DNA of 58,589 nt from a virus (Duplodnaviria; Caudoviricetes). The stretch lies in the IMG/VR virus record IMGVR_UViG_3300005326_000010, positions 1 through 58,589 of that record; one strand, given 5' to 3'. The notes under the pieces are model-generated. The model was not told where the DNA came from. It saw only the letters and a program-made list of their open reading frames with translations, and searched no databases. A program made the translations under genes and the position numbers. Positions 1 to 58,589 of the stretch are shown here, one piece after another; the first letter of the stretch is position 1, and each line of letters starts with the position of its first letter.

Positions 1-123
1 GGCGACCTCTTCATCAAACGCGGCACTAAAAACATCGTCCATCAATACGTCAGTTATTTCCTCGGTACCCGGCATTATACCCTCCTTGGATATTGTAGAC
101 CACCCTACACTATTTATTCAACT
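1..123. repeat. Terminal direct repeat copy 1 (identical to 58467-58589); circular assembly overlap
   Basis: ggcgacctcttcatc...tatttattcaact occurs verbatim at both ends and begins inside the scaffold gene. Confidence 0.95.
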
Positions 124-130
124 ATGTCAA
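102..130 (-). promoter_or_regulatory. Sigma70-like promoter for the scaffold/capsid genes
   Basis: TTGACA-N17-TAGGGT, followed by AAGGAGG RBS before the scaffold ATG. Confidence 0.55.
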
Positions 131-257
131 CCGTTTTATAGAGTAATATCAAATCTTTAAGTTCTTTACAGCGTCCGACATCCTCGCTGTCAAGTTCTTT
201 TTTCTCTTTGATTATCTCCCGACAGACTACCAGATACTCAAAAAGGAGGTCGCCCAC
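114..257 (-). CDS. Small protein between portal and scaffold (GTG start inferred; ORF is open to 434)
   Basis: GTG lies directly after the portal stop; such a small gene is common at this position in podovirus head modules. Confidence 0.5.
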   Translation of the reverse strand: MGDLLFEYLVVCREIIKEKKELDSEDVGRCKELKDLILLYKTVDIVE

Positions 258-258
258 A

Positions 259-2403
259 TCACTCCGTGGCAGCCTGTCCTTCAGGTTTCTTTCCAGTTCC
301 TGCTTTCGGGCCTTGATCTTTTCTTGCGTTGAGAAGTAATTGGAGCGACTGAAGAGCTGCGTCATCTTTGGTCCCCTTTGCTTTTGCGAGGTTCTGCGCG
401 ATCCGCGACAGCGCCTCTTGGACTTTAGTTTCAACGGTGGTTTCTATCTCTTTCGCCTGAGCTGCGTCCTTCGCCGCCCGCGCCTGGAGGCTCTGGGTCT
501 TGGCCTGCTCGCCTTCCATCTGCATCTGCTGCGCCTGTGACTGCTGCTGGTCGAACTGCTGGAGAGCCTGCTCGGCTTCGTCCTTATCCTTTAACCGGTC
601 AAGCGGAAGATCCCGCGCCTTGAATCGATCCTCCAAGAGACCGCGCTCGTCGATCAGCACGAGTTGTCTTGGGGTGAGCGTCGAGACAAGCTGATCGAGA
701 GCCGCGCCGCGCAACTCCTTTGCCACCAGGGAGAGGACACCCTTCGGCTGAACTTGGAAATCGCCTTTGATGTCTTCCTTCTTGTTGAACTCCATGTTCC
801 ACGCGACGAGCGAGCCGATCATTGACTTTACGAAGCGGTCGAAAGCACGGGCGTCGTCCTTTGTCACCATGTCTCCGGCCCCGGCCATCTGGCTGAAATT
901 CGATGAAGTACGGAAGGCTTCACCCAAGGGCTTTGCGTCACCCATGCGCCAGGCAGGGAGGTTGCTCTCACGGTCGAAGACCTCGACGACCGAGTTTCGC
1001 AGGGCGAGGAGGTGTTGAGTATGGTTCGGGATGTCGTAAACCCGCACCGCCGGGTAGTTTGCTTCGTTGCCGTCGCCTTCACGGAGTATGGTCATCCCGC
1101 CGTGGATCGCGGTGCGGTCTTGTCCGGCGGCGAGGAGTTCGACATTCAGCTCTTTAATAGAGGACGCGCTCTCAGCCATGTTGTCCATCAGGGCGCGGTC
1201 GATGGCGCAGAGTTTCAATTGTGAATCTCTCAGAGTCTCAACCTTGGCGGTGCCGGTCAGGGCGCTATCTTCATCGTCCTCGGGGATGAATACGTGATAC
1301 ATATCGGCGACCGTCTCGCCGAACGGGGCAGTGTCGGCCTTAATGATCAGTCCGTCGAGCATCCAGACATCGGCGAGGATTTCCTTGTCGAGTGCCTTTT
1401 CAGGAATATTGACTCCAAGCTCCGAGAGTACCCGCGCCGAAACGAAGCCGTACCAGCGCAGCACCTCGTACTGGCGGCTCATCTTCGGTTTGTTCTGGTC
1501 GGTATGCTTGATCTGGTCGAGTTCGGCTTCGTAAGACTTGGCCTTATAGTTTCCGTCAGGGGTGTCTCTCAGATAGTCCTTGATCACATCGCCGAAGAAA
1601 TCCTCCTGGTCGGCGAACTTCCGCAACTGGCTACGAGGGAAAACCTTGCGGGTAAAAATCCCTTCCTGGTCTTCCCAAGTCATCGCCGAGAGGTCAGGGT
1701 AGACATCCCACGCTTTTAAGGTGACGTAGCGTGGCTTCCGAATTTTCTCGGTCTGCGCCTCATAACGACCGGTTTCCGGATTCAGTACCCACTCCCGTTC
1801 GACCTGGGTCTTGACGTTCGGACCTTCGACGACGCCGAAGCCATAGATCCCGCCGCGACGAATGGTCTTCTTGCAGAGTTCCGGATAATCGATACCCTTG
1901 TCGGAAAGCTGATCCTTACACTCCAGCTCCATGCGGTAGGCGCGTTGCTTGGCGAAGTCCTTCACCGCCTTCTCGATCTGCTCGGAGGTCGGCGGCTCGG
2001 GTTCTGGTGGTAGCGCGTTGGGGTCTTCCTGCAGAGCGGCCTGGTACTGCTGCTGGGCGATTAGCATCTGCTGCTGTTCAAGCGTGGCAATGATGCTCTC
2101 AAGGTCGCTCATGGCGATGTTCGGGAACGGGGTCGGCTCGACCGCGAAGTTCAGTTCCTGCGCCGGAAAGAGCATCTCCATCATCTTCGCCACCCAGCCG
2201 GTCAGCTTGGTGTGGGTATCCTTCGGGTAGACTCGGGACTTTCCTTCCGGGATCTTTACCTCGGGGTCGTAGATCGCCTTATATTGCCGGAGGTTTTTCA
2301 GCCACTGAATTTCCAGTTGCCGGCGCTCGCCTTCATAGGTATCGAAGCGGCCTTTCAGGAGGTTTCCGAGCGTTTCGTGTGCGTCTTTGTTGAGGATGAT
2401 CAT
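259..2403 (-). CDS. Portal protein
   Basis: 714 aa, between TerL and scaffold/MCP; Q-rich coiled-coil C-terminus typical of P22-like portals; GGAGG RBS. Confidence 0.85.
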   Translation of the reverse strand: MIILNKDAHETLGNLLKGRFDTYEGERRQLEIQWLKNLRQYKAIYDPEVKIPEGKSRVYPKDTHTKLTGWVAKMMEMLFPAQELNFAVEPTPFPNIAMSDLESIIATLEQQQMLIAQQQYQAALQEDPNALPPEPEPPTSEQIEKAVKDFAKQRAYRMELECKDQLSDKGIDYPELCKKTIRRGGIYGFGVVEGPNVKTQVEREWVLNPETGRYEAQTEKIRKPRYVTLKAWDVYPDLSAMTWEDQEGIFTRKVFPRSQLRKFADQEDFFGDVIKDYLRDTPDGNYKAKSYEAELDQIKHTDQNKPKMSRQYEVLRWYGFVSARVLSELGVNIPEKALDKEILADVWMLDGLIIKADTAPFGETVADMYHVFIPEDDEDSALTGTAKVETLRDSQLKLCAIDRALMDNMAESASSIKELNVELLAAGQDRTAIHGGMTILREGDGNEANYPAVRVYDIPNHTQHLLALRNSVVEVFDRESNLPAWRMGDAKPLGEAFRTSSNFSQMAGAGDMVTKDDARAFDRFVKSMIGSLVAWNMEFNKKEDIKGDFQVQPKGVLSLVAKELRGAALDQLVSTLTPRQLVLIDERGLLEDRFKARDLPLDRLKDKDEAEQALQQFDQQQSQAQQMQMEGEQAKTQSLQARAAKDAAQAKEIETTVETKVQEALSRIAQNLAKAKGTKDDAALQSLQLLLNARKDQGPKAGTGKKPEGQAATE

Positions 2404-2411
2404 GATGCCTC

Positions 2412-2804
2412 CTAGTCTAAGGGCTCGATCAAGAATGTGTATAATAGTTCGCCGGTTTCTTTCACGTTGATATCTTGAAACTTCTTATTAGGGTTGGGGT
2501 CATGCACGACCAGACCTGATTGGTCTATAAGTACTGCGTGCGTAGTGCCGTCGTCGTAAGTACGGCTCTTCACCGAAGCGTAGGTTATGCCTTTGTGCGT
2601 AGCTAAAATTGGTAGCTTACCATCCCTGCATCCGTTGTATGTGTATCCTAAACCTCTTAAATAATTATAGAAAACAGGAAACCAATCAGCGAATAGGATG
2701 AAATGAGGCACCTGCTCGATTCGCAGTTCAAACAAACTAGCTATCGCTGCCCGCATACAATCGCCTTCGTTTTTACATACAATCGTCTGATCTACAGGTA
2801 TCAT
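2412..2804 (-). CDS. Hypothetical protein, possible papain/C39-like cysteine peptidase
   Basis: GDCMRA...THAVL...HDPNP gives Cys-His-Asp in papain-fold order. Confidence 0.55.
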   Translation of the reverse strand: MIPVDQTIVCKNEGDCMRAAIASLFELRIEQVPHFILFADWFPVFYNYLRGLGYTYNGCRDGKLPILATHKGITYASVKSRTYDDGTTHAVLIDQSGLVVHDPNPNKKFQDINVKETGELLYTFLIEPLD

Positions 2805-2817
2805 CTATTAACTCCTG

Positions 2818-4284
2818 TTAATATCCTGAATAGGCGTCAGCGGCCCTGCGGGTCGTGGTGGTATTGGTGAATCTATCGAAGGTGGTTCGGACGTACTCCG
2901 AAGCGTTATAGTGCTTGCCGAGAATGAACATAGTTCCATACTGGTCGGCTTCGCAAACGTGGCTCCATTTATTCTTTTCAGGCTTGTCCTGGAACTTGCC
3001 ATCGTCAGTCTTGATTCGGACATAACGGTATTTACTCCGCAGCCCCTCTACCAGAAGGGTACAAGAAGCGTCATATTCGATTCCCGGCTCGCCGTCGGGC
3101 CACATATTCCGGAACGGGTCGTCGAGGGCATTGATTCTTGCAATCGGGTCGTTGGTGTCTGCGCTCTTGACCACATTACCCGAACCTGGCATGTCGGTTA
3201 CAAACTGTTTTTTCAGTTCCTTGTACCAAGAATTGTCGTCGGTGTTGTCTCTGGTCTTCCATGAGGGGTCGCCGATAAAAATCAGCGGATTGGATGAGAA
3301 GCAGTTCTTGATCAACGGCTTCAGTTTTGTCGCGATGAAGGTCTTGGCGCCCATGTCGAAACCGCAGGCTTCCTTGAATTTGCGAAGCTTTCCGTCGTAG
3401 CCGAGCTGCATGAAGACCATAGCTGGCTGGCGAGCTGTATCGACACCAATTACGACCGGGAGGATCGGGTCCCATTTGAGGTTGTGTTTCACTCGTCGAT
3501 CGTATTGAAACGAGATTTCGTAGACAGGTTTTCCTGACATGCTTTTTGAGTACCTTCCGTGGACATAGACGTCTACCCAATCTTTCTTCTTCCCTCTGGC
3601 AAGTTTCTCGTAATACCCTTCACGAAGATGGTTCTTGTTCTCTGCCTCTAGTGAAAGCCCTGAAGGCTGCTTGAAGCACTCCATCGGGAAGATACTTTCA
3701 GGGTCGTTTTCGTCTTGTGGCAGACCCTCAAAAACCTTATACCAATCCGAATCGATCTCTGGAGGGTTCGTCGAATAGATAGTACCGTGGCGGTAAGTGA
3801 ATCCGGTTCCCTGAGAGGGGAAACGCCCTGCTCTCGCTTCGAGGTCGGGGAGCAACGCAACCGGCACCTCTCGGCATTCATCAGTCCAGATCCACGTCAC
3901 CTCGCTGCCGAGAACCCTTTGAATATCTTCCGGAGAGTCCAGCGACCGGAACAACCATTCGGCGTGGACATCGTTGAACCGGAATATAGCCTTCATTTCA
4001 GATTCTTTCCAGTGATATATTTCGACAGGTAAAAAACTTACCACCGAGGCCAGAGTTATGTCCTTGAGCTGCTGTTTTGTATTGCGCACAACAAGTACTC
4101 GGCTACGACGGATGCCGTCTTCGCCGGGGGGCATCATGATATTCTGTCGGAGAAGTTCCACGATGCAGGCGGTGGACTTACCTGATCCATAGGGTCCAAC
4201 GATCCCTCGGGAGTCCGCCATGGACACCATGAAGGCGCGAGCGACCGGTCCTGGGGGTGTGAAGTTCAGTCCTTTACTTGCCAC
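2818..4284 (-). CDS. terL: Terminase large subunit
   Basis: Walker A GPYGSGKS, Walker B WIWTDE, STNPP coupling motif, RNase H-like nuclease motifs IGVD...GDPS...SHVCEA. Confidence 0.93.
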   Translation of the reverse strand: MASKGLNFTPPGPVARAFMVSMADSRGIVGPYGSGKSTACIVELLRQNIMMPPGEDGIRRSRVLVVRNTKQQLKDITLASVVSFLPVEIYHWKESEMKAIFRFNDVHAEWLFRSLDSPEDIQRVLGSEVTWIWTDECREVPVALLPDLEARAGRFPSQGTGFTYRHGTIYSTNPPEIDSDWYKVFEGLPQDENDPESIFPMECFKQPSGLSLEAENKNHLREGYYEKLARGKKKDWVDVYVHGRYSKSMSGKPVYEISFQYDRRVKHNLKWDPILPVVIGVDTARQPAMVFMQLGYDGKLRKFKEACGFDMGAKTFIATKLKPLIKNCFSSNPLIFIGDPSWKTRDNTDDNSWYKELKKQFVTDMPGSGNVVKSADTNDPIARINALDDPFRNMWPDGEPGIEYDASCTLLVEGLRSKYRYVRIKTDDGKFQDKPEKNKWSHVCEADQYGTMFILGKHYNASEYVRTTFDRFTNTTTTRRAADAYSGY

Positions 4285-4399
4285 GCTTCACTCCTACATG
4301 CTCCGCATGGATCTCCGCCGCCTGAGCGCCTGGGCAATCATCACAGTCCGAACACGGCTCTGTCACCTGCTCTCTTCGTTTCTTGCACCAGAAGCTCAT
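4274..4399 (-). CDS. Small Cys-rich hypothetical protein (41 aa)
   Basis: Hand-translated MSFWCKK...CSDCDDC; overlaps both neighbours as expected for translational coupling. Confidence 0.4.
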   Translation of the reverse strand: MSFWCKKRREQVTEPCSDCDDCPGAQAAEIHAEHVGVKRGK

Positions 4400-5253
4400 A
4401 CGACCACACGCTCCAGGTCAACGACCTGACCGCCTTGGACGTGCATCTCCAGCCAGCCCATCTCGGTCGGCCCGTACATCGCGATTTCTGAGTAGTCAGC
4501 GATCTGCATACCGGTCGGGGTGACTGACTTCCGGAGCGACCCGGCGTTTCCATACCAGCGGGAGTCAGGCGGGATATAGGGATCGTTCTGCGGACTCATG
4601 ACGTTATAGTGCTGTTTCACATGTCTCCCGTCGTCAGTTAAATAGAGTTGCTGCGTGGTCGTCGGTTTGACGACGATCAGTTGATGCGTGTGGCCCATGA
4701 CCTGCGCAATGCAGTCCGCGTGGCCGGTCGCTTCGAGTTTCCGTCGCAAAGCGGCTTTCCGGTTCGCCTCTCGCTGGATCGGGTCTTTCGCCCCTTTCGG
4801 GAGCGAGCCGTAGCCGTGGTGGCAGTAGAGCTTGTGTCGGATATTGCCCTGCTTGTCCGTCGCGCAGACCTTATAATGCACCGAGCCGAAGGGTACTTTC
4901 AGCTTCTCGGCGATGTGTTTGCCGATATTGCCATAGTTGATCAGCGCTGCTTCGTGGTTGCCGTAACCGATGGCGACGATCTTTTTTGCTACCGGTCGAA
5001 GCCTCTCGACGAACTCGTCCGCCTGCTCGAGCGGTTTGAGTATGGATAGTGTTTCACCGGAAAAGTGGTTGGAATGGGGCATCTTCGCCTCGATATTGTC
5101 TCCCAGGTTTGACAGAAAATAATTCTTCCGACGCTGCAGGCGCCTGATCTGCTCGGCGAAGCCGTCAGCATAATGGTTGAAAGCGCCCATGTGGACGCAG
5201 CTTGAAATAATCATGGTGTAATCTTGAGGCATTTCCCGGTAGATCAGCTCCAT
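4396..5253 (-). CDS. Calcineurin-like metallophosphoesterase
   Basis: Motifs SCVH, GDNIE, GNHE, HHG, GHTH. Confidence 0.8.
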   Translation of the reverse strand: MELIYREMPQDYTMIISSCVHMGAFNHYADGFAEQIRRLQRRKNYFLSNLGDNIEAKMPHSNHFSGETLSILKPLEQADEFVERLRPVAKKIVAIGYGNHEAALINYGNIGKHIAEKLKVPFGSVHYKVCATDKQGNIRHKLYCHHGYGSLPKGAKDPIQREANRKAALRRKLEATGHADCIAQVMGHTHQLIVVKPTTTQQLYLTDDGRHVKQHYNVMSPQNDPYIPPDSRWYGNAGSLRKSVTPTGMQIADYSEIAMYGPTEMGWLEMHVQGGQVVDLERVVV

Positions 5254-5262
5254 GCTTTCTCC

Positions 5263-5526
5263 TTACCAGCGGTTTACGAACACGTTCTGCCTGCAGTTCA
5301 TACAGCGGACATGCCCCGTGTCTAACTCGGTCAGTAATCTGGCGCACGACAGACAGCGGCTCTCTTCCTTCAACTGTTTGCGGTACCTGGGAACGTATTT
5401 CTGGACAGCGACCGTGTTGCCTTGTAAGTGCTTCGCGCACTTGGTTCTCCCGGGTACCACATCTTTTCCGCAGTCGGTACAGAGAAGCGCCGCTCTCCGT
5501 TCACGTTTCTTCGCGGTATCGACCAC
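5263..5526 (-). CDS. Zinc-finger hypothetical protein (GTG start inferred)
   Basis: CTDC, CAKH, CLSC, CMNC pairs. Confidence 0.55.
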   Translation of the reverse strand: MVDTAKKRERRAALLCTDCGKDVVPGRTKCAKHLQGNTVAVQKYVPRYRKQLKEESRCLSCARLLTELDTGHVRCMNCRQNVFVNRW

Positions 5527-5780
5527 TACGGTACCGCCGACACCGGCACAGTATTTCCGTCCGCCTGAACGCTCGGCGAGGTGGTAATGGTCTTGCTGGC
5601 GTCTACTGTGATATTCCCCACTGTGGAGTTCGGCGGGATGTTGATATTCGTTGTCGTGCATCCTATGAGTAAGCTGGCACCAAGAATGACCAGGCAGCCG
5701 AGCGCGACTCCTGTTAGAAGCCCCTTAACACACTCCCAGAGCATCTGCCGCTCAAACTCACTCAATAACGGGCTTCTCAT
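5526..5780 (-). CDS. Lipoprotein in lysis cassette (spanin-like candidate)
   Basis: Hydrophobic segment ending in lipobox LLIGC; follows the holin. Confidence 0.55.
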   Translation of the reverse strand: MRSPLLSEFERQMLWECVKGLLTGVALGCLVILGASLLIGCTTTNINIPPNSTVGNITVDASKTITTSPSVQADGNTVPVSAVP

Positions 5781-5967
5781 CTTTTTTCTCCTTTCGCATA
5801 CCCCAAGCGAAACCGGCGGCGCCGCCCGAGATGAAGGAAATGATCGCCGCGAGGCAAATCTGGAAGAGGTCGCGGTTTTCGGTCGGAACGATGACGAACA
5901 TCAGGGAGAAGGTCACTCCCAGAAGTCCGGCGACGAGGACAATTTGTGCTAAGTTTTCGGCTTTCAT
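5758..5967 (-). CDS. Putative holin (2 TM)
   Basis: 69 aa, two hydrophobic helices, charged tail RKEKKDEK, near the endolysin. Confidence 0.65.
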   Translation of the reverse strand: MKAENLAQIVLVAGLLGVTFSLMFVIVPTENRDLFQICLAAIISFISGGAAGFAWGMRKEKKDEKPVIE

Positions 5968-6440
5968 ATCTCAGCGAGCCTCCTTTTTACAGGTTCTTCT
6001 TCTACCGCAAGCTGGTGGAGCTTTCTCGGCGAGACCGCTGCGGCGGAATAGCCCCGGAACCAGCCGACTGTCTGCAGCGCGGCGCAACAGACCTCCGAAC
6101 AGAACCACTTCTCCGCACTCTGCCAGCCGATCGGGATCGGTAGGAACGAGAAAACCACTCCTCGGGTGTCGTAATCACAACCGACCTCACCCTCGCACCA
6201 TTTGCGCACCCTCGCCTCTTCTTCAGCACTGATCGGAAGTTCAATAAAGTCATACATGGAATAGCGTTCGCCGGTAGGCGGACCCTTGACGAATTGAGTG
6301 CCGTCTTTGAACTCCCGCGCAGAGAACCACATGTTATCCGAGAATACCAGTTCAGCGTGGCAGTATTTGGAAAACGTGTAACCCTTGATGAGTTTCCCGA
6401 AAAAGCTGGTCGCTTCTTTTTTGAAGGCTAAGTACATCAT
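5964..6440 (-). CDS. Permuted papain-like amidase (YaeF/YiiX-like NlpC/P60)
   Basis: His motif YCHAELV precedes YD and Cys motif WFCSE. Confidence 0.75.
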   Translation of the reverse strand: MMYLAFKKEATSFFGKLIKGYTFSKYCHAELVFSDNMWFSAREFKDGTQFVKGPPTGERYSMYDFIELPISAEEEARVRKWCEGEVGCDYDTRGVVFSFLPIPIGWQSAEKWFCSEVCCAALQTVGWFRGYSAAAVSPRKLHQLAVEEEPVKRRLAEI

Positions 6441-6443
6441 GTG

Positions 6444-6869
6444 TCACCCCTCGTAAGGAACGCCATTCTCAAGCTCGTAGCATATCCGCTTTGCCCGTTT
6501 ACCTACCTGTTGATACCACAAACTATCTCTAGCCTCTTCTGCGACCTTAGTCCAATTGTCGGCACGAATAGCGGCAAGCATTTTCTTGAACTTCTGAACG
6601 CCGCCCTTGCCGAGATTGAACAGCATGTTGACAAGAGCCTGCTGGCGAACTTCGTTGATTTCCAGATCGTGAAACATTGACCAAAATTCAGCTATCGACT
6701 GATCAACACGCCGAGAGAGAAGTTGAGCCGCGTCCGGCTCGCTAATCATAGAGCCTTTGCTGGGAGCTTTACAACCGTAGCCGTATGTCCATTGCTCGCG
6801 ATCCCAATAAGCTTTAGCAGCGAACCCTTCATCCTTCTTGAGCCGTTCAATAATAGCCTGTTTATCCAC
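6444..6869 (-). CDS. Endolysin, GH24 T4-lysozyme-like
   Basis: DEG..AYWD...WTYGYG catalytic region; LVNMLFNLG; DSLWYQQVGKRA. Confidence 0.9.
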   Translation of the reverse strand: MDKQAIIERLKKDEGFAAKAYWDREQWTYGYGCKAPSKGSMISEPDAAQLLSRRVDQSIAEFWSMFHDLEINEVRQQALVNMLFNLGKGGVQKFKKMLAAIRADNWTKVAEEARDSLWYQQVGKRAKRICYELENGVPYEG

Positions 6870-6977
6870 CTATATCCTCCCAATCCTCGCAATACATATT
6901 CTTGCTGGTCTGTGTATCGTCTTTCAAGCATCGTTGCCGGTACATCTGATACCATTTGCAGTTCGCGCAGCGTTCCA

Positions 6978-7175
6978 TTATTCCGCCCTCCATACCAGAG
7001 TTTCACGTTCCTTACTCTCTGCATCAGCAACCGCCAGCCGCTTCGCCTCTTTCGTGGTCGGCGCCTCGCCGTGACCGCAGGAGCCGTCAGAAAGCCTCAC
7101 CCATACGCGGATATTGTTTCCCCTTCGGGAGGTCTGGAAGTCAGTTATCATCGAACATCTCCGGGCTTGGCCCAT
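6978..7175 (-). CDS. Hypothetical protein
   Basis: Short ORF in co-oriented operon; GEAPTTKEAKRLA resembles a dsRBD-like helix. Confidence 0.4.
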   Translation of the reverse strand: MGQARRCSMITDFQTSRRGNNIRVWVRLSDGSCGHGEAPTTKEAKRLAVADAESKERETLVWRAE

Positions 7176-7235
7176 CTGCCGGGATTAGACAGTCGTTGCA
7201 CGTTTCGATAATCGGCTGGCCGTTCTTTTCGCATC

Positions 7236-7439
7236 TCAGTCTGTCGCACATTTGATTGACACCAATCCTTTCCTGTTCCCCTGTTCTGCTGCGTATGTTA
7301 AGAGGTGTGAAATTTCCACTGCCTTATCCTTCCACTCGTCACGCTCACCAATAACGTGCGCCAGTTCCTGTTTCAACTCCACCTTCTCTCGCTTCAGTTC
7401 CTTGTTTTCTCTCTCAGGTTCCCTGACTCTTGCAAACAT
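7236..7439 (-). CDS. Coiled-coil hypothetical protein
   Basis: Heptad-rich 67 aa ORF with AAGGA RBS. Confidence 0.55.
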   Translation of the reverse strand: MFARVREPERENKELKREKVELKQELAHVIGERDEWKDKAVEISHLLTYAAEQGNRKGLVSIKCATD

Positions 7440-7518
7440 GGGCTATCCTTTCCCAATTTGATACAGTCGGTTAGATTGTTGGCTGGACACTCACCAGTTG
7501 GGCTGTTGACGCATTTTC

Positions 7519-7767
7519 TCATCGAAATATATTCCTCGTCGGATGGTCGTCGTTCCGTTGTGCCACCAGTCGATCGATTATGCTTTCGGCAATGGACATA
7601 CGCTTTTCCAGGTTGACAACGTAGACAAAGAGCGGCAGGGAAAACACCGTAATACCTACCCCGATGACCCACATCAGCCCCGTCAGTTTCGTGTTGATCG
7701 AGGTAAGCAAAGTTTGGGAATCGTAGTGGTATTCACATACCTCGTTCGTCTGCTTTTCGTGGGCCAT
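7519..7767 (-). CDS. Single-TM membrane protein (holin/antiholin-like)
   Basis: TM segment LMWVIGVGITVFSLPLFVYVV; AAGGAG RBS. Confidence 0.55.
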   Translation of the reverse strand: MAHEKQTNEVCEYHYDSQTLLTSINTKLTGLMWVIGVGITVFSLPLFVYVVNLEKRMSIAESIIDRLVAQRNDDHPTRNIFR

Positions 7768-7805
7768 GTGGTGTTCTCCTTCACGGTGTCTGAGGGTCGT
7801 TGGAG

Positions 7806-8219
7806 TTATTGGATGGTTCCAGCTAAAACCGTTTCATAGATCGGGTTTCCTTCTTCGTCGAGAAGTTGGTTGCCTACATCGTCGATCACAGGTATCTTCT
7901 CCGTCGAGTCGCCCCAGTAGGTCAAGAATGGCGCTTCGGGCGGCCATGCCACTATTTTTAGTCCGTCATAGTTGTCAATCACTACCTCGCACACTCCAGC
8001 CGCATTCGGGATGCCGTTCACTGTTCCCAAATACCCCTCAATGGTGGAACTGTCGGGGTTACTGGCAAGTGGGCCGTGGATAAGATGCGGCGCGAAGTCG
8101 GGCGACAGGTTGACCATCTGCATGAACTGAGCACAGGCTTTCAGTGCATCGAGTTTGTCCTGCCATGTGTGGGAAGGATTAGCGGCAAGAGATTTAATTT
8201 GTATGGTGAGTTTGAGCAT
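7806..8219 (-). CDS. Hypothetical protein after the fibre-like gene (possible chaperone)
   Basis: AGGAGG RBS; C-terminal DDVGNQLLDEEGNP repeat. Confidence 0.6.
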   Translation of the reverse strand: MLKLTIQIKSLAANPSHTWQDKLDALKACAQFMQMVNLSPDFAPHLIHGPLASNPDSSTIEGYLGTVNGIPNAAGVCEVVIDNYDGLKIVAWPPEAPFLTYWGDSTEKIPVIDDVGNQLLDEEGNPIYETVLAGTIQ

Positions 8220-8228
8220 GGTGCCTCC

Positions 8229-9809
8229 TTACATCCTTGAGTCGGCCAAAGCCTTTCGGTAGATTTTAAAGTCCTTTATTTGCGAACTAATAGTGCCGGT
8301 TGTGCCGTTCAACGTGCCTATCTGGTAGGTGGTCGTGGTGGCTGGTGGTGTGGTGTCTGCGCTTCCCGTCCCCATCACTGAATTGACAGCGACATCCGTA
8401 CTGTAGTCCGAGTTGATTCGCCAGCCGATACGATAGGTCGTGCCTACAACAGCGGTTAGGGCTTTCGTGGCATCGAAGTTACTTCCACCAACTCGCTTCC
8501 TGAAGGTGATGTTTGTTCCATCGTAGAACACACCCATGTAGTTATTTGCGTCGAGGTAGCTGCCCCATAGGTACTCGGCACTCCCCTTGATGCCATTGGG
8601 AGTCCAGTAGAACGTCCCGGTCATAGGGATTGAGAACGCTCCGGTGACGGGGTAGGAGAGCAGGGTTGCTGCTCTGGTATTTGTGGCCCCGACACTTATT
8701 TTAAAACTGGTACAAGCGACCTGTTCCTCAAAATCCGGCAGCACAAAATCAACCACATCTCCTGCGCCGATACTGAAAACAAGCTGTGACCCGCTCAAGG
8801 GAGTAGCGTTCTCAACCTTGTAGTGAGTGAGGGTTGAGCCGGTTATGGTCGTGGTCGTTGCGTTAATGCCAATGGTAGATGTTCCGCTTCCGCTTACCTT
8901 TGCGGCTACCACTTGCCCTGAGTGTTTGTTGGTATTCCCGGCTGTGCCGGTTATCGTAACCGTTACGGCCCCAGCGTCGGAGTTTGTGACTCTAACAATC
9001 CGCGCCCCCGGCACTATCGAACCGTAAGCCGTCCCTGTGTAGTCCTTGGCGATAATTTCAGCGGTGGATGCTGTTGCGCTTCCCAACGTCATACCACGAA
9101 TAGCGGTGGTGCTGGTTGCGGTGGCTTTGGTGCCGATGGCGTTGTAAACTTCTTTTATGGATACGTTGTCGATGGAGCCGGTGAAACCTGTTGCAGTAAA
9201 TCTATATGTCGTATCACCTATACATACACCTTCATCTGTGTACGTTCCAGAAGTTGTATGCGCTGTGAGAGGCGTACCATTACCCAAAGAAACTGCTAAA
9301 GAGCCACTTGTCACAGTTATTGTGTATGTAACCGTGTAAACCTTTCCTATGGCTATCACACCGGCCTTATAGAGTGCCGATGCTGTCACTCCAGAGACAT
9401 TAGCAACTCCCCCACTTATCGTTGTGCCAGCATTCTTGCCCCACCACCCAGTATCGCTACTGAACTCTCTATCAGCAGCAACAGTTATTAACTCACTCCC
9501 CAAACTCTCCGTGAGTGCACTGTAGCACGTAACCTTGTTGGTGCTGCTTCCTTCCAGCCAGACACCCTTACTATCCGTTCCTGGTTGATTAGCAGCGAAG
9601 GATTGATAAAAGCCATTGATGGAATAATTGGCGGCAGAGTTGCGGGTGAATGTGCCGGTCAGGACTGACGAGGCTACCGTGAACGGCTGATAAAAGGCCC
9701 ACTTCTTGCCACCCTCGTTCCACGCCAGGGAGAAGTCGCCAAACCCCGCCCACGCACCTTGCGCGAACAGCAGGACAGCCAATATTGATAAGAAGAATTT
9801 ATACATCAT
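8229..9809 (-). CDS. Fibre/spike-like protein with carbohydrate-binding and LamG/ConA-like domains and an N-terminal Sec signal peptide
   Basis: Start MMYKFFLSILAVLLFAQGAWA after GGAGG RBS; Thr/Gly-rich beta content; FTGSIDNVSIKE and IKDFKIYRKAL jelly-roll-type ends. Confidence 0.65.
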   Translation of the reverse strand: MMYKFFLSILAVLLFAQGAWAGFGDFSLAWNEGGKKWAFYQPFTVASSVLTGTFTRNSAANYSINGFYQSFAANQPGTDSKGVWLEGSSTNKVTCYSALTESLGSELITVAADREFSSDTGWWGKNAGTTISGGVANVSGVTASALYKAGVIAIGKVYTVTYTITVTSGSLAVSLGNGTPLTAHTTSGTYTDEGVCIGDTTYRFTATGFTGSIDNVSIKEVYNAIGTKATATSTTAIRGMTLGSATASTAEIIAKDYTGTAYGSIVPGARIVRVTNSDAGAVTVTITGTAGNTNKHSGQVVAAKVSGSGTSTIGINATTTTITGSTLTHYKVENATPLSGSQLVFSIGAGDVVDFVLPDFEEQVACTSFKISVGATNTRAATLLSYPVTGAFSIPMTGTFYWTPNGIKGSAEYLWGSYLDANNYMGVFYDGTNITFRKRVGGSNFDATKALTAVVGTTYRIGWRINSDYSTDVAVNSVMGTGSADTTPPATTTTYQIGTLNGTTGTISSQIKDFKIYRKALADSRM

Positions 9810-10021
9810 CGCCTCCCGAAAATAAACCGCACATCGCCGCCCGTGAACCACTGACCTTCCTGCTCCCAATGGCCGGTCGTGTAGTCAGCGTAGTTCTCGC
9901 CGCCTGACTCGATCCGCTTCACACCGCCGTTGAAGCCGACCTCGACAGTTGAGAGTTGGAAGGAGCAACCCGAAAGCAGGGTCGCGGTGAGTAGGAGGGT
10001 TATTAAGAGTAAGGGTCTCAT
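9806..10021 (-). CDS. Small lipoprotein
   Basis: MRPLLLITLLLTATLLSGC lipobox. Confidence 0.7.
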   Translation of the reverse strand: MRPLLLITLLLTATLLSGCSFQLSTVEVGFNGGVKRIESGGENYADYTTGHWEQEGQWFTGGDVRFIFGRR

Positions 10022-10034
10022 AGGATAGAGTCTC

Positions 10035-10400
10035 CTACTTCAAGACGTTCGAGAACGGCGTGGCGGCGTAAATGAGCAAGTAATTGGTCAGGTCGGTGCC
10101 GAAGTAGTGTTTGGCATCAGTATCGGTTTGAACATAGTAAAAGACGTCGTTAGTGTCGAAGGTGTGGGTAATGCTCTTGGTCAGGTAGTAATTGTAGATC
10201 TTCGTCATCGCTGCGCCTTGGATGATGCTGTTATTGGCATCACGGGCGAGACGGGTTTTCTGTACCGCGATCCGGAGGTTTGGTGTCGCCGTCTTCGCAG
10301 AGGACGCTTGGGTGAAGGTGATCGAAGACATGTCGAGGGCGAAGGCTGCGAGCGGTTGGGTAAGGATTAAGAGGGCGAAGATAGTAAGCAGAATTTTCAT
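10035..10400 (-). CDS. Secreted hypothetical protein
   Basis: MKILLTIFALLILTQPLAAFA signal peptide with A-x-A cleavage site. Confidence 0.7.
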   Translation of the reverse strand: MKILLTIFALLILTQPLAAFALDMSSITFTQASSAKTATPNLRIAVQKTRLARDANNSIIQGAAMTKIYNYYLTKSITHTFDTNDVFYYVQTDTDAKHYFGTDLTNYLLIYAATPFSNVLK

Positions 10401-10418
10401 AATTGTGTCTCCTATTTG

Positions 10419-10910
10419 TTAAAGGCCATTGATTTGTATATTCACTTGGATGGCTCCCTGGTTCGCATTCTTATCCACCACCGGCTCCAGGCCGCCGTAC
10501 TTGGCCACGGACTTCAGGAGTTCGTGCTTCATGTTGATCGTGGTGCGCTCGTCGAAGAAGTGGAGGTAGATGTCCTCCAGGAACTCACTCGCCATGCGCC
10601 GGCAGATGCTGGGAAAGACCAGTCCATTCTCGCGCACGTCTTTCTGCTCGGCAGCCAGGGCTCGGCGGAACGCCGGGAGGTGCTTCAGAGTTTCGTATTG
10701 GTCTTGGGTTATTGAGTAGCGATTGAGGATCTCTGCTTCGGGTTCGACGCCAAGGGCGAGTTCCATCGGCAGGCGGGATGGCCAAGGGGTGAGTGTGGAG
10801 CGAGCGGGTTCGTTGTCTTCCTCGGGAGGGACCAGAGGAAGGTGAAGTTCCTCCCCCGGTGTGAGGTCGGAAAACAGATCGTCGTCAAGGTTTAAACATA
10901 TTCCGTCCAT
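10419..10910 (-). CDS. Putative terminase small subunit / first late-operon DNA-binding protein
   Basis: HTH-like middle, helical core and beta-strand tail IQVNIQIN typical of TerS; own promoter. Confidence 0.5.
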   Translation of the reverse strand: MDGICLNLDDDLFSDLTPGEELHLPLVPPEEDNEPARSTLTPWPSRLPMELALGVEPEAEILNRYSITQDQYETLKHLPAFRRALAAEQKDVRENGLVFPSICRRMASEFLEDIYLHFFDERTTINMKHELLKSVAKYGGLEPVVDKNANQGAIQVNIQINGL

Positions 10911-10920
10911 GGTGCCGAAC

Positions 10921-10947
10921 GGTATAGTATTTTTGGTTTTTTGTCAA
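10921..10947 (-). promoter_or_regulatory. Sigma70-like promoter at the head of the late operon
   Basis: TTGACA (10942-10947) with TACTAT/TATACC -10 candidates just before the ATG at 10910. Confidence 0.55.
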
Positions 10948-11132
10948 GTGAATTGTTTGGGTTGGGTGTTGTGCATCTCCACACTATGCACTTCGAGCCT
11001 TCGGCAGGACGGGCAGCCCCAGATTTGACAGGCTCCTTTGTGGTTAACCCGCTGGATCTCCAGGAGCATGAAGGAGTCACACTGCGGACAAGGCTTTGTC
11101 TCAACCGCGTCGGTGTCTACGATGTGAGTCAC
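10944..11132 (-). CDS. Zinc-ribbon protein (GTG start)
   Basis: CPQC...CPSC; AGGAGG RBS; upstream TTGGCA-N17-TATACT. Confidence 0.55.
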   Translation of the reverse strand: MTHIVDTDAVETKPCPQCDSFMLLEIQRVNHKGACQIWGCPSCRRLEVHSVEMHNTQPKQFT

Positions 11133-11694
11133 AGGGAACCTCCTGGAATTTTTGCTTTTGAGTATATTCAAGTTCTTTATTTGTGCCAAGAGGTTTCTGG
11201 GAATTTTTGTGTCTTGGTAAACTAGACATAAACACGACATCTGAGTGGGCCGGAGTCTCTGGCGGCGTCGCAGTACGCTCACTCGATTCATAACAATCGT
11301 AAAATCTAAGAGGCGTCGCGGCTACGTCAAGTTCTTTATTTACCTATTTTTGTAGGAGGTATCGCACAGGGCCTGAGTATGGTGCCCGGCCCCGTCGAAC
11401 GAAGCCCCCCAGACACAATTCAGGAAACACTATCAGGCCGTTAAATCGGCGCGTAGCGCCTACTTACAAAAGTTTTACGCGCGAAGCGCGACGTAATTAA
11501 ATCAATGGGGGTGAAGCGAGCGAAGCGAGCGAGGGGGGACGCAGATTCCCAGTTGACAAGGACGCAACATCACTCTGATCTGTAAAGCCTAGCAATAACA
11601 GACAGTTATGCGATCACGTCCGATAAGATCTATTATGTTCACTTGCAATGTGTAAAGTTCACAGTATACTTTTAGCTGAAAGGAAGGTGTGATT

Positions 11695-12033
11695 ATGAGA
11701 AAAGCGCGGATCGACGTGAAAGAAATGGTGCGTTTGTACCTGGTGGAGCTGCGGACAATGCAGGAAATAGCGGAGATTGCCGGCGTATCACGCGCTGCAG
11801 TATCCCAGCACATCAAAAATAGTGGTTTAACGTACCGCGGAGGCCCTGTAACGGTCGTTTGCTCTGGTTGTGGGGCTTCGTTCCCGGTCGCGCGGTCGAG
11901 GGCCTCAAAGGGCGGTAAGCTGTATTGCTCCGCCAAGTGTTACCACAAGTCACGGATTATTGGTACTGAGAACTACGCCAGACTAACGAAAATAATGCAG
12001 GATCTTGGGCGCGGTCGAAAACGACACAATTAG
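11695..12033 (+). CDS. HTH plus zinc-finger DNA-binding protein
   Basis: TMQEIAEIAGVSRAAVSQHI HTH; CSGC...YCSAKC finger; upstream TTGCAA-N16-TATACT. Confidence 0.7.
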   Translation: MRKARIDVKEMVRLYLVELRTMQEIAEIAGVSRAAVSQHIKNSGLTYRGGPVTVVCSGCGASFPVARSRASKGGKLYCSAKCYHKSRIIGTENYARLTKIMQDLGRGRKRHN

Positions 12034-12480
12034 GTACTGTAGTATTTTTAGTATTTTGTCTGCTACCTGTCCAATCGGCCACTGGCGTGTGAATCCAGGC
12101 GCCTCTAGTAGATCCTGCTAGTTGGTAGTAAGTCCACCGAAACATTTTTTACTACAACTTTTCTCTAATGATATCCATGGAGTACCTTTTTATTTATATT
12201 AATATTTATAGTAGAGTAGAACGATTTTCAAAAAAACAAGTGACGACTAGATTAATAATTCAGTTTTCCATATGTTTAGACTGAAAATTAATATGTGAAA
12301 AATCGCCCTCTATTTTTCAAAAAACGTACTACAATACTAGCCTTTTCAACATACTTTAACACCTAACCTCGTAGTATCATTGAAAAATAGTTGTAGTAAA
12401 AAATGTTTTTTAAAATTTACTACAAGTCCCTAAAACATACTACGAAACCACCACAATAATATCTATTTGGACATAATCAT
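12034..12480. other. AT-rich non-coding region with TACTAC/GTAGTA repeats and a 20-bp inverted repeat; candidate replication origin
   Basis: aaacattttttactacaact (12140-12159) is the exact reverse complement of 12389-12408; further tactac-type copies near 12040, 12328, 12418, 12438. Confidence 0.55.
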
Positions 12481-12530
12481 AACTAGGCCTTTTGGTTTTT
12501 AAGAAAGTGTGTAGGTATATAAATACATGC

Positions 12531-12559
12531 TTGACAAAGGTTGTCGTATAGTTTACCTT
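12531..12559 (+). promoter_or_regulatory. Sigma70-like promoter
   Basis: TTGACA-N17-TACCTT upstream of the GGAGG RBS of 12601. Confidence 0.55.
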
Positions 12560-12600
12560 AGCCTTTATAGTAAATACTTTCGAGGAGGTAGAAAAAGGTT

Positions 12601-12996
12601 ATGGCTATTAAAAGAAACGCTACACCGGATGATATCGAATGGACGCCTTTACGTTATTTGGCAGGAAAAAGCTATTTAGATTGGTGCGCACCTGGCGGAG
12701 GTATGCGTGCGTGGTACCAGATTTCATCAGGTGAAATAGTTCTGATAACCGGGAACTATGAGACAGAAAAGGCTATCAATAAGGAAATAGATAAAATAGA
12801 AAAAGAGATAGCGAGAGAAAAAGCAGAGTCTGAGAATGAAGCGGGCCGAACTGCTATGCCTGTACGTCCTGAACGTGGAAGAAAATTTGTATTATTCCTT
12901 TCAGATGATGAACACAGAGAGTTGAAAGCGAAGGCGATTAGGGAAGATATGTCAATCAATGCATATATACGCCGAAAAGTTTTAGAAAGGAGGTGA
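12601..12996 (+). CDS. Protein with C-terminal ribbon-helix-helix (Arc/CopG/HicB-like) domain
   Basis: KFVLFLSDDEHRELKAKAIREDMSINAYIRRKV. Confidence 0.7.
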   Translation: MAIKRNATPDDIEWTPLRYLAGKSYLDWCAPGGGMRAWYQISSGEIVLITGNYETEKAINKEIDKIEKEIAREKAESENEAGRTAMPVRPERGRKFVLFLSDDEHRELKAKAIREDMSINAYIRRKVLERR

Positions 12997-13002
12997 TAAA
13001 GT

Positions 13003-13146
13003 ATGGAGAAACAGCGAAGATATTTTATATGTAGAAAGTGCAAGGCTGTACATTCAAGTTTTACGGTGCCTCCCGAGTGTTGTCCAGGGTCTTGTTATAT
13101 AGAACTATTCCTACCATCTAAACGCGAAAACGAAGAAACAAAGTAA
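13003..13146 (+). CDS. Small Cys-rich protein (47 aa)
   Basis: AAGGAGGTGA RBS; CRKC...CCPGSC. Confidence 0.45.
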   Translation: MEKQRRYFICRKCKAVHSSFTVPPECCPGSCYIELFLPSKRENEETK

Positions 13147-13160
13147 CCAGAAGCAAAACC

Positions 13161-13195
13161 AAAAAAGCCCGGGATTCTGCCACCGTCCCGGGCTT
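13161..13195 (-). terminator. Intrinsic terminator between convergent units
   Basis: aagcccggga/tcccgggctt stem with A6 run (U-tract on minus strand). Confidence 0.75.
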
Positions 13196-13215
13196 CCTCT
13201 TATCTGTGGACCTCC

Positions 13216-13923
13216 TTATCTCCTCATCCTTTCTAGGATCTCTTCAAGTTCCGCAGCGTATTTAAGAATGGCTTCCGTTTCTTCCTGGGAGTAAGAGTTA
13301 CCACCTGAATGTCTTCGATGCGTCAACATATCGTCGGCTGAATCGTAGAAGTCAATTGGGAAATCGGGCGTCTCGGCAACAAGCGACGCTTTTTCTTCTA
13401 TCATTTCGCTGACAGCCTTCAATTCCGGATACATATCACACAAAATCAGATTATACGCCGGCGCGAGTTTCTCCAGGTCGATATAACCGATCCCGCCGGC
13501 TTCCACTTCGAAATATATGCGTCCTTCATTCTTGGCTTTTTCATATGCGTCGCGGTCGATCTCCCGGCGGTCAAGTAGTTCGAGGGTCTCTTTCAGTGGC
13601 TCCGGCGTATAGAGACGGAAAATATCATCGTTGTCTTTTAGGTATTCATCTTCAATTTCCATTTCGATTTGTGAGACAAGCTCGTCATCAAAGCATGGAT
13701 AGTCAGAAAGACTTTCTAGCAGTTCTCTGTTTTCTGTGGTATCAAGCAACCATGCTTTCTCCCAGCCATAACAACCGGTTTCCCGCTGTTCAATAAGGTT
13801 GTTTTCTTCCAGGTAGCGTACGTTTGCCCGTTCCACCGCGCATGAGTTGTCATAGTCTCCGAATGATATATAGTCGCAGGATATTAGGCTGACGCCTTCT
13901 TCTGTTTTCTCTTCGATTTTCAT
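13216..13923 (-). CDS. Acidic hypothetical early protein
   Basis: Very D/E-rich; ATG at 13923 with GGAGG RBS. Confidence 0.65.
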   Translation of the reverse strand: MKIEEKTEEGVSLISCDYISFGDYDNSCAVERANVRYLEENNLIEQRETGCYGWEKAWLLDTTENRELLESLSDYPCFDDELVSQIEMEIEDEYLKDNDDIFRLYTPEPLKETLELLDRREIDRDAYEKAKNEGRIYFEVEAGGIGYIDLEKLAPAYNLILCDMYPELKAVSEMIEEKASLVAETPDFPIDFYDSADDMLTHRRHSGGNSYSQEETEAILKYAAELEEILERMRR

Positions 13924-14001
13924 TTCCTTTACCTCCCAGATCCTTAGTTTAATTGAAACGATAAAGCCAAACAACCAGAACAGCGAAAAATAATAGTAGG
14001 G

Positions 14002-14202
14002 TCATATGGTTTGCACCTCCTGATAGTCCGGGTTTGTTTCCCGCCCTTGTGTAATTTTTATCAGATACGGGCAGTTCTCACGGTAGGTTTTCCGGTTCTC
14101 TTTCATTCCCCGGTATGTCGTTTCGAAGCACTCATATTCCCAGCCGTTTCCGTAGTCCACATATATTTTCCAGCCGTAGAGATATTTATTGACTCGTTTC
14201 AC
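14002..14202 (-). CDS. Hypothetical early protein (GTG start)
   Basis: AGGAGGTG RBS; YGNGWEYE motif. Confidence 0.6.
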   Translation of the reverse strand: MKRVNKYLYGWKIYVDYGNGWEYECFETTYRGMKENRKTYRENCPYLIKITQGRETNPDYQEVQTI

Positions 14203-14206
14203 GGTT

Positions 14207-16186
14207 TCACCTCCTGATAACAAGTAGAGCAACGTTGACGTTCGTTCCCTGTTCTTTAAAACTCCCAGCAGGTAATACTTCCCAGTGGTCCGCAAGCGGT
14301 TGAAGTGCTGCCTGTTGTCGTGGTCCGTTCGCGCAAAGAGCAACAAGCGTTCCACCCGGCTTCAACATCGTTAAAGCGTGTTTAATGTGTTTGATGTCGT
14401 CGCCGTTCTGGAACGGCGGGTTCATGATAACACGGTCGAATGAGCGGGACTCGTCAATAATAGTCAAAAAATCGTCACATTGTACGGTTACATTTCCAGC
14501 GTCAACGGAATAATATTTAGTGTTGAGCTGAGCGGCTATGGAAGCATTTATCTCATAGGCGAGTACAAAACAACGCGGCGCGGTTTTGAATACCGCGGCA
14601 ATGAGGTTTCCAGTGCCGGCACTAGGCTCCAGGATGTTCATATCATCGTCAATTTCCGCATATTCCACCATTTTCTCGGCAATCTCCGGCGGTGTCGGAA
14701 ATAATTGCGGCGCGGATACAACCTGCACACCAGTTTTTAGGCTTTCTTTTATTGCCTCTTTCTTTTCGTTCTTCTCCGGCGGTGCATACGCCGGGCGTTC
14801 TCCCAAAACAGGTTCAGGCGGCGCGAGTTTCGGCGCGTCGGGCGATACGTCCGGGTGCGGTGGATCTTTCCGTTTCGCGTCGGTAATAAAAACCGGCGAG
14901 TATTCTCGGTCAATGAGCATGTACCGCACTCTATGTGCTCCGACTGTTTCAGTTGCGGCAACGTCGCGAGTCCCTTTATAGTCCTTGTATGTCTTATCCC
15001 ATTTCTCTTGTGTAATTTCTTTGATGTCGTGTTCCACGATATCGCACATATAAGACATAATGCGCTTGATCCCTACGCGCCCGGGGTAGTTACAAATGGG
15101 CGCTTTTGCGGTTACTGCCTTGACAGCGGCGGCCTGTTCTTCTGTAGGCGGTTGGTAGTCTTTGATTTTTTCAATACCTACTTTCGAGACATAACGTGCA
15201 TTCGTCGTGACACTGTTAATAGCCCCGTTTGCCTTGTTGACTCTGACGACTGTTACCCACTCATTATGGTGAGTCAATACCCGGCCGCCTGGCTTGATGT
15301 CCCACTTCTCGGCGGCGAGCCCGCCGGCTTCTTGGAGCATGGCGCGTTCATAGGCGAGCCGGTTATCAATGTGGTTGATCCACTCGACACAGTGGGCGAT
15401 TATGCGCGGTTTTGATTTCATGGCTATTTCCTGCGCCTGTTCCCAAGTAATTACACTACCGTCAAGGGCGGACCAAATACCCATTTGACCCTCGTACTGC
15501 GATGCTGGCGGGTCTCGCGGATAGTCGGCGAGCGGAAAGCAGCGGGAAATATAATCATAGTTCGCGACTTTCAGAGCCTTTTCGAGTGAGTCAACAGCAG
15601 TCCAGAGTTTCAAGAATGTTTCCGCTTCGGCCTTCGTTTTCTCCTGTTTCCGCTTGTCGGCTTCAAGGCCTTTGATTCTCCGGTGACGGACGCCGGGAAG
15701 CTCTTTATATTTAGCGTGTGCGAGTGCTCCGGCGGCGCGGCGTTCCCAGTATTCGGCGGTTTCCCACATTTTAACAGCGCGTTTCATACCATTTTCAATC
15801 CGTTCGGCGTCTTTTCTTGCGCGGCGTTCGGAATGATGGCCTACAAGAACCGGTTGCCCTAGCGGTATATTGTCGGCTATTGCTGCAACTCCGGCGTGTG
15901 CTCGTTCGGCGTCGTCGGCGCGTTTCTCGCTATAGTCTTCAAAACGTTCGGCACGTTCTTCGGCACGTTCCACAAGGCTTTTATCTTCGTCGCTGATCTC
16001 GTCGGCAAACTGTAAGGCAGTTTCTTCGCGGTGCGGTGTCCAGACAGCGTAAAAACATTCTTGTTTAGGGGCCCAGCCAAACCCGGCGAATTTCAGCACC
16101 TGATATTCGTCTTTTGGCAAACGATATGCCGGATAAATCCTGATTTTATCATCCTCTGGTGAGTACGTCGCGGTGTGTTCTTTCAT
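14207..16186 (-). CDS. DUF3560 domain plus DNA amino-methyltransferase fusion
   Basis: IPLGQPVLVGHHSERRAR (DUF3560); QLFPTP, ILEPSAGTG (SAM binding), VIMNPPF (catalytic). Confidence 0.88.
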   Translation of the reverse strand: MKEHTATYSPEDDKIRIYPAYRLPKDEYQVLKFAGFGWAPKQECFYAVWTPHREETALQFADEISDEDKSLVERAEERAERFEDYSEKRADDAERAHAGVAAIADNIPLGQPVLVGHHSERRARKDAERIENGMKRAVKMWETAEYWERRAAGALAHAKYKELPGVRHRRIKGLEADKRKQEKTKAEAETFLKLWTAVDSLEKALKVANYDYISRCFPLADYPRDPPASQYEGQMGIWSALDGSVITWEQAQEIAMKSKPRIIAHCVEWINHIDNRLAYERAMLQEAGGLAAEKWDIKPGGRVLTHHNEWVTVVRVNKANGAINSVTTNARYVSKVGIEKIKDYQPPTEEQAAAVKAVTAKAPICNYPGRVGIKRIMSYMCDIVEHDIKEITQEKWDKTYKDYKGTRDVAATETVGAHRVRYMLIDREYSPVFITDAKRKDPPHPDVSPDAPKLAPPEPVLGERPAYAPPEKNEKKEAIKESLKTGVQVVSAPQLFPTPPEIAEKMVEYAEIDDDMNILEPSAGTGNLIAAVFKTAPRCFVLAYEINASIAAQLNTKYYSVDAGNVTVQCDDFLTIIDESRSFDRVIMNPPFQNGDDIKHIKHALTMLKPGGTLVALCANGPRQQAALQPLADHWEVLPAGSFKEQGTNVNVALLVIRR

Positions 16187-16191
16187 GGCTT

Positions 16192-16383
16192 TTATTCTCC
16201 TTTAGCTTTAAATTTAGTACCCGCAGGCAATCTAGTTAAATGCTTCAGCCCGTCATGGTCCCTCATGTCGTTTATTACCCGCAAAGCATATTCTTCCTTT
16301 GATTCCATCGCGCTTTCATTGACATCAAAGGGCGATACACTACCCATCGAAGGGATAAATGGTACTATGCATGTATATTTCAT
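16192..16383 (-). CDS. Hypothetical early protein
   Basis: RBS and operon packing. Confidence 0.55.
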   Translation of the reverse strand: MKYTCIVPFIPSMGSVSPFDVNESAMESKEEYALRVINDMRDHDGLKHLTRLPAGTKFKAKGE

Positions 16384-16455
16384 TTCCTCACCTCTCAACC
16401 AGCCAAATTAAAAACCCTAACAGCCAAATAAACCCAATGACCTGCAACCATATTT

Positions 16456-16764
16456 TCATGATTCTACCCTCTTTTTTGCTTCGGCTATCGCATCTTCTAC
16501 CATATCAGCAAAGTAGTCATCTTTATATGTGGTGTAGAATTCCTCCGGTGTTTCGTAACAGCAAGCACCAAGATATGCCACTCCCAGCTCTACACCGTCT
16601 CTCCAGGCAGACACTTTAGCAGAGAACCACGCGTAATCTTCTATTGCTTCATACTGTTCTGTGGTCCATCCACATTCTTTTATGAAGTGTTGCCGCATGG
16701 CTATGTCTTCCTCTTCAGCCTCGAAACAGATGATAAAACCGTCTTTTATGAATAAGGGCGTCAT
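16456..16764 (-). CDS. Acidic hypothetical early protein
   Basis: GGAGGTG RBS; YLGACCY motif. Confidence 0.65.
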   Translation of the reverse strand: MTPLFIKDGFIICFEAEEEDIAMRQHFIKECGWTTEQYEAIEDYAWFSAKVSAWRDGVELGVAYLGACCYETPEEFYTTYKDDYFADMVEDAIAEAKKRVES

Positions 16765-16767
16765 GTT

Positions 16768-16935
16768 CTACACCTCCCCAACTTCGATTTCAAAACTATC
16801 GCCGTCCCGCATGAACATATACAGTTCTTTCAGGTTCTCCAGCGGATACCCAGCCAGGCGCTGCAAACTCGGCTGCACGTTCGCCATAAGAAAAATGCCT
16901 TGAATCAATTCCTTTCGTGTGAGTGTCTTTTTCAT
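16768..16935 (-). CDS. First gene of the leftward early cassette (55 aa)
   Basis: Hand-translated MKKTLTRKELIQG...; AAGGAG RBS. Confidence 0.5.
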   Translation of the reverse strand: MKKTLTRKELIQGIFLMANVQPSLQRLAGYPLENLKELYMFMRDGDSFEIEVGEV

Positions 16936-16984
16936 TTCCCAGCTCCTTTCGACCCGTTCCGGATCGCTCCTTGAATTTGATATA

Positions 16985-17115
16985 AGTATACCCGAAAACG
17001 CCGTTTTGTCAAATTCTTTATTCTGGTAGTTCCACTATCGACGCGGCCTCACAGCCTTTTACCGTTAAGCCTAGAAAAATAAGTTATTGACAAATAGATT
17101 GAACTACAGTATTCT
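16985..17115. promoter_or_regulatory. Divergent sigma70 promoter pair
   Basis: Minus: TTGACA(17007-17012)-N16-TATACT. Plus: TTGACA(17087-17092)-N17-TATTCT. Confidence 0.75.
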
Positions 17116-17149
17116 TTACTCGTGTTTGAGAAACGAGATGAGGGGATAT

Positions 17150-17764
17150 ATGGCACCACCAAGAAACGACATATTACGATCCAAAATCAGGCAGCGAAAC
17201 AAGGAACTGAAGCATCTTTCGCCGAAAGAGAGGTGTACCCTGCTCCGTAAGGAATTCGACCTCGAACCTTGGCGACTGCAGTATTATCTCCGAGAAAAGA
17301 ACACCGACCGTCGGCGTAAATACTCCGAGCGACTCCTCAAGCAGTTAAGCCTAGACGAAGCCGCGCTTCAACCTAAAGCGAGAGAACTTAACGTCTCCGA
17401 GGATGCGCTCCGGGCGGCGGTGCTTCGCTATGTGAAGCGAGCCGTGAAACCGATAGAACCCAAGACCCTCCAGAGCCAAGGGTACTTCACCTGGACCAGC
17501 AGAAAAGAGGCGGGAAAGCTCGGGTTCTCGCCGGGTGATGTGTCCGAGGCCAGGCGCTTGTTGAAGCGGCGCTTTGGCCTGAACCTCGGCTATCCGAACC
17601 TCTTGGTTCACATTGAGTCCGGACGCTTCTACCCTTGCGCTCTGAAAGAGCAAACCCGCTTGATCGTGGACCCGGTGGATTTCGTTACCCGCTACGCACG
17701 AGAGATCGCCGCCGGCTGGCATCATAAGGATGAGGCTCTCGTCGAGGGTCTCAGGAAGGAGTAA
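17150..17764 (+). CDS. Basic HTH-like protein, paralogue A
   Basis: R/K-rich; C-terminal domain aligns by eye with 17769-18329. Confidence 0.7.
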   Translation: MAPPRNDILRSKIRQRNKELKHLSPKERCTLLRKEFDLEPWRLQYYLREKNTDRRRKYSERLLKQLSLDEAALQPKARELNVSEDALRAAVLRYVKRAVKPIEPKTLQSQGYFTWTSRKEAGKLGFSPGDVSEARRLLKRRFGLNLGYPNLLVHIESGRFYPCALKEQTRLIVDPVDFVTRYAREIAAGWHHKDEALVEGLRKE

Positions 17765-17768
17765 CACC

Positions 17769-18329
17769 GTGGCCCGACCAATGAACAAAGAACTGAAAAA
17801 GAGCATCCGCGACGCCAAGGCTTCCGGATCATCTATCGATGATATCTGTGAGACTTTTGGTCTCTCGAGAAATACGATTTTCTACCATCTGCGGACCGAA
17901 GGCTCCGACGGGCGGATGAAATACAGCGCCGAGCAGCGCCTGGAGCTTGCACGGAAATCGACTGACGAGCTACGCGAGATCGCGGCGAGAAGCAACAGGA
18001 GTTTCACCGCCTTGCAGCGGGTAGCCAACCGTGAGCGGAAGAAGCGTCGGGAGGACGCGAAGACCCGGGCGATCCTCGAAGACCGTCTTGATTTTTTCAG
18101 TTCAGACGAATTGAAACTCTTCGGCTTCACCACGGTCCACCGCATCGAGGCGGAGAAGGTCTTGGAGACGTATGGCCTCGTCCTGCGGACGCCGAACCAC
18201 TTGGTGCACCCGAAGAGCGGGAAATGGCAGCCGTTGAGTTTATCCCAACAAGAGGCGTTGCTCCTGGACGCTGAGGACTTCCTGAGAAACTCCGCAGGAG
18301 TTTTGAAAACGAGATGGAGGGAGAAATAA
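17769..18329 (+). CDS. HTH protein, paralogue B
   Basis: SIDDICETFGLSRNTIFYHL HTH; GTG start with AAGGAG RBS. Confidence 0.72.
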   Translation: MARPMNKELKKSIRDAKASGSSIDDICETFGLSRNTIFYHLRTEGSDGRMKYSAEQRLELARKSTDELREIAARSNRSFTALQRVANRERKKRREDAKTRAILEDRLDFFSSDELKLFGFTTVHRIEAEKVLETYGLVLRTPNHLVHPKSGKWQPLSLSQQEALLLDAEDFLRNSAGVLKTRWREK

Positions 18330-18335
18330 GGACAC

Positions 18336-18551
18336 ATGACCCCCGCCGACCATGCCGCGGTCTGTAGCGGCAAGAGCCATTTTCTCACCTGGGAGCAGGC
18401 CCACGCCGTGAAGAAAAAGCTACAACGCAGTATATCCGTGCGCCCGGGAAGATATTTGAACATTTACCGTTGTCCAGCCTGCGGACAGTTCGTCCTAGGC
18501 ACCGCCTTCAGGGAAGGAAGGAGGAAGAAACGTGAACTGCACTTGTCCTGA
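18336..18551 (+). CDS. Zinc-ribbon hypothetical protein
   Basis: CSGK...YRCPACGQF. Confidence 0.65.
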   Translation: MTPADHAAVCSGKSHFLTWEQAHAVKKKLQRSISVRPGRYLNIYRCPACGQFVLGTAFREGRRKKRELHLS

Positions 18552-18648
18552 GTTGAAGCTTGCCGAACATCGGATCGAGGGGTATAAGTATGTTCTTCAG
18601 GAGGTCTTGAAAGAACTCCCGAGCGACTCCCGGTTGATCGAAACAATA

Positions 18649-18687
18649 AATAAAGTTCTTGACAAAGAGGATGGAAAAGAGTAAGAT
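18649..18687 (+). promoter_or_regulatory. Promoter AATAAAGTTC-TTGACA-N17-TAAGAT, copy 1
   Basis: Same upstream/-35 16-mer and -10 as 27356-27394. Confidence 0.75.
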
Positions 18688-18808
18688 AGAATCTCAAAAT
18701 CGCCGCCGTCAGAGCGCCCTGTTCGAATCGGGATAACGATAAGGGTGAGCGGCCTGACCGCTCGAATCGCTGGTTATCTACCAGCGATGGAATCAACCGG
18801 AGGGGATT

Positions 18809-19030
18809 ATGTTCAGTAATGGCAAATGGCATAAAAATGTAACCACTGTTGGCGAAATGGTCCAGGAGTTATCATTGCTGGACCCTGATATTCCAGTTAA
18901 AGAAGGTTTCTCCGACAGTGTTGACATTGTAGTTTTTAACCGTGATGGCGATGATATCCAAGTCGGATTTGACGAGGGCGGGGAATGGGGTGAGGACGCA
19001 GTTTCTCCCGACGAGGATGAAGACGATTAA
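18809..19030 (+). CDS. Acidic hypothetical protein
   Basis: GGAGG RBS; TVGEMVQELSLLDPDIPV motif common in small phage proteins. Confidence 0.65.
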   Translation: MFSNGKWHKNVTTVGEMVQELSLLDPDIPVKEGFSDSVDIVVFNRDGDDIQVGFDEGGEWGEDAVSPDEDEDD

Positions 19031-19107
19031 GCAGATAACCGCTTGAGCGTCACCGGCTTTGGCCGGTGGACAGCGTTGGTTATATCCGATTGCCATAGAA
19101 AGGGAAA

Positions 19108-19464
19108 ATGATGACCAGAAAACGAAGAAAAGTCGGTGAGTGCGAAATATGTGGAGCAGCGGCGAACCTCTGGCGTTGTCCTGAACATTACAAATGTGAC
19201 GATTGCGGCGCAACAGAAAACCTCTGCAATCGGCGTGATGGGGTCCTCTGCGAGGCTTGCCATCAGAAACGAGTAGAGAGACGTATTGCCGAAAATACTG
19301 CACCCGAAACGTTTGACACCCACGAAATCACTTGTCCATGGTGCGGATACGAGTATTCCGATAGTTGGGAGATGAGCGAGGGAGAGCGAGAATGTTCCGA
19401 CTGTGGGAGGAATTTTGATGTAGAGCGAGAGTGCTACGTCACATACAGCACTTCAAGGATATAA
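19108..19464 (+). CDS. Multi-zinc-finger protein
   Basis: Five CxxC-type pairs including CPWCG...CSDCG. Confidence 0.7.
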   Translation: MMTRKRRKVGECEICGAAANLWRCPEHYKCDDCGATENLCNRRDGVLCEACHQKRVERRIAENTAPETFDTHEITCPWCGYEYSDSWEMSEGERECSDCGRNFDVERECYVTYSTSRI

Positions 19465-19656
19465 CCACAGGTGATGCTGTGATGGATAAGCTCAGGGAAG
19501 GCGAGAGCTTCTGTCGGTGGCGATAAAACAAGGGTGTGACTAAGGATACCTGATAAGGTAGCGCGGAAGTATTAACGATGCTTGTGCACCCAAGGAGGTG
19601 ATCACCTTGCCCCGCCGCTAATCCCGGCACCAAAATCTCCGCCACACAGTACCACC

Positions 19657-19685
19657 AGCCCGTCATCCCAAGTGACGGGCTTTTC
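19657..19685 (+). terminator. Terminator-like hairpin directly upstream of polA
   Basis: gcccgtca/tgacgggc stem followed by tttt. Confidence 0.6.
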
Positions 19686-19703
19686 AGGTAGGAGGATTTT
19701 ATT

Positions 19704-21764
19704 TTGCATTTGGTGTGCCTTGATTTTGAAACTTACTACGATACAGAGTATTCTCTGTCCAAGATGACGACTGAGGCCTATGTACGCGACGAGAGATTCC
19801 TCGCCCATGGTGTTGGGGTCAAGATCGATTCTTCGTCTCCGGTCTGGGTGCCAAGAAGGCTCATCCCCGGCGTGTTCGCCCGGATACCATGGAACGAATG
19901 CGCGGTGCTTTGCCAAAACACTATTTTTGACGGGGCAATCCTCTCCTGGCACTACGGGGTGAACCCAAAACTCTGGTTGGATACGATGAGTATGTTCCGG
20001 GCACTCCATCCGGAAGAACGCGCTTCTCTTGGTAGTATGTCCAAAGTGCTTGGTATCGGAACAAAAGGTTCCGAGTTGGTAGTAAGCAAAGGGAAGCGCA
20101 CCCTCAACGAGTACGAGGAAAAGGCACTCTCTGGATACTGCGCCACGAACCGGGATAGTGACATCAACCTCACTCTCCGAGCGTTTAATACCCTGAAGAA
20201 GGGTTTTCCTGCGGACGAGATACAATTAATAGACGCGAACATCCGGTTGTTCACCGAGCCGGTTCTGCTCCTCAACGAGCAACTGCTCCAAGAAGCCTAT
20301 GACGAAGAAGTGGAGGCCAAACGGCTCCTATTGGAAAAGGTCTCTGCGGACAAGGATACCCTGGCGTCGAACGACAAGTTCGCGGCGCTGCTCTGGTCTC
20401 TAGGCATCGACCCGCCGAAGAAGATCAGCCCGGCAAAACTGAAGAAGAACCCGGAGATCGAATTGTATCTCGAAGAACCCCCGGTCGGATTGATCCCGAA
20501 GCTGAATAAGAAGGCTTTGGCGGAGTACCACGATACAGCGACGCAGCCACACCCCTGTGAAGTGTTTACCTACGCCTTCGGTAAGAGCGACGAGGAATTC
20601 AAGAAGCTCGCCGAGTCGGAGAACCCGGATACCGCAGCACTCATTGCCGCCCGGATGGGTACGAAATCAACACTGAAAGAAACCCGGGCGCTCACGTTCT
20701 TGAAGATAGCCCGAGCAGGGCGCACCCTCCCGGTACCCTATAATTTTTATGGCGGCCACACTGGTAGGTTCTCCGGGAAGGATTACAATCTCCAGAACCT
20801 AACCCGAGGGAGCAAGTTGCGCCTTGCGATCGAAGCCCCTCCCGGTCACGTCTTGGGTGTAGCGGACTTCAACGCTATCGAAGCACGGACCGTTGCCTAC
20901 CTCGCAGGGCAGACAGATATGGTCGAGGCGTTTCGTCGCGGCGAAGACGTTTACTCTTCCATGGCGACGCAGATTTATGGGCGAAAGATCGACCGGAACA
21001 AAGAAGAAGACTTCATCGAGGGCTTCACTGGAAAAGCCGTAATTTTAGGTTGTGGCTACTCGATGTCGTGGCGTAAATTCCAGGCGATGATCCGGATAGG
21101 GATGCTCGGGATGAAGGGGTTTTTATTCGACGAGAAGGTAGCTTTCGGCCTCGGGATCAATATTCAGGCGTTCGAGGCGAAGTACCGGAAATCAGTTCTG
21201 GAGACGCTCCCCGATGGTATGGACTACGGAACGCACCTCGTACATTGTGCCTGCGCCTGTTCCATCGTGAAGCGTTTCCGTGATCAGTCTTCTAAGGTCG
21301 TTGATTTCTGGGGTGACTGCCAGAACGCTCTCGCCGATATGATGGTTGGGAAGTCCCGGACCGTCGGCGCGACTGAGTTGCTTGTTACTGAGAAGAACGC
21401 CACCCGGCTACCGAATGGGATGAAGCTCCTGTACCACGACCTCCAGGCTGAACAGAAGGGCCGAAGGCTTGAGTACACCAAACAAGGGAAGAAGTGCCGG
21501 GAACGGGTATATGGGGGTCTGTGCGCGGAGAACTATACCCAAGCGGTTGCCCGTATCATCATGACCGATGCCTGGAGGCAGTGCCGCAAGGAAGGCCTGC
21601 GGGTGGTCCTCACCACGCACGATGAATTGATCATCTGCAGCCCCGAGGCGAGAGCAGAGAAAGAACATAAGAGGCTCTGCGAAATCATGTCCACTTCGCC
21701 TGTGTGGGCGCCTGACCTCCCGATGAGGGCAAAGGGGGGGTACGCAAGGAATTACAGCAAATGA
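19704..21764 (+). CDS. polA: Family A DNA polymerase with 3'-5' exonuclease
   Basis: Exo I DFET; HTGRFSG; motif A DFNAIEAR; motif B KAVILGCGY; motif C THDE; TTG start after AGGAGG. Confidence 0.95.
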   Translation: MHLVCLDFETYYDTEYSLSKMTTEAYVRDERFLAHGVGVKIDSSSPVWVPRRLIPGVFARIPWNECAVLCQNTIFDGAILSWHYGVNPKLWLDTMSMFRALHPEERASLGSMSKVLGIGTKGSELVVSKGKRTLNEYEEKALSGYCATNRDSDINLTLRAFNTLKKGFPADEIQLIDANIRLFTEPVLLLNEQLLQEAYDEEVEAKRLLLEKVSADKDTLASNDKFAALLWSLGIDPPKKISPAKLKKNPEIELYLEEPPVGLIPKLNKKALAEYHDTATQPHPCEVFTYAFGKSDEEFKKLAESENPDTAALIAARMGTKSTLKETRALTFLKIARAGRTLPVPYNFYGGHTGRFSGKDYNLQNLTRGSKLRLAIEAPPGHVLGVADFNAIEARTVAYLAGQTDMVEAFRRGEDVYSSMATQIYGRKIDRNKEEDFIEGFTGKAVILGCGYSMSWRKFQAMIRIGMLGMKGFLFDEKVAFGLGINIQAFEAKYRKSVLETLPDGMDYGTHLVHCACACSIVKRFRDQSSKVVDFWGDCQNALADMMVGKSRTVGATELLVTEKNATRLPNGMKLLYHDLQAEQKGRRLEYTKQGKKCRERVYGGLCAENYTQAVARIIMTDAWRQCRKEGLRVVLTTHDELIICSPEARAEKEHKRLCEIMSTSPVWAPDLPMRAKGGYARNYSK

Positions 21765-21888
21765 CCCACCCCTGCCCGCGCTGCGGGAAAGATGCAACGT
21801 CCTTTTATTGCCCCGAGTGCCAGAGGATCTTGAAGCGGGTCTGCTTCAGACCTCGGAAGGCGCCGAAACCTGATTGGAGGGTGATTAG

Positions 21889-22074
21889 ATGAAATACAGC
21901 GACAAAGAACTCAACTTCATCGCGGATAGGATCGAAAAGCAGATGTACGAGTTATCTGATTGGGAGCAGGACTTTTTCAACTCGATAAAATCAAAGATCA
22001 GATCGGCTGTGCCGTTATCGTCGAAGCAATCCGAGTGTCTGAGCAGAATTTGGGATAAATTAGAGGAGGTTTGA
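21889..22074 (+). CDS. Hypothetical protein
   Basis: LSDWEQDF...LSSKQ...L..IW pattern of small phage proteins. Confidence 0.65.
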   Translation: MKYSDKELNFIADRIEKQMYELSDWEQDFFNSIKSKIRSAVPLSSKQSECLSRIWDKLEEV

Positions 22075-22470
22075 ATGATCTACGTTTCAGGAAAATATAC
22101 CGACGTTTCAAGAGAAGCCGTTAAAAGAAACATTCACGAGGCGGAGCTGGTCGCTCAACAGGTCCTCCTGCTCACCAGGAGAATTCCCCTGATACCGCAT
22201 AAGCTCACGTCTTTTTGGGACGAGTGGGGGCCTTTGACGGAGTGGTCACACTCAGATTGGATGGAAAAATATTGCCTCCCACTCTTGGATAATTGTTCCG
22301 CAATTATCATGGTCCCCGGCTGGGAGTTTTCCAAAGGAGCAAGGATCGAGTTTGAATACGCTGACGAGCGGCATATACCCATTTATTTTTCGGTCGAGGA
22401 CATTCCTGCGAAGATGGCAGCCGGTGAAGCTCATTTCTGGGAGTTTACACCTGGACCTACAGCATTTTAA
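22075..22470 (+). CDS. Nucleoside 2-deoxyribosyltransferase-like (DUF4406/DUF1937-like) protein
   Basis: IYVSGKYT...GWEFSKGARIEFEYA. Confidence 0.8.
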   Translation: MIYVSGKYTDVSREAVKRNIHEAELVAQQVLLLTRRIPLIPHKLTSFWDEWGPLTEWSHSDWMEKYCLPLLDNCSAIIMVPGWEFSKGARIEFEYADERHIPIYFSVEDIPAKMAAGEAHFWEFTPGPTAF

Positions 22471-22480
22471 AGGAGAAACA

Positions 22481-23467
22481 ATGTTTAGCTACACCTACCC
22501 CGAACTGGCTCTCCTGTCGGAGAGCATCACCGACTCTCAAGGCCACACATTCAAACCCCTTGACTTACGGAAGGGTTATGCCTACTTCTGGAGCGACAAA
22601 GACGAGCAGCAGCAACCGGTGAGTCTCTGGCTCGCCTGGCAGAAATCCGTCCAGATCGCAAGTAAGAAAGCGAACGTCGTACCACAACGGGTCATGGACT
22701 ATTTCCAGAAGACCAAAGGGTTGTCGAAACCGCCGGCAAACGAGGTGGTGATTGAAACGACCGCGGTGCAGTCGGCGAAGCCGACGAAACCCCTCTTCGC
22801 CACATCCTACTCAGGAATGCAGTTGTTTGAGCAATGCCCTTATCGCTGGAGCCAGGAGAAGTGGTACAAGACCGTACCCTACGAAGAAGGTGAGGCAGCG
22901 AAGTGGGGGAACCGGGTGCATCTCGCCTTTGAGAACACGCTGAACAAACGACCGACACCGGAGGACACGAAGATCCTCACCGACCACGGCTGGATGAAGT
23001 ACGCCAACGCTTTCCTCGCCGCCGAGGCTAAGGCCGAAACAGAAATCTGCTTGACCGAAGACCTGAAGCCGTGCGGCTGGCGAGACTGGAATAAGGTTTG
23101 GTTCCGCCTGAAGGCTGACATACTTGTAAAGAAGGAAAGGGTGTTGAAGTACTTCGACATCAAAAGCGGCAAGCGTAAGGAAGATCCGTTCCAAATTGAG
23201 ACGACGTGGGCTGTTGCCTCGCAACACTACCCCGAAGTCGAAGAGTTCGACGGAAAACTTCTCTTCCTGAAGGAAAAAGAGAACGCTGTCTGGGGCCCCG
23301 GCGTTCTCACCCGGGAGGATCTCCCACGTATCTGGGCGAAGATTTATGCGATTACTGATCGCATGAAAGAAGCGGTGAAACATGAGAACTTTCGTATGCA
23401 GGCAAACGGACTTTGCCGGCAATATTGCGGTGCGACGATGTGTCCGCACTGCGGGAGGGGTAAATAA
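22481..23467 (+). CDS. PD-(D/E)XK Cas4/RecB-like exonuclease
   Basis: SYS...QCP, GNRVH, ADIL, DIKSG, C-terminal CRQYC...CPHC Fe-S ligands. Confidence 0.85.
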   Translation: MFSYTYPELALLSESITDSQGHTFKPLDLRKGYAYFWSDKDEQQQPVSLWLAWQKSVQIASKKANVVPQRVMDYFQKTKGLSKPPANEVVIETTAVQSAKPTKPLFATSYSGMQLFEQCPYRWSQEKWYKTVPYEEGEAAKWGNRVHLAFENTLNKRPTPEDTKILTDHGWMKYANAFLAAEAKAETEICLTEDLKPCGWRDWNKVWFRLKADILVKKERVLKYFDIKSGKRKEDPFQIETTWAVASQHYPEVEEFDGKLLFLKEKENAVWGPGVLTREDLPRIWAKIYAITDRMKEAVKHENFRMQANGLCRQYCGATMCPHCGRGK

Positions 23468-23531
23468 CATTCTATAAGCTGACGAAGAAACGCACCTAAC
23501 TTGACGCAAGATGGGGTTGCCTGGAGGTAAA

Positions 23532-24026
23532 ATGGACAGAGAAGACCTTAAATCGCTCACAGAAACCGCAAAACAAGAAAAAGTACGCAAGTTTGAAACC
23601 GGAGCAACCAGAGACGCAGGAATGGTGAACGGAGTACCAAAGCTCTCCTACCGAGGCTTCTTCTGCCCGATGGTGTTGAAACGCCGCGCCGAGTACATGA
23701 ACAAGCACCGCCTGCAGTCTGACGGTACTCTCCGCGACCCGGACAATTGGAAAAAGGGGATGCCTCGGGAAGTCTATGTCGAGTCGCTGATGCGTCATGT
23801 GCATGATGTGTGGTCGCTTCACGAAGCCTGTCCGGTCGAAGAAGGTGTGACTCTGGAAGAGTCGATCTGTGCGGCGATGTTCAACCTTGAGGGGATGTTG
23901 CATGAGATTTTGAAAGATAAAACCGCCCTACGCGAACTAAATCCCACGACCGGAGAGCTACGCTTCGTCGAAAACCCGAGGACGAAGCAAGTGGAGAAGG
24001 TTTTTGTCCCGGACATCGCGCCCTGA
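23532..24026 (+). CDS. dATP/dGTP diphosphohydrolase-like (DUF5664) protein
   Basis: RKFETGATRD, DNWKKGMP, SLMRH motifs. Confidence 0.72.
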   Translation: MDREDLKSLTETAKQEKVRKFETGATRDAGMVNGVPKLSYRGFFCPMVLKRRAEYMNKHRLQSDGTLRDPDNWKKGMPREVYVESLMRHVHDVWSLHEACPVEEGVTLEESICAAMFNLEGMLHEILKDKTALRELNPTTGELRFVENPRTKQVEKVFVPDIAP

Positions 24027-24350
24027 TGGCCTCCCCAACCCAACCATGGAAGCCGGCTCAGTGCGCTGACTGCGGCAAGCCGATCACGTTCCACGTCTAT
24101 CTGACAAAGAAAACAGGTCATATGACCGCATTCAGAGCAGTCTGCACGGACTGCTACTGGAAGGAGAAAAAGAAGTGACCCGAGAGTCCTTAGAAACCGT
24201 GAAGGAAGAAATAATCAGGCTCCAGAATAAGATCGTTGCCTTTGAGGTGCAAAAGCCTACGTCGTTTTACAACTACCCAAAAGAAACCGGAGCAATCCGG
24301 AGAGCGTCGATGGACCTGACGAGAGCACTGGCCGATCTTAGGAGGACATA

Positions 24351-24806
24351 GTGAGATTCATAAACCAAAGACCCTCATGGACAAAATACTTTCTCGACAT
24401 TGCGTCGCTCGTAGCGACACGCTCCACCTGCCTGAGAGCCCAGCACGGCTCAGTCCTGGTCCGCGGCAAACAGATCCTCTCCACCGGCTATAACGGCGCA
24501 CCCTCCGGGGTGCCTCACTGTCTCTCGTGTGAGAGAGCAAAGCAGGGCTGCCTCCCAGGTCAGAGGTACGAACTCTGCAGTTCGGTGCACTCCGAGGCGA
24601 ACGCCATCGCCCAGGCGGCGAAGCACGGCACAAAGACCGAAGGAGCGTCACTCTACGTCACCGGGCCACCTTGTTGTCTTTGTGCAAGACTCATAATCAA
24701 CTCTGGGATCAAGGAAGTCGTCTTCCCGCTCTCTGACCGCTACCACTCCGAAGACACCGGAGTTGAGATTCTTCGAAGCGTGGGGGTGGAGGTCCGGAAC
24801 GGATGA
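24351..24806 (+). CDS. dCMP deaminase family (ComEB-like)
   Basis: RPSW..YF, RSTC, TGYNG, HSEANA, PCCLC. Confidence 0.92.
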   Translation: MRFINQRPSWTKYFLDIASLVATRSTCLRAQHGSVLVRGKQILSTGYNGAPSGVPHCLSCERAKQGCLPGQRYELCSSVHSEANAIAQAAKHGTKTEGASLYVTGPPCCLCARLIINSGIKEVVFPLSDRYHSEDTGVEILRSVGVEVRNG

Positions 24807-24960
24807 AATGCTGTAGCCACCAGTTCCACAAGACCAAAAACCTGAAACTCTTTTGTGACTCTTTCTACTCCCTGCCGGTGCAGTATTTCCGAGAGCATAA
24901 ATGTTCTCTATGCGGTGCATCGGACTGGCGGAGAGACAAAATGTATCGGAGAGGAGACCA

Positions 24961-25140
24961 GTGAAACGCCGAGTGAGAAACGTCATCCGCGATGCTCTGA
25001 ACGATGTCGTCCACGGTCGAGAGGTAACAACAGTCAAAGAGGTCGAGGAGACCGGTACCACCGTTTTGGTAAAACGGCTCGGCCCTCAGCGGGTTTCCCT
25101 CGACCTTATTTTGCGCGGCGATGACCGTGTGGAGGTGTGA
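24961..25140 (+). CDS. Hypothetical protein (GTG start)
   Basis: AGGAG RBS; operon packing. Confidence 0.5.
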   Translation: MKRRVRNVIRDALNDVVHGREVTTVKEVEETGTTVLVKRLGPQRVSLDLILRGDDRVEV

Positions 25141-25359
25141 GTGGAGTTGGTTGCCGCGAAAGAAGCCGCCCTGTATCTCGGAGTCGCGGAAGGCACTCTC
25201 GGACACTGGCGCAACGCCAGCGGTGGGACTCTGAAGTGGGAGTATGACGCCAAGGGGCGACCTCGCTACCGCCGGAGTGAATTGGAGCGTTGGCTGCGCG
25301 AAGATAAACCAGGGTACAAAGAACGGGCGAAGGCCGCCCGGAGGAGATTCAGAGGATGA
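25141..25359 (+). CDS. MerR/excisionase-like HTH protein
   Basis: KEAALYLGVAEGTLGHWR...RYRRSELERWL. Confidence 0.8.
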   Translation: MELVAAKEAALYLGVAEGTLGHWRNASGGTLKWEYDAKGRPRYRRSELERWLREDKPGYKERAKAARRRFRG

Positions 25360-25688
25360 CGCCAGAGGGCAAGGTCAAAAACCTAGTAGAGAAGTTCCTC
25401 AAAACTAATGGTCTCATAAAGCTCGGGAGCGCCGTAGCCGCAGGTACTACAGGCTTCTACTGGATGCCGGTGCCCTACGGCTACGGCGTTTCCTATCTCG
25501 ACTTTATCGGCCATTACAAAGGCAGGCTCTTCGGCATCGAGACGAAGGTTCCCAGCAAGAACCCAACCCCAAGGCAACAGCAGATGATCGACGCCACGGA
25601 GAAGACAGGTGCCAAAGCCTTCGTCGTCCGCTGCTCCGAGGATCTCCAAGCGCTCCGCGCTTGGTTCAGAGAGGTGGATAAACTTTGA
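25356..25688 (+). CDS. VRR-NUC domain nuclease
   Basis: TPEGKVK, LDFIG, IETK, PTPRQ. Confidence 0.88.
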   Translation: MTPEGKVKNLVEKFLKTNGLIKLGSAVAAGTTGFYWMPVPYGYGVSYLDFIGHYKGRLFGIETKVPSKNPTPRQQQMIDATEKTGAKAFVVRCSEDLQALRAWFREVDKL

Positions 25689-25806
25689 CTATTAGCCGCT
25701 TCACCACGAACTTACTGCTCACCATCCCGGCACTCCTGGTTGGTGTGTTCTGTGCTGTTATGGCGTTTCTCCAGCCTGTCTGGATTTTATGGTTCGGAGA
25801 GGATGA

Positions 25807-27360
25807 ATGACCCCCACACAAATACACAAAGGTCACGCAATATTCCAGACCATCGAACCCGAGAAGTTCCGCGCCATCTTCCCTGCGCTCCGCGAGGCGG
25901 AGGTTCAGGGGCGGAGGTTCTGCGCCGTGCCGCATACCCTGGAGAATGCTCGGTTACTACGTAACCTCGGGATCGCGGCGCCTTCGCCTATCCGTTTTGA
26001 GTATCGGTGGCCGATTATGCCGGGGCGCACCCCCGGCTGGTGGCAGATCGACACGGCTGAGTTCCTTACTCTCAACCCTCGGGCCTTCGTCTTGTCCGGA
26101 ATGAGGACCCGGAAAACTTTGAGCACCCTCTGGGCCGCCGACTACCTGATGCGGAAGAAGATCATCAAGCGCTCGCTCGTCGTGGCGCCGCTCTCTACCC
26201 TCGAAAGGGTTTGGGGCGACCACCTTTTTATGAACTTTCATCATCGCTCCTTCGCTGTCCTCCACGGCACCGCAGAGAAGCGCCGCCGCCTCCTGGATCA
26301 GAAGCACGATTTCTACATCATTAATCACGACGGTCTGGAGATCATTCGACCAGAGTTGGAGAAACGCGACGATATAAACCTGATTATAATTGATGAGGTA
26401 GCGGTTTTCCGGAACAGCCGCACGGCTCGGTGGAAGACGATGAAGAAACTTGTGACCGCGGAAAGGTTCTGCTGGGGGCTCACCGGTACTCCTACTCCAA
26501 ATGATCACTCGGACGCATTTGGCATCTGTAAGCTCATAAAGAGTGAGAACTATAACGGGTCATTCACCCGCTTCAAGAACGATGTACTCATGCAGGTAGG
26601 CCCGTTTCGATGGGTGCCGAGGCGTGGTGCGGAGCAGATAGTCGCAAGAGTTCTCAGCCCGTCCATACGGTTCACTCGTGAGGTTGTGACCGACTTACAG
26701 CCGCAAATAATTGAACGTCAAGCGGAGCTGTCGCCGCAGCAGAAACACCACATCAACGAACTTATCAAGCAGGCGACCACTGAGATCGGTGGGTCTACTG
26801 TAACCGCAGTCAACGCCGCGGTTCTGATCAGTAAGCTGGTCCAGGCATCGCTTGGCGCAATATACTCGGGAGACGGCACGATCGCTCGACTTGACTTCGG
26901 CCCACGCATGTCTGTTATCCGAGAAGTAATTGAAGAGAACCTCCCAGGCAAGGTCATTGTGTTCGCCCCTTTTACCTCGGCGATCGATGCTCTGGCGTCT
27001 GAACTCAAGAAGAAATGGACAGTAGCCGTCGTAGATGGTAGGACCAGCACCGGGAAGAGGAACGAAGTATTCAGAGATTTCCAAGAGAAGAAAGACCCGC
27101 ATCTCTTGGTAGCCCACCCAGGGACCATGGCTCACGGCCTCGAATTATCCGCAGCGGATTTAATTTTGTGGGCAGCGCCGTGCAACAGTAATGAGACATA
27201 TCAACAGGCATGCTGCAGAATTGATGGAGGGGGCCAGAAGAACAAGATAGACATCTGCCATGTATTTGCTACCTCCACCGAGAGGAAGATCTACGATACG
27301 TTGAAAAGCAAAGGCAAACTGCAGGATCTGGCACTCGACCTGATAAAAGGAAAGAAATAA
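25807..27360 (+). CDS. SNF2-like SF2 helicase
   Basis: VVAPLS, IIDE, LTGTP, HGLEL; motifs I and VI are degenerate. Confidence 0.88.
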   Translation: MTPTQIHKGHAIFQTIEPEKFRAIFPALREAEVQGRRFCAVPHTLENARLLRNLGIAAPSPIRFEYRWPIMPGRTPGWWQIDTAEFLTLNPRAFVLSGMRTRKTLSTLWAADYLMRKKIIKRSLVVAPLSTLERVWGDHLFMNFHHRSFAVLHGTAEKRRRLLDQKHDFYIINHDGLEIIRPELEKRDDINLIIIDEVAVFRNSRTARWKTMKKLVTAERFCWGLTGTPTPNDHSDAFGICKLIKSENYNGSFTRFKNDVLMQVGPFRWVPRRGAEQIVARVLSPSIRFTREVVTDLQPQIIERQAELSPQQKHHINELIKQATTEIGGSTVTAVNAAVLISKLVQASLGAIYSGDGTIARLDFGPRMSVIREVIEENLPGKVIVFAPFTSAIDALASELKKKWTVAVVDGRTSTGKRNEVFRDFQEKKDPHLLVAHPGTMAHGLELSAADLILWAAPCNSNETYQQACCRIDGGGQKNKIDICHVFATSTERKIYDTLKSKGKLQDLALDLIKGKK

Positions 27361-27394
27361 AGTTCTTGACACCCTGATCGGGTTGTGTTAAGAT
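27356..27394 (+). promoter_or_regulatory. Promoter AATAAAGTTC-TTGACA-N17-TAAGAT, copy 2
   Basis: Matches 18649-18687. Confidence 0.75.
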
Positions 27395-27424
27395 GTTTAC
27401 AACAAATTGAGGAGGTAACGACGA

Positions 27425-27688
27425 ATGAAAATATCAGGAGTCAAAAATTACAGGTACGAGCCTATGCTATTGGGCTTCGCTGATTTCTTCGAAGCCCTCC
27501 TGGGAGGAGACCGAGAAGGTCAAGTCGAAACCGCACAGGCAACAGCGACCGCCGCACTCGAAGCTCTTGGAAGACTCTGCGAGATTCTCACCGAGAAAGG
27601 CTTGCTCAACAAGGACGACATTGTGAGGATCGTTGGCAGAGAGTGGGAGTCCGGCGAATATGAAATAATTAAAGGAGCCCCTAAATGA
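27425..27688 (+). CDS. Hypothetical protein
   Basis: GAGGAGG RBS. Confidence 0.65.
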   Translation: MKISGVKNYRYEPMLLGFADFFEALLGGDREGQVETAQATATAALEALGRLCEILTEKGLLNKDDIVRIVGREWESGEYEIIKGAPK

Positions 27689-28344
27689 CCCAGCAACTAC
27701 TCCCGACCGCAGAGTCGGTGATCGAGAAGTACCTGGAAGACCGGGAGAAGATCAAAGAGCTGAAGATCAAGGCGAAGCTCGAAGTCGAGAAGATCGAAGC
27801 CTTTCAGCGAAAGAGGGAAGACTTCCTCCTGAAGATGGACGACATCTCGATCTTTGAGTTCATGACCGACCTCTTCGTCAACGGTCGCGACGGCAAGGCC
27901 GCCAAGGAGAAAGAGAAGCAGGACATCGGACTCCGCCAGGATCTCATCGAGTCGTGGCTCCTGAAGATGCTGAAGAAAGTCGGCAAGGGCATCAGGACGG
28001 ACGCTGGCACCGTCTATACGACAGTCAAAGAAAGTGTCTCGGTCGAGTCTTGGGATGCGTTCCTGGATGCGGAGATTCTCGCTCCGCTCGCAAAAGCAGT
28101 CTTCAACTACTTCTCGGAAGAGACCAACTTCGCTGCAAAGGATGTGGATCTGTTTGTTCCTGAGATCGAACGAATAGTTCGAGAGTCCGCCCACTTCGAG
28201 TACCTGAATCACGCGGTTAATAAAACCGCGGTCCTGGAGTGCCTTGGAGAGAAAGACGAAAAAACCGGCGCAAGGCCGAACCCGCCGCCGGCTGGCGTGA
28301 AATACACCGCGATTGCTGCGGTCGGTGTGAGGAAGGGTAAATGA
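27685..28344 (+). CDS. Replication-module coiled-coil protein
   Basis: IRTDAGTVY...V.SWDAF...PPAGV pattern of proteins preceding the SSB-like gene in polA/SNF2 phage modules. Confidence 0.65.
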   Translation: MTQQLLPTAESVIEKYLEDREKIKELKIKAKLEVEKIEAFQRKREDFLLKMDDISIFEFMTDLFVNGRDGKAAKEKEKQDIGLRQDLIESWLLKMLKKVGKGIRTDAGTVYTTVKESVSVESWDAFLDAEILAPLAKAVFNYFSEETNFAAKDVDLFVPEIERIVRESAHFEYLNHAVNKTAVLECLGEKDEKTGARPNPPPAGVKYTAIAAVGVRKGK

Positions 28345-28520
28345 TAATAACAACGACCAAGTTCCAAGTAGTCTGCTTGGAGTGTGGGTCACAAGATGTA
28401 GAGCTGACCTGCCAAAGTTACTTAGATGATGAATATGAATTGATGTGTACTTGCTGCAACAGCTACGACGCTATTTTCAACCAAGGGTCCTAGACCCTAA
28501 CCACAAGGAGAAGAAAACCT

Positions 28521-29591
28521 ATGTCTACAAGCAACGCACTCGCATTACCGAACGAAGTACCGAAGTACCTGGCTCAATACCTGGGCGCCGATGGCGTTAA
28601 GAAGCTCATCGCTGAAGCGGTCGGTGGCATCTCTACCGGAAGCATACCCACCATCGTCGCCAGCACCGGGAGTTTCACCAAGAAGGTCTCTGGTGAAGAA
28701 ACGGTTATCGTATTCCCTGAGATGCTCAAAGGCGAGCCGCACCCGGCTGCCGGCCAAACTGTGTCACAGCTCTCCGTGGTCGTCCTCCGGGCAAAAGAGA
28801 CTCTTGACAAGGCTTGGTACGCCGCAGCTTACTCCCCTGGACAGGAACCGCAGTCTCCCGACTGCTGGTCGGACGACGGCGCTCGGCCCGATCCCTCCTG
28901 CACCTCGCCGCAGAACACCGCCTGCGCTGGCTGCCCCCAAAACGCTTTCGGCTCTGGTACTGACGCAGCGGGAAATCCCGGTAAGGGCAAAGCCTGCTCC
29001 GACCGGAAGCGCCTGGCGATCTTCGCCGACAACGACGTGTGGAAATTCACCGTGCCCCCGGCATCCCTTCAGGCGTGGGTCGCCTACTGCAAGCAGCTCG
29101 GCTCCTACGGTCTTGCTCCGCAGTTCGTCATCACCAAGATCGGCTTTGATCCTGAGAGCAAGTTCAAACTGACCTTCACCTTCGGCGGCGTGTTGGGCGA
29201 GGCCCAGATCGCAAAGCTCCTGGAGATCGGCAAGTCCCAGGAAGTCGAAGACATCCTTGCTGGGAATGTAGCCGCCGCACCTGCGTCTGCTCCGCAGGGC
29301 GATGATAAGAAGGCCCTCGAAGCGTCTAAAGCCGCTGAAGCAGCAGCCGAAGCCGCTAAGGCCGAAGAAAAGAAAAAGGCCGATGCTGCCAAGAAGGAAG
29401 CAGCGAAAGCCGCCAAGGCGAAGAAGGACGCAGAAGAAGCAGCAGCGAAAGCTGCGGCAGCCGACGACACCGGACTCGATCTCGGTCTGGACCTCGGTGA
29501 GGGAGAAGCCTCACCTGCCCTTGAACCGGAAGTGGTAGCCAATGACGAAGGCCCGGCGATCGACGACGTGATCGCGGAACTCGGTCTCTAG
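28521..29591 (+). CDS. Putative ssDNA-binding/annealing protein
   Basis: PDCWS...CAGCPQN..GS...GKAC motif; Ala/Lys linker; acidic C-terminus. Confidence 0.65.
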   Translation: MSTSNALALPNEVPKYLAQYLGADGVKKLIAEAVGGISTGSIPTIVASTGSFTKKVSGEETVIVFPEMLKGEPHPAAGQTVSQLSVVVLRAKETLDKAWYAAAYSPGQEPQSPDCWSDDGARPDPSCTSPQNTACAGCPQNAFGSGTDAAGNPGKGKACSDRKRLAIFADNDVWKFTVPPASLQAWVAYCKQLGSYGLAPQFVITKIGFDPESKFKLTFTFGGVLGEAQIAKLLEIGKSQEVEDILAGNVAAAPASAPQGDDKKALEASKAAEAAAEAAKAEEKKKADAAKKEAAKAAKAKKDAEEAAAKAAAADDTGLDLGLDLGEGEASPALEPEVVANDEGPAIDDVIAELGL

Positions 29592-29635
29592 GAAAAACGC
29601 TAGGGGGAGGGTATCACCTCCCCCGAAGGAAATTT

Positions 29636-30253
29636 ATGAGTACTACATTCATTGATCTCACAGGAAGGACCTTTGGGAACTTGACTGCAGTCGGCTACGA
29701 GAAGACAAGAAATGAAAAAGGCCGAAATCGAGGTAAGTGGACCTGCGGGTGTACGTGTGGAGGTTTTCGTAAAGTATCTAGCCAACGTCTCCGCAGCGGA
29801 CATACAACTCACTGTGGCTGTAAATACCCTAGAACTATCGCTAAAGTTTCTGTCAGCCGCAACTCTGCTGAATATCGGACTTGGGTGCAAATACGACAGA
29901 GGTGCTACAACAAAAAACATAAAAACTACCTGCAATACGGCGGTCGAGGAATTATCGTTTGTGCTCGTTGGCACGAATTTAAAAATTTCTACGAAGACAT
30001 GGGGCCGAGACCTGCCGGACTGACTATCGACAGGATAGAGTCTAATGGTAACTACGAGCCAGGTAACTGTCGTTGGGCTGACATGACAACACAGAATAAC
30101 AACTCTAGCAACTGCCGATGGATAACATTTAACGGAGAAACATTGACCCTGACAGGGTGGGCGAACCGATTAGGTATAGGGTTGGCGTCACTCACAGAAA
30201 GGATACAAAGATGGACGCTGGAAAAAGCATTAACAACACCAAGAAAAGGGTAG
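29636..30253 (+). CDS. HNH-type homing endonuclease
   Basis: DLTGRTFG, CGCTCG, YGGRGI, IDRIESNGNYEPGNCRWA; AT-richer than flanks. Confidence 0.85.
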   Translation: MSTTFIDLTGRTFGNLTAVGYEKTRNEKGRNRGKWTCGCTCGGFRKVSSQRLRSGHTTHCGCKYPRTIAKVSVSRNSAEYRTWVQIRQRCYNKKHKNYLQYGGRGIIVCARWHEFKNFYEDMGPRPAGLTIDRIESNGNYEPGNCRWADMTTQNNNSSNCRWITFNGETLTLTGWANRLGIGLASLTERIQRWTLEKALTTPRKG

Positions 30254-31143
30254 CCGTTCTCTGGCATCAGGACCAAGATGGGTTCGGCGCCGCCTATGCT
30301 GCTTGGAGCGCCCTGCGCGACCACCACGAACTACTCTTTATCCCGGTTCAGTACAGCCAGGAGCCACCTTTGGAGGAACTCAGGGGCTTTGCCCCTGATA
30401 AAGTCTACATCGTGGATTTCAGCTACAAGGCTCCGGTCCTTATAGAACTGAGTTCCGAGTTTCCGAACTTGGTCGTGATCGACCACCACAAGACCGCGGA
30501 GAAGGAACTCGAAGCGTGGTGTGACTTCGGCCGGCCTGTTGAATATTCGTTCGATGCGGACTATTCTGGAGCGGTCTTAACCTGGATGTACCTTTTCCCC
30601 GAAGACACCGAATCCCCGACAATCCTCCAATACGTCCAGGATAGAGACCTCTGGAAGTTCGAATTGCCAGATTCCAAAGCAGTCAACGCCTATATCGCAA
30701 CGCTCCCTTGGGACTTCGAGGTCTGGGATAACTTCAAGCTCGAAGAAGCCTTGCTCGTCGGCGGTGCGCTCGTTGCTCACCAGAAGAAACAGATCGCAGG
30801 GCGGTTGCGGGATGTGAGGATGATAAGCTGGGGTAAGTACGAACAGTTCGGGGCTACAGCGGAGGTACTGTTTCGGGATCATGGTTTGTGGGATGACCAA
30901 GAGCTGTTTGAAATACCCATCGTCAACGCCTCGGAGAACATCAGCGAATTGGGCGAGGCGATGTGCGAAGCCTATCCGGATGCACCGTTCTCGGTTTCCT
31001 ACTGCGACCGGAAAGATGGAAAGCGCAGTTACTCCCTGCGGTCGAGAAACGGTTTCGACGTGAGCGAGGTCGCGAAGGTGTTCGGAGGCGGAGGACATTT
31101 TTCGGCGTCAGGCTTCGCATTGGCTGCCCCAGAAAGCATCTAA
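30211..31143 (+). CDS. DHH/DHHA1 phosphoesterase
   Basis: DQDG, IVDFS, IDHH, DRDLW, SLRS, GGGH. Confidence 0.9.
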   Translation: MDAGKSINNTKKRVAVLWHQDQDGFGAAYAAWSALRDHHELLFIPVQYSQEPPLEELRGFAPDKVYIVDFSYKAPVLIELSSEFPNLVVIDHHKTAEKELEAWCDFGRPVEYSFDADYSGAVLTWMYLFPEDTESPTILQYVQDRDLWKFELPDSKAVNAYIATLPWDFEVWDNFKLEEALLVGGALVAHQKKQIAGRLRDVRMISWGKYEQFGATAEVLFRDHGLWDDQELFEIPIVNASENISELGEAMCEAYPDAPFSVSYCDRKDGKRSYSLRSRNGFDVSEVAKVFGGGGHFSASGFALAAPESI

Positions 31144-31294
31144 ACCGATTACCCTCCCGGAGCCAGGGTGACTATATTTTGTGGACAAAAACTAAAATTC
31201 CAAAGTCAAAACCGCGAGAGCGGCGCCCGCCTGGCTGGGCAGAAAAAGGAAAAATCCTCCAACCGGGAGGGATATTTTCCAGAGAGGCACCTCC

Positions 31295-31468
31295 ATGGAT
31301 GAAGAATTCGAAAAACTGAGAGCCGACCTGAAGAAGTACCGCGAGGCGGTACAGGAATTACAGGAAGAAGTGGACAAACTATACGCCGACCGCGATGGGT
31401 TGCTGTTCGCTGTCGCGAAATTGCGGAGGGAGTTACAGAATGAACGAAAGACCGATAGCAACATTTGA
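31295..31468 (+). CDS. Coiled-coil hypothetical protein (57 aa)
   Basis: Hand-translated MDEEFEKLRADLKK...; GAGG RBS. Confidence 0.45.
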   Translation: MDEEFEKLRADLKKYREAVQELQEEVDKLYADRDGLLFAVAKLRRELQNERKTDSNI

Positions 31469-31700
31469 AGACCTCTTGAAACTCGGCTACAGCCGAAAGC
31501 AGCTTGGAGTCAACAACAAGTACCACCGACCTGTTAAAAGGACGGTACAACTAGGGTATAAAGAGATTGGAAATAATCTCATCGAGGCCAGCGACGGCAC
31601 ACGCTACGCCCGTCTGGAAGGCGGAACACTGGTCTCCCTGCGGGAGAAATTGTCGAAAGCGGAGAAGAAACAACAGAAGAAACGGAGAACAAACCCATGA
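31440..31700 (+). CDS. Hypothetical protein
   Basis: GGAGG RBS; stop overlaps the next start. Confidence 0.55.
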   Translation: MNERPIATFEDLLKLGYSRKQLGVNNKYHRPVKRTVQLGYKEIGNNLIEASDGTRYARLEGGTLVSLREKLSKAEKKQQKKRRTNP

Positions 31701-31981
31701 CCACAAAACCATTCGAATTCAAAAACTTCGCCGCGCTGCTCGACCGAGCGGACATCACCGCCGCCGAGGCCGCAGACATCTTCAAAACGACCAAACCGAC
31801 CATCTACAGTTGGCGAAGTGGCACCACCCCCGCCAATCAGGTCATGCGGGAGTACACCGAGCGCGTCGTGACGGTGATAGCGAAAGCGATCTCCTCTGGC
31901 GACCTACCATTGAAGGGTGTCGAGAAAGAAAACCGCCTGTCAGCGATCGCCGAGGCGATCCGCAAGAATTCGGGGAGGTGA
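31697..31981 (+). CDS. Cro/XRE-like HTH regulator upstream of the primase
   Basis: TAAEAADIFKTTKPTIYSWRSG. Confidence 0.75.
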   Translation: MTTKPFEFKNFAALLDRADITAAEAADIFKTTKPTIYSWRSGTTPANQVMREYTERVVTVIAKAISSGDLPLKGVEKENRLSAIAEAIRKNSGR

Positions 31982-32093
31982 CACATAAACTGTGTCACCG
32001 AAATCCCTTGACAACAACTTATTTTTATGACTAAGTAGGAACCCTACCCCCTACCTTTTCACCTTTTATTTTTTGTTCTGCCCAGGAGGCGTC

Positions 32094-34964
32094 GTGGATA
32101 TTGCAGACCTGATCCCACGCAGCGGGTATTATTGCGCTGCGCGGTTGCTTTCTTCGGGAGGTTTCTCCCATAATTTCTTCGATACCCCAGACGCCCTCAA
32201 AACCTATATCATTAATATGGATGCCGCTGGACATACTATGTATGTCGCTCAAGCGACGTTCGATAAAGTCAAAGTTCAATCTGCTATCGCAGATAACGCC
32301 GCCCTCCCCAAAGGCTCTCCGAAGAGCGACTTCAAAGGCCGCCGGACGCAGGACAATGCTACGCTTCTGCGAAGCTTTTTTCTTGACATAGACTGTGGTC
32401 AGGAGAAGTTCGACAAGACCCCGACGAAAGCGTACCGCTCTCAGGCAGAAGCCGCCAAGGATCTGAAACGTTTCTGCGACGAAACGAAACTCCCCTTCCC
32501 CACCCTCGTGAATTCGGGTAATGGCTTGTATGCACATTGGGTTCTTGTCGATGACGTGGACACCTCTCGTTGGCGTGTTGTCGCTCAGACTTTGAGAAAC
32601 GTCTGCCAGGCGTATGAACTCCGCATCGACCCGCCACGTACCTGTGACACTGCCTCGGTACTTCGACCGGTCGGCACGACCAACCGCAAGAATGGTTCGG
32701 TGAAACCCGTTAGAGTGCTCCACAAGGCACCACCGGTCTCGCTGGTCGAGATGGCGGAGCTGCTTACCGCCGCCGGGAAGAAAAAGAAGCTCAAACTCGA
32801 GCACCACCTCCTGCCGGCGAAGTACGAAGGTCTCCTGAACGAATTCACTGCCGGGATCGAAGGCCCACCATCCTCGCTTCTCCTGGTTGCCGAGCGTTGC
32901 CCGCAGGTACGAGCGGTCAGGGACAGTCAGGGTGACGTGGACGAGCCGCTCTGGTATGGCTTTATCGGTATGGCGCGGTACACGATCGAGGGGATGGAGC
33001 GTCAACTCATCCACGAGTGGAGCCAGGGTCACGACGACTATTCCGTCGAAGCGACAGAGCGCAAGATCGAGCAACACATCGCCTCCGGCGTCGGCCCCAC
33101 CACCTGCACCAAATTCGCTGCGGATAACCCTTCCGGCTGTATCGCCTGCCCGCACAACGGCAAGATCAAGAGCCCGATCACCTTGGGCCGCCCGGAGCCG
33201 GAGAGCATCGAGATTCCGGAAGAGCAGCAACCGCCGCCGATGGGTTTTACCCGTTCGCACGACGGGATTTATCACACAGAATCAGAGGGCGAGCAACCGC
33301 AGCGGGTTTACGACTACGACCTCTATCCGGTGCGCCTTGCCTTTGACCAATCCCTCGGCTACGAGACTGTGACCTTTCGGCACAACTCGTTTCGCTCCCG
33401 GGAATACACAGAGTTCACCGTCCGCGCCTCCACCATCAACGACCAGAAACAATTCCTCATTACCCTGCACGACAACCACGTCCAGATTGTCGGCGCATCG
33501 AGAAAGAAGCACATGATGAGTTATTTGGATTCCTACATGGCTGAACTCCGCGCCCGCCGCGACCTCGCCTCGCTCTGCACCCAGATGGGTTGGCGAGAGA
33601 AGAACGGCGAGAAGCTCTTCGTCTGCGGCGAGACGATCCTGCAGAAAGGGAAAGACCCTCAGACCGCAGGTTTCGCCCGGAACATCCCGCAGGTCGCTCG
33701 CTCCTTCACCCAGAAGGGTGATCTCCAGAAGTGGGTTGCCGCAACGCAGTACCTCGATACTCCCGGCATGGAGCCGTTCGCCTTCGCTTTTCTAGCCGGT
33801 GCCTTCGGCTCCCCCTTGTTACATTTCACCGGTTTCGCCGGTGCGATGGTGGCGATGATCGGCTCTTCCGGCGCAGGCAAGACCCTAATCGGCGAGTGGG
33901 CGCTCTCCGCCTATGGAGACTCGACGCAATTGAAACTGCAAGAGGCCGATACAAGAAACAGCCTTGTGGCAAGGCTAGGCATCTATGGTTCAATGCCTGC
34001 CTACCTGGACGAGTTATCGAACATCGAGCCGCAAGACTTGTCCGATATTTTATACCGGGTAACGCAGGGCAGGGATAAAGTCAGGCTGCAGCGTACCGGC
34101 GTCGAAAGAGATGTTCTGAATCACTGGCAGTTGATCGCCGTCGCCTCGTCCAACCACTCCCTCGTGGACAAACTCGCAATATTAAAGTCCAATGCCTCGG
34201 CGGAGATCAATAGAATTTTGGAGGTCTACACACATCCGGTTGACACGTTCTTGCAGAACGCTACACCTATTTATAGAATTTTCTCCGAGAACCACGGGGT
34301 AGCTGGACCAAGATACTTGCAGTATCTTGTTGACAAACAAGATGGCCACCGCGCCGCGATGGACAAGATCGTAAACGATCTAAATAAGAGAACGAAAGCC
34401 AAGAGCGACGAGCGGTACTGGTCAGCGGTCGCCGGTGCCTCCATCTACGGCGGGCTGATCGCCAAGCAGTTAGGTCTGATCAAGTTCGACGTGAAGAGGA
34501 TTTACGAGTGGTTGTCTTCGACGATAACCGAGTCAAGGAGCGTGAAGCAGGACCTCACCGCCTCCGGTGTTGACCTGATCGGTCAGTTCTTGGACGACCG
34601 CATCATGAACGCCTTGTTTACCTCTGGGAATGAAGGGAAGCAGTTGGTCAGCATCCTGCGAGAACCTCGCGGGGCGATCGAGTATCGCATCGACATTGAC
34701 ACCCACCGCCTTTACATCGACCGGACGAAGCTCCGGGCCTGGTTGAATAAGAACTACGGCTCCTACAGCGACCTGAAGGACGAGCTGACGCAGAAGCGGG
34801 CCTTGGTGTCCACAGATACCAGAAAAGTCCTGGGAGGTAATACGTACTTGGGCGGAACACAAGTGCCGTGTTGGGTGATTGATCTTAAAACTCCGGTGCT
34901 TGGCCGGCAGATCATGGGGATTGTGAAACGGGAAACTGAAAACTTAAAGGAGGCCGCACAGTGA
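32094..34964 (+). CDS. AEP-type primase fused to DUF927/SF3-like helicase
   Basis: FLDID, NSGNG, VLRPVGT, CIAC zinc site, Walker A GSSGAGKT, Walker B YLDE; GTG start after AGGAGG. Confidence 0.88.
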   Translation: MDIADLIPRSGYYCAARLLSSGGFSHNFFDTPDALKTYIINMDAAGHTMYVAQATFDKVKVQSAIADNAALPKGSPKSDFKGRRTQDNATLLRSFFLDIDCGQEKFDKTPTKAYRSQAEAAKDLKRFCDETKLPFPTLVNSGNGLYAHWVLVDDVDTSRWRVVAQTLRNVCQAYELRIDPPRTCDTASVLRPVGTTNRKNGSVKPVRVLHKAPPVSLVEMAELLTAAGKKKKLKLEHHLLPAKYEGLLNEFTAGIEGPPSSLLLVAERCPQVRAVRDSQGDVDEPLWYGFIGMARYTIEGMERQLIHEWSQGHDDYSVEATERKIEQHIASGVGPTTCTKFAADNPSGCIACPHNGKIKSPITLGRPEPESIEIPEEQQPPPMGFTRSHDGIYHTESEGEQPQRVYDYDLYPVRLAFDQSLGYETVTFRHNSFRSREYTEFTVRASTINDQKQFLITLHDNHVQIVGASRKKHMMSYLDSYMAELRARRDLASLCTQMGWREKNGEKLFVCGETILQKGKDPQTAGFARNIPQVARSFTQKGDLQKWVAATQYLDTPGMEPFAFAFLAGAFGSPLLHFTGFAGAMVAMIGSSGAGKTLIGEWALSAYGDSTQLKLQEADTRNSLVARLGIYGSMPAYLDELSNIEPQDLSDILYRVTQGRDKVRLQRTGVERDVLNHWQLIAVASSNHSLVDKLAILKSNASAEINRILEVYTHPVDTFLQNATPIYRIFSENHGVAGPRYLQYLVDKQDGHRAAMDKIVNDLNKRTKAKSDERYWSAVAGASIYGGLIAKQLGLIKFDVKRIYEWLSSTITESRSVKQDLTASGVDLIGQFLDDRIMNALFTSGNEGKQLVSILREPRGAIEYRIDIDTHRLYIDRTKLRAWLNKNYGSYSDLKDELTQKRALVSTDTRKVLGGNTYLGGTQVPCWVIDLKTPVLGRQIMGIVKRETENLKEAAQ

Positions 34965-35416
34965 ACACCTACGAACTCAGTATCACCAGAACTTCGCACG
35001 AAGTAACGACGCTCCAGGCTGAAAGCCCTGAAGCTGCCAAGCTCGCCTGTGAGCGACACCACTCCCCCGACTCGATTGAGATCCACGGGGTGCAGGAGGT
35101 TGAGGCCCCTCCGGAGCAAGAGTACCCCGACGACATGCTTCTGGAGGAGCATAGCTGCTCAGACTGCCGCTATGACGAAACCCCGGACATCGAGACGTAC
35201 TTCCTCGGATGCTCGCACCCGGAGAACACCGGTGCGGATGCCGACTTCTGGACAGACCCGGCGAAGTCAGACTGCTTCGCCCACAAACTGCCGATCATCG
35301 GCCCCGGCGATCTCGTTATCGAGACAACAGAATCCTGCGCCTCTTGCGGCGGGGTGATGCTGAAAAGCGGCGAGAACGAATGGTGCTCGGTTTGTGCGAA
35401 GCTGATCCCTCTATAA
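34961..35416 (+). CDS. Acidic Cys-rich hypothetical protein
   Basis: CSDC, CASC, CSVC. Confidence 0.6.
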   Translation: MNTYELSITRTSHEVTTLQAESPEAAKLACERHHSPDSIEIHGVQEVEAPPEQEYPDDMLLEEHSCSDCRYDETPDIETYFLGCSHPENTGADADFWTDPAKSDCFAHKLPIIGPGDLVIETTESCASCGGVMLKSGENEWCSVCAKLIPL

Positions 35417-35459
35417 ACCCGCCGCCTAAAGCGGAGTAATAAACAAAAGGAGAAAGATT

Positions 35460-35693
35460 ATGTTGATGAGAGCAAAGATGAAGGTGTCCAAGGTGACAGC
35501 GACAGAGTACGGCGAAACACTCGAAGCAGCTCCGGTATGTGGAGACTTCGGACCTAATGGAGAGAGTGAAGATAATACCTACGCACGGTTCACACCCTCA
35601 GGATCATTGACGCTGACAGTGAACAACCCTGATCTCCTCGGGAAGATCAAACCAGGCCAGACGTTCTACGTCGATTTTACTTTGGTTGTCTAG
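35460..35693 (+). CDS. Conserved small phage protein
   Basis: RAKMKV...ENTYARFTPSG-like...YVDF pattern; AAGGAG RBS. Confidence 0.75.
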   Translation: MLMRAKMKVSKVTATEYGETLEAAPVCGDFGPNGESEDNTYARFTPSGSLTLTVNNPDLLGKIKPGQTFYVDFTLVV

Positions 35694-35766
35694 TTAAAAA
35701 CCCCACCCCTAAACCCCTCGTAGTACGCCCACCAACTCTTCGAGCGGTGCAACGCCGCTCGCTTCT

Positions 35767-36420
35767 TTATACCTCCTGATACACCTGCTCATAGAAACTC
35801 GCTCCGACGACGATCCCGGTGTTATCAGCGTCCGGGGTGAACTTGAGAATATAGTCCTCGTTCTGCTTCAACATCAACTCATCCTCCCTGCCGGAAGACC
35901 CTGAGTTCCTCGTCAAACCCACGCCGTTCGTACCGGTACGGTCGCTCCATAAAAGAGTGCCGTCAGCGGAGACGGTCGTATCCTGAAAGGCGGTAACGGA
36001 TGGCGTCCCCGCAGAGTTGCGGTTGTTGAATATCGTCACCGCGGTACCCGCCCCGGTGAGCGTCGGGTTTTCAAAAAACTCCCAGAGTCCTGCGCCGGTT
36101 GAAGTATAGCGGAGGAGCAGGTGCGCCCATGCTGTCGTGTTCGGCGTCGTAATTCGGATATATTTCGGTGCAAGGGTGTCCACGTCGGTATCGGAGACGG
36201 TGGAGAAAAAGTGCTCGCCCTTATGGATTTTGTGGTGCGAGAACGAGATCTCCACCAAGGAGTGCGACCCCTGATCGAGAATCGCCTCTTTCGACGTCGC
36301 CTCCCCGGTACTACCCATAATCCGAACTGCGTCGGTCTCCACGGCGAGGGTACCGGTCTTTCCGGTCACGACCTCCTGTTGGTATTGATAACCATTGGCG
36401 TCTCTTGGTATCAGCGTCAT
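35767..36420 (-). CDS. Hypothetical virion-associated protein, last gene of the late arm
   Basis: Beta-rich; ATG overlaps the stop of the giant gene. Confidence 0.65.
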   Translation of the reverse strand: MTLIPRDANGYQYQQEVVTGKTGTLAVETDAVRIMGSTGEATSKEAILDQGSHSLVEISFSHHKIHKGEHFFSTVSDTDVDTLAPKYIRITTPNTTAWAHLLLRYTSTGAGLWEFFENPTLTGAGTAVTIFNNRNSAGTPSVTAFQDTTVSADGTLLWSDRTGTNGVGLTRNSGSSGREDELMLKQNEDYILKFTPDADNTGIVVGASFYEQVYQEV

Positions 36421-39400
36421 TTGTCACTCCTCTGGAGTCCGTACTGCTCCTCAATAATCAGTTCTTTCTTCGACTTCTTGCCGCCGGCGCGGTTCTGTAG
36501 CGCACGTTTCGTCGCCGTCGCCAGCTCCTTGTAGGAGATTTTCAACCTCGGCTGCGAAGTACCCCAAGAACTGATCTTCTCTACTGCTTCTTCCTTCGCC
36601 TCGTAGTCGTTCTCGGCAACGGCGTTCGCATAATCTTTGAGGAGCCTCGACCGGCGCTGCGTCAGCGTTGTCGAAAGATTCGACAGTTCTCTCGCCTCTT
36701 CTCTCGCCAGAGAGACATCGATCGGGTTGATCCCGGTCAGCATCAGGGCGACGGAGTACATATTCACATCTTCCGGCTGCAGGAGCCTCTTCCCGGAGGC
36801 CGTCGTCACGCCGTTCTCGGTCACGTCGTAGGCCTTGAACAAATCCTTAATAACCTTTGGCGAGCTGTACTGCATCGCCTTGCCGTACTCGCCGTTGGCG
36901 AGAGCGTCCTGCGCCTTTGCCATATCTCCCACGATCGACCACGACGGCCCGAGCAAGCGGTTGGCGTACCACGACGTTCTCTGCGAAGCGGTCATCCCCG
37001 GAGGCGGGTCGCCCTGAATCATATCGGCCATACCACCCATACCAATTCTTCGTGATATGTCCATACCGAAGGCCGCCGGCAGACCTTTTTCTATTACCGT
37101 GGCCGCACCGTCACCGATGGAGGCGTGGAGAGCAGCGGAGAAATCCCGCTCCAGATCCCAGGGGTCGTCCGGGTCTTCGAACATCCAGGAGATCGCACTC
37201 ATCAGGAGCGAGGTGAAGGAGTTGGAGAAGAGCATCGTGATCGGCGTCCCGGCGGCCCCGGCCAACATGAAGGCGATACCGGTAGAAAAGGCGAACTCCC
37301 TTCGCGCCTGTCTTTTTGCATCCTTCGCTTCTTGAATCAGCTTCTCATCGCCGTTCGCATCTACGATCGCTCGGTCGTACTCCTTCCCGATCGCGTCCTT
37401 CATCATCTGAAAGACTTTCCCAATGGTGTGCATCCGGAAGAATTGGAATTGCAGGAGCAGACGACCAGCGTTGCCTCGGGCGATCTTCGGACGATTCTCA
37501 GGGGAGAAATCGTACAATGTATCCCTAATTACCGTCTTAATTGTGTAGTCCATCGCCCCGATGAAGTCGCCATCATAGGCAAGGTCAAAGGACGAGATCG
37601 CCGCCGCTTTTCTAGAACCGGTCTCCGACTTCCTCATGAAGAACCCGGACTTCTCCACCAGCTTGTTGAGCAGGGTATCGGCACCGTCAGCCCCGACGAT
37701 CTGGTCGTGCAGGTCGTGAGAGCGGGACAACTCGGTCCCTCCGTGGAGGGCCGCAACGCGCAGGACGAGCATCTTCTTACCAGTCGCATCAAGCGGCTCA
37801 TAAAGCTGCTTCAGCAAGACGTTGATCGCTGCCTTCTCTTCACTGGTCTCTTTGGTCAGACGCGCTTTCAGCGCGGTCAACTCATTCCTGTTTTTCACTT
37901 CAAGGCTCTTGAGTTCCGCCGCGCTTGCTCCTCGGACTTTCTCACCATCGAAGTTTTTAGTAGACGTGCGCTCCGCCGCTTCCATCTGGTGACGCATCTC
38001 GGTATCCACGGCGCGGAAGCGTTCGATTAACGCAACGACCTTCTCCCCGACCTTATTGTTCTCCTGGTTCCACTGATCGACTTTCTCGTCGGAATACTTG
38101 CTGGCCATGTACTCCTTGGCCGCCTTGAAGTAGGCGCCCGACGCCCTGGAGAAACCAAACCGCGCCGCCAGTTTCGGGATGGTGAAGATCAACGGCTGCG
38201 ACCACTGCACCGCCCAGACCGAAGGGGAAGAGAGCATCTGCATGAAGGTGATCTTTTGCAGGGTCTGCACCGCAGGGTGAATAACCTCCTGCATCCGGTG
38301 CTGGTCGGTATATTCGAGGCTCTGCACTAGAGCGAGCATCATGTTGATATCGTGGACCTCGGGGTTCTTGCCGGGAGCCTGCAGTTCGCGAATGATGTTG
38401 TGCATCTCACGGTACTTGTCAGCGATCCTCCAGCCGTAGCGAGCCTTGGCGACGCTCTGCGCCTCTTTCCGGATATAACTGCCATAGGCCTTGATAATAT
38501 CGGTGTCGAAACCGGCGATGCCTTTCCTTTGCAGCTTGTTCCCTTCGCCCGAGTTCGGCGAGAGGGTGTCCACCCAGAGGCGTTTCAGATCCTGAACGAA
38601 GTTCTCATAGGCTTCGCCTTCCAGACCCCGCTCCTTCGCCTTTTCCTCGATCGAGGAAACGAAGCCTGCGGGCACGTTCGTGTAATTGCGTCCGAGAATC
38701 TCCGCCTCGCGATCGAACTCGGTGTGCAGACCCTTCGCCCGTTGGTCTTCTATGAAGACCAGGGCCTTCTTCTCGGAGTCGAACATCCGCGCTTCCAGTT
38801 CCTCACCCTTACCCTCTTCCCAGACCCTGACCATGAACTTGCCGTCACGCATCAGCGGCATGTAGAGTCCTCGGAGCACCTTGGCGAACTGCGCTTCAAT
38901 CCTCTCCGCTTCCTTCTCATACCCTTCGGTGTCTTCGCCGTAGGCGTACTTCAGACCGTCGAGGAGCGCTTCTTTGTGCGCGGTGCGGAGGGCTTTCATG
39001 TGGTCAACGAGGGTTTTCACCGTGTCCTTCTGCGGCTGGGTCAGCTTCGCCCATGCTGCGGAGAGGTCTTTCTTCGCTTCTACGAGATCCTTGGCCGAGG
39101 CAAACTCGGAGTTCCCGGTTGGGGTCCATGACTCGTCGAGCCACTGAGAGGCGAGCGGAGCGAGAGGGTCAAGCTGATACAACGTCGCTTTCCACACCGC
39201 GTTTTCGATATTTCTAAGTTCCTCATCGGTCTTGGCTGACGCCAAGAAAGCATCAGCGTGAACACTGCCGTCATTCATCTGCGCTTGTGGGTACCGCGAC
39301 TTCTGCGTCTTCAGGTCTTCAAGGTCGATCAACGAGCGACGGAGCGGCTTCGACCAGGGGGAGGACACGGCGAGCCTGATCATCCGGTCCACTGGGTAGA

Positions 39401-42400
39401 CGAAATTGACAAAGGCCGTGCCGACATTCTCCAGCCAGCGCTTCAGGTCGCTCGGCGTCGAAGAGGCTTTGCCGAGGTTATCGACAAATTCCCGCGCTTT
39501 CGCCGGGATACCCGCGCTCCGATTAAACCGCGCCGTGATCTGCACGTCTTCCTCGTTGAAGATGACGTAATTGAAAGTCTGGTCTTTACCTAGTTCCGCT
39601 ACGGCAGTGCGTAGCGCATCGCTTGCGTCGTAGTTATCGAGATTCTTCCCGAGGGCTGCGCTGATTGCCTGCGCCGGGTAGTCGAAGCCAAGCCAGTCAT
39701 CGGCGTCAAGTGCCTTCAAGAATGTTTCCTGCTCCGCTGAGAACTTCCCGGTGCCGATTAAGTCCGTTACGTCTTCAAAAGTCGCGTCTTCCGGCAGTTC
39801 GTCGAGGAACGCCTGCTTGATTTCACGCATCGGACGATGCCGGCTCGACCCGTCTAGATACTTGATACCCCGGATGCCGAGGGAGTGGAGGTAGTCGGAG
39901 GCGGCGCGGTCGGAACCATATTCATGCGTCATTTGTTCGTATATGGTTTTACCTGTGCTGGATTTCTTTAAGCCGTATGGCTCCAATGCTTTGTCAGCAT
40001 TTAAGAGTTGTGTTTTGAGGCCCTGCCCCCGACCGTCAAACCAATTATTTATAAAAGTGTTGCGTTCGATACCTCTTGGTAACTTACTCGCAGCAGCCTC
40101 CATCGTGGACATTTCTTCTTGATATTGCGTTTTTAATCTAGCCGCAATATCTCGTAGTTCTTTTGCAGCATCGCCCATACCTATGCTATCCAGCGCCTCC
40201 TTCACCTTCTCGCTCTGCTCAGAGAGCGGCTTATCCCAGAGAAGGTATTCGTCTTCCTTCGGCGCGAGTTCGACTTTGTAGAGCCTGCCATTGGAGGGAA
40301 GCAGTGTAATCGCATCGTTTATCCGTTTAAAATCATCTCCCAAAAGATTGGCCACTTTCATTGACGGCTGACTTGACGCCAAATCCGATACAATATGTCC
40401 TACTGCAAGTGGTCCTGTTCCATGAAAACTGTCTTTTGTAAGTGCTTTTTCTATAAGAGCATACACCTCTGGGTCGTGCGCTCTTAAAATTTCGGCATGG
40501 TCGGTCAATTTTGTGCGTGAGGCTGCTACTGCTTTGCGGTAATACTCCGCAACCTCTTTATTCTCCGCAAAATAAAGCCCGTATCCATAAGCCTGAGCAC
40601 CTTCGCCCGTACCGATCTTCTCCGTGGAGAATTTGTCCACATCATGCGGTGTACCATGCCACGCGGCGGCGAAGCGAGGGTCGCCTTCAGCAGCTTTTCG
40701 GGCGTACTTGGCGAAGACCTTCGCGACTACTTCCTCGGCGCGGTTCACGTCTTTCAACACGACCTCGGAAACCTGCATCGCTTCGAGGTCGCGACTGGTC
40801 TGACTGAAGAAATCTTTTATCCTCTGAATGATCCGCGCGAACAGCGACGGTTCTTTCTGCGCCATCTTCTCCCAGAAGGACGGCTTCATGAAGTTGGAGC
40901 CTACGATGTTGCCGAGGTACTCGTCGAAGATCTGGCTCTCGTTGTTCTTGTCGTACCTACCGCTCTTGATAAGCGCGGAGTATTGGGCGTAGACGCCTTC
41001 ACGCGAGATGCTCGCTATGTAGTTCTTGAACTCCTTGTAGGTTGCTGGATCGTCTCGCTCCAGAGTATGAGTGAGTTCGTGACCGAGGAGTGCAAGATGG
41101 GGGAGTGATGCATTCTCGGCAAGGTAGATGTTTTCGTTGTCTGAAGTGATGAAACCTGCGGGTAGCTTGAGGCCAGGCGCTGTCTTATAGAGCCGGATTG
41201 TCTTTCTGAAAAGATTTGCGAGAGCCAGAAGTTCGGGAGGTGTTCGAACAAAGGTAATATCCTCTGGTCTAACTTCTTCACCAAACGTCCCTTTGAAGTC
41301 TTTGACAATACGTTTCTTTGCCTCTTCGTCACCGTTCACCATCCTCTCTTGTTCATTCTCTGTGAACATCACCTCACCCGCCCGAGCGACGAGCGCACGT
41401 AACTCCGTATCGCTGATCTTCAGGCTCAACCCGACGCTCCGCAGCCACGCCTTCAGACGGGCGATGAACTTATCAAGAAGCGGAGATTTCCCCTCGCCCT
41501 TGGCGAGTTCGACGATATATTCCTCAGTCGCTTCGAGCTTACCCTCTTTGGTCTTGTAGTCGATACCTTTGGAGTTCGCGAACTCCCTGATCTTCGCCCC
41601 CTGGTCCGACCAGGCGACACCGAGGAAATTATCGAAGGCGCGGCCCATGAGAACCCGGAGACCGGCGTGACGGATTTCGTGCTTGAAAAGCACCTCATGT
41701 GCTTCCTCAACGGAGTTGAGGTTCTCAGCTACCAGATAAATCTTCCCGTCATGGAAAACGCCGTTAAAGGCGAAGCCGGGGTCTTCGAGTCCGGGGATCT
41801 GCGAGGCGGAGTCCACGACGACAACCGGGATTTTGAGTTTCGGGGTGATCGCTTTCAGCGACTTTTCGATGTCGGCTTTGGCGACTCCGGTTCCACCTTC
41901 CTTGTTAAACCTCAACCCCTTCGCATAGGCGTAATCGACCGAATCGACGACCTTGGGGTTCTTCAGGTACTTCAGAGTTTCAGGGTCATTGGTTTTCAAC
42001 CAGGCACCAACCCTGTTAAGGGTTTGAAAGCCACCCTCCGGTGTCATGAAGCCCTGCTCTGCCTGACCTTTGGCATACTCAGTTTTGACGCCGTGGCGTT
42101 CGGCGAGGTCAACGTGCGCTTCGCCGGGAAGACCTGTAAGGGTACGACCTCCGACCACTAGAGCGGGTTTCAGGACTTTTAATTCTTTTATGTCGGCGTC
42201 TGAGAGGCGGGAGAAGCGGGTGTCGTCCCGGAGAAGGTCGCGGACGTATAATGCGATTCTGGCCTTCTTTATCGCGTTGACATTCCTGTCTACTATCTGC
42301 TGCTTTCTTTCTGGCGACATGCGGTCTCGGATAGGCCGAGCGTTTACTTCTTGCATCCTCGCAAGCTCTTTTTCAACATCAGCGTTCAGACCGTACCTGC

Positions 42401-44525
42401 GGTCAATCTCTGCCCACGTTGCCGCCGGGATCGCTGTTAATTCGTCATCAGTAATTGTCTCGGCCATAGCAACAAGGCGGTTGTCACCTTTGGCGTTTAT
42501 GACATTCTTCATCGCGCCGATGATGCTTTTGGGTAGACCGCGCTGCGCCAAATCAATAACACGGGAGAAACGGGTAGTCACCCGTGACTTCGACCCAGGG
42601 GTGACGCTCTTACCCTCGGCAACTACGGTCATGCGACCCTGTGGGTCTCTCTGCATCACCATCTCATGCGCTGCGGGTGCATAGTCAACGGCGTCTACGC
42701 CGCTTATCGGTCGGCCTTTCCCGGTGCGCACGTCCACGACGTAGCGGGGGTTCTCGGTTTTCGCTCTGCTCAAAGCCTCCAAGGAGGCGGCGGATTCTCC
42801 ACTTGCGTTATTCTCAGTCCTTGAGAATCGGGATTCCGACCCTTTGAAGCTCAACCCGGTCGTCTTGGCGACAACCTGCAACGCCTTCATCCGCGCTTCC
42901 GGGGTCTCGGCCTCGGTGATGTCAAAGGTTCCGTCAGGGAGGATTTCCGCAGTTGCAATAACATTCGGACGACCACGGGAGTCTTTACCCAACCAAGTCA
43001 GAGTGTCGCCGTCTCGTCGTACCGCCTGTTGATTGCCGGTGCCTTCGACATAGTTGTACTTTCCGTCTTCGATTACATTGGATGCTCGCACTGCGGGCAA
43101 CTCTCCGCTTGTCGATCCATCCACATCCTGCACCAGGGGCATCTCTTTGGGGCGGGTCGCGGTTTCAGCGAGACCGGGTGTGGTTTCTCCAACGCCTCCA
43201 ACCTCGATACTTCTCGGCGGTTCGACTGTGGTTTCGGCATCTGTTACTCCTTCCTCCGGAAGAAAATATCCCTGCTCCCGTGCGAAGTCCATCTGACCTG
43301 CAGGGACAGTCTCAATCTCACCGGTCTCCGGGTTCACCATCTGGAAGTCGCCGGTTGTTTCTGGCGTGGTGATATTCTCGAGAATCTCATTGATATCCTT
43401 ATCGGGGTTCGCTGCGAACTCTTTCAGGGTCTCGGTGATCGACTCTTCCAGAGGCTTTGCCGGCTGGAGCCACTCATCGGTCAGCGGGATTCTCTCGCCG
43501 TTGGCTACGGCATCGACCGCACGGGATTTCCAGATATCTCGGCTCCCTTCCGGAAGGGCAGAGTACACCGTGTTTACCGCGTCGAGCCGTGCGCTCTGTG
43601 CGACCCTCGGGTCTTCGAGGGCTTTGCGTGTTACCCACTGCTGGAAAGAGTTAATACCTTGGGCGCCGCCGCCCATGACACCACCGGCAAGGAGACCGGT
43701 AGCCGCTGCCGCTCCAACTCCTTCAGACCAAGGCTGCCCTGTTGCGAGGTTCTGCGCCGCCTGCTCCTGCGCGGACTGCGGCATCTCTTCCAGTGCGCCT
43801 TCGGCAAGTGCGCCCTTTGCGACGCTGCGGAAGAATTTACCCGGTTTCCCAACTGCGTCTTGGACGAGGCTTCCTCCGGTTGCGCCAGCGCGACCACCAG
43901 CGAGGAGGGTATCAATGTCGGCGATGCCGAGTTTCTGGGCGAGCTTACCACCAATGACCCCGAAGCCGCCGGTCAAGACGCCGCTTCCTGCGGCGATGGC
44001 ACTCTGTTGGGGGGTGAGGTATCCGGTCTCTTCTCTGATCTGTTCTGCCGCGGCGCCGGCGCTGATTGCGCCCTCGCCCATGGCCCCTGCGACAATCGGG
44101 GCTACTTTGGGTGCTGCCTTCAGGACACCTCTAGCAATACCGGCACCACCGAGCATCGAGGGCGCGGACTCGATAACCGAGTGGGCGATGGTCGAGGGGT
44201 TTTTAAGCGCCTCCGTAACCGTTGGGATGAACCCTTTCGCCTCGCTGACTTTCTGAAAAGCGGCCTTCTGTTCCGGCGAATAGTATTCATCCAGAATTTT
44301 CCGCGCCTCGGCAGGTCGATACCCGGCCTTGTTCGCCAGCCGCCCGACAAAACCGCCGGTCGGGATATCGGCTAGCCCGACAACCGCTTCCGGTAAGGCG
44401 ATCGCACCCTTTAAGGCCGAGATCGCCGGGTCAGCAACGAAACGACGAAAACCGCCGGTCTTCTGACCCTGCGGCTCTACGTCTTCCCAATCTCCAGGTT
44501 TTACATCTTCCCAATCAGAAGGCAT
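36417..44525 (-). CDS. Giant polyvalent/ejection protein (2702 aa): hydrophobic Gly/Ala N-domain, two zincin HExxH domains, ART-like domain, PLxRFG-like C-domain
   Basis: HEIRH (41667-41681), HELTH (41067-41081), WHGTPH...GTGEGAQAYGYGLYF, YMPLMRDG (~38850). Confidence 0.85.
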   Translation of the reverse strand: MPSDWEDVKPGDWEDVEPQGQKTGGFRRFVADPAISALKGAIALPEAVVGLADIPTGGFVGRLANKAGYRPAEARKILDEYYSPEQKAAFQKVSEAKGFIPTVTEALKNPSTIAHSVIESAPSMLGGAGIARGVLKAAPKVAPIVAGAMGEGAISAGAAAEQIREETGYLTPQQSAIAAGSGVLTGGFGVIGGKLAQKLGIADIDTLLAGGRAGATGGSLVQDAVGKPGKFFRSVAKGALAEGALEEMPQSAQEQAAQNLATGQPWSEGVGAAAATGLLAGGVMGGGAQGINSFQQWVTRKALEDPRVAQSARLDAVNTVYSALPEGSRDIWKSRAVDAVANGERIPLTDEWLQPAKPLEESITETLKEFAANPDKDINEILENITTPETTGDFQMVNPETGEIETVPAGQMDFAREQGYFLPEEGVTDAETTVEPPRSIEVGGVGETTPGLAETATRPKEMPLVQDVDGSTSGELPAVRASNVIEDGKYNYVEGTGNQQAVRRDGDTLTWLGKDSRGRPNVIATAEILPDGTFDITEAETPEARMKALQVVAKTTGLSFKGSESRFSRTENNASGESAASLEALSRAKTENPRYVVDVRTGKGRPISGVDAVDYAPAAHEMVMQRDPQGRMTVVAEGKSVTPGSKSRVTTRFSRVIDLAQRGLPKSIIGAMKNVINAKGDNRLVAMAETITDDELTAIPAATWAEIDRRYGLNADVEKELARMQEVNARPIRDRMSPERKQQIVDRNVNAIKKARIALYVRDLLRDDTRFSRLSDADIKELKVLKPALVVGGRTLTGLPGEAHVDLAERHGVKTEYAKGQAEQGFMTPEGGFQTLNRVGAWLKTNDPETLKYLKNPKVVDSVDYAYAKGLRFNKEGGTGVAKADIEKSLKAITPKLKIPVVVVDSASQIPGLEDPGFAFNGVFHDGKIYLVAENLNSVEEAHEVLFKHEIRHAGLRVLMGRAFDNFLGVAWSDQGAKIREFANSKGIDYKTKEGKLEATEEYIVELAKGEGKSPLLDKFIARLKAWLRSVGLSLKISDTELRALVARAGEVMFTENEQERMVNGDEEAKKRIVKDFKGTFGEEVRPEDITFVRTPPELLALANLFRKTIRLYKTAPGLKLPAGFITSDNENIYLAENASLPHLALLGHELTHTLERDDPATYKEFKNYIASISREGVYAQYSALIKSGRYDKNNESQIFDEYLGNIVGSNFMKPSFWEKMAQKEPSLFARIIQRIKDFFSQTSRDLEAMQVSEVVLKDVNRAEEVVAKVFAKYARKAAEGDPRFAAAWHGTPHDVDKFSTEKIGTGEGAQAYGYGLYFAENKEVAEYYRKAVAASRTKLTDHAEILRAHDPEVYALIEKALTKDSFHGTGPLAVGHIVSDLASSQPSMKVANLLGDDFKRINDAITLLPSNGRLYKVELAPKEDEYLLWDKPLSEQSEKVKEALDSIGMGDAAKELRDIAARLKTQYQEEMSTMEAAASKLPRGIERNTFINNWFDGRGQGLKTQLLNADKALEPYGLKKSSTGKTIYEQMTHEYGSDRAASDYLHSLGIRGIKYLDGSSRHRPMREIKQAFLDELPEDATFEDVTDLIGTGKFSAEQETFLKALDADDWLGFDYPAQAISAALGKNLDNYDASDALRTAVAELGKDQTFNYVIFNEEDVQITARFNRSAGIPAKAREFVDNLGKASSTPSDLKRWLENVGTAFVNFVYPVDRMIRLAVSSPWSKPLRRSLIDLEDLKTQKSRYPQAQMNDGSVHADAFLASAKTDEELRNIENAVWKATLYQLDPLAPLASQWLDESWTPTGNSEFASAKDLVEAKKDLSAAWAKLTQPQKDTVKTLVDHMKALRTAHKEALLDGLKYAYGEDTEGYEKEAERIEAQFAKVLRGLYMPLMRDGKFMVRVWEEGKGEELEARMFDSEKKALVFIEDQRAKGLHTEFDREAEILGRNYTNVPAGFVSSIEEKAKERGLEGEAYENFVQDLKRLWVDTLSPNSGEGNKLQRKGIAGFDTDIIKAYGSYIRKEAQSVAKARYGWRIADKYREMHNIIRELQAPGKNPEVHDINMMLALVQSLEYTDQHRMQEVIHPAVQTLQKITFMQMLSSPSVWAVQWSQPLIFTIPKLAARFGFSRASGAYFKAAKEYMASKYSDEKVDQWNQENNKVGEKVVALIERFRAVDTEMRHQMEAAERTSTKNFDGEKVRGASAAELKSLEVKNRNELTALKARLTKETSEEKAAINVLLKQLYEPLDATGKKMLVLRVAALHGGTELSRSHDLHDQIVGADGADTLLNKLVEKSGFFMRKSETGSRKAAAISSFDLAYDGDFIGAMDYTIKTVIRDTLYDFSPENRPKIARGNAGRLLLQFQFFRMHTIGKVFQMMKDAIGKEYDRAIVDANGDEKLIQEAKDAKRQARREFAFSTGIAFMLAGAAGTPITMLFSNSFTSLLMSAISWMFEDPDDPWDLERDFSAALHASIGDGAATVIEKGLPAAFGMDISRRIGMGGMADMIQGDPPPGMTASQRTSWYANRLLGPSWSIVGDMAKAQDALANGEYGKAMQYSSPKVIKDLFKAYDVTENGVTTASGKRLLQPEDVNMYSVALMLTGINPIDVSLAREEARELSNLSTTLTQRRSRLLKDYANAVAENDYEAKEEAVEKISSWGTSQPRLKISYKELATATKRALQNRAGGKKSKKELIIEEQYGLQRSDK

Positions 44526-44550
44526 ATTGTGTCCTTATTGTGTGAAGAAG

Positions 44551-46086
44551 TTACTTCTGCGCCGTGTCGCCTCCATGAAGGTCGGCGCGGTGGCTATGGG
44601 CGCTGTCGGAGCGGCGGTGACTGGTTTCTTCGCTGCGTCCTCTGCGGCTTTCTCTTCTGGCGTTTTTAAGTAGCCGGGGGCCGAAGGGGTTAGCGGTTCG
44701 GGCCGTCGCCATATTATCAATCGCTGTCGTGAAAGGCTTCCTCGCCGTAGCCGGATTCGGAAGAACTACGCCGCTCGTCTGCGGTTGGATGATTTCCGGA
44801 CCATTCTTGCCAACGACTTCATACGCCGGAGTGTTCTGCCCTCGGTCGATGCTGCCGGTGAAGTTCTGTAAGGTAGAATCTTTCCCTTCGTCGATATTCA
44901 CTTTCACTTCCGGACCATCCTCGCCGACGAGGTACGGGTTGCCTGCTTGAACGGGGCCGCCGAGGGCGCGGGCTTGGATCGGCACGATTCTGCCGTCTCT
45001 CGTCAGACCTTCCATCTGGCCGTTTGCGCCTTTGCGGCGTTTCACCACTTCGTTCGGGTCGGCCCACTGATCTTCGGTCTTGTTCTTCCACCAGAGATGT
45101 CCGGTGGTTTTTCCCGGTACGAAGACCTTGCCCGACTTGACATTCTGATAGTTCGTCACTGCGCTGGACAGCGCTTGCGGGTCTGCGGCGTTTGCCGCGA
45201 TGATTGACTTCAAAATCTCGGCGTCATAATCTTTCCCCGGAGAACCTCCGGCTTCTTTCAGCGCGAGGCGCTGTTCGAAACTGAGAGCGTTGTTCCCGAG
45301 CGATTCCGAGGCGCGGTTGTGTCTGATCGTTTCACCAAGCTGCCGTGCGTCCATCTCGTTCGCGAGAATCCCGAGTTCCTTATCCACCTTCGTCCGCCGA
45401 TCGAAGCCGCCGGTCTGGGTGCGCTGCTGGTCCATACCCGCCTGAGCGCCAAGGATGTCGCCGGAAACCTTCGCCTGCGAGCCGAGGACTACCCCGCCGG
45501 CTTTCGCTGCGGCGTCGAGAAGAGCGCCGTATTCTGCGGCTGCGGCTGCTTTCCGTTTTGCCCCACCGTGCTGGAGAGCACCCCAGGAACCGATCGAGAG
45601 GCGCTTGTCTGCCTCGTGCAGGATGTCGTCCATCGTAATACCTGGCAGCGGAGCGGCGACACCTTGCGGGGTCATGGTCTGCGGGTTCAGCCCGGTCATG
45701 TCGCGTTCTCGCCCCATACGGACATCGACCCCGGCGAGCGGGTCGGTTGGGGCTTTTCTCCCGATACTGCGTGGAGCCTTCGCCCGAACGTTGGAGGAAA
45801 ATGACGCCTGCGGTTTGACCGCGCCGAGTGTCGCCCCGACAACCGCTCCGGACATGTTTGGCAGGTCAGGTTTTGGCGGTGGTGCGGCTTCAGCTTTTCG
45901 ACCTCCGAGCGGTCGGAAGAAGTCATCAGCAAAAAGACCTCCGCCTGCCACCTGGTCGGCACTTAGCCCGGTACCGAAGATCCCGGAAGAACTTTCCTGC
46001 GGGCGCCAGTTGGGCGGCGGCGCGCCGCCGCGGGGGCGGGTAAAGGCGGGTTTAGCTTTTGCAAAATCAGAGAAGGAACCGGCCAT
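44551..46086 (-). CDS. Putative ejection/internal virion protein; possible alternative C-terminus to 44535 by +1 frameshift
   Basis: ARALGGPVQAGNPYLVGEDGPE motif typical of tape-measure/ejected proteins; low complexity. Confidence 0.65.
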   Translation of the reverse strand: MAGSFSDFAKAKPAFTRPRGGAPPPNWRPQESSSGIFGTGLSADQVAGGGLFADDFFRPLGGRKAEAAPPPKPDLPNMSGAVVGATLGAVKPQASFSSNVRAKAPRSIGRKAPTDPLAGVDVRMGRERDMTGLNPQTMTPQGVAAPLPGITMDDILHEADKRLSIGSWGALQHGGAKRKAAAAAEYGALLDAAAKAGGVVLGSQAKVSGDILGAQAGMDQQRTQTGGFDRRTKVDKELGILANEMDARQLGETIRHNRASESLGNNALSFEQRLALKEAGGSPGKDYDAEILKSIIAANAADPQALSSAVTNYQNVKSGKVFVPGKTTGHLWWKNKTEDQWADPNEVVKRRKGANGQMEGLTRDGRIVPIQARALGGPVQAGNPYLVGEDGPEVKVNIDEGKDSTLQNFTGSIDRGQNTPAYEVVGKNGPEIIQPQTSGVVLPNPATARKPFTTAIDNMATARTANPFGPRLLKNARRESRRGRSEETSHRRSDSAHSHRADLHGGDTAQK

Positions 46087-46096
46087 ACTGACCTCC

Positions 46097-47239
46097 TTAC
46101 ATATAATCGCGATCGTCGTTGTGTTGGTAATTATGGGAAATACTCGTCGAGTCCGAAGTGCTCTCCGTTACAGACAAGGACGCTCCAAGCGAGGCGGAAG
46201 CGGATACGGACGTTGCCATGGCGGCGCAGATTTGAGCGGCGAGAGTGGCGAGGGATTTTAATCCCTCCATCCGGAGCGCCAGGTAGTTCTTGACCTGCTC
46301 TATTTTGTTGGCGTCTGTCCTGAAAAATGCCTCACTTTCACCAACCGCAGCCTTTATGTCACTTTCGTACTTTTTTGTGCTCGCGTCAAGTTCTTTCGCA
46401 CCAACCTCGACATCTGCCAGATATCCGTCCATCTGCGTCTTGAAAATTGTCGCTTGGGCGTTGGCCTTGGCGGCAAGGGCGTTATAGACCTCTGCCATTA
46501 CTTTAACTCTGGTCATCTCTGCTTCGAAAGTACGAATAATGATGTCCGGCTCAACCTTCGCCGCCTCCAGCGCTCTCGCTTGGTCAGCGGTGTGTTTGGT
46601 CTGAGTAACATTTTCCAACTCTGTCCCGGTCTTTAGATAGACTTCCTGCTGTTGCCGAGCCAGCTCAGCCATCTTCGTCGCGGTGTCGTAGGAAACCGTC
46701 TGCTCCTTCTGGAGATGCTCGGTGTGAACCGCAAGAAGCGAGGCGGCGAGGGCGCCATCCGGGAGGCCGAGATCGCCTGCAGTATCCTCCGACCAGGTGG
46801 TCATCATCGCATCAAGGGCATCCTGCCGTGCCTGCTCCCGCCGGAGCCGGTCGCGCTCGAAGATCGCGGTTTCAACACCCGGTCCGAGGCCGGTGCCGCC
46901 GTTCACCACCCCGTCGATCAGCTCCGCTCGCAGGTATTCCCTGAGTTCCGAGACGTAGGGCGAATCGAAATAGCTGAACCCAGGGATCGGGGCGGTAATG
47001 TCTGGTACCACCAGGTCGGGGAAGGAGAGCGTCGGGGCGACCGGCTTCTCGCCAGTGGCGAGGATGTACCTGACGAACTCCGGCATGTTGAATTCGGGGG
47101 TGATCTCGGTCGGAGCGAGGCCGGTCAGGAACTCCTGAATCGCCTGAAGCTGTTCCTTCGTCGTGGCATAGGAGTCGGCGACTTTGGCGAACGAGTCGTT
47201 GAACTTGGCTTCTACGAGCGGGTTATATACGGTTCCCAT
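46097..47239 (-). CDS. Helical virion structural protein
   Basis: Ala-rich coiled coil within the tail/ejection cluster. Confidence 0.65.
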   Translation of the reverse strand: MGTVYNPLVEAKFNDSFAKVADSYATTKEQLQAIQEFLTGLAPTEITPEFNMPEFVRYILATGEKPVAPTLSFPDLVVPDITAPIPGFSYFDSPYVSELREYLRAELIDGVVNGGTGLGPGVETAIFERDRLRREQARQDALDAMMTTWSEDTAGDLGLPDGALAASLLAVHTEHLQKEQTVSYDTATKMAELARQQQEVYLKTGTELENVTQTKHTADQARALEAAKVEPDIIIRTFEAEMTRVKVMAEVYNALAAKANAQATIFKTQMDGYLADVEVGAKELDASTKKYESDIKAAVGESEAFFRTDANKIEQVKNYLALRMEGLKSLATLAAQICAAMATSVSASASLGASLSVTESTSDSTSISHNYQHNDDRDYM

Positions 47240-47242
47240 GAA

Positions 47243-48685
47243 TTACTCCTGTTCTATCCTGGTTACAGTCTTTCCAGTCGCTATGCCCCACAGGTAATTG
47301 TAGGTAACGTCCGTTTCAATCTGCGTCCACAGAATCTCGCCGGTTTTCTTGTCGAACGCCTGCTTGATAGGCTTGCGCCCTGAAGACTCTTTTTTGAACC
47401 CGGAGACGTAGACGTTCTTGTCGTCAATCGCTATATCAGTGAGGAACGGGCCGACATCGTACCCTGCCCCGTCGTCATATACTACCGACCATAATTCCTC
47501 GCCACCTTTGTCCAGCCCTTTTACTTCATAGCCGTGGTAATCAAACGACCCTGTTTTGGGTAATTGTCCTACGGTGTAAACCCCAGCTTTATCCGCTGCA
47601 ACTCCCTTGTCGATGGTGAGGAAATCATCGACAACGAAATCGTAGGTAACGGAGAGCGCGAAATTATCCGCTCCTGCCGGGTCTTGGTCCAAAGTCTTTA
47701 TCCAGCGGTCCGTCATCGTGACGACGTTCCGCGGACCGCTCTTTTCAGGGTCTCGAACCGCGACCGCTATCTCGTACATGGACGCCCGAGGGAAGGGGCT
47801 TGTGTAGAGGGTGTCGGTCGCGGTAGACTCGACATCGCCAGTTGTTTTGTCAATGGTAAGGACTCGACCCTGCTGGTACTGCGGTGAAGATCCCCACAGT
47901 GCGTACGCCGTCACATATAGCGCTCCTTTATCCACCGCGCAGGCAACCGCCCGGTCATAGGTGCCGAGCTTCGGGTAAAGCTTCTGCCAGATCAACGACC
48001 CATCACCCAAGCTGCGTTTCTCGACCTGTACGAATGAGCCATTGTAGACTCCGCCGAAGCCTTTGCCAATGACGTAAAGGGCTTTGTCATCGACTGCTAT
48101 GTCTATTGCCTCGCCGCTGGAGTCCTCAATAATCCATTTCTGCGTACCGTTTTTGCCGCGTTTCTCTATCGTCCAACCGAACTCATCGAAATAACCGTCG
48201 TCGATCGTGTACTTGAACGACCTGCCTACGGTAAAGACGTTCGCGTCCTTGTCTACTGCCGACTTGTACGCGGAGTAATACGTTCCGGTGACATTGAGGT
48301 ACTCATCCCACTTTGTTGTGCCGTCTTGCTTCACCTTATTGACTCGCCACTTATTGCTGTTCGAGGTCTGCCCGTAACCGCAGAATACCGTGTGCCACGT
48401 CGTGAGTTCGATCACGGAGCCTTTCTTCCGTTTTTCAGGTGGTCGGTAAATGTTCACGTAATCCTTGCCGTCTGCCGACCATGCGGTCATCACCGTACCG
48501 TCTTGGAACGCGCGGTCTTTCAGCGCATAGAAGCCGGTCTTGTTCAGGTTCCGGAGTTGGTAGAGCATCAGGTTCGCATCGCCGAGATGTGCCTTGCACA
48601 CCTCCTTGTCGCCCGCTACGGTGATTCTTGCGTTGAACATCGAGAATGTTGCCATAATAATCACCATCCAGATCAATCGACTCAT
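47243..48685 (-). CDS. Beta-propeller-like tail protein (start 48685 or 48654)
   Basis: Repeated (I/C)AVD...(L/V)YV.G and G...W blade motifs. Confidence 0.65.
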   Translation of the reverse strand: MSRLIWMVIIMATFSMFNARITVAGDKEVCKAHLGDANLMLYQLRNLNKTGFYALKDRAFQDGTVMTAWSADGKDYVNIYRPPEKRKKGSVIELTTWHTVFCGYGQTSNSNKWRVNKVKQDGTTKWDEYLNVTGTYYSAYKSAVDKDANVFTVGRSFKYTIDDGYFDEFGWTIEKRGKNGTQKWIIEDSSGEAIDIAVDDKALYVIGKGFGGVYNGSFVQVEKRSLGDGSLIWQKLYPKLGTYDRAVACAVDKGALYVTAYALWGSSPQYQQGRVLTIDKTTGDVESTATDTLYTSPFPRASMYEIAVAVRDPEKSGPRNVVTMTDRWIKTLDQDPAGADNFALSVTYDFVVDDFLTIDKGVAADKAGVYTVGQLPKTGSFDYHGYEVKGLDKGGEELWSVVYDDGAGYDVGPFLTDIAIDDKNVYVSGFKKESSGRKPIKQAFDKKTGEILWTQIETDVTYNYLWGIATGKTVTRIEQE

Positions 48686-49575
48686 TACCGTTTCCTCGAC
48701 AGCCCTGCGAGTAGCAGGACTAGTTCCTGAAGCTCCAAAGACCCCCCAGCGACGTTCGCCAGACGGTAGCGCCATCTGCGTCCCTCGGCACCTTTCCCTG
48801 GTCGGAAGCGGTGTTGCTGTAGGACGCTCGAAGCGGCTCCGATCGAGGGGTAGGTGTACCCCGCGCCATCATCTTCATAGAGCGTGAGCGCAAGAGTCGC
48901 ATCTGTCCGGGCGAGGGCATGGGCGTCGAGGATCTTCGACTGCTGCCCTTTGGCGTACTCGACATCACCAGAGTCGAGATAGGCGGAGATCGACGTTCCG
49001 TTGTCATTCGACCCTGAAAGAAGATAGATGCCTGTCGAATTTACCCCGTAGTAATTTCCGCCATCCTCGAAGAACGAGTCGAAGGCGAAGTTGGAATACT
49101 CCGTCACACCGCGAAGCGATGGATTCACCGAGAAGGTATTGAACGCGCCGAGAACAGTAATGCTCCCGGCAAGGTCGGTCATCACCCCGGAGATCGCGCC
49201 GAGAGGAACGACACCAGCGACGATGTTCCCGGAAAGGTCGGTCATTACCCCGGAGATGAGTGCAAGCTTCTGCGTCGAGGCGACCACCGTGCCGGAAAGA
49301 TCGCGCATTGCCCCAGATAGAACGACCTTGTTACCGGAGACGGCGATGATCTCACCGTCGAGGTCGGAGAGAACGCCCGAAACGCGGCCAATCCGCCCGG
49401 AATAGGCGGTGATCGCACCCTCCAAGTCAGACAGTTCGCCCCTGATCTCGTCCCACTTCTGCGAGCCGGTGATCTGTGTAGTGCCGCTTGAGAGGTCAGC
49501 CAAGACCCCGCCGACCGTTGCTACCCCGACTTCAGAGTAGAGGTCGGCGAGTATTCCAGCAATGGAGTTCGCCAT
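48685..49575 (-). CDS. Tail protein with ~22-aa N-terminal repeats
   Basis: Seven G-x-(L/M)-x-DL-x-G-type repeats; C-domain YSNFAFDS...GIYLLSG. Confidence 0.65.
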   Translation of the reverse strand: MANSIAGILADLYSEVGVATVGGVLADLSSGTTQITGSQKWDEIRGELSDLEGAITAYSGRIGRVSGVLSDLDGEIIAVSGNKVVLSGAMRDLSGTVVASTQKLALISGVMTDLSGNIVAGVVPLGAISGVMTDLAGSITVLGAFNTFSVNPSLRGVTEYSNFAFDSFFEDGGNYYGVNSTGIYLLSGSNDNGTSISAYLDSGDVEYAKGQQSKILDAHALARTDATLALTLYEDDGAGYTYPSIGAASSVLQQHRFRPGKGAEGRRWRYRLANVAGGSLELQELVLLLAGLSRKR

Positions 49576-49584
49576 AATACCTTC

Positions 49585-50367
49585 TTAGGCCGCGGCCTGA
49601 GAGATCGCTACGCTGTCGATGGTTGTGGTTGCGCCGGCGGCGAGGCTGGTGGAACTCATCGTCATGACCGTCCCGGCGGTGGCGATGTCCATATCGACCC
49701 TGATCAGCGTCGTGGATGCTCCGCCTGCGTCAGCGATCGAGCCGACGAACCGCGCCCAGCCTGCGGTACCTGTTGCAGCGTTCACACCAGACCAAACGCC
49801 CTCTTTCGTGATCTCGCCGGAAGCGGTCGTACCCCACTGAATGCCGTTCGCCGGATCGACACCGGAGGCCATGTTCGCCGGGGTGTTAGTGATCGTGGTC
49901 GAGGTGCAGGCAACGACATGGCCGTTTACCGAGTCGCCGAGGCCGGGGGCGGGCTTCAGGGTAATGATCGCTCCGGCGGAGGTCGCCACATAGCCGTGCC
50001 AGTGCGTACCTTTATTGATCTGCGTCGCGGTATCGGCAGCGGTCTGGGTTAGCGAAGCGTTGAAGGAGACCGGCACGGCGGCGGAGAACTGGTTTGGCGA
50101 GAGCATCTGCACGGAGTTGACGGTGATCGAGTCAACGGTACCTGCGGCACCTCCGGTCAGGGTGACGGTTCCGGAGGCCAAGACCTCGGCGGTTCGCGCC
50201 CCGGACGCCTGGGTGATGGTGCAGAGGAGCGTTCCGGACGGTGCGGTGTCGGCGGTTGCCGGCTGAGTTCCGGAGTAGATGAGCAAAGCGCCATTTTGTA
50301 GTGCTCGCTGAAACGAGCCGTCTCGCATCCTGAAAGTTCTGTAGCCTGTTGAGTATCTGAATCCCAT
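49585..50367 (-). CDS. Tail/virion structural protein
   Basis: LIYSGTQPATAD...GTAGWARF pattern seen in phage tail proteins. Confidence 0.7.
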   Translation of the reverse strand: MGFRYSTGYRTFRMRDGSFQRALQNGALLIYSGTQPATADTAPSGTLLCTITQASGARTAEVLASGTVTLTGGAAGTVDSITVNSVQMLSPNQFSAAVPVSFNASLTQTAADTATQINKGTHWHGYVATSAGAIITLKPAPGLGDSVNGHVVACTSTTITNTPANMASGVDPANGIQWGTTASGEITKEGVWSGVNAATGTAGWARFVGSIADAGGASTTLIRVDMDIATAGTVMTMSSTSLAAGATTTIDSVAISQAAA

Positions 50368-50379
50368 AATCTTTCTCCT

Positions 50380-50958
50380 TTACGCTGTCGGTATATTGTT
50401 CCAAGAAACTCTTTTTTCTGAACTACGCGGTACTGAACCCCACGCAGTGCTCTGAGATGTCGCTGCTGGTACATCGCTCCAGAGCATCGTCCTGACTTGC
50501 GGGTCCGGTGGAGGTACGTCGGGCGGGTAGACAATATTAAAACCGGTCAGACCACTAACACTGAAAACAGGTTGCAGGGTAAAATGCAGTTCTCCGAACC
50601 ACCCTTCTCCCGCAGAAGTCGCGTTCAGCTCCGCGAGGCTGAACGTCGGTGCAACGATAAAGCCCAGACCGGCAAATGCGCCTTGCTGAAGGCCGGCAAG
50701 GTCTCCGAGCGCGAAAGTCGGAGCGACGGTGAACCCTAAAGCGGCGAACAGCCCGACCTGATTCGCGGACAAAGCTGAAACACTGAACGTCAGGGCAACA
50801 CTGGTTGTCAGAGAACTAAAAGCACCTACCTGGACACCAGCAAGACCAGACACCGCAAACGTCGGGCTAACTGCGAACGATAGTGCGGCGAAGGCCGGGG
50901 CGGCTGCGCCTCCGAGACTCGCTAGTGGTGTTTCTGCTATCGCCAAGTGTCCGAGCAT
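50380..50958 (-). CDS. Hydrophobic repeat structural protein
   Basis: MLG..AIAE.PLA start; five ~24-aa repeats. Confidence 0.6.
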   Translation of the reverse strand: MLGHLAIAETPLASLGGAAAPAFAALSFAVSPTFAVSGLAGVQVGAFSSLTTSVALTFSVSALSANQVGLFAALGFTVAPTFALGDLAGLQQGAFAGLGFIVAPTFSLAELNATSAGEGWFGELHFTLQPVFSVSGLTGFNIVYPPDVPPPDPQVRTMLWSDVPAATSQSTAWGSVPRSSEKRVSWNNIPTA

Positions 50959-50962
50959 ATAC

Positions 50963-51751
50963 TTACCCTATAAATCTACAAACAAAGTCCGCGTAGTAAT
51001 ACATATTTCCAGGAGAACCTGTCTTTGTTGCATTCACAAAAAACTGTATGTCACCCGCAGTTACTACTGAGTCAGCAGAAACGTCATGCCTCGCCCATAC
51101 ATTTGCCGTGTCAGATTGGGTGTTGAAAGAACTACCCACATTATGTGTGGTAAGATCGACAGCCCTTGTACATGGTTGTAATGTCCAGTAATTCGACGCA
51201 TTTGATGTGCCTGCAATTAGTGTTATTAGCTGTACTTCTACTACATATAGACCGTTTGCCCCGTGATGAAGCATCGCTGATGACTTGCCAAGCCCTGTTG
51301 CACTCATAGGGAAGAAAGCCTCTAACAAACCAAGTCTTGAAATAATCATCTGGAGACTCAGCCACCGAGTCCCATCATAATAATATTCAATGCCCCTGTC
51401 AGTCCTAAAGCGCCGTTCTCCTGTAACGGGTGAAGACGGGAAACTTGTTCCAGAAGTGTCAAGTCCCCTTGCCGCAACCGTCAAGAAAACGTCCTTCGTT
51501 CCTGCGCTGAAATTGACGGCATTATTCGAATTTGAACTGGAAAGCACTGTTGTGCGAGTCAGCGTATTCGCCGCCGAGTATGTTCCTAAACCTACTTCCC
51601 ATTCTGAACCGACGCTAATGCAGTAGTAGCAAGTATCATTGGTCGAAAGCACTGAAGCGAAGGTGCGGAATCCGGTAGCCGCTCCGGCAAGAGTGAAGTC
51701 TCCTGTTCCGGTTGTTGTCGCGGTTTCTTTTACGCGGTCAAAGTATTTCAT
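50963..51751 (-). CDS. Tail fibre/spike protein
   Basis: DRVKETATTTGTG...WEVGLGT...NFSAGTKDVF anchor domain; YYDGTRW hinge; AT-richer C-terminal domain. Confidence 0.75.
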   Translation of the reverse strand: MKYFDRVKETATTTGTGDFTLAGAATGFRTFASVLSTNDTCYYCISVGSEWEVGLGTYSAANTLTRTTVLSSSNSNNAVNFSAGTKDVFLTVAARGLDTSGTSFPSSPVTGERRFRTDRGIEYYYDGTRWLSLQMIISRLGLLEAFFPMSATGLGKSSAMLHHGANGLYVVEVQLITLIAGTSNASNYWTLQPCTRAVDLTTHNVGSSFNTQSDTANVWARHDVSADSVVTAGDIQFFVNATKTGSPGNMYYYADFVCRFIG

Positions 51752-52170
51752 CAGAATTGCACCGGATTCGCCATCGGCCATGTCATCGTCTGGCCGTCTG
51801 TCGCGGTTTGGGGCGCAGCGGAGGCGTCTTTCACACTTACCAGCTTCGCGCCGGTCATGGTGTTGGTGGTGTTGCACCAGAGGGCGGCGTAGGATGCGGG
51901 GCCGATGGACCCCCCGGAGGCAGTCCAGACCGCATCAGCGAGATCGACGTTGTAGGTCGAAACCACGGTCCCGGTACTGAGTGCTACCCCTCCTTGCGTA
52001 TAACCCGCACCAGTAGCCAGTTCGCCAGCCATCCCGGCACCTGTCCAGGCATCGGTCGAAGCCGCGAGCACCGAGCCGCCGGTATCGTGGAGGGTAGCGA
52101 AAAAGTAAAGAGCGGCGGTGCGCGTCGCTGATAGAGCCCTGAATCCGGCTGCGTTGGATATATCGGCCAT
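51751..52170 (-). CDS. Tail structural protein
   Basis: ELATGAGYTQGG...DAVWTASGGSIG pattern. Confidence 0.7.
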   Translation of the reverse strand: MADISNAAGFRALSATRTAALYFFATLHDTGGSVLAASTDAWTGAGMAGELATGAGYTQGGVALSTGTVVSTYNVDLADAVWTASGGSIGPASYAALWCNTTNTMTGAKLVSVKDASAAPQTATDGQTMTWPMANPVQF

Positions 52171-52180
52171 GATTTACCTC

Positions 52181-53083
52181 TTATCTGTACGAAGTTATTA
52201 AATGAATCTGCCCCGCGACATCGCGGACGAACGAGGCCCCAAAGGAGCCTTGCGGCAGCACGAACCGCTCGGAAGTAAGGTTTAAGGGTTGTCCGGGTAG
52301 CCCGTAGCAGATGCCGTCCTCAGTCGCGAAAATCGGATAAACACCTTCAGAGTTCACACCGCTGACCAGCGAAGCGTCAAGATACGCCGGAGGGATGTTG
52401 AACACGCCGAAGTCGGAGACCTTGGTGAAGGGCATCTTCAGCGGGTTGCCACCGGGCGCGTAGTAGAGCGCCTTTTCCGTGCCGACGTAGATACCTTCCG
52501 GGCCGGGGGCGATCAGGGTAATCCGGTCGGGGAACTGTTTGAACCCGTAGCGAAGATCGACCCGTGAGAGTGGTTTTACGTCCGAGATCCAGAGAACCAT
52601 GTCAGACCCTACGTAGACCCGCGCCTTGTGGTGCGCTATTGTTTGCCCCGCCGGAAGCTGACCTTTAAACGGTACCGAGGTAAGGCTGTAGATTGCCGCC
52701 ACGCCGTTCACCACCTCGCCGATCACGACGCTGTTCGTAAAAAAAATTCTCCCGGCTGCGGCGAAGTAGCGCATAGGCTGATCAGACCCGACCGGGAGCA
52801 GGGCGAAACTGGTTTTGTCGGCAGGATGGAAGCGGTACAGGATGCTGTTCCGGACGTAGAGGCAGACCCCGCCGTAGGCGAAACCGCTGTGTGCTCCGGA
52901 GAGGGTTTGGAAGAGGGTGTAGCCGGGACGAAGCGAAGGCTTGCCGGAGTCGTCGAGATCGACGTTTCTCGCAGCGGAGAGATCCACAAGAGGGTCATCA
53001 CGAGTGGGTAGCCCCTTGATCCGGTCACGACCGAGTTTATTGTTGATACCGTGGTATCCGGTTAGCGTGACTTCCTGGGTCAT
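52181..53083 (-). CDS. Tail tube/nozzle-like protein
   Basis: GINN...ARNVDLDDSG...RPGY; follows the adaptor gene. Confidence 0.65.
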   Translation of the reverse strand: MTQEVTLTGYHGINNKLGRDRIKGLPTRDDPLVDLSAARNVDLDDSGKPSLRPGYTLFQTLSGAHSGFAYGGVCLYVRNSILYRFHPADKTSFALLPVGSDQPMRYFAAAGRIFFTNSVVIGEVVNGVAAIYSLTSVPFKGQLPAGQTIAHHKARVYVGSDMVLWISDVKPLSRVDLRYGFKQFPDRITLIAPGPEGIYVGTEKALYYAPGGNPLKMPFTKVSDFGVFNIPPAYLDASLVSGVNSEGVYPIFATEDGICYGLPGQPLNLTSERFVLPQGSFGASFVRDVAGQIHLITSYR

Positions 53084-53099
53084 GTCTACCTCGTTCTCG

Positions 53100-54050
53100 T
53101 TAGACTATATACAAAGGGTTGGGTACCACCGAGGGGCTGCCTCCGCAGAGGCGGCGGTAGGCGCGTTTGCCCTCACTCTTCAACAACTGATAATTGCCTA
53201 GATGCTCGGCAGCCTTCTTTGGATTGAACAGTTCGGAGTCGTGATCCCCTAGTGCCTTGTAGGCCGCCCACTCGACAGGTGCGAAGTGGAAATCGTCGGG
53301 GATCTCGAACTCCACCGAATAATTGTCAGCCGCCGTAGCCGTGGTCGTCGCTCCCGCGCCTGAGATCGCTACGGTTGTCACGGTGGATACCGCACGGTCG
53401 CTGGATGCAATCGAAATCACCTGCCCGGAAGCTGACGATGCGAAGGACGCCGAGGCGTCGATGACTGCTGCGAGCGCGGTAGCGACCGCCGAAAGCGAAA
53501 GATCGCCCGCAAGGGTCGTGTACGAGAACGCCGTACCGTTGACCGTCGCTGTTACCACGTCGCCGATATGAAGGACGCCGGCGAGGGTTACGGTACTGGT
53601 CTTTCTTGTCAGGGGAGAACGGCTCTTTCGCCAGACCCGGAGGGTCAGAGCATAGACCGCATCCGGTTCCGGATAGAGGGTGATGATCCCGGTTTCTTGA
53701 TCTAGCTGCCATGCGACTGGCATTCCGGGTGTCTGGGTGCCGAGTTCTGGGAACTCCGAGGTGGTGTCGAGAATTGATTGCCGCTCCGACTGGAAGAACT
53801 TCGACAGACGGAAATCGCCGTACCAGACTTCTTTTATCTCGATGACCCGAGGGTCGATTGCGTAGCCGGTCGTGCCGGCTACCGTCGTCAGGCTGAAGTT
53901 CGTGTTGTCGGTAAAGAACCCGGTGTCCTTGCAGAACTGATCCTGTCCGAGCGACAAGAACCGCATCAGGCGCAGGTCGCTCCAGCCGTAGGGTTCCACC
54001 CTGTCCGCGAGGATGTGTCTCAGTTCTTCAAGGGCTTCGGTTCGGAGCAT
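53100..54050 (-). CDS. Head-tail adaptor with inserted domain
   Basis: PYGWSD, LYPEPD, EIPDDFH...WAAYKA motifs. Confidence 0.72.
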   Translation of the reverse strand: MLRTEALEELRHILADRVEPYGWSDLRLMRFLSLGQDQFCKDTGFFTDNTNFSLTTVAGTTGYAIDPRVIEIKEVWYGDFRLSKFFQSERQSILDTTSEFPELGTQTPGMPVAWQLDQETGIITLYPEPDAVYALTLRVWRKSRSPLTRKTSTVTLAGVLHIGDVVTATVNGTAFSYTTLAGDLSLSAVATALAAVIDASASFASSASGQVISIASSDRAVSTVTTVAISGAGATTTATAADNYSVEFEIPDDFHFAPVEWAAYKALGDHDSELFNPKKAAEHLGNYQLLKSEGKRAYRRLCGGSPSVVPNPLYIV

Positions 54051-54051
54051 G

Positions 54052-54417
54052 TTATTTCCTCGTCGTGTAGGGCCCGTCAGTCACCTGGAAAGGGATCGCC
54101 GGATACGGTACCCATTCGTCATACTCAGAGCCGTCATCGCGCTTGCGCTTTACCTGGCGGGCACTGATACAGGTTCGGAGGTTCTTGATAAAGGCTTCCG
54201 GGATGTTCGGCACATCCTCGCCGCGCTGGATCTGAAGGACTTCGCCGTTTACCCCAACGACCTCATACTCCGGCAAGTGCTCGACGAAGGCGATATTGAT
54301 TGTGTAATACGGCGGTGCATATTCGATCTTACCCTTATAGGTCTTCGGAGCTTCTGGCGCTTTTGCGTTCTCTGCGGGTTCAAGGTCAAGGCCGAGGTCT
54401 AAATCTGTGCCACTCAT
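54052..54417 (-). CDS. Conserved head-module protein
   Basis: VGVNG..LQIQRGEDV..P pattern found next to N4-gp56-type capsids. Confidence 0.65.
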   Translation of the reverse strand: MSGTDLDLGLDLEPAENAKAPEAPKTYKGKIEYAPPYYTINIAFVEHLPEYEVVGVNGEVLQIQRGEDVPNIPEAFIKNLRTCISARQVKRKRDDGSEYDEWVPYPAIPFQVTDGPYTTRK

Positions 54418-54489
54418 CGAGAAACCTCCTAATTAAATTGTGGTGTTATTCTGGCAGACAGTATCATTAATTTTGACGTAGTGCAAGTA

Positions 54490-54771
54490 TCAATCTTTAT
54501 CTTCTTTTTCCATCTCACCAGCAGCTTCGTCGAATGCGGAATCGAACTCTTTTTCATCAGAGTACTTCTCATCTAGGAGAGGCATCAGCTTGCCGATCAG
54601 AACCGCTACCTCTGCGGCATCCTTGGCGACGTACTGCTTCTCCCGGGAGCCTGGGTAGGCGCAACAAATTTCTTCGCCTTTTTTCTTCTCTTTCGGCTTG
54701 AACGGCACGCAGCATTCAACGACAAACCCATTAGAAGCGCGGCCCACGGAGATCATTTTGCTCATATACAT
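54490..54771 (-). CDS. Hypothetical protein
   Basis: AGGAGG RBS; C-terminal EFDSAFDE. Confidence 0.65.
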   Translation of the reverse strand: MYMSKMISVGRASNGFVVECCVPFKPKEKKKGEEICCAYPGSREKQYVAKDAAEVAVLIGKLMPLLDEKYSDEKEFDSAFDEAAGEMEKEDKD

Positions 54772-54789
54772 ATGGAAGTCCTCCTACCT

Positions 54790-54819
54790 AAAAAGCCCCT
54801 CGGATTTTGTCCGAGGGGC
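54790..54819 (-). terminator. Intrinsic terminator after the capsid/decoration genes
   Basis: gcccctcgga/tccgaggggc stem with U-tract on minus strand. Confidence 0.8.
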
Positions 54820-54840
54820 GACGTTCGAGGATGTATGCTG

Positions 54841-55431
54841 TTAGGCGATGGTTTCCAGCGCTGCAGGAGCGGAGGCGGTGAGGGCGACCGGCGCGGTCTG
54901 TAGTCCAACCGTGTCTACATAGACGGTGGTGACGCTCGCGGCGTCAAGGGCGGTAGTGCCGCCGACGAAGTTGGAGCCGGTGGCGTTGCTGACGATGATG
55001 AAGCCGAGTTGTACCTTATCCGCCGGGATAGCAGGCATCAGGGCGAAGGCTGCGGCGGCGGTGGCTGCGTCAGCGGTTTTCGCCGAAGTGGTAATCGTAC
55101 CCGCCGAGTCCATGTAGAAGGCCCAGAGGGCAGACTTGGCGGTCGCCAAGGTGCCGACCAAGGCGCTGAAGTCACCAGCGACCTTGTAGACGAGCGTTCC
55201 GCCGACGTTGGCGAGAACCGGTTTGGTCGAGGCGGCGGTGGTCTTGCCGCCGGAGCCGATCCCAATGACCGGAGGTGAGAGGACGGCGAGGTTCGAGCGG
55301 GTGCGGATCGCGGTGATGTCCACGACGATTGCGGCGATCTTGGCTTTCAGAGCGGTCAGGTCGTTAAGGATCGCCTTGCCGAGACCGGCGATGTCGAGGT
55401 TCGCTGCTGCGGAGAGTACACTTTTACTCAT
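54841..55431 (-). CDS. Capsid decoration-like protein 2
   Basis: Ala/Thr-rich; FVGGTTAL...TVYVD shared with neighbour. Confidence 0.6.
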   Translation of the reverse strand: MSKSVLSAAANLDIAGLGKAILNDLTALKAKIAAIVVDITAIRTRSNLAVLSPPVIGIGSGGKTTAASTKPVLANVGGTLVYKVAGDFSALVGTLATAKSALWAFYMDSAGTITTSAKTADAATAAAAFALMPAIPADKVQLGFIIVSNATGSNFVGGTTALDAASVTTVYVDTVGLQTAPVALTASAPAALETIA

Positions 55432-55445
55432 GGTGTACCTCCTTT

Positions 55446-55895
55446 TTAGGCGCCGATGCCGGTTGCCGGGATGATGGACAGGTCAGTATAGGTGACGGTG
55501 CCGATGTTGCCGCCGGTCAGGGCGGTAGTGCCGGGGGTAAAAGCGCCGCCGGAACCCATGACGATTTTTACTTCCGCCAGAGGGCAAACCGTATCGGCAG
55601 GCTCAGTAGGGTAGCCGGTTGCTGTACCCTGAACAACGGAGGCTGCGCCTGCGGCATCAATGCAAAGCAGGAAACGACCAGTGCCGGAGGCTGGGATCAC
55701 CGTTCCAGAGAGAACCCAGAAGTCGTCCGTAGCGGCCTTGGTATACATCTTTCCGCCGATGCAGTACTGCGCGACGGCGGTGGTCTTAATCTTCGCGGTA
55801 TTCGAGCCGATCGCGGAAACGACGGTGGTGAAGCACCGGGTTCCCATCAGTTTGCGGATACCCGCATCAACTACTTGTTTCAGATCGATAGCCAT
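55446..55895 (-). CDS. Capsid decoration-like protein 1
   Basis: FTPGTTAL...VTYTD; downstream of MCP. Confidence 0.6.
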   Translation of the reverse strand: MAIDLKQVVDAGIRKLMGTRCFTTVVSAIGSNTAKIKTTAVAQYCIGGKMYTKAATDDFWVLSGTVIPASGTGRFLLCIDAAGAASVVQGTATGYPTEPADTVCPLAEVKIVMGSGGAFTPGTTALTGGNIGTVTYTDLSIIPATGIGA

Positions 55896-55906
55896 AGTTG
55901 GCCTCC

Positions 55907-56506
55907 TTATTTTGACTCTCTACGAATCTTGTTATGGAGACGCTGGTGGTCTCCGTTTGTCATTAACTGCAAATTCTCAATTCGGTTGTCATCCCGGATA
56001 TGGTTCTTGTGGTGAACAACCAGTTCAGGTCGAAGATATTTCTCACCCTCGATCTCAACGAGCGCAGAAGATTCCGGCTGGAACTCTCGTAGCCACTTCT
56101 CCATGACGAGGCGGTGTTGTAGTACGTAGTCTCTATTCGAGAAAGGATGTTTGTAACTTTTTTCATAGAGATAACCATCTGACTGCCTAGATATGCCGCC
56201 CTTCCAGTTGTAACACAAGTCTCCTTTGTGTCTCGCGCAAGACTCTTTCCGGTATTCTTCGTTCTTGTTCCGGCATTCGTTTGAGCAGAACCGCCTCCAA
56301 CCTGCGCGGCTTTTATGCTCCCAGAAATACGTTCCACACTCCGGACAGATGAACTCAACCTTTGGTTTCTTGAGGTGGTCGTTGCGGTGTCGCCCGGCAC
56401 ACCCTGCGGAACAGAATTTAGCAACTTTACGCCAGTGAGGCACAAGGAACTTGACCCCACAAGCCTGACATGACAACTCGACTTCTCTTGCCTTTGGTTT
56501 AGGCAT
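55907..56506 (-). CDS. HNH homing endonuclease with zinc fingers
   Basis: HRLVME...VHHKNHIRDDNRIENL; FCS..C fingers; own promoter TTGACA-N18-TATAGT (56536-56565). Confidence 0.9.
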   Translation of the reverse strand: MPKPKAREVELSCQACGVKFLVPHWRKVAKFCSAGCAGRHRNDHLKKPKVEFICPECGTYFWEHKSRAGWRRFCSNECRNKNEEYRKESCARHKGDLCYNWKGGISRQSDGYLYEKSYKHPFSNRDYVLQHRLVMEKWLREFQPESSALVEIEGEKYLRPELVVHHKNHIRDDNRIENLQLMTNGDHQRLHNKIRRESK

Positions 56507-56602
56507 TTGTATAGTACCCCCTCAGTTTTTGAGGTACTATACAGGGTTGGAGAAGTATCTGTCAAGCCAGAACTTGTGGAAGTCATTGTTTTCCTTTAGC
56601 TA

Positions 56603-57610
56603 CTAAAGATCAGTAGCTGCCGTTTCGCAAACCGCCATAAACAACTGATTCGTGATGACCGCGCCGAAGTAGGCTTTCCACCCAACATGCCCTCGTTGAC
56701 CGAGCTTATCGGAGTCGGAGATCGTGCCGGGGTTGCGCACGATCGGGGCGGTGATGGCGTTCTTACCTTTGAGGGGTACCGAGGCTGCGGCGTGCTGGGC
56801 GAGGAAGATCACCGGATACACGTCGGCGGAGGTGCCGGTGGTGGAGACCATCGTGGTACCGGAGCCAGCCTTGGCTGCTCCGCCATCGGCGTAGGACTCG
56901 TAGATGGTTGAGCGGATGTAGCGCACGTCCTCGACGGTGCCGATCTCGAACTCGTCGGCTGCGACCTTGGCACCGTAGTCAACGGCGTCCTTGAAGCCGC
57001 TCATGGCGCGAACGTCGTTTTCGCAGTCAGGGTGAACCAATCCGATGTACGCAGCGCGAACCGAGACCGTGCCGAAGGACGGGGTGGAGGCGGTCTGCTT
57101 GGTGATATACATGGCGTTCTGACGCTTGAAGGCACGAGTGACTTTGCGCTGAAGGGTCAGCGTCAACGGGGTGTTGACGTCGGTTCTCGCCGCGCCGTTG
57201 GCGTAGAACTTGTTGGTACCAGCCTTCAGGACATTGAAACGAAGTGTTTCAAGAGTCTGGGCGGCCTGCTCGGCAGTGATACCGAGATACTCCTGAAGCA
57301 CGTTGTCTTCGTGGGTATCGGCGATCTGGTCGGTGAGCTGTACGAAGTCACCGTACTGCGAGAGCGTTACCTGGTAGTCGGTATAAGTCATAGACTTGCC
57401 GACCGGGGTTACGCCTTCGACGAGAGGCGTAGTGGCTTTCGCCAAAGCCTCGTACCGCCGGAAAATGGCGGTCTTGGTGGAGTTGCTGGGTAACGGTTTC
57501 ATGTCGAGGTATTTCTCAAGGGTCAGGTACGGCAGAGCCCTCATCAAAAATCCCGGCATGGCTTTTCCGGCGGTACGCGGGGAAATATCCCCATACACAT
57601 TGATAGCCAT
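56603..57610 (-). CDS. Major capsid protein, N4-gp56 family
   Basis: YGDISPRTA, FRRY, L.EGVTP, QYG, D.LGQRG.VGWK motifs. Confidence 0.92.
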   Translation of the reverse strand: MAINVYGDISPRTAGKAMPGFLMRALPYLTLEKYLDMKPLPSNSTKTAIFRRYEALAKATTPLVEGVTPVGKSMTYTDYQVTLSQYGDFVQLTDQIADTHEDNVLQEYLGITAEQAAQTLETLRFNVLKAGTNKFYANGAARTDVNTPLTLTLQRKVTRAFKRQNAMYITKQTASTPSFGTVSVRAAYIGLVHPDCENDVRAMSGFKDAVDYGAKVAADEFEIGTVEDVRYIRSTIYESYADGGAAKAGSGTTMVSTTGTSADVYPVIFLAQHAAASVPLKGKNAITAPIVRNPGTISDSDKLGQRGHVGWKAYFGAVITNQLFMAVCETAATDL

Positions 57611-57671
57611 AGATGGCCTCCTTACGGACCTGCCTCGCGGCGGTCGCTTTTCAGTCCTGTCTCACGACGGT

Positions 57672-58541
57672 CTATTTGTACTTCTTCAACTCCTGCTCAA
57701 ATGCAGAATCAAAATCATCAGGGTCCGGCTCGGCGGTCAGCGAGGTACGTGAGCCGTCCGGGATCTCCATTTTCTTCAGGCGGGCTTCTTCAGCAGCTTT
57801 CGCCGCTGCGGCCTTCTGCGCCGCTTCCGGATCTGCGTCCTTCTTTACCAAGCCGCTCGATTCTTTGTAGATGTTGAATACTTCAATTACGTCCTGCGGA
57901 GTGGCTTGATCGCTTTGCAGCGCAAAGAGATAGCCCGCCTGGAGGTAGCGGGGTTGTTTCGCAATCCACTTATTCAAATCGCCGCTCTCGTGGAGCTTCA
58001 CCGCATCAGGATGCGCTTCGAGAATCGGCTTCATGTATTTATCCTGCTCAGTTTCCGCAACCGTGGAACCCACTGAGGAAACCATCTCCTTCAGTTCGGC
58101 GAGTTCTTTTTTCAGGGTTGAAAGCTCTGCTGACTGACGTTCCATCCGGGTTGCGTGGTCTGGCCAGTCTTCCTTGAACTTCTTCTCCGCCTCCAGTTCT
58201 TCGGGAGTCGGCTCTGCGGCTTTCGCTTCGGCGGCTTTCTTCGCTGCTGCTTCCGCTTCAGCCTTTTCTCTGAGGAGGCGTTTCGTATCTTCGATCTCGG
58301 CTTTCAGGGCGAGGAGTTCAGGAGACTCTTTGGTCTCTTCTGAGGCTTTTGCCGCCGCTTCTTCGGCAGCCTTTGCTTCGTCAGCGACTTTCGCCGCGGC
58401 CGCTTCTTCCTCGGCTTTTTTCTGCGCCGCGTCCTCGGGTGGGTCTTCTACTTTCTTCTCGCCACCGGCGACCTCTTCATCAAACGCGGCACTAAAAACA
58501 TCGTCCATCAATACGTCAGTTATTTCCTCGGTACCCGGCAT
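57672..58541 (-). CDS. Capsid scaffold protein
   Basis: Acidic Ala/Glu/Lys coiled coil directly upstream of MCP. Confidence 0.75.
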   Translation of the reverse strand: MPGTEEITDVLMDDVFSAAFDEEVAGGEKKVEDPPEDAAQKKAEEEAAAAKVADEAKAAEEAAAKASEETKESPELLALKAEIEDTKRLLREKAEAEAAAKKAAEAKAAEPTPEELEAEKKFKEDWPDHATRMERQSAELSTLKKELAELKEMVSSVGSTVAETEQDKYMKPILEAHPDAVKLHESGDLNKWIAKQPRYLQAGYLFALQSDQATPQDVIEVFNIYKESSGLVKKDADPEAAQKAAAAKAAEEARLKKMEIPDGSRTSLTAEPDPDDFDSAFEQELKKYK

Positions 58542-58589
58542 TATACCCTCCTTGGATATTGTAGACCACCCTACACTATTTATTCAACT
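58467..58589. repeat. Terminal direct repeat copy 2
   Basis: Identical to 1-123. Confidence 0.95.

Follow-up and report, generated by a model that had tools for sequence, protein, structure and literature searches.

A recurrent junction peptide at cassette seams in a family of giant phage polyvalent proteins: a candidate processing site

Few phage proteins are as large and as variable as the polyvalent proteins, and whether such a protein stays one giant chain or is cut into pieces has been an open question since these proteins were defined. A short peptide that recurs at the junctions of the chain makes this question testable, and a candidate for such a peptide is found in the window analyzed here, a 58.6-kb record (58,589 nucleotides) that is the complete genome of an F116-like tailed phage. 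A first-pass annotation had noticed six related motifs of the type RF(S/N)R and proposed that they segment a giant virion protein into self-processed effectors. All six are present and belong to one minus-strand ORF (positions 36417..44525 of the window), which encodes a protein of 2,702 aa, named P0001, in a single frame. P0001 has matches to PHROG and Pfam models, and judging from the PHROG labels of the neighbors its gene is the last of the head/tail structural block. A prohead protease site was also considered for the motif; no protease is among the PHROG labels of the 20 neighboring ORFs scanned, several of which lack any match.

Sequence comparison supports the assignment of P0001 as a phage polyvalent protein, putatively of the virion type. 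The identity proposed earlier is borne out by HExxH sequences in two of its modules, by a further module resembling ART-PolyVal, and by matches of the C-terminal region to features annotated PLxRFG or DarB-like. The resemblance extends to the general picture given in the main text of Iyer et al. (2017; PMC5512222), where polyvalent proteins are giant chains of zincin-like metallopeptidases, ART, and uncharacterized "LPD" domains, encoded by phages beside virion genes, with a highly mosaic cargo and a proposed autoprocessing by the zincins. The Pfam polyvalent models gave a weak score or none on P0001. At least nine segments of P0001 each have their own set of homologues, and the layout is that of a constant N-terminal domain, exchangeable cargo cassettes, and a constant C-terminal region. 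The cassettes are, in order, M0, M1, M2, M3, two putative HExxH zincins, and the ART-like module.

Read from the N-terminus, and with all features on the minus strand, P0001 begins with the family-defining constant domain (aa 1-350; 43476..44525), which matches phrog_30335 (E=2.4e-79) and shares 45% identity with the N-terminus of F116 p59. At least 615 giant proteins share this domain at E<=1e-10; the motif enrichment given below was counted in the 120 listed. An acidic, Thr-rich linker and M0 follow (aa 351-565; 42831..43475), for which no relatives were found; among the HSPs of P0001 homologues none starts within aa 300-524, and ends are merely scattered there. The first RFSR (aa 566-569; 42819..42830) separates M0 from M1, a mobile "ENNASGESAASLEA" module (aa 570-651; 42573..42818) that is 39-51% identical to stretches inside 10 other giants, which have a different N-terminus (LPD22). 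The HSPs of these 10 M1 homologues start at aa 529-572, eight of them at 559-572, and end at aa 642-685, around the second RFSR (aa 652-655; 42561..42572) at the M1/M2 junction; the HSP of M2 with P0027 begins at aa 652. M2 (aa 656-769; 42219..42560) is a predicted all-helical and rare module, with three homologues among 1.84 billion representatives. Behind the third RFSR (aa 770-773; 42207..42218), the M2/M3 junction, lies the predicted small alpha/beta domain M3 (aa 774-871; 41913..42206), which also exists as stand-alone proteins, and two of these, P0132 (116 aa) and P0137, stop where RFNK starts in P0001. This RFNK (aa 872-875; 41901..41912) is the M3/zincin 1 junction and the point where zincin-1 homologues start: 20 HSPs begin within aa 855-899, 13 of them at 870-884. 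The first four motifs delimit three modules of 86, 118, and 102 aa, and the interval from RFNK to RFAA brackets both HExxH sequences (aa 949 and 1149), as the first-pass annotation had it.

Zincin 1 (aa 876-1051; 41373..41900) carries HEIRH at aa 949-953 (41667-41681), and zincin 2 (aa 1056-1283; 40677..41360) carries HELTH at aa 1149-1153 (41067-41081). Both modules are homologous to modules of proteins annotated LPD1, LPD5, or LPD38, and both show an invariant His and downstream Glu in alignment; for zincin 1, with about 45 family homologues, H94 and E143 are the invariant residues. For neither zincin did the Pfam peptidase models or the sequences and folds of the PDB give a significant match, and a profile of the zincin alignment retrieved nothing meaningful from the PDB sequences. 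Thus, the predicted catalytic competence rests on HExxH and the conserved downstream Glu. The two zincins are separated by MFTE (aa 1052-1055; 41361..41372), a degenerate form of the motif that had not been listed before, and in relatives the matching module end reads ETRFSA, ETRFTT, or DATRF. RFAA (aa 1284-1287; 40665..40676), between zincin 2 and the ART-like module, is degenerate as well. Eight HSP starts and seven HSP ends lie at aa 1275-1289; its earlier listing as a member of the motif series finds its sole support in relatives, which have ETRFAR (P0027) and QVRFAQ (P0013) at the same module end. The ART-PolyVal-like module (aa 1288-1665; 39531..40664) lies between RFAA and RFNR, as proposed, and holds the sole Pfam ART-PolyVal match (aa 1288-1332). 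This match to PF18760 is weak (E=5e-4; 21.2 bits vs. a cut-off of 31.2) and spans only 45 residues, and the module shares 31-45% identity with segments of proteins carrying PF18760. RFNR (aa 1666-1669; 39519..39530), which follows the pattern seen at ART ends in the family, leads into the constant C-terminal region (aa 1670-2702; 36420..39518). This region is putatively DarB-like or PLxRFG-type: it matches phrog_11358 (E=3.9e-69) and phrog_10089 (E=9.3e-48), contains "PKLAARFGF" at aa 2117-2125, and matches "DarB-like" features as well as, with 23-27% identity (tblastn), features annotated "PLxRFG protein", a signature taken here from annotations and not from a model. Pfam LPD38 has no match in P0001 at E<=0.1. 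Altogether, similar short peptides occupy 6-7 of about 9 junctions of the protein.

Could this series be a coincidence, spotted after the fact in a long protein? RFSR is seen three times in P0001 and expected 0.02 times, and the five occurrences of RF[SN][RK] are reached by none of 5,000 composition shuffles. The naive figure for RFSR overstates the case, because 81% of shuffles hold some 4-mer three times and the real P0001 has four other threefold 4-mers (TGGF, AISA, AEIL, and LKTQ); moreover, RFAA and RFNK were admitted by loosening the pattern. With a look-elsewhere correction, however, only 1.6% of 3,000 shuffles contain a threefold 4-mer as improbable as RFSR (p=0.016 for RFSR alone), and in the rest of the window proteome, the other 22 large ORFs (9,631 aa), [MLRK][FY][SN][RK] occurs once, against five times in P0001. 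The plain RF dipeptide is unenriched in P0001 (9 seen vs. 5.6 expected). The evidence against chance is stronger in the relatives than in these statistics of P0001: 119 other proteins support the motif independently by enrichment, by coincidence with breakpoints, and in an unbiased scan, and chance is hardly credible as the explanation. Two further candidates were rejected at this level. The codons of the three RFSR copies differ, as had been noted earlier (CGA TTC TCA AGG, CGT TTC TCC CGT, and CGC TTC TCC CGC), and a DNA recombination signal was dismissed as the main explanation because the copies share only about TTCTC, too little for homologous recombination. When M0, M1-M4, and M6 (the part of the chain behind RFNR) were compared by Smith-Waterman alignment with 200 shuffles each, no pair was convincingly similar (best z=2.55, with the shared motif included in the segments). 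The modules are not mutual repeats, and therefore the motifs are not the heads of a tandem domain repeat.

In the light of the relatives, RF(S/N)R is very probably the P0001 version of a family-wide junction peptide with the consensus [DT]-[IT]-[RLMK]-[FY]-[SN]-R. The wider motif is x-[FY]-[SN]-R, with RFSR, MFSR, LFSR, RYSR, and KFNR among its variants, and in the 120 listed proteins variants are 5-17-fold over-represented. There, RFSR was counted 19 times (2.1 expected), RF[SN][RK] 35 times (7.0), LFSR 20 times (2.7), RYSR 10 times (1.6), and MFSR 14 times (0.8), the last being a 16.6-fold excess that makes Met the most enriched residue at the first position. The pattern [MLRK][FY][SN]R has 109 sites in 64 of the 120 listed proteins, and no junction motif falls in the first 20%, the constant N-terminal fifth, of any of the 120. 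Furthermore, junction motifs resemble each other within a protein more than they do after shuffling (15 of 78 pairs, or 19%, vs. 6.8%; p=0.0005), in a test that treats related pairs such as P0128/P0130 and P0038/P0081 as independent.

The enrichment of Met raises the possibility that the motifs are fusion scars, that is, M-[FY]-S-R N-termini of once separate genes, or internal translation starts that give shorter products, and the occurrence of M3 as stand-alone proteins would agree with such an origin. However, the first codons of the six P0001 motifs all encode Arg (CGA, CGT, CGC, AGG, CGC, and CGG), so translation does not start at them. None of the stand-alone M3 homologues has the motif at its start, and a word-based search of limited sensitivity found no short stand-alone homologue of the zincin region (aa 860-1290). 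Fusion scars or internal starts are thus a very improbable account of the peptide.

The motifs lie at module boundaries, as the first-pass annotation had suggested, according to both homology breakpoints and predicted folds, and alignments of homologues reveal modules that were gained, lost, or exchanged exactly at the motif. These data support the motif as a marker of points of cassette exchange between proteins, kept at the peptide level and not at the DNA level. Among 48 [RK]F[SN][RK] sites in 130 proteins, 42% coincide with the highest tenth of local HSP-endpoint density and 67% with the highest quarter. When tripeptides at the breakpoints were scanned without bias, the scan found FSR (58 of 111 occurrences) and YSR (25 of 48) 7.7-fold enriched, and only WHG and AWH, which represent the ART start, ranked higher. 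Of 761 family breakpoint peaks, 88 (11.6%) have [FY][SN]R within 15 aa, compared with 2.9% at random; most seams in the family are therefore without the motif, and a general polyprotein code would not be expected to leave them so. The exchange is best seen at the end of the ART module, where the motif is followed by zincin 1 in P0047, P0058, and P0059, by the C-terminal region in P0001, P0014, P0029, and P0043, and by other sequence in P0032, P0034, and P0065. Likewise, zincin-1 homologues start at KFNR, LFSR, or MFSR behind differing upstream modules. F116 itself carries LFSR ahead of its C-terminal region and AFSR ahead of its ART. M2 is flanked by RFSR and RFSR in P0001, by RFAR and AFSR in P0027, and, in identical register, by PVGLS and PIGLS in P0131, the second peptide of each pair standing at the aa-770 junction. 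In three plasmid-borne proteins the stretches upstream of the zincin-1 homologues read LFSA, RFRF, and LFRE, and such motif-like peptides imply that the feature is not tied to a capsid.

The same alignments bear on a more passive role, that of a structural end-cap. The motif would be the C-terminal tail of the ART module, or the stretch leading into zincin 1 and into the C-terminal region. Its resemblance to a junction signal would arise only because these common modules take their caps along when they are shuffled, and a familiar seam would help chimeras to fold. Of the 16 family ART ends with "N[YF]V[IVL]F", 12 have [FY][SN][RK] at a fixed offset and varied modules behind it, and because of this fixed distance from the last ART strand the motif could there belong to the ART module. 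The motif is also found almost always at the start of zincin-1 homologues, the plasmid-borne ones included. Before M1 and M3, distant or stand-alone homologues keep the F (DFRD in P0132 and TFQS in P0138); in LPD22-type proteins, M1 homologues seldom have the complete motif, and 6-7 of 10 retain only the F there. The small share of breakpoint peaks with a motif fits end-caps, too. However, a single motif serves two modules at once where ART adjoins zincin in P0047, P0058, and P0059, and M2 is bordered at either end by the motif in two proteins but by a different peptide in a third. The likeness of the variants within one protein would be unexpected for caps inherited with their modules, and AlphaFold leaves the aa-770 motif unpacked on either neighboring domain. 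Passive end-caps are an unlikely explanation.

AlphaFold places the motifs between confidently modeled domains, in agreement with the earlier expectation that they are linkers. The helices of M2 reach a pLDDT of about 95, M3 about 90, and zincin 1 80-95. The aa-770 motif, the sole motif internal to a fold, forms a non-regular stretch of nine residues between model helices 99-127 and 137-143, where the pLDDT dips to 64 between blocks of 95 and 91. The aa-652 motif (model residues 13-16) overlaps residues 1-14 with pLDDT<50 near the construct end, and RFNK at aa 872 has pLDDT<50 in both folds near the construct ends. The region of MFTE at aa 1052 (model residues 195-203) is also below 50; four folded motifs are close to construct ends, where low pLDDT is expected regardless. 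A Foldseek search of both models against the PDB gave no match at E<=0.001, so M2, M3, and the two zincins are without a structural relative in that search.

What, then, might the peptide do at these exposed seams? We infer that it may be a processing site, a candidate function to which we would give somewhat less than an even chance. The P0001 chain would be cut at the motif seams, either while still in the capsid or once it has been ejected into the cell. The most likely enzymes are its own zincin modules, nearly all of which begin with the motif themselves, and the cuts would turn the small modules, the peptidases, and the ART into independent effectors. Among the relatives, motif and HExxH are associated (odds ratio 3.25, p=0.005; confounded by protein length). 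Several observations count against cleavage: the 11.6% coverage of breakpoint peaks, 12 of the 64 motif-bearing relatives without any HExxH, zincins with no Pfam or PDB peptidase match, M1 homologues mostly without the full motif, and the fixed offset at ART ends. A complex prediction of zincin 1 (aa 877-1059, with alignment) and a 37-aa peptide around RFSR-652, run with no controls, scored 0.00 and speaks neither for nor against binding. The full statement, a family-wide junction peptide at cassette seams together with cleavage there, is likewise advanced tentatively, as possible but short of probable.

The 12 proteins that lack HExxH would fit an alternative in which the peptide is a short linear docking motif that is bound and not cleaved. 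Its partner might be a packaging protein in the procapsid, the portal or tail channel at ejection, or a host chaperone that assists the refolding of each cassette behind the channel. A short, exposed peptide with aromatic and basic residues in linkers would suit such a role, and many copies per chain are expected for multivalent tethering. Moreover, several polyvalent proteins with a zincin of this kind, namely the N4 virion RNA polymerase, ArdC, and TraC1, are packaged or transferred full-length according to the main text of Iyer et al. (2017; PMC5512222). On the other hand, the uncharged P[VI]GLS in the same register of P0131 is hard to fit to one conserved receptor in the host or capsid, motif-like peptides precede the zincin in three plasmid proteins that see no capsid, and no candidate binding partner was identified. 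Docking, with any of these partners, appears improbable.

If the peptide is instead a processing site, as we favor, the family might go one step further and consist of effector polyproteins with a cleavage code. In each lineage, the six-residue peptide and the enzyme that processes it would evolve together, with [DT][IT][RLM][FY][SN]R here and P[VI]GLS in another lineage, and cutting of the ejected giant would release anti-host enzymes as a timed set. This extension is somewhat unlikely. If true, any cassette between two such peptides would be released automatically, which would explain the rampant cassette shuffling. Self-processing by the zincins is not a new idea; it was proposed for polyvalent proteins by Iyer et al. 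(2017; PMC5512222), whose main text cites P1 DdrB as processed. A shared junction peptide was not found in that main text and hence appears to be undescribed there, which sets P0001 apart, and the supplementary alignments may show it. Our literature search found nothing relevant on RFSR in phage or on proteolysis of F116 or DarB virion proteins, no proteomic report of cleavage products from P0001, and by title and abstract no study that joins polyvalent proteins with PLxRFG or addresses the function of PLxRFG. A processing site would provide domain boundaries for hundreds of uncharacterized cargo modules, and even in an uncut chain the motif would be a practical marker of cassette seams.

Two kinds of known systems invite comparison. 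MARTX toxins and viral polyproteins carry several effector domains per chain, an embedded protease, and short, similar linker peptides; they are known to be cleaved, and almost all of their junctions have a site. In the P0001 family, by contrast, the candidate protease is a zincin, the cutting is putative, and the motif is present at a minority of junctions. In polymorphic toxins, VENN in CdiA and PxxxxDPxGL in Rhs mark the seam for exchange of variable cassettes. These motifs mark a single seam before one C-terminal toxin, whereas proteins of the P0001 family have up to 5-7 seams per chain, and unlike in CdiA and Rhs the wording of the junction varies between proteins (RFSR, RYSR, RFNR, and P[VI]GLS).

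DarB is defined by its methyltransferase and helicase domains, and no Pfam domain of either type was found in the 2,702 aa of P0001. Its C-terminal 400 aa match a PHROG labeled DarB-like (match at aa 2288-2680 only). Since nothing but the shared C-terminal region underlies this label, it does not allow an anti-restriction activity to be assumed for P0001. The P1 proteins DarB and DdrB and the "DarB-like antirestriction" proteins of Bcep22-like phages, such as JC1 gp69, are described as giants whose genes close the virion module and which mass spectrometry detected in virions (PMC9144972). Another giant with a similar annotation is gp47 of phi24B, which has 2,811 aa, LPD domains, and a metallopeptidase domain. 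As reported in the preprint, gp47 is abundant in the virion, invisible in cryo-EM, and a proposed ejected protein, for which the authors suggest a role as a conduit or in peptidoglycan degradation (bioRxiv 10.64898/2026.04.10.717836).

The single ORF at 36417-44525 (-) codes for a giant protein of 2,702 aa (P0001). Its N-terminus shares 45% identity with the giant protein N-terminus of Pseudomonas phage F116 and relatives, and its C-terminal third matches 'PLxRFG protein' and 'DarB-like antirestriction protein' features of Klebsiella, Serratia, and Rhizobium phages. P0001 belongs to the polyvalent-protein class, as the first-pass annotation had assumed, and to the F116/PLxRFG-type giant virion proteins. 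P0001 is no DarB orthologue, as neither a methylase nor a helicase domain was found in it. A search with aa 1-350, in which 8,000 candidates were scored, retrieved 615 giant proteins at E<=1e-10, and the best 120 of these, the query included, formed the family set. The N-terminal domain is common to all 120 proteins and the C-terminal region to most of them. Their central parts are wholly different and contain SNF2 helicases, methylases, GGDEF, RadC, ADP-ribosyltransferase-like (ART), and many LPD domains. The constant N-terminal domain of P0001 carries TGGF three times (aa 23, 56, and 185; window 44433-44525 and nearby; 0.03 expected), each time in a Gly/Ala-rich hydrophobic stretch, and TGGF may be a repeated element of this domain. 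The F116 record (NC_006552) splits the giant protein into two annotated ORFs, p59 (47838-54227) and p60 (54250-59199). p59 ends in ~80 residues that are rich in Arg and Pro and resemble an out-of-frame translation, which points to a frameshift in the record, either real or a sequencing error, and not to two genes.

Six related peptides occur in P0001 exactly where the first-pass annotation had placed them: RFSR at aa 566, 652, and 770, RFNK at aa 872, RFAA at aa 1284, and RFNR at aa 1666, all encoded on the minus strand. Its further observations were also borne out. Two HExxH motifs (aa 949 and 1149) lie between RFNK and RFAA, codon usage varies among the motif copies, and the ART-like domain between RFAA and RFNR corresponds to an ART-PolyVal match at aa 1288-1332 (E = 5e-4, below the Pfam cut-off). 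The modules that the motifs delimit do not repeat one another. RFSR occurs three times where 0.02 copies are expected, but some 4-mer reaches three copies in 81% of shuffles and four other 4-mers do so in the real protein; after look-elsewhere correction, p is ~0.016. Five RF[SN][RK] were reached in none of 5,000 shuffles. The RF dipeptide as such is not enriched in P0001 (9 seen vs 5.6 expected), and the phage's other 22 large ORFs (9,631 aa) contain only one [MLRK][FY][SN][RK].

Among the best 120 of the 615 relatives, RFSR (19 observed vs 2.1 expected), RF[SN][RK] (35 vs 7.0), MFSR (14 vs 0.8), LFSR (20 vs 2.7), and RYSR (10 vs 1.6) are all enriched. From these variants, the family motif reads x-[FY]-[SN]-R, where x is M, R, L, or K, and D/T and I/T frequently precede it. 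Its 109 sites are distributed over 64 of these 120 proteins, and the first fifth of every protein is free of them; the extremes in number are P0001 with five strict sites and one homologue (P0093) with four RFNR. Motifs within one protein resemble each other more than expected: of 78 pairs whose flanks are unrelated, 15 agree in their first three letters, against 6.8% in shuffles (p = 0.0005, with kindred proteins counted separately). The family data essentially exclude a chance origin. The motif was not found in the main text of the founding paper on polyvalent proteins (Iyer et al. 2017, PMC5512222) or in the literature searched for the motif itself. It appears to be a novel trait in a protein type that is already established.

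Different partners meet at this motif. After the final ART strand, 'NYVIFxDEDVxIxA', comes [KR][FY][SN][RK] in 12 of 16 cases and a near variant in the remaining four. The next partner is zincin 1, the first of the two HExxH modules, in P0047, P0058, and P0059. P0001, P0014, P0029, and P0043 continue with the C-terminal region, and P0032, P0034, P0039, and P0065 with other sequence. In a second context, the Gly/Asn-rich tail 'IKSAxGNxGxFDxxNPDI' precedes RFSR, RYSR, LYSR, MFSR, or RFNR, the motif being strict in 8 of 16 cases and [FY][SA]x in 5 more. KFNR, LFSR, or MFSR directly opens zincin-1 homologues, and in F116 LFSR precedes the C-terminal region and AFSR the ART. The junction behind zincin 1 (aa 1052), an extra site absent from the first-pass list, is a degenerate MFTE in P0001 and ETRFSA, ETRFTT, or DATRF in relatives; behind zincin 2, RFAA of P0001 is matched by ETRFAR and QVRFAQ. 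The motif is a peptide-level, linker-located, and module-independent junction where cassettes are exchanged. Cassette swapping had been suspected from the sequence, and the joining of unlike modules at the same motif in homologues supports it.

Seams, the edges of exchangeable cassettes, were located as piles of HSP starts or ends in an all-against-all BLASTP of 130 proteins. The piles in P0001 at aa 555-584, 630-674, 855-929, and 1275-1289 match RFSR-566, RFSR-652, RFNK, and RFAA; an additional pile at aa 1020-1064 contains none of the six motifs. Across the 130 proteins, the median breakpoint-density percentile of 48 [RK]F[SN][RK] sites is 0.87; the highest decile holds 42% of them and the highest quartile 67%. 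The ten sites without a nearby breakpoint are variants within conserved domains; nine of them begin or end in K, and the tenth is an RFNR in P0049. In a motif-blind tripeptide scan, WHG and AWH from the ART start ranked first and FSR (near breakpoint hot-spots in 58 of 111 occurrences, 7.7-fold) and YSR (25 of 48) just behind, followed at lower rank by MFS, RFS, IRF, RYS, and proline-rich linker triplets. The HSP piles and family breakpoints thus support the placement of motifs at module boundaries. Family-wide, the motif is present at a minority of seams: [FY][SN]R lies within 15 aa of 88 of 761 breakpoint peaks (vs 2.9% of random positions), a lower bound because many peaks are noisy HSP ends. 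A passive structural seam that travels with common modules would be a rather improbable explanation of these sites.

Two AlphaFold2 models were calculated from alignments built by hand, one of aa 640-885 (10 rows, mean pLDDT 82.9) and one of aa 860-1300 (14 rows, mean pLDDT 79.6). In the first, the two modules before RFNK, M2 and M3, are predicted as a helical bundle and an alpha/beta domain, respectively (pLDDT about 90-96 for both). RFSR-770 lies inside a 9-residue non-regular stretch with block pLDDT down to 64, and around RFSR-652 and RFNK the values stay below about 50-57. The second model contains confident zincin 1 and zincin 2, with pLDDT <50 in the RFNK stretch and at aa 1052-1062, and RFAA occupies a short turn behind the last long helix, where pLDDT decreases from 74 to 56. 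Neither model places a motif within a confidently folded domain, a location that would disagree with the first-pass proposal of a self-processing effector polyprotein; only RFSR-770 and aa 1052 are construct-internal, and the other sites are close to the ends of the constructs, where confidence is low as a rule. Neither model matched a PDB entry at E<=0.001.

The small module between the first two RFSR, M1 (aa 570-651, 'ENNASGESAASLEA...GVDAVD'), is mobile and recurs in 10 giant proteins that carry another N-terminus (LPD22); most of these lack the full motif, and 6-7 of the 10 retain just the F. In the LPD22-type proteins P0002-P0011, the module behind M1 often opens with 'RG(T/A)F(S/N/K)PS(T/N)LxISLL...STFLHE' and the ART with 'FKxWFGxSKVVD'; both are further recurrent F-containing lead-ins. 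For M2 (aa 656-769), a set of 1.84 billion representative proteins yielded only three homologues. One (in P0027) is flanked by RFAR and AFSR. Another, in P0131 (1,628 aa), has PVGLS (aa 705-709) and PIGLS (aa 826-830) in the same register as the two TRFSR of P0001, and P.GLS has no other copies in that protein. P[VI]GLS may be an alternative junction motif of another lineage. The third (in P0133) has neither RFSR-type nor PVGLS/PIGLS flanks. M3 (aa 774-871), the alpha/beta domain, is also found on its own; two such stand-alone proteins (P0132 and P0137) end exactly at the RFNK start position. Such free modules might evoke fusion scars or internal starts as the nature of the motifs, a reading we consider highly improbable.

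In function, P0001 may be most comparable to MARTX-type and viral polyproteins, and its junction motif to the demarcation motifs of polymorphic toxins. We tentatively favor a processing site, at which the polyvalent chain would be cut. The motif's size and position fit a protease recognition site, its wording is common to the copies within one protein, in another lineage a different peptide takes its place in the same register, and it co-occurs with zincin modules that begin with it; three plasmid-borne zincin examples open with a motif-like peptide (LFSA, RFRF, and LFRE). This proposal also agrees with the autoprocessing of polyvalent proteins by their own zincins, proposed on independent grounds by Iyer et al. 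2017 (PMC5512222), where P1 DdrB is the processed example. Several observations count against a processing site, however. HExxH is absent from 12 of the 64 motif-bearing proteins (best 120 of 615), and the association of motif and HExxH is confounded by protein length. Neither zincin has recognized peptidase relatives in Pfam or PDB, most family seams are without the motif, and no evidence of cleavage was found in the literature searched. Moreover, the N4 virion RNA polymerase, ArdC, and TraC1 possess such a zincin, yet travel uncut (Iyer et al. 2017, PMC5512222). Alternatively, the motif might be a docking peptide that is bound but uncut, although this seems unlikely. JC1 gp69 (PMC9144972) and phi24B gp47 (bioRxiv 10.64898/2026.04.10.717836), whose annotation is similar to that of P0001, were found in virions. 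The junction motif makes an old question on polyvalent proteins answerable by a simple experiment.

The window (58,589 bases) has direct terminal repeats, its virus record is rated 100% complete, and no close DNA-level relative was found in the INPHARED set. Its gene products include a portal-like protein (259-2403), a terminase (2818-4284), a primase/helicase (32073-34964), the major head protein (56603-57610), and additional virion proteins. An HNH endonuclease ORF (55907-56506 (-)) is located directly downstream of the major head protein gene, within the structural block. A low-GC island (12001-14000; 0.405 vs ~0.55 elsewhere) may be a moron and contains a small ORF (12601-12996 (+)) with weak RHH/HicB-antitoxin-like matches. 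The ORF at 14207-16186 (-) codes for 659 aa with DUF3560 (E=8e-40) and a SAM-dependent methyltransferase domain and lacks the junction motif. Because its PHROG matches are internal segments of giant polyvalent proteins, it is a polyvalent-type cassette in the form of a free-standing gene.
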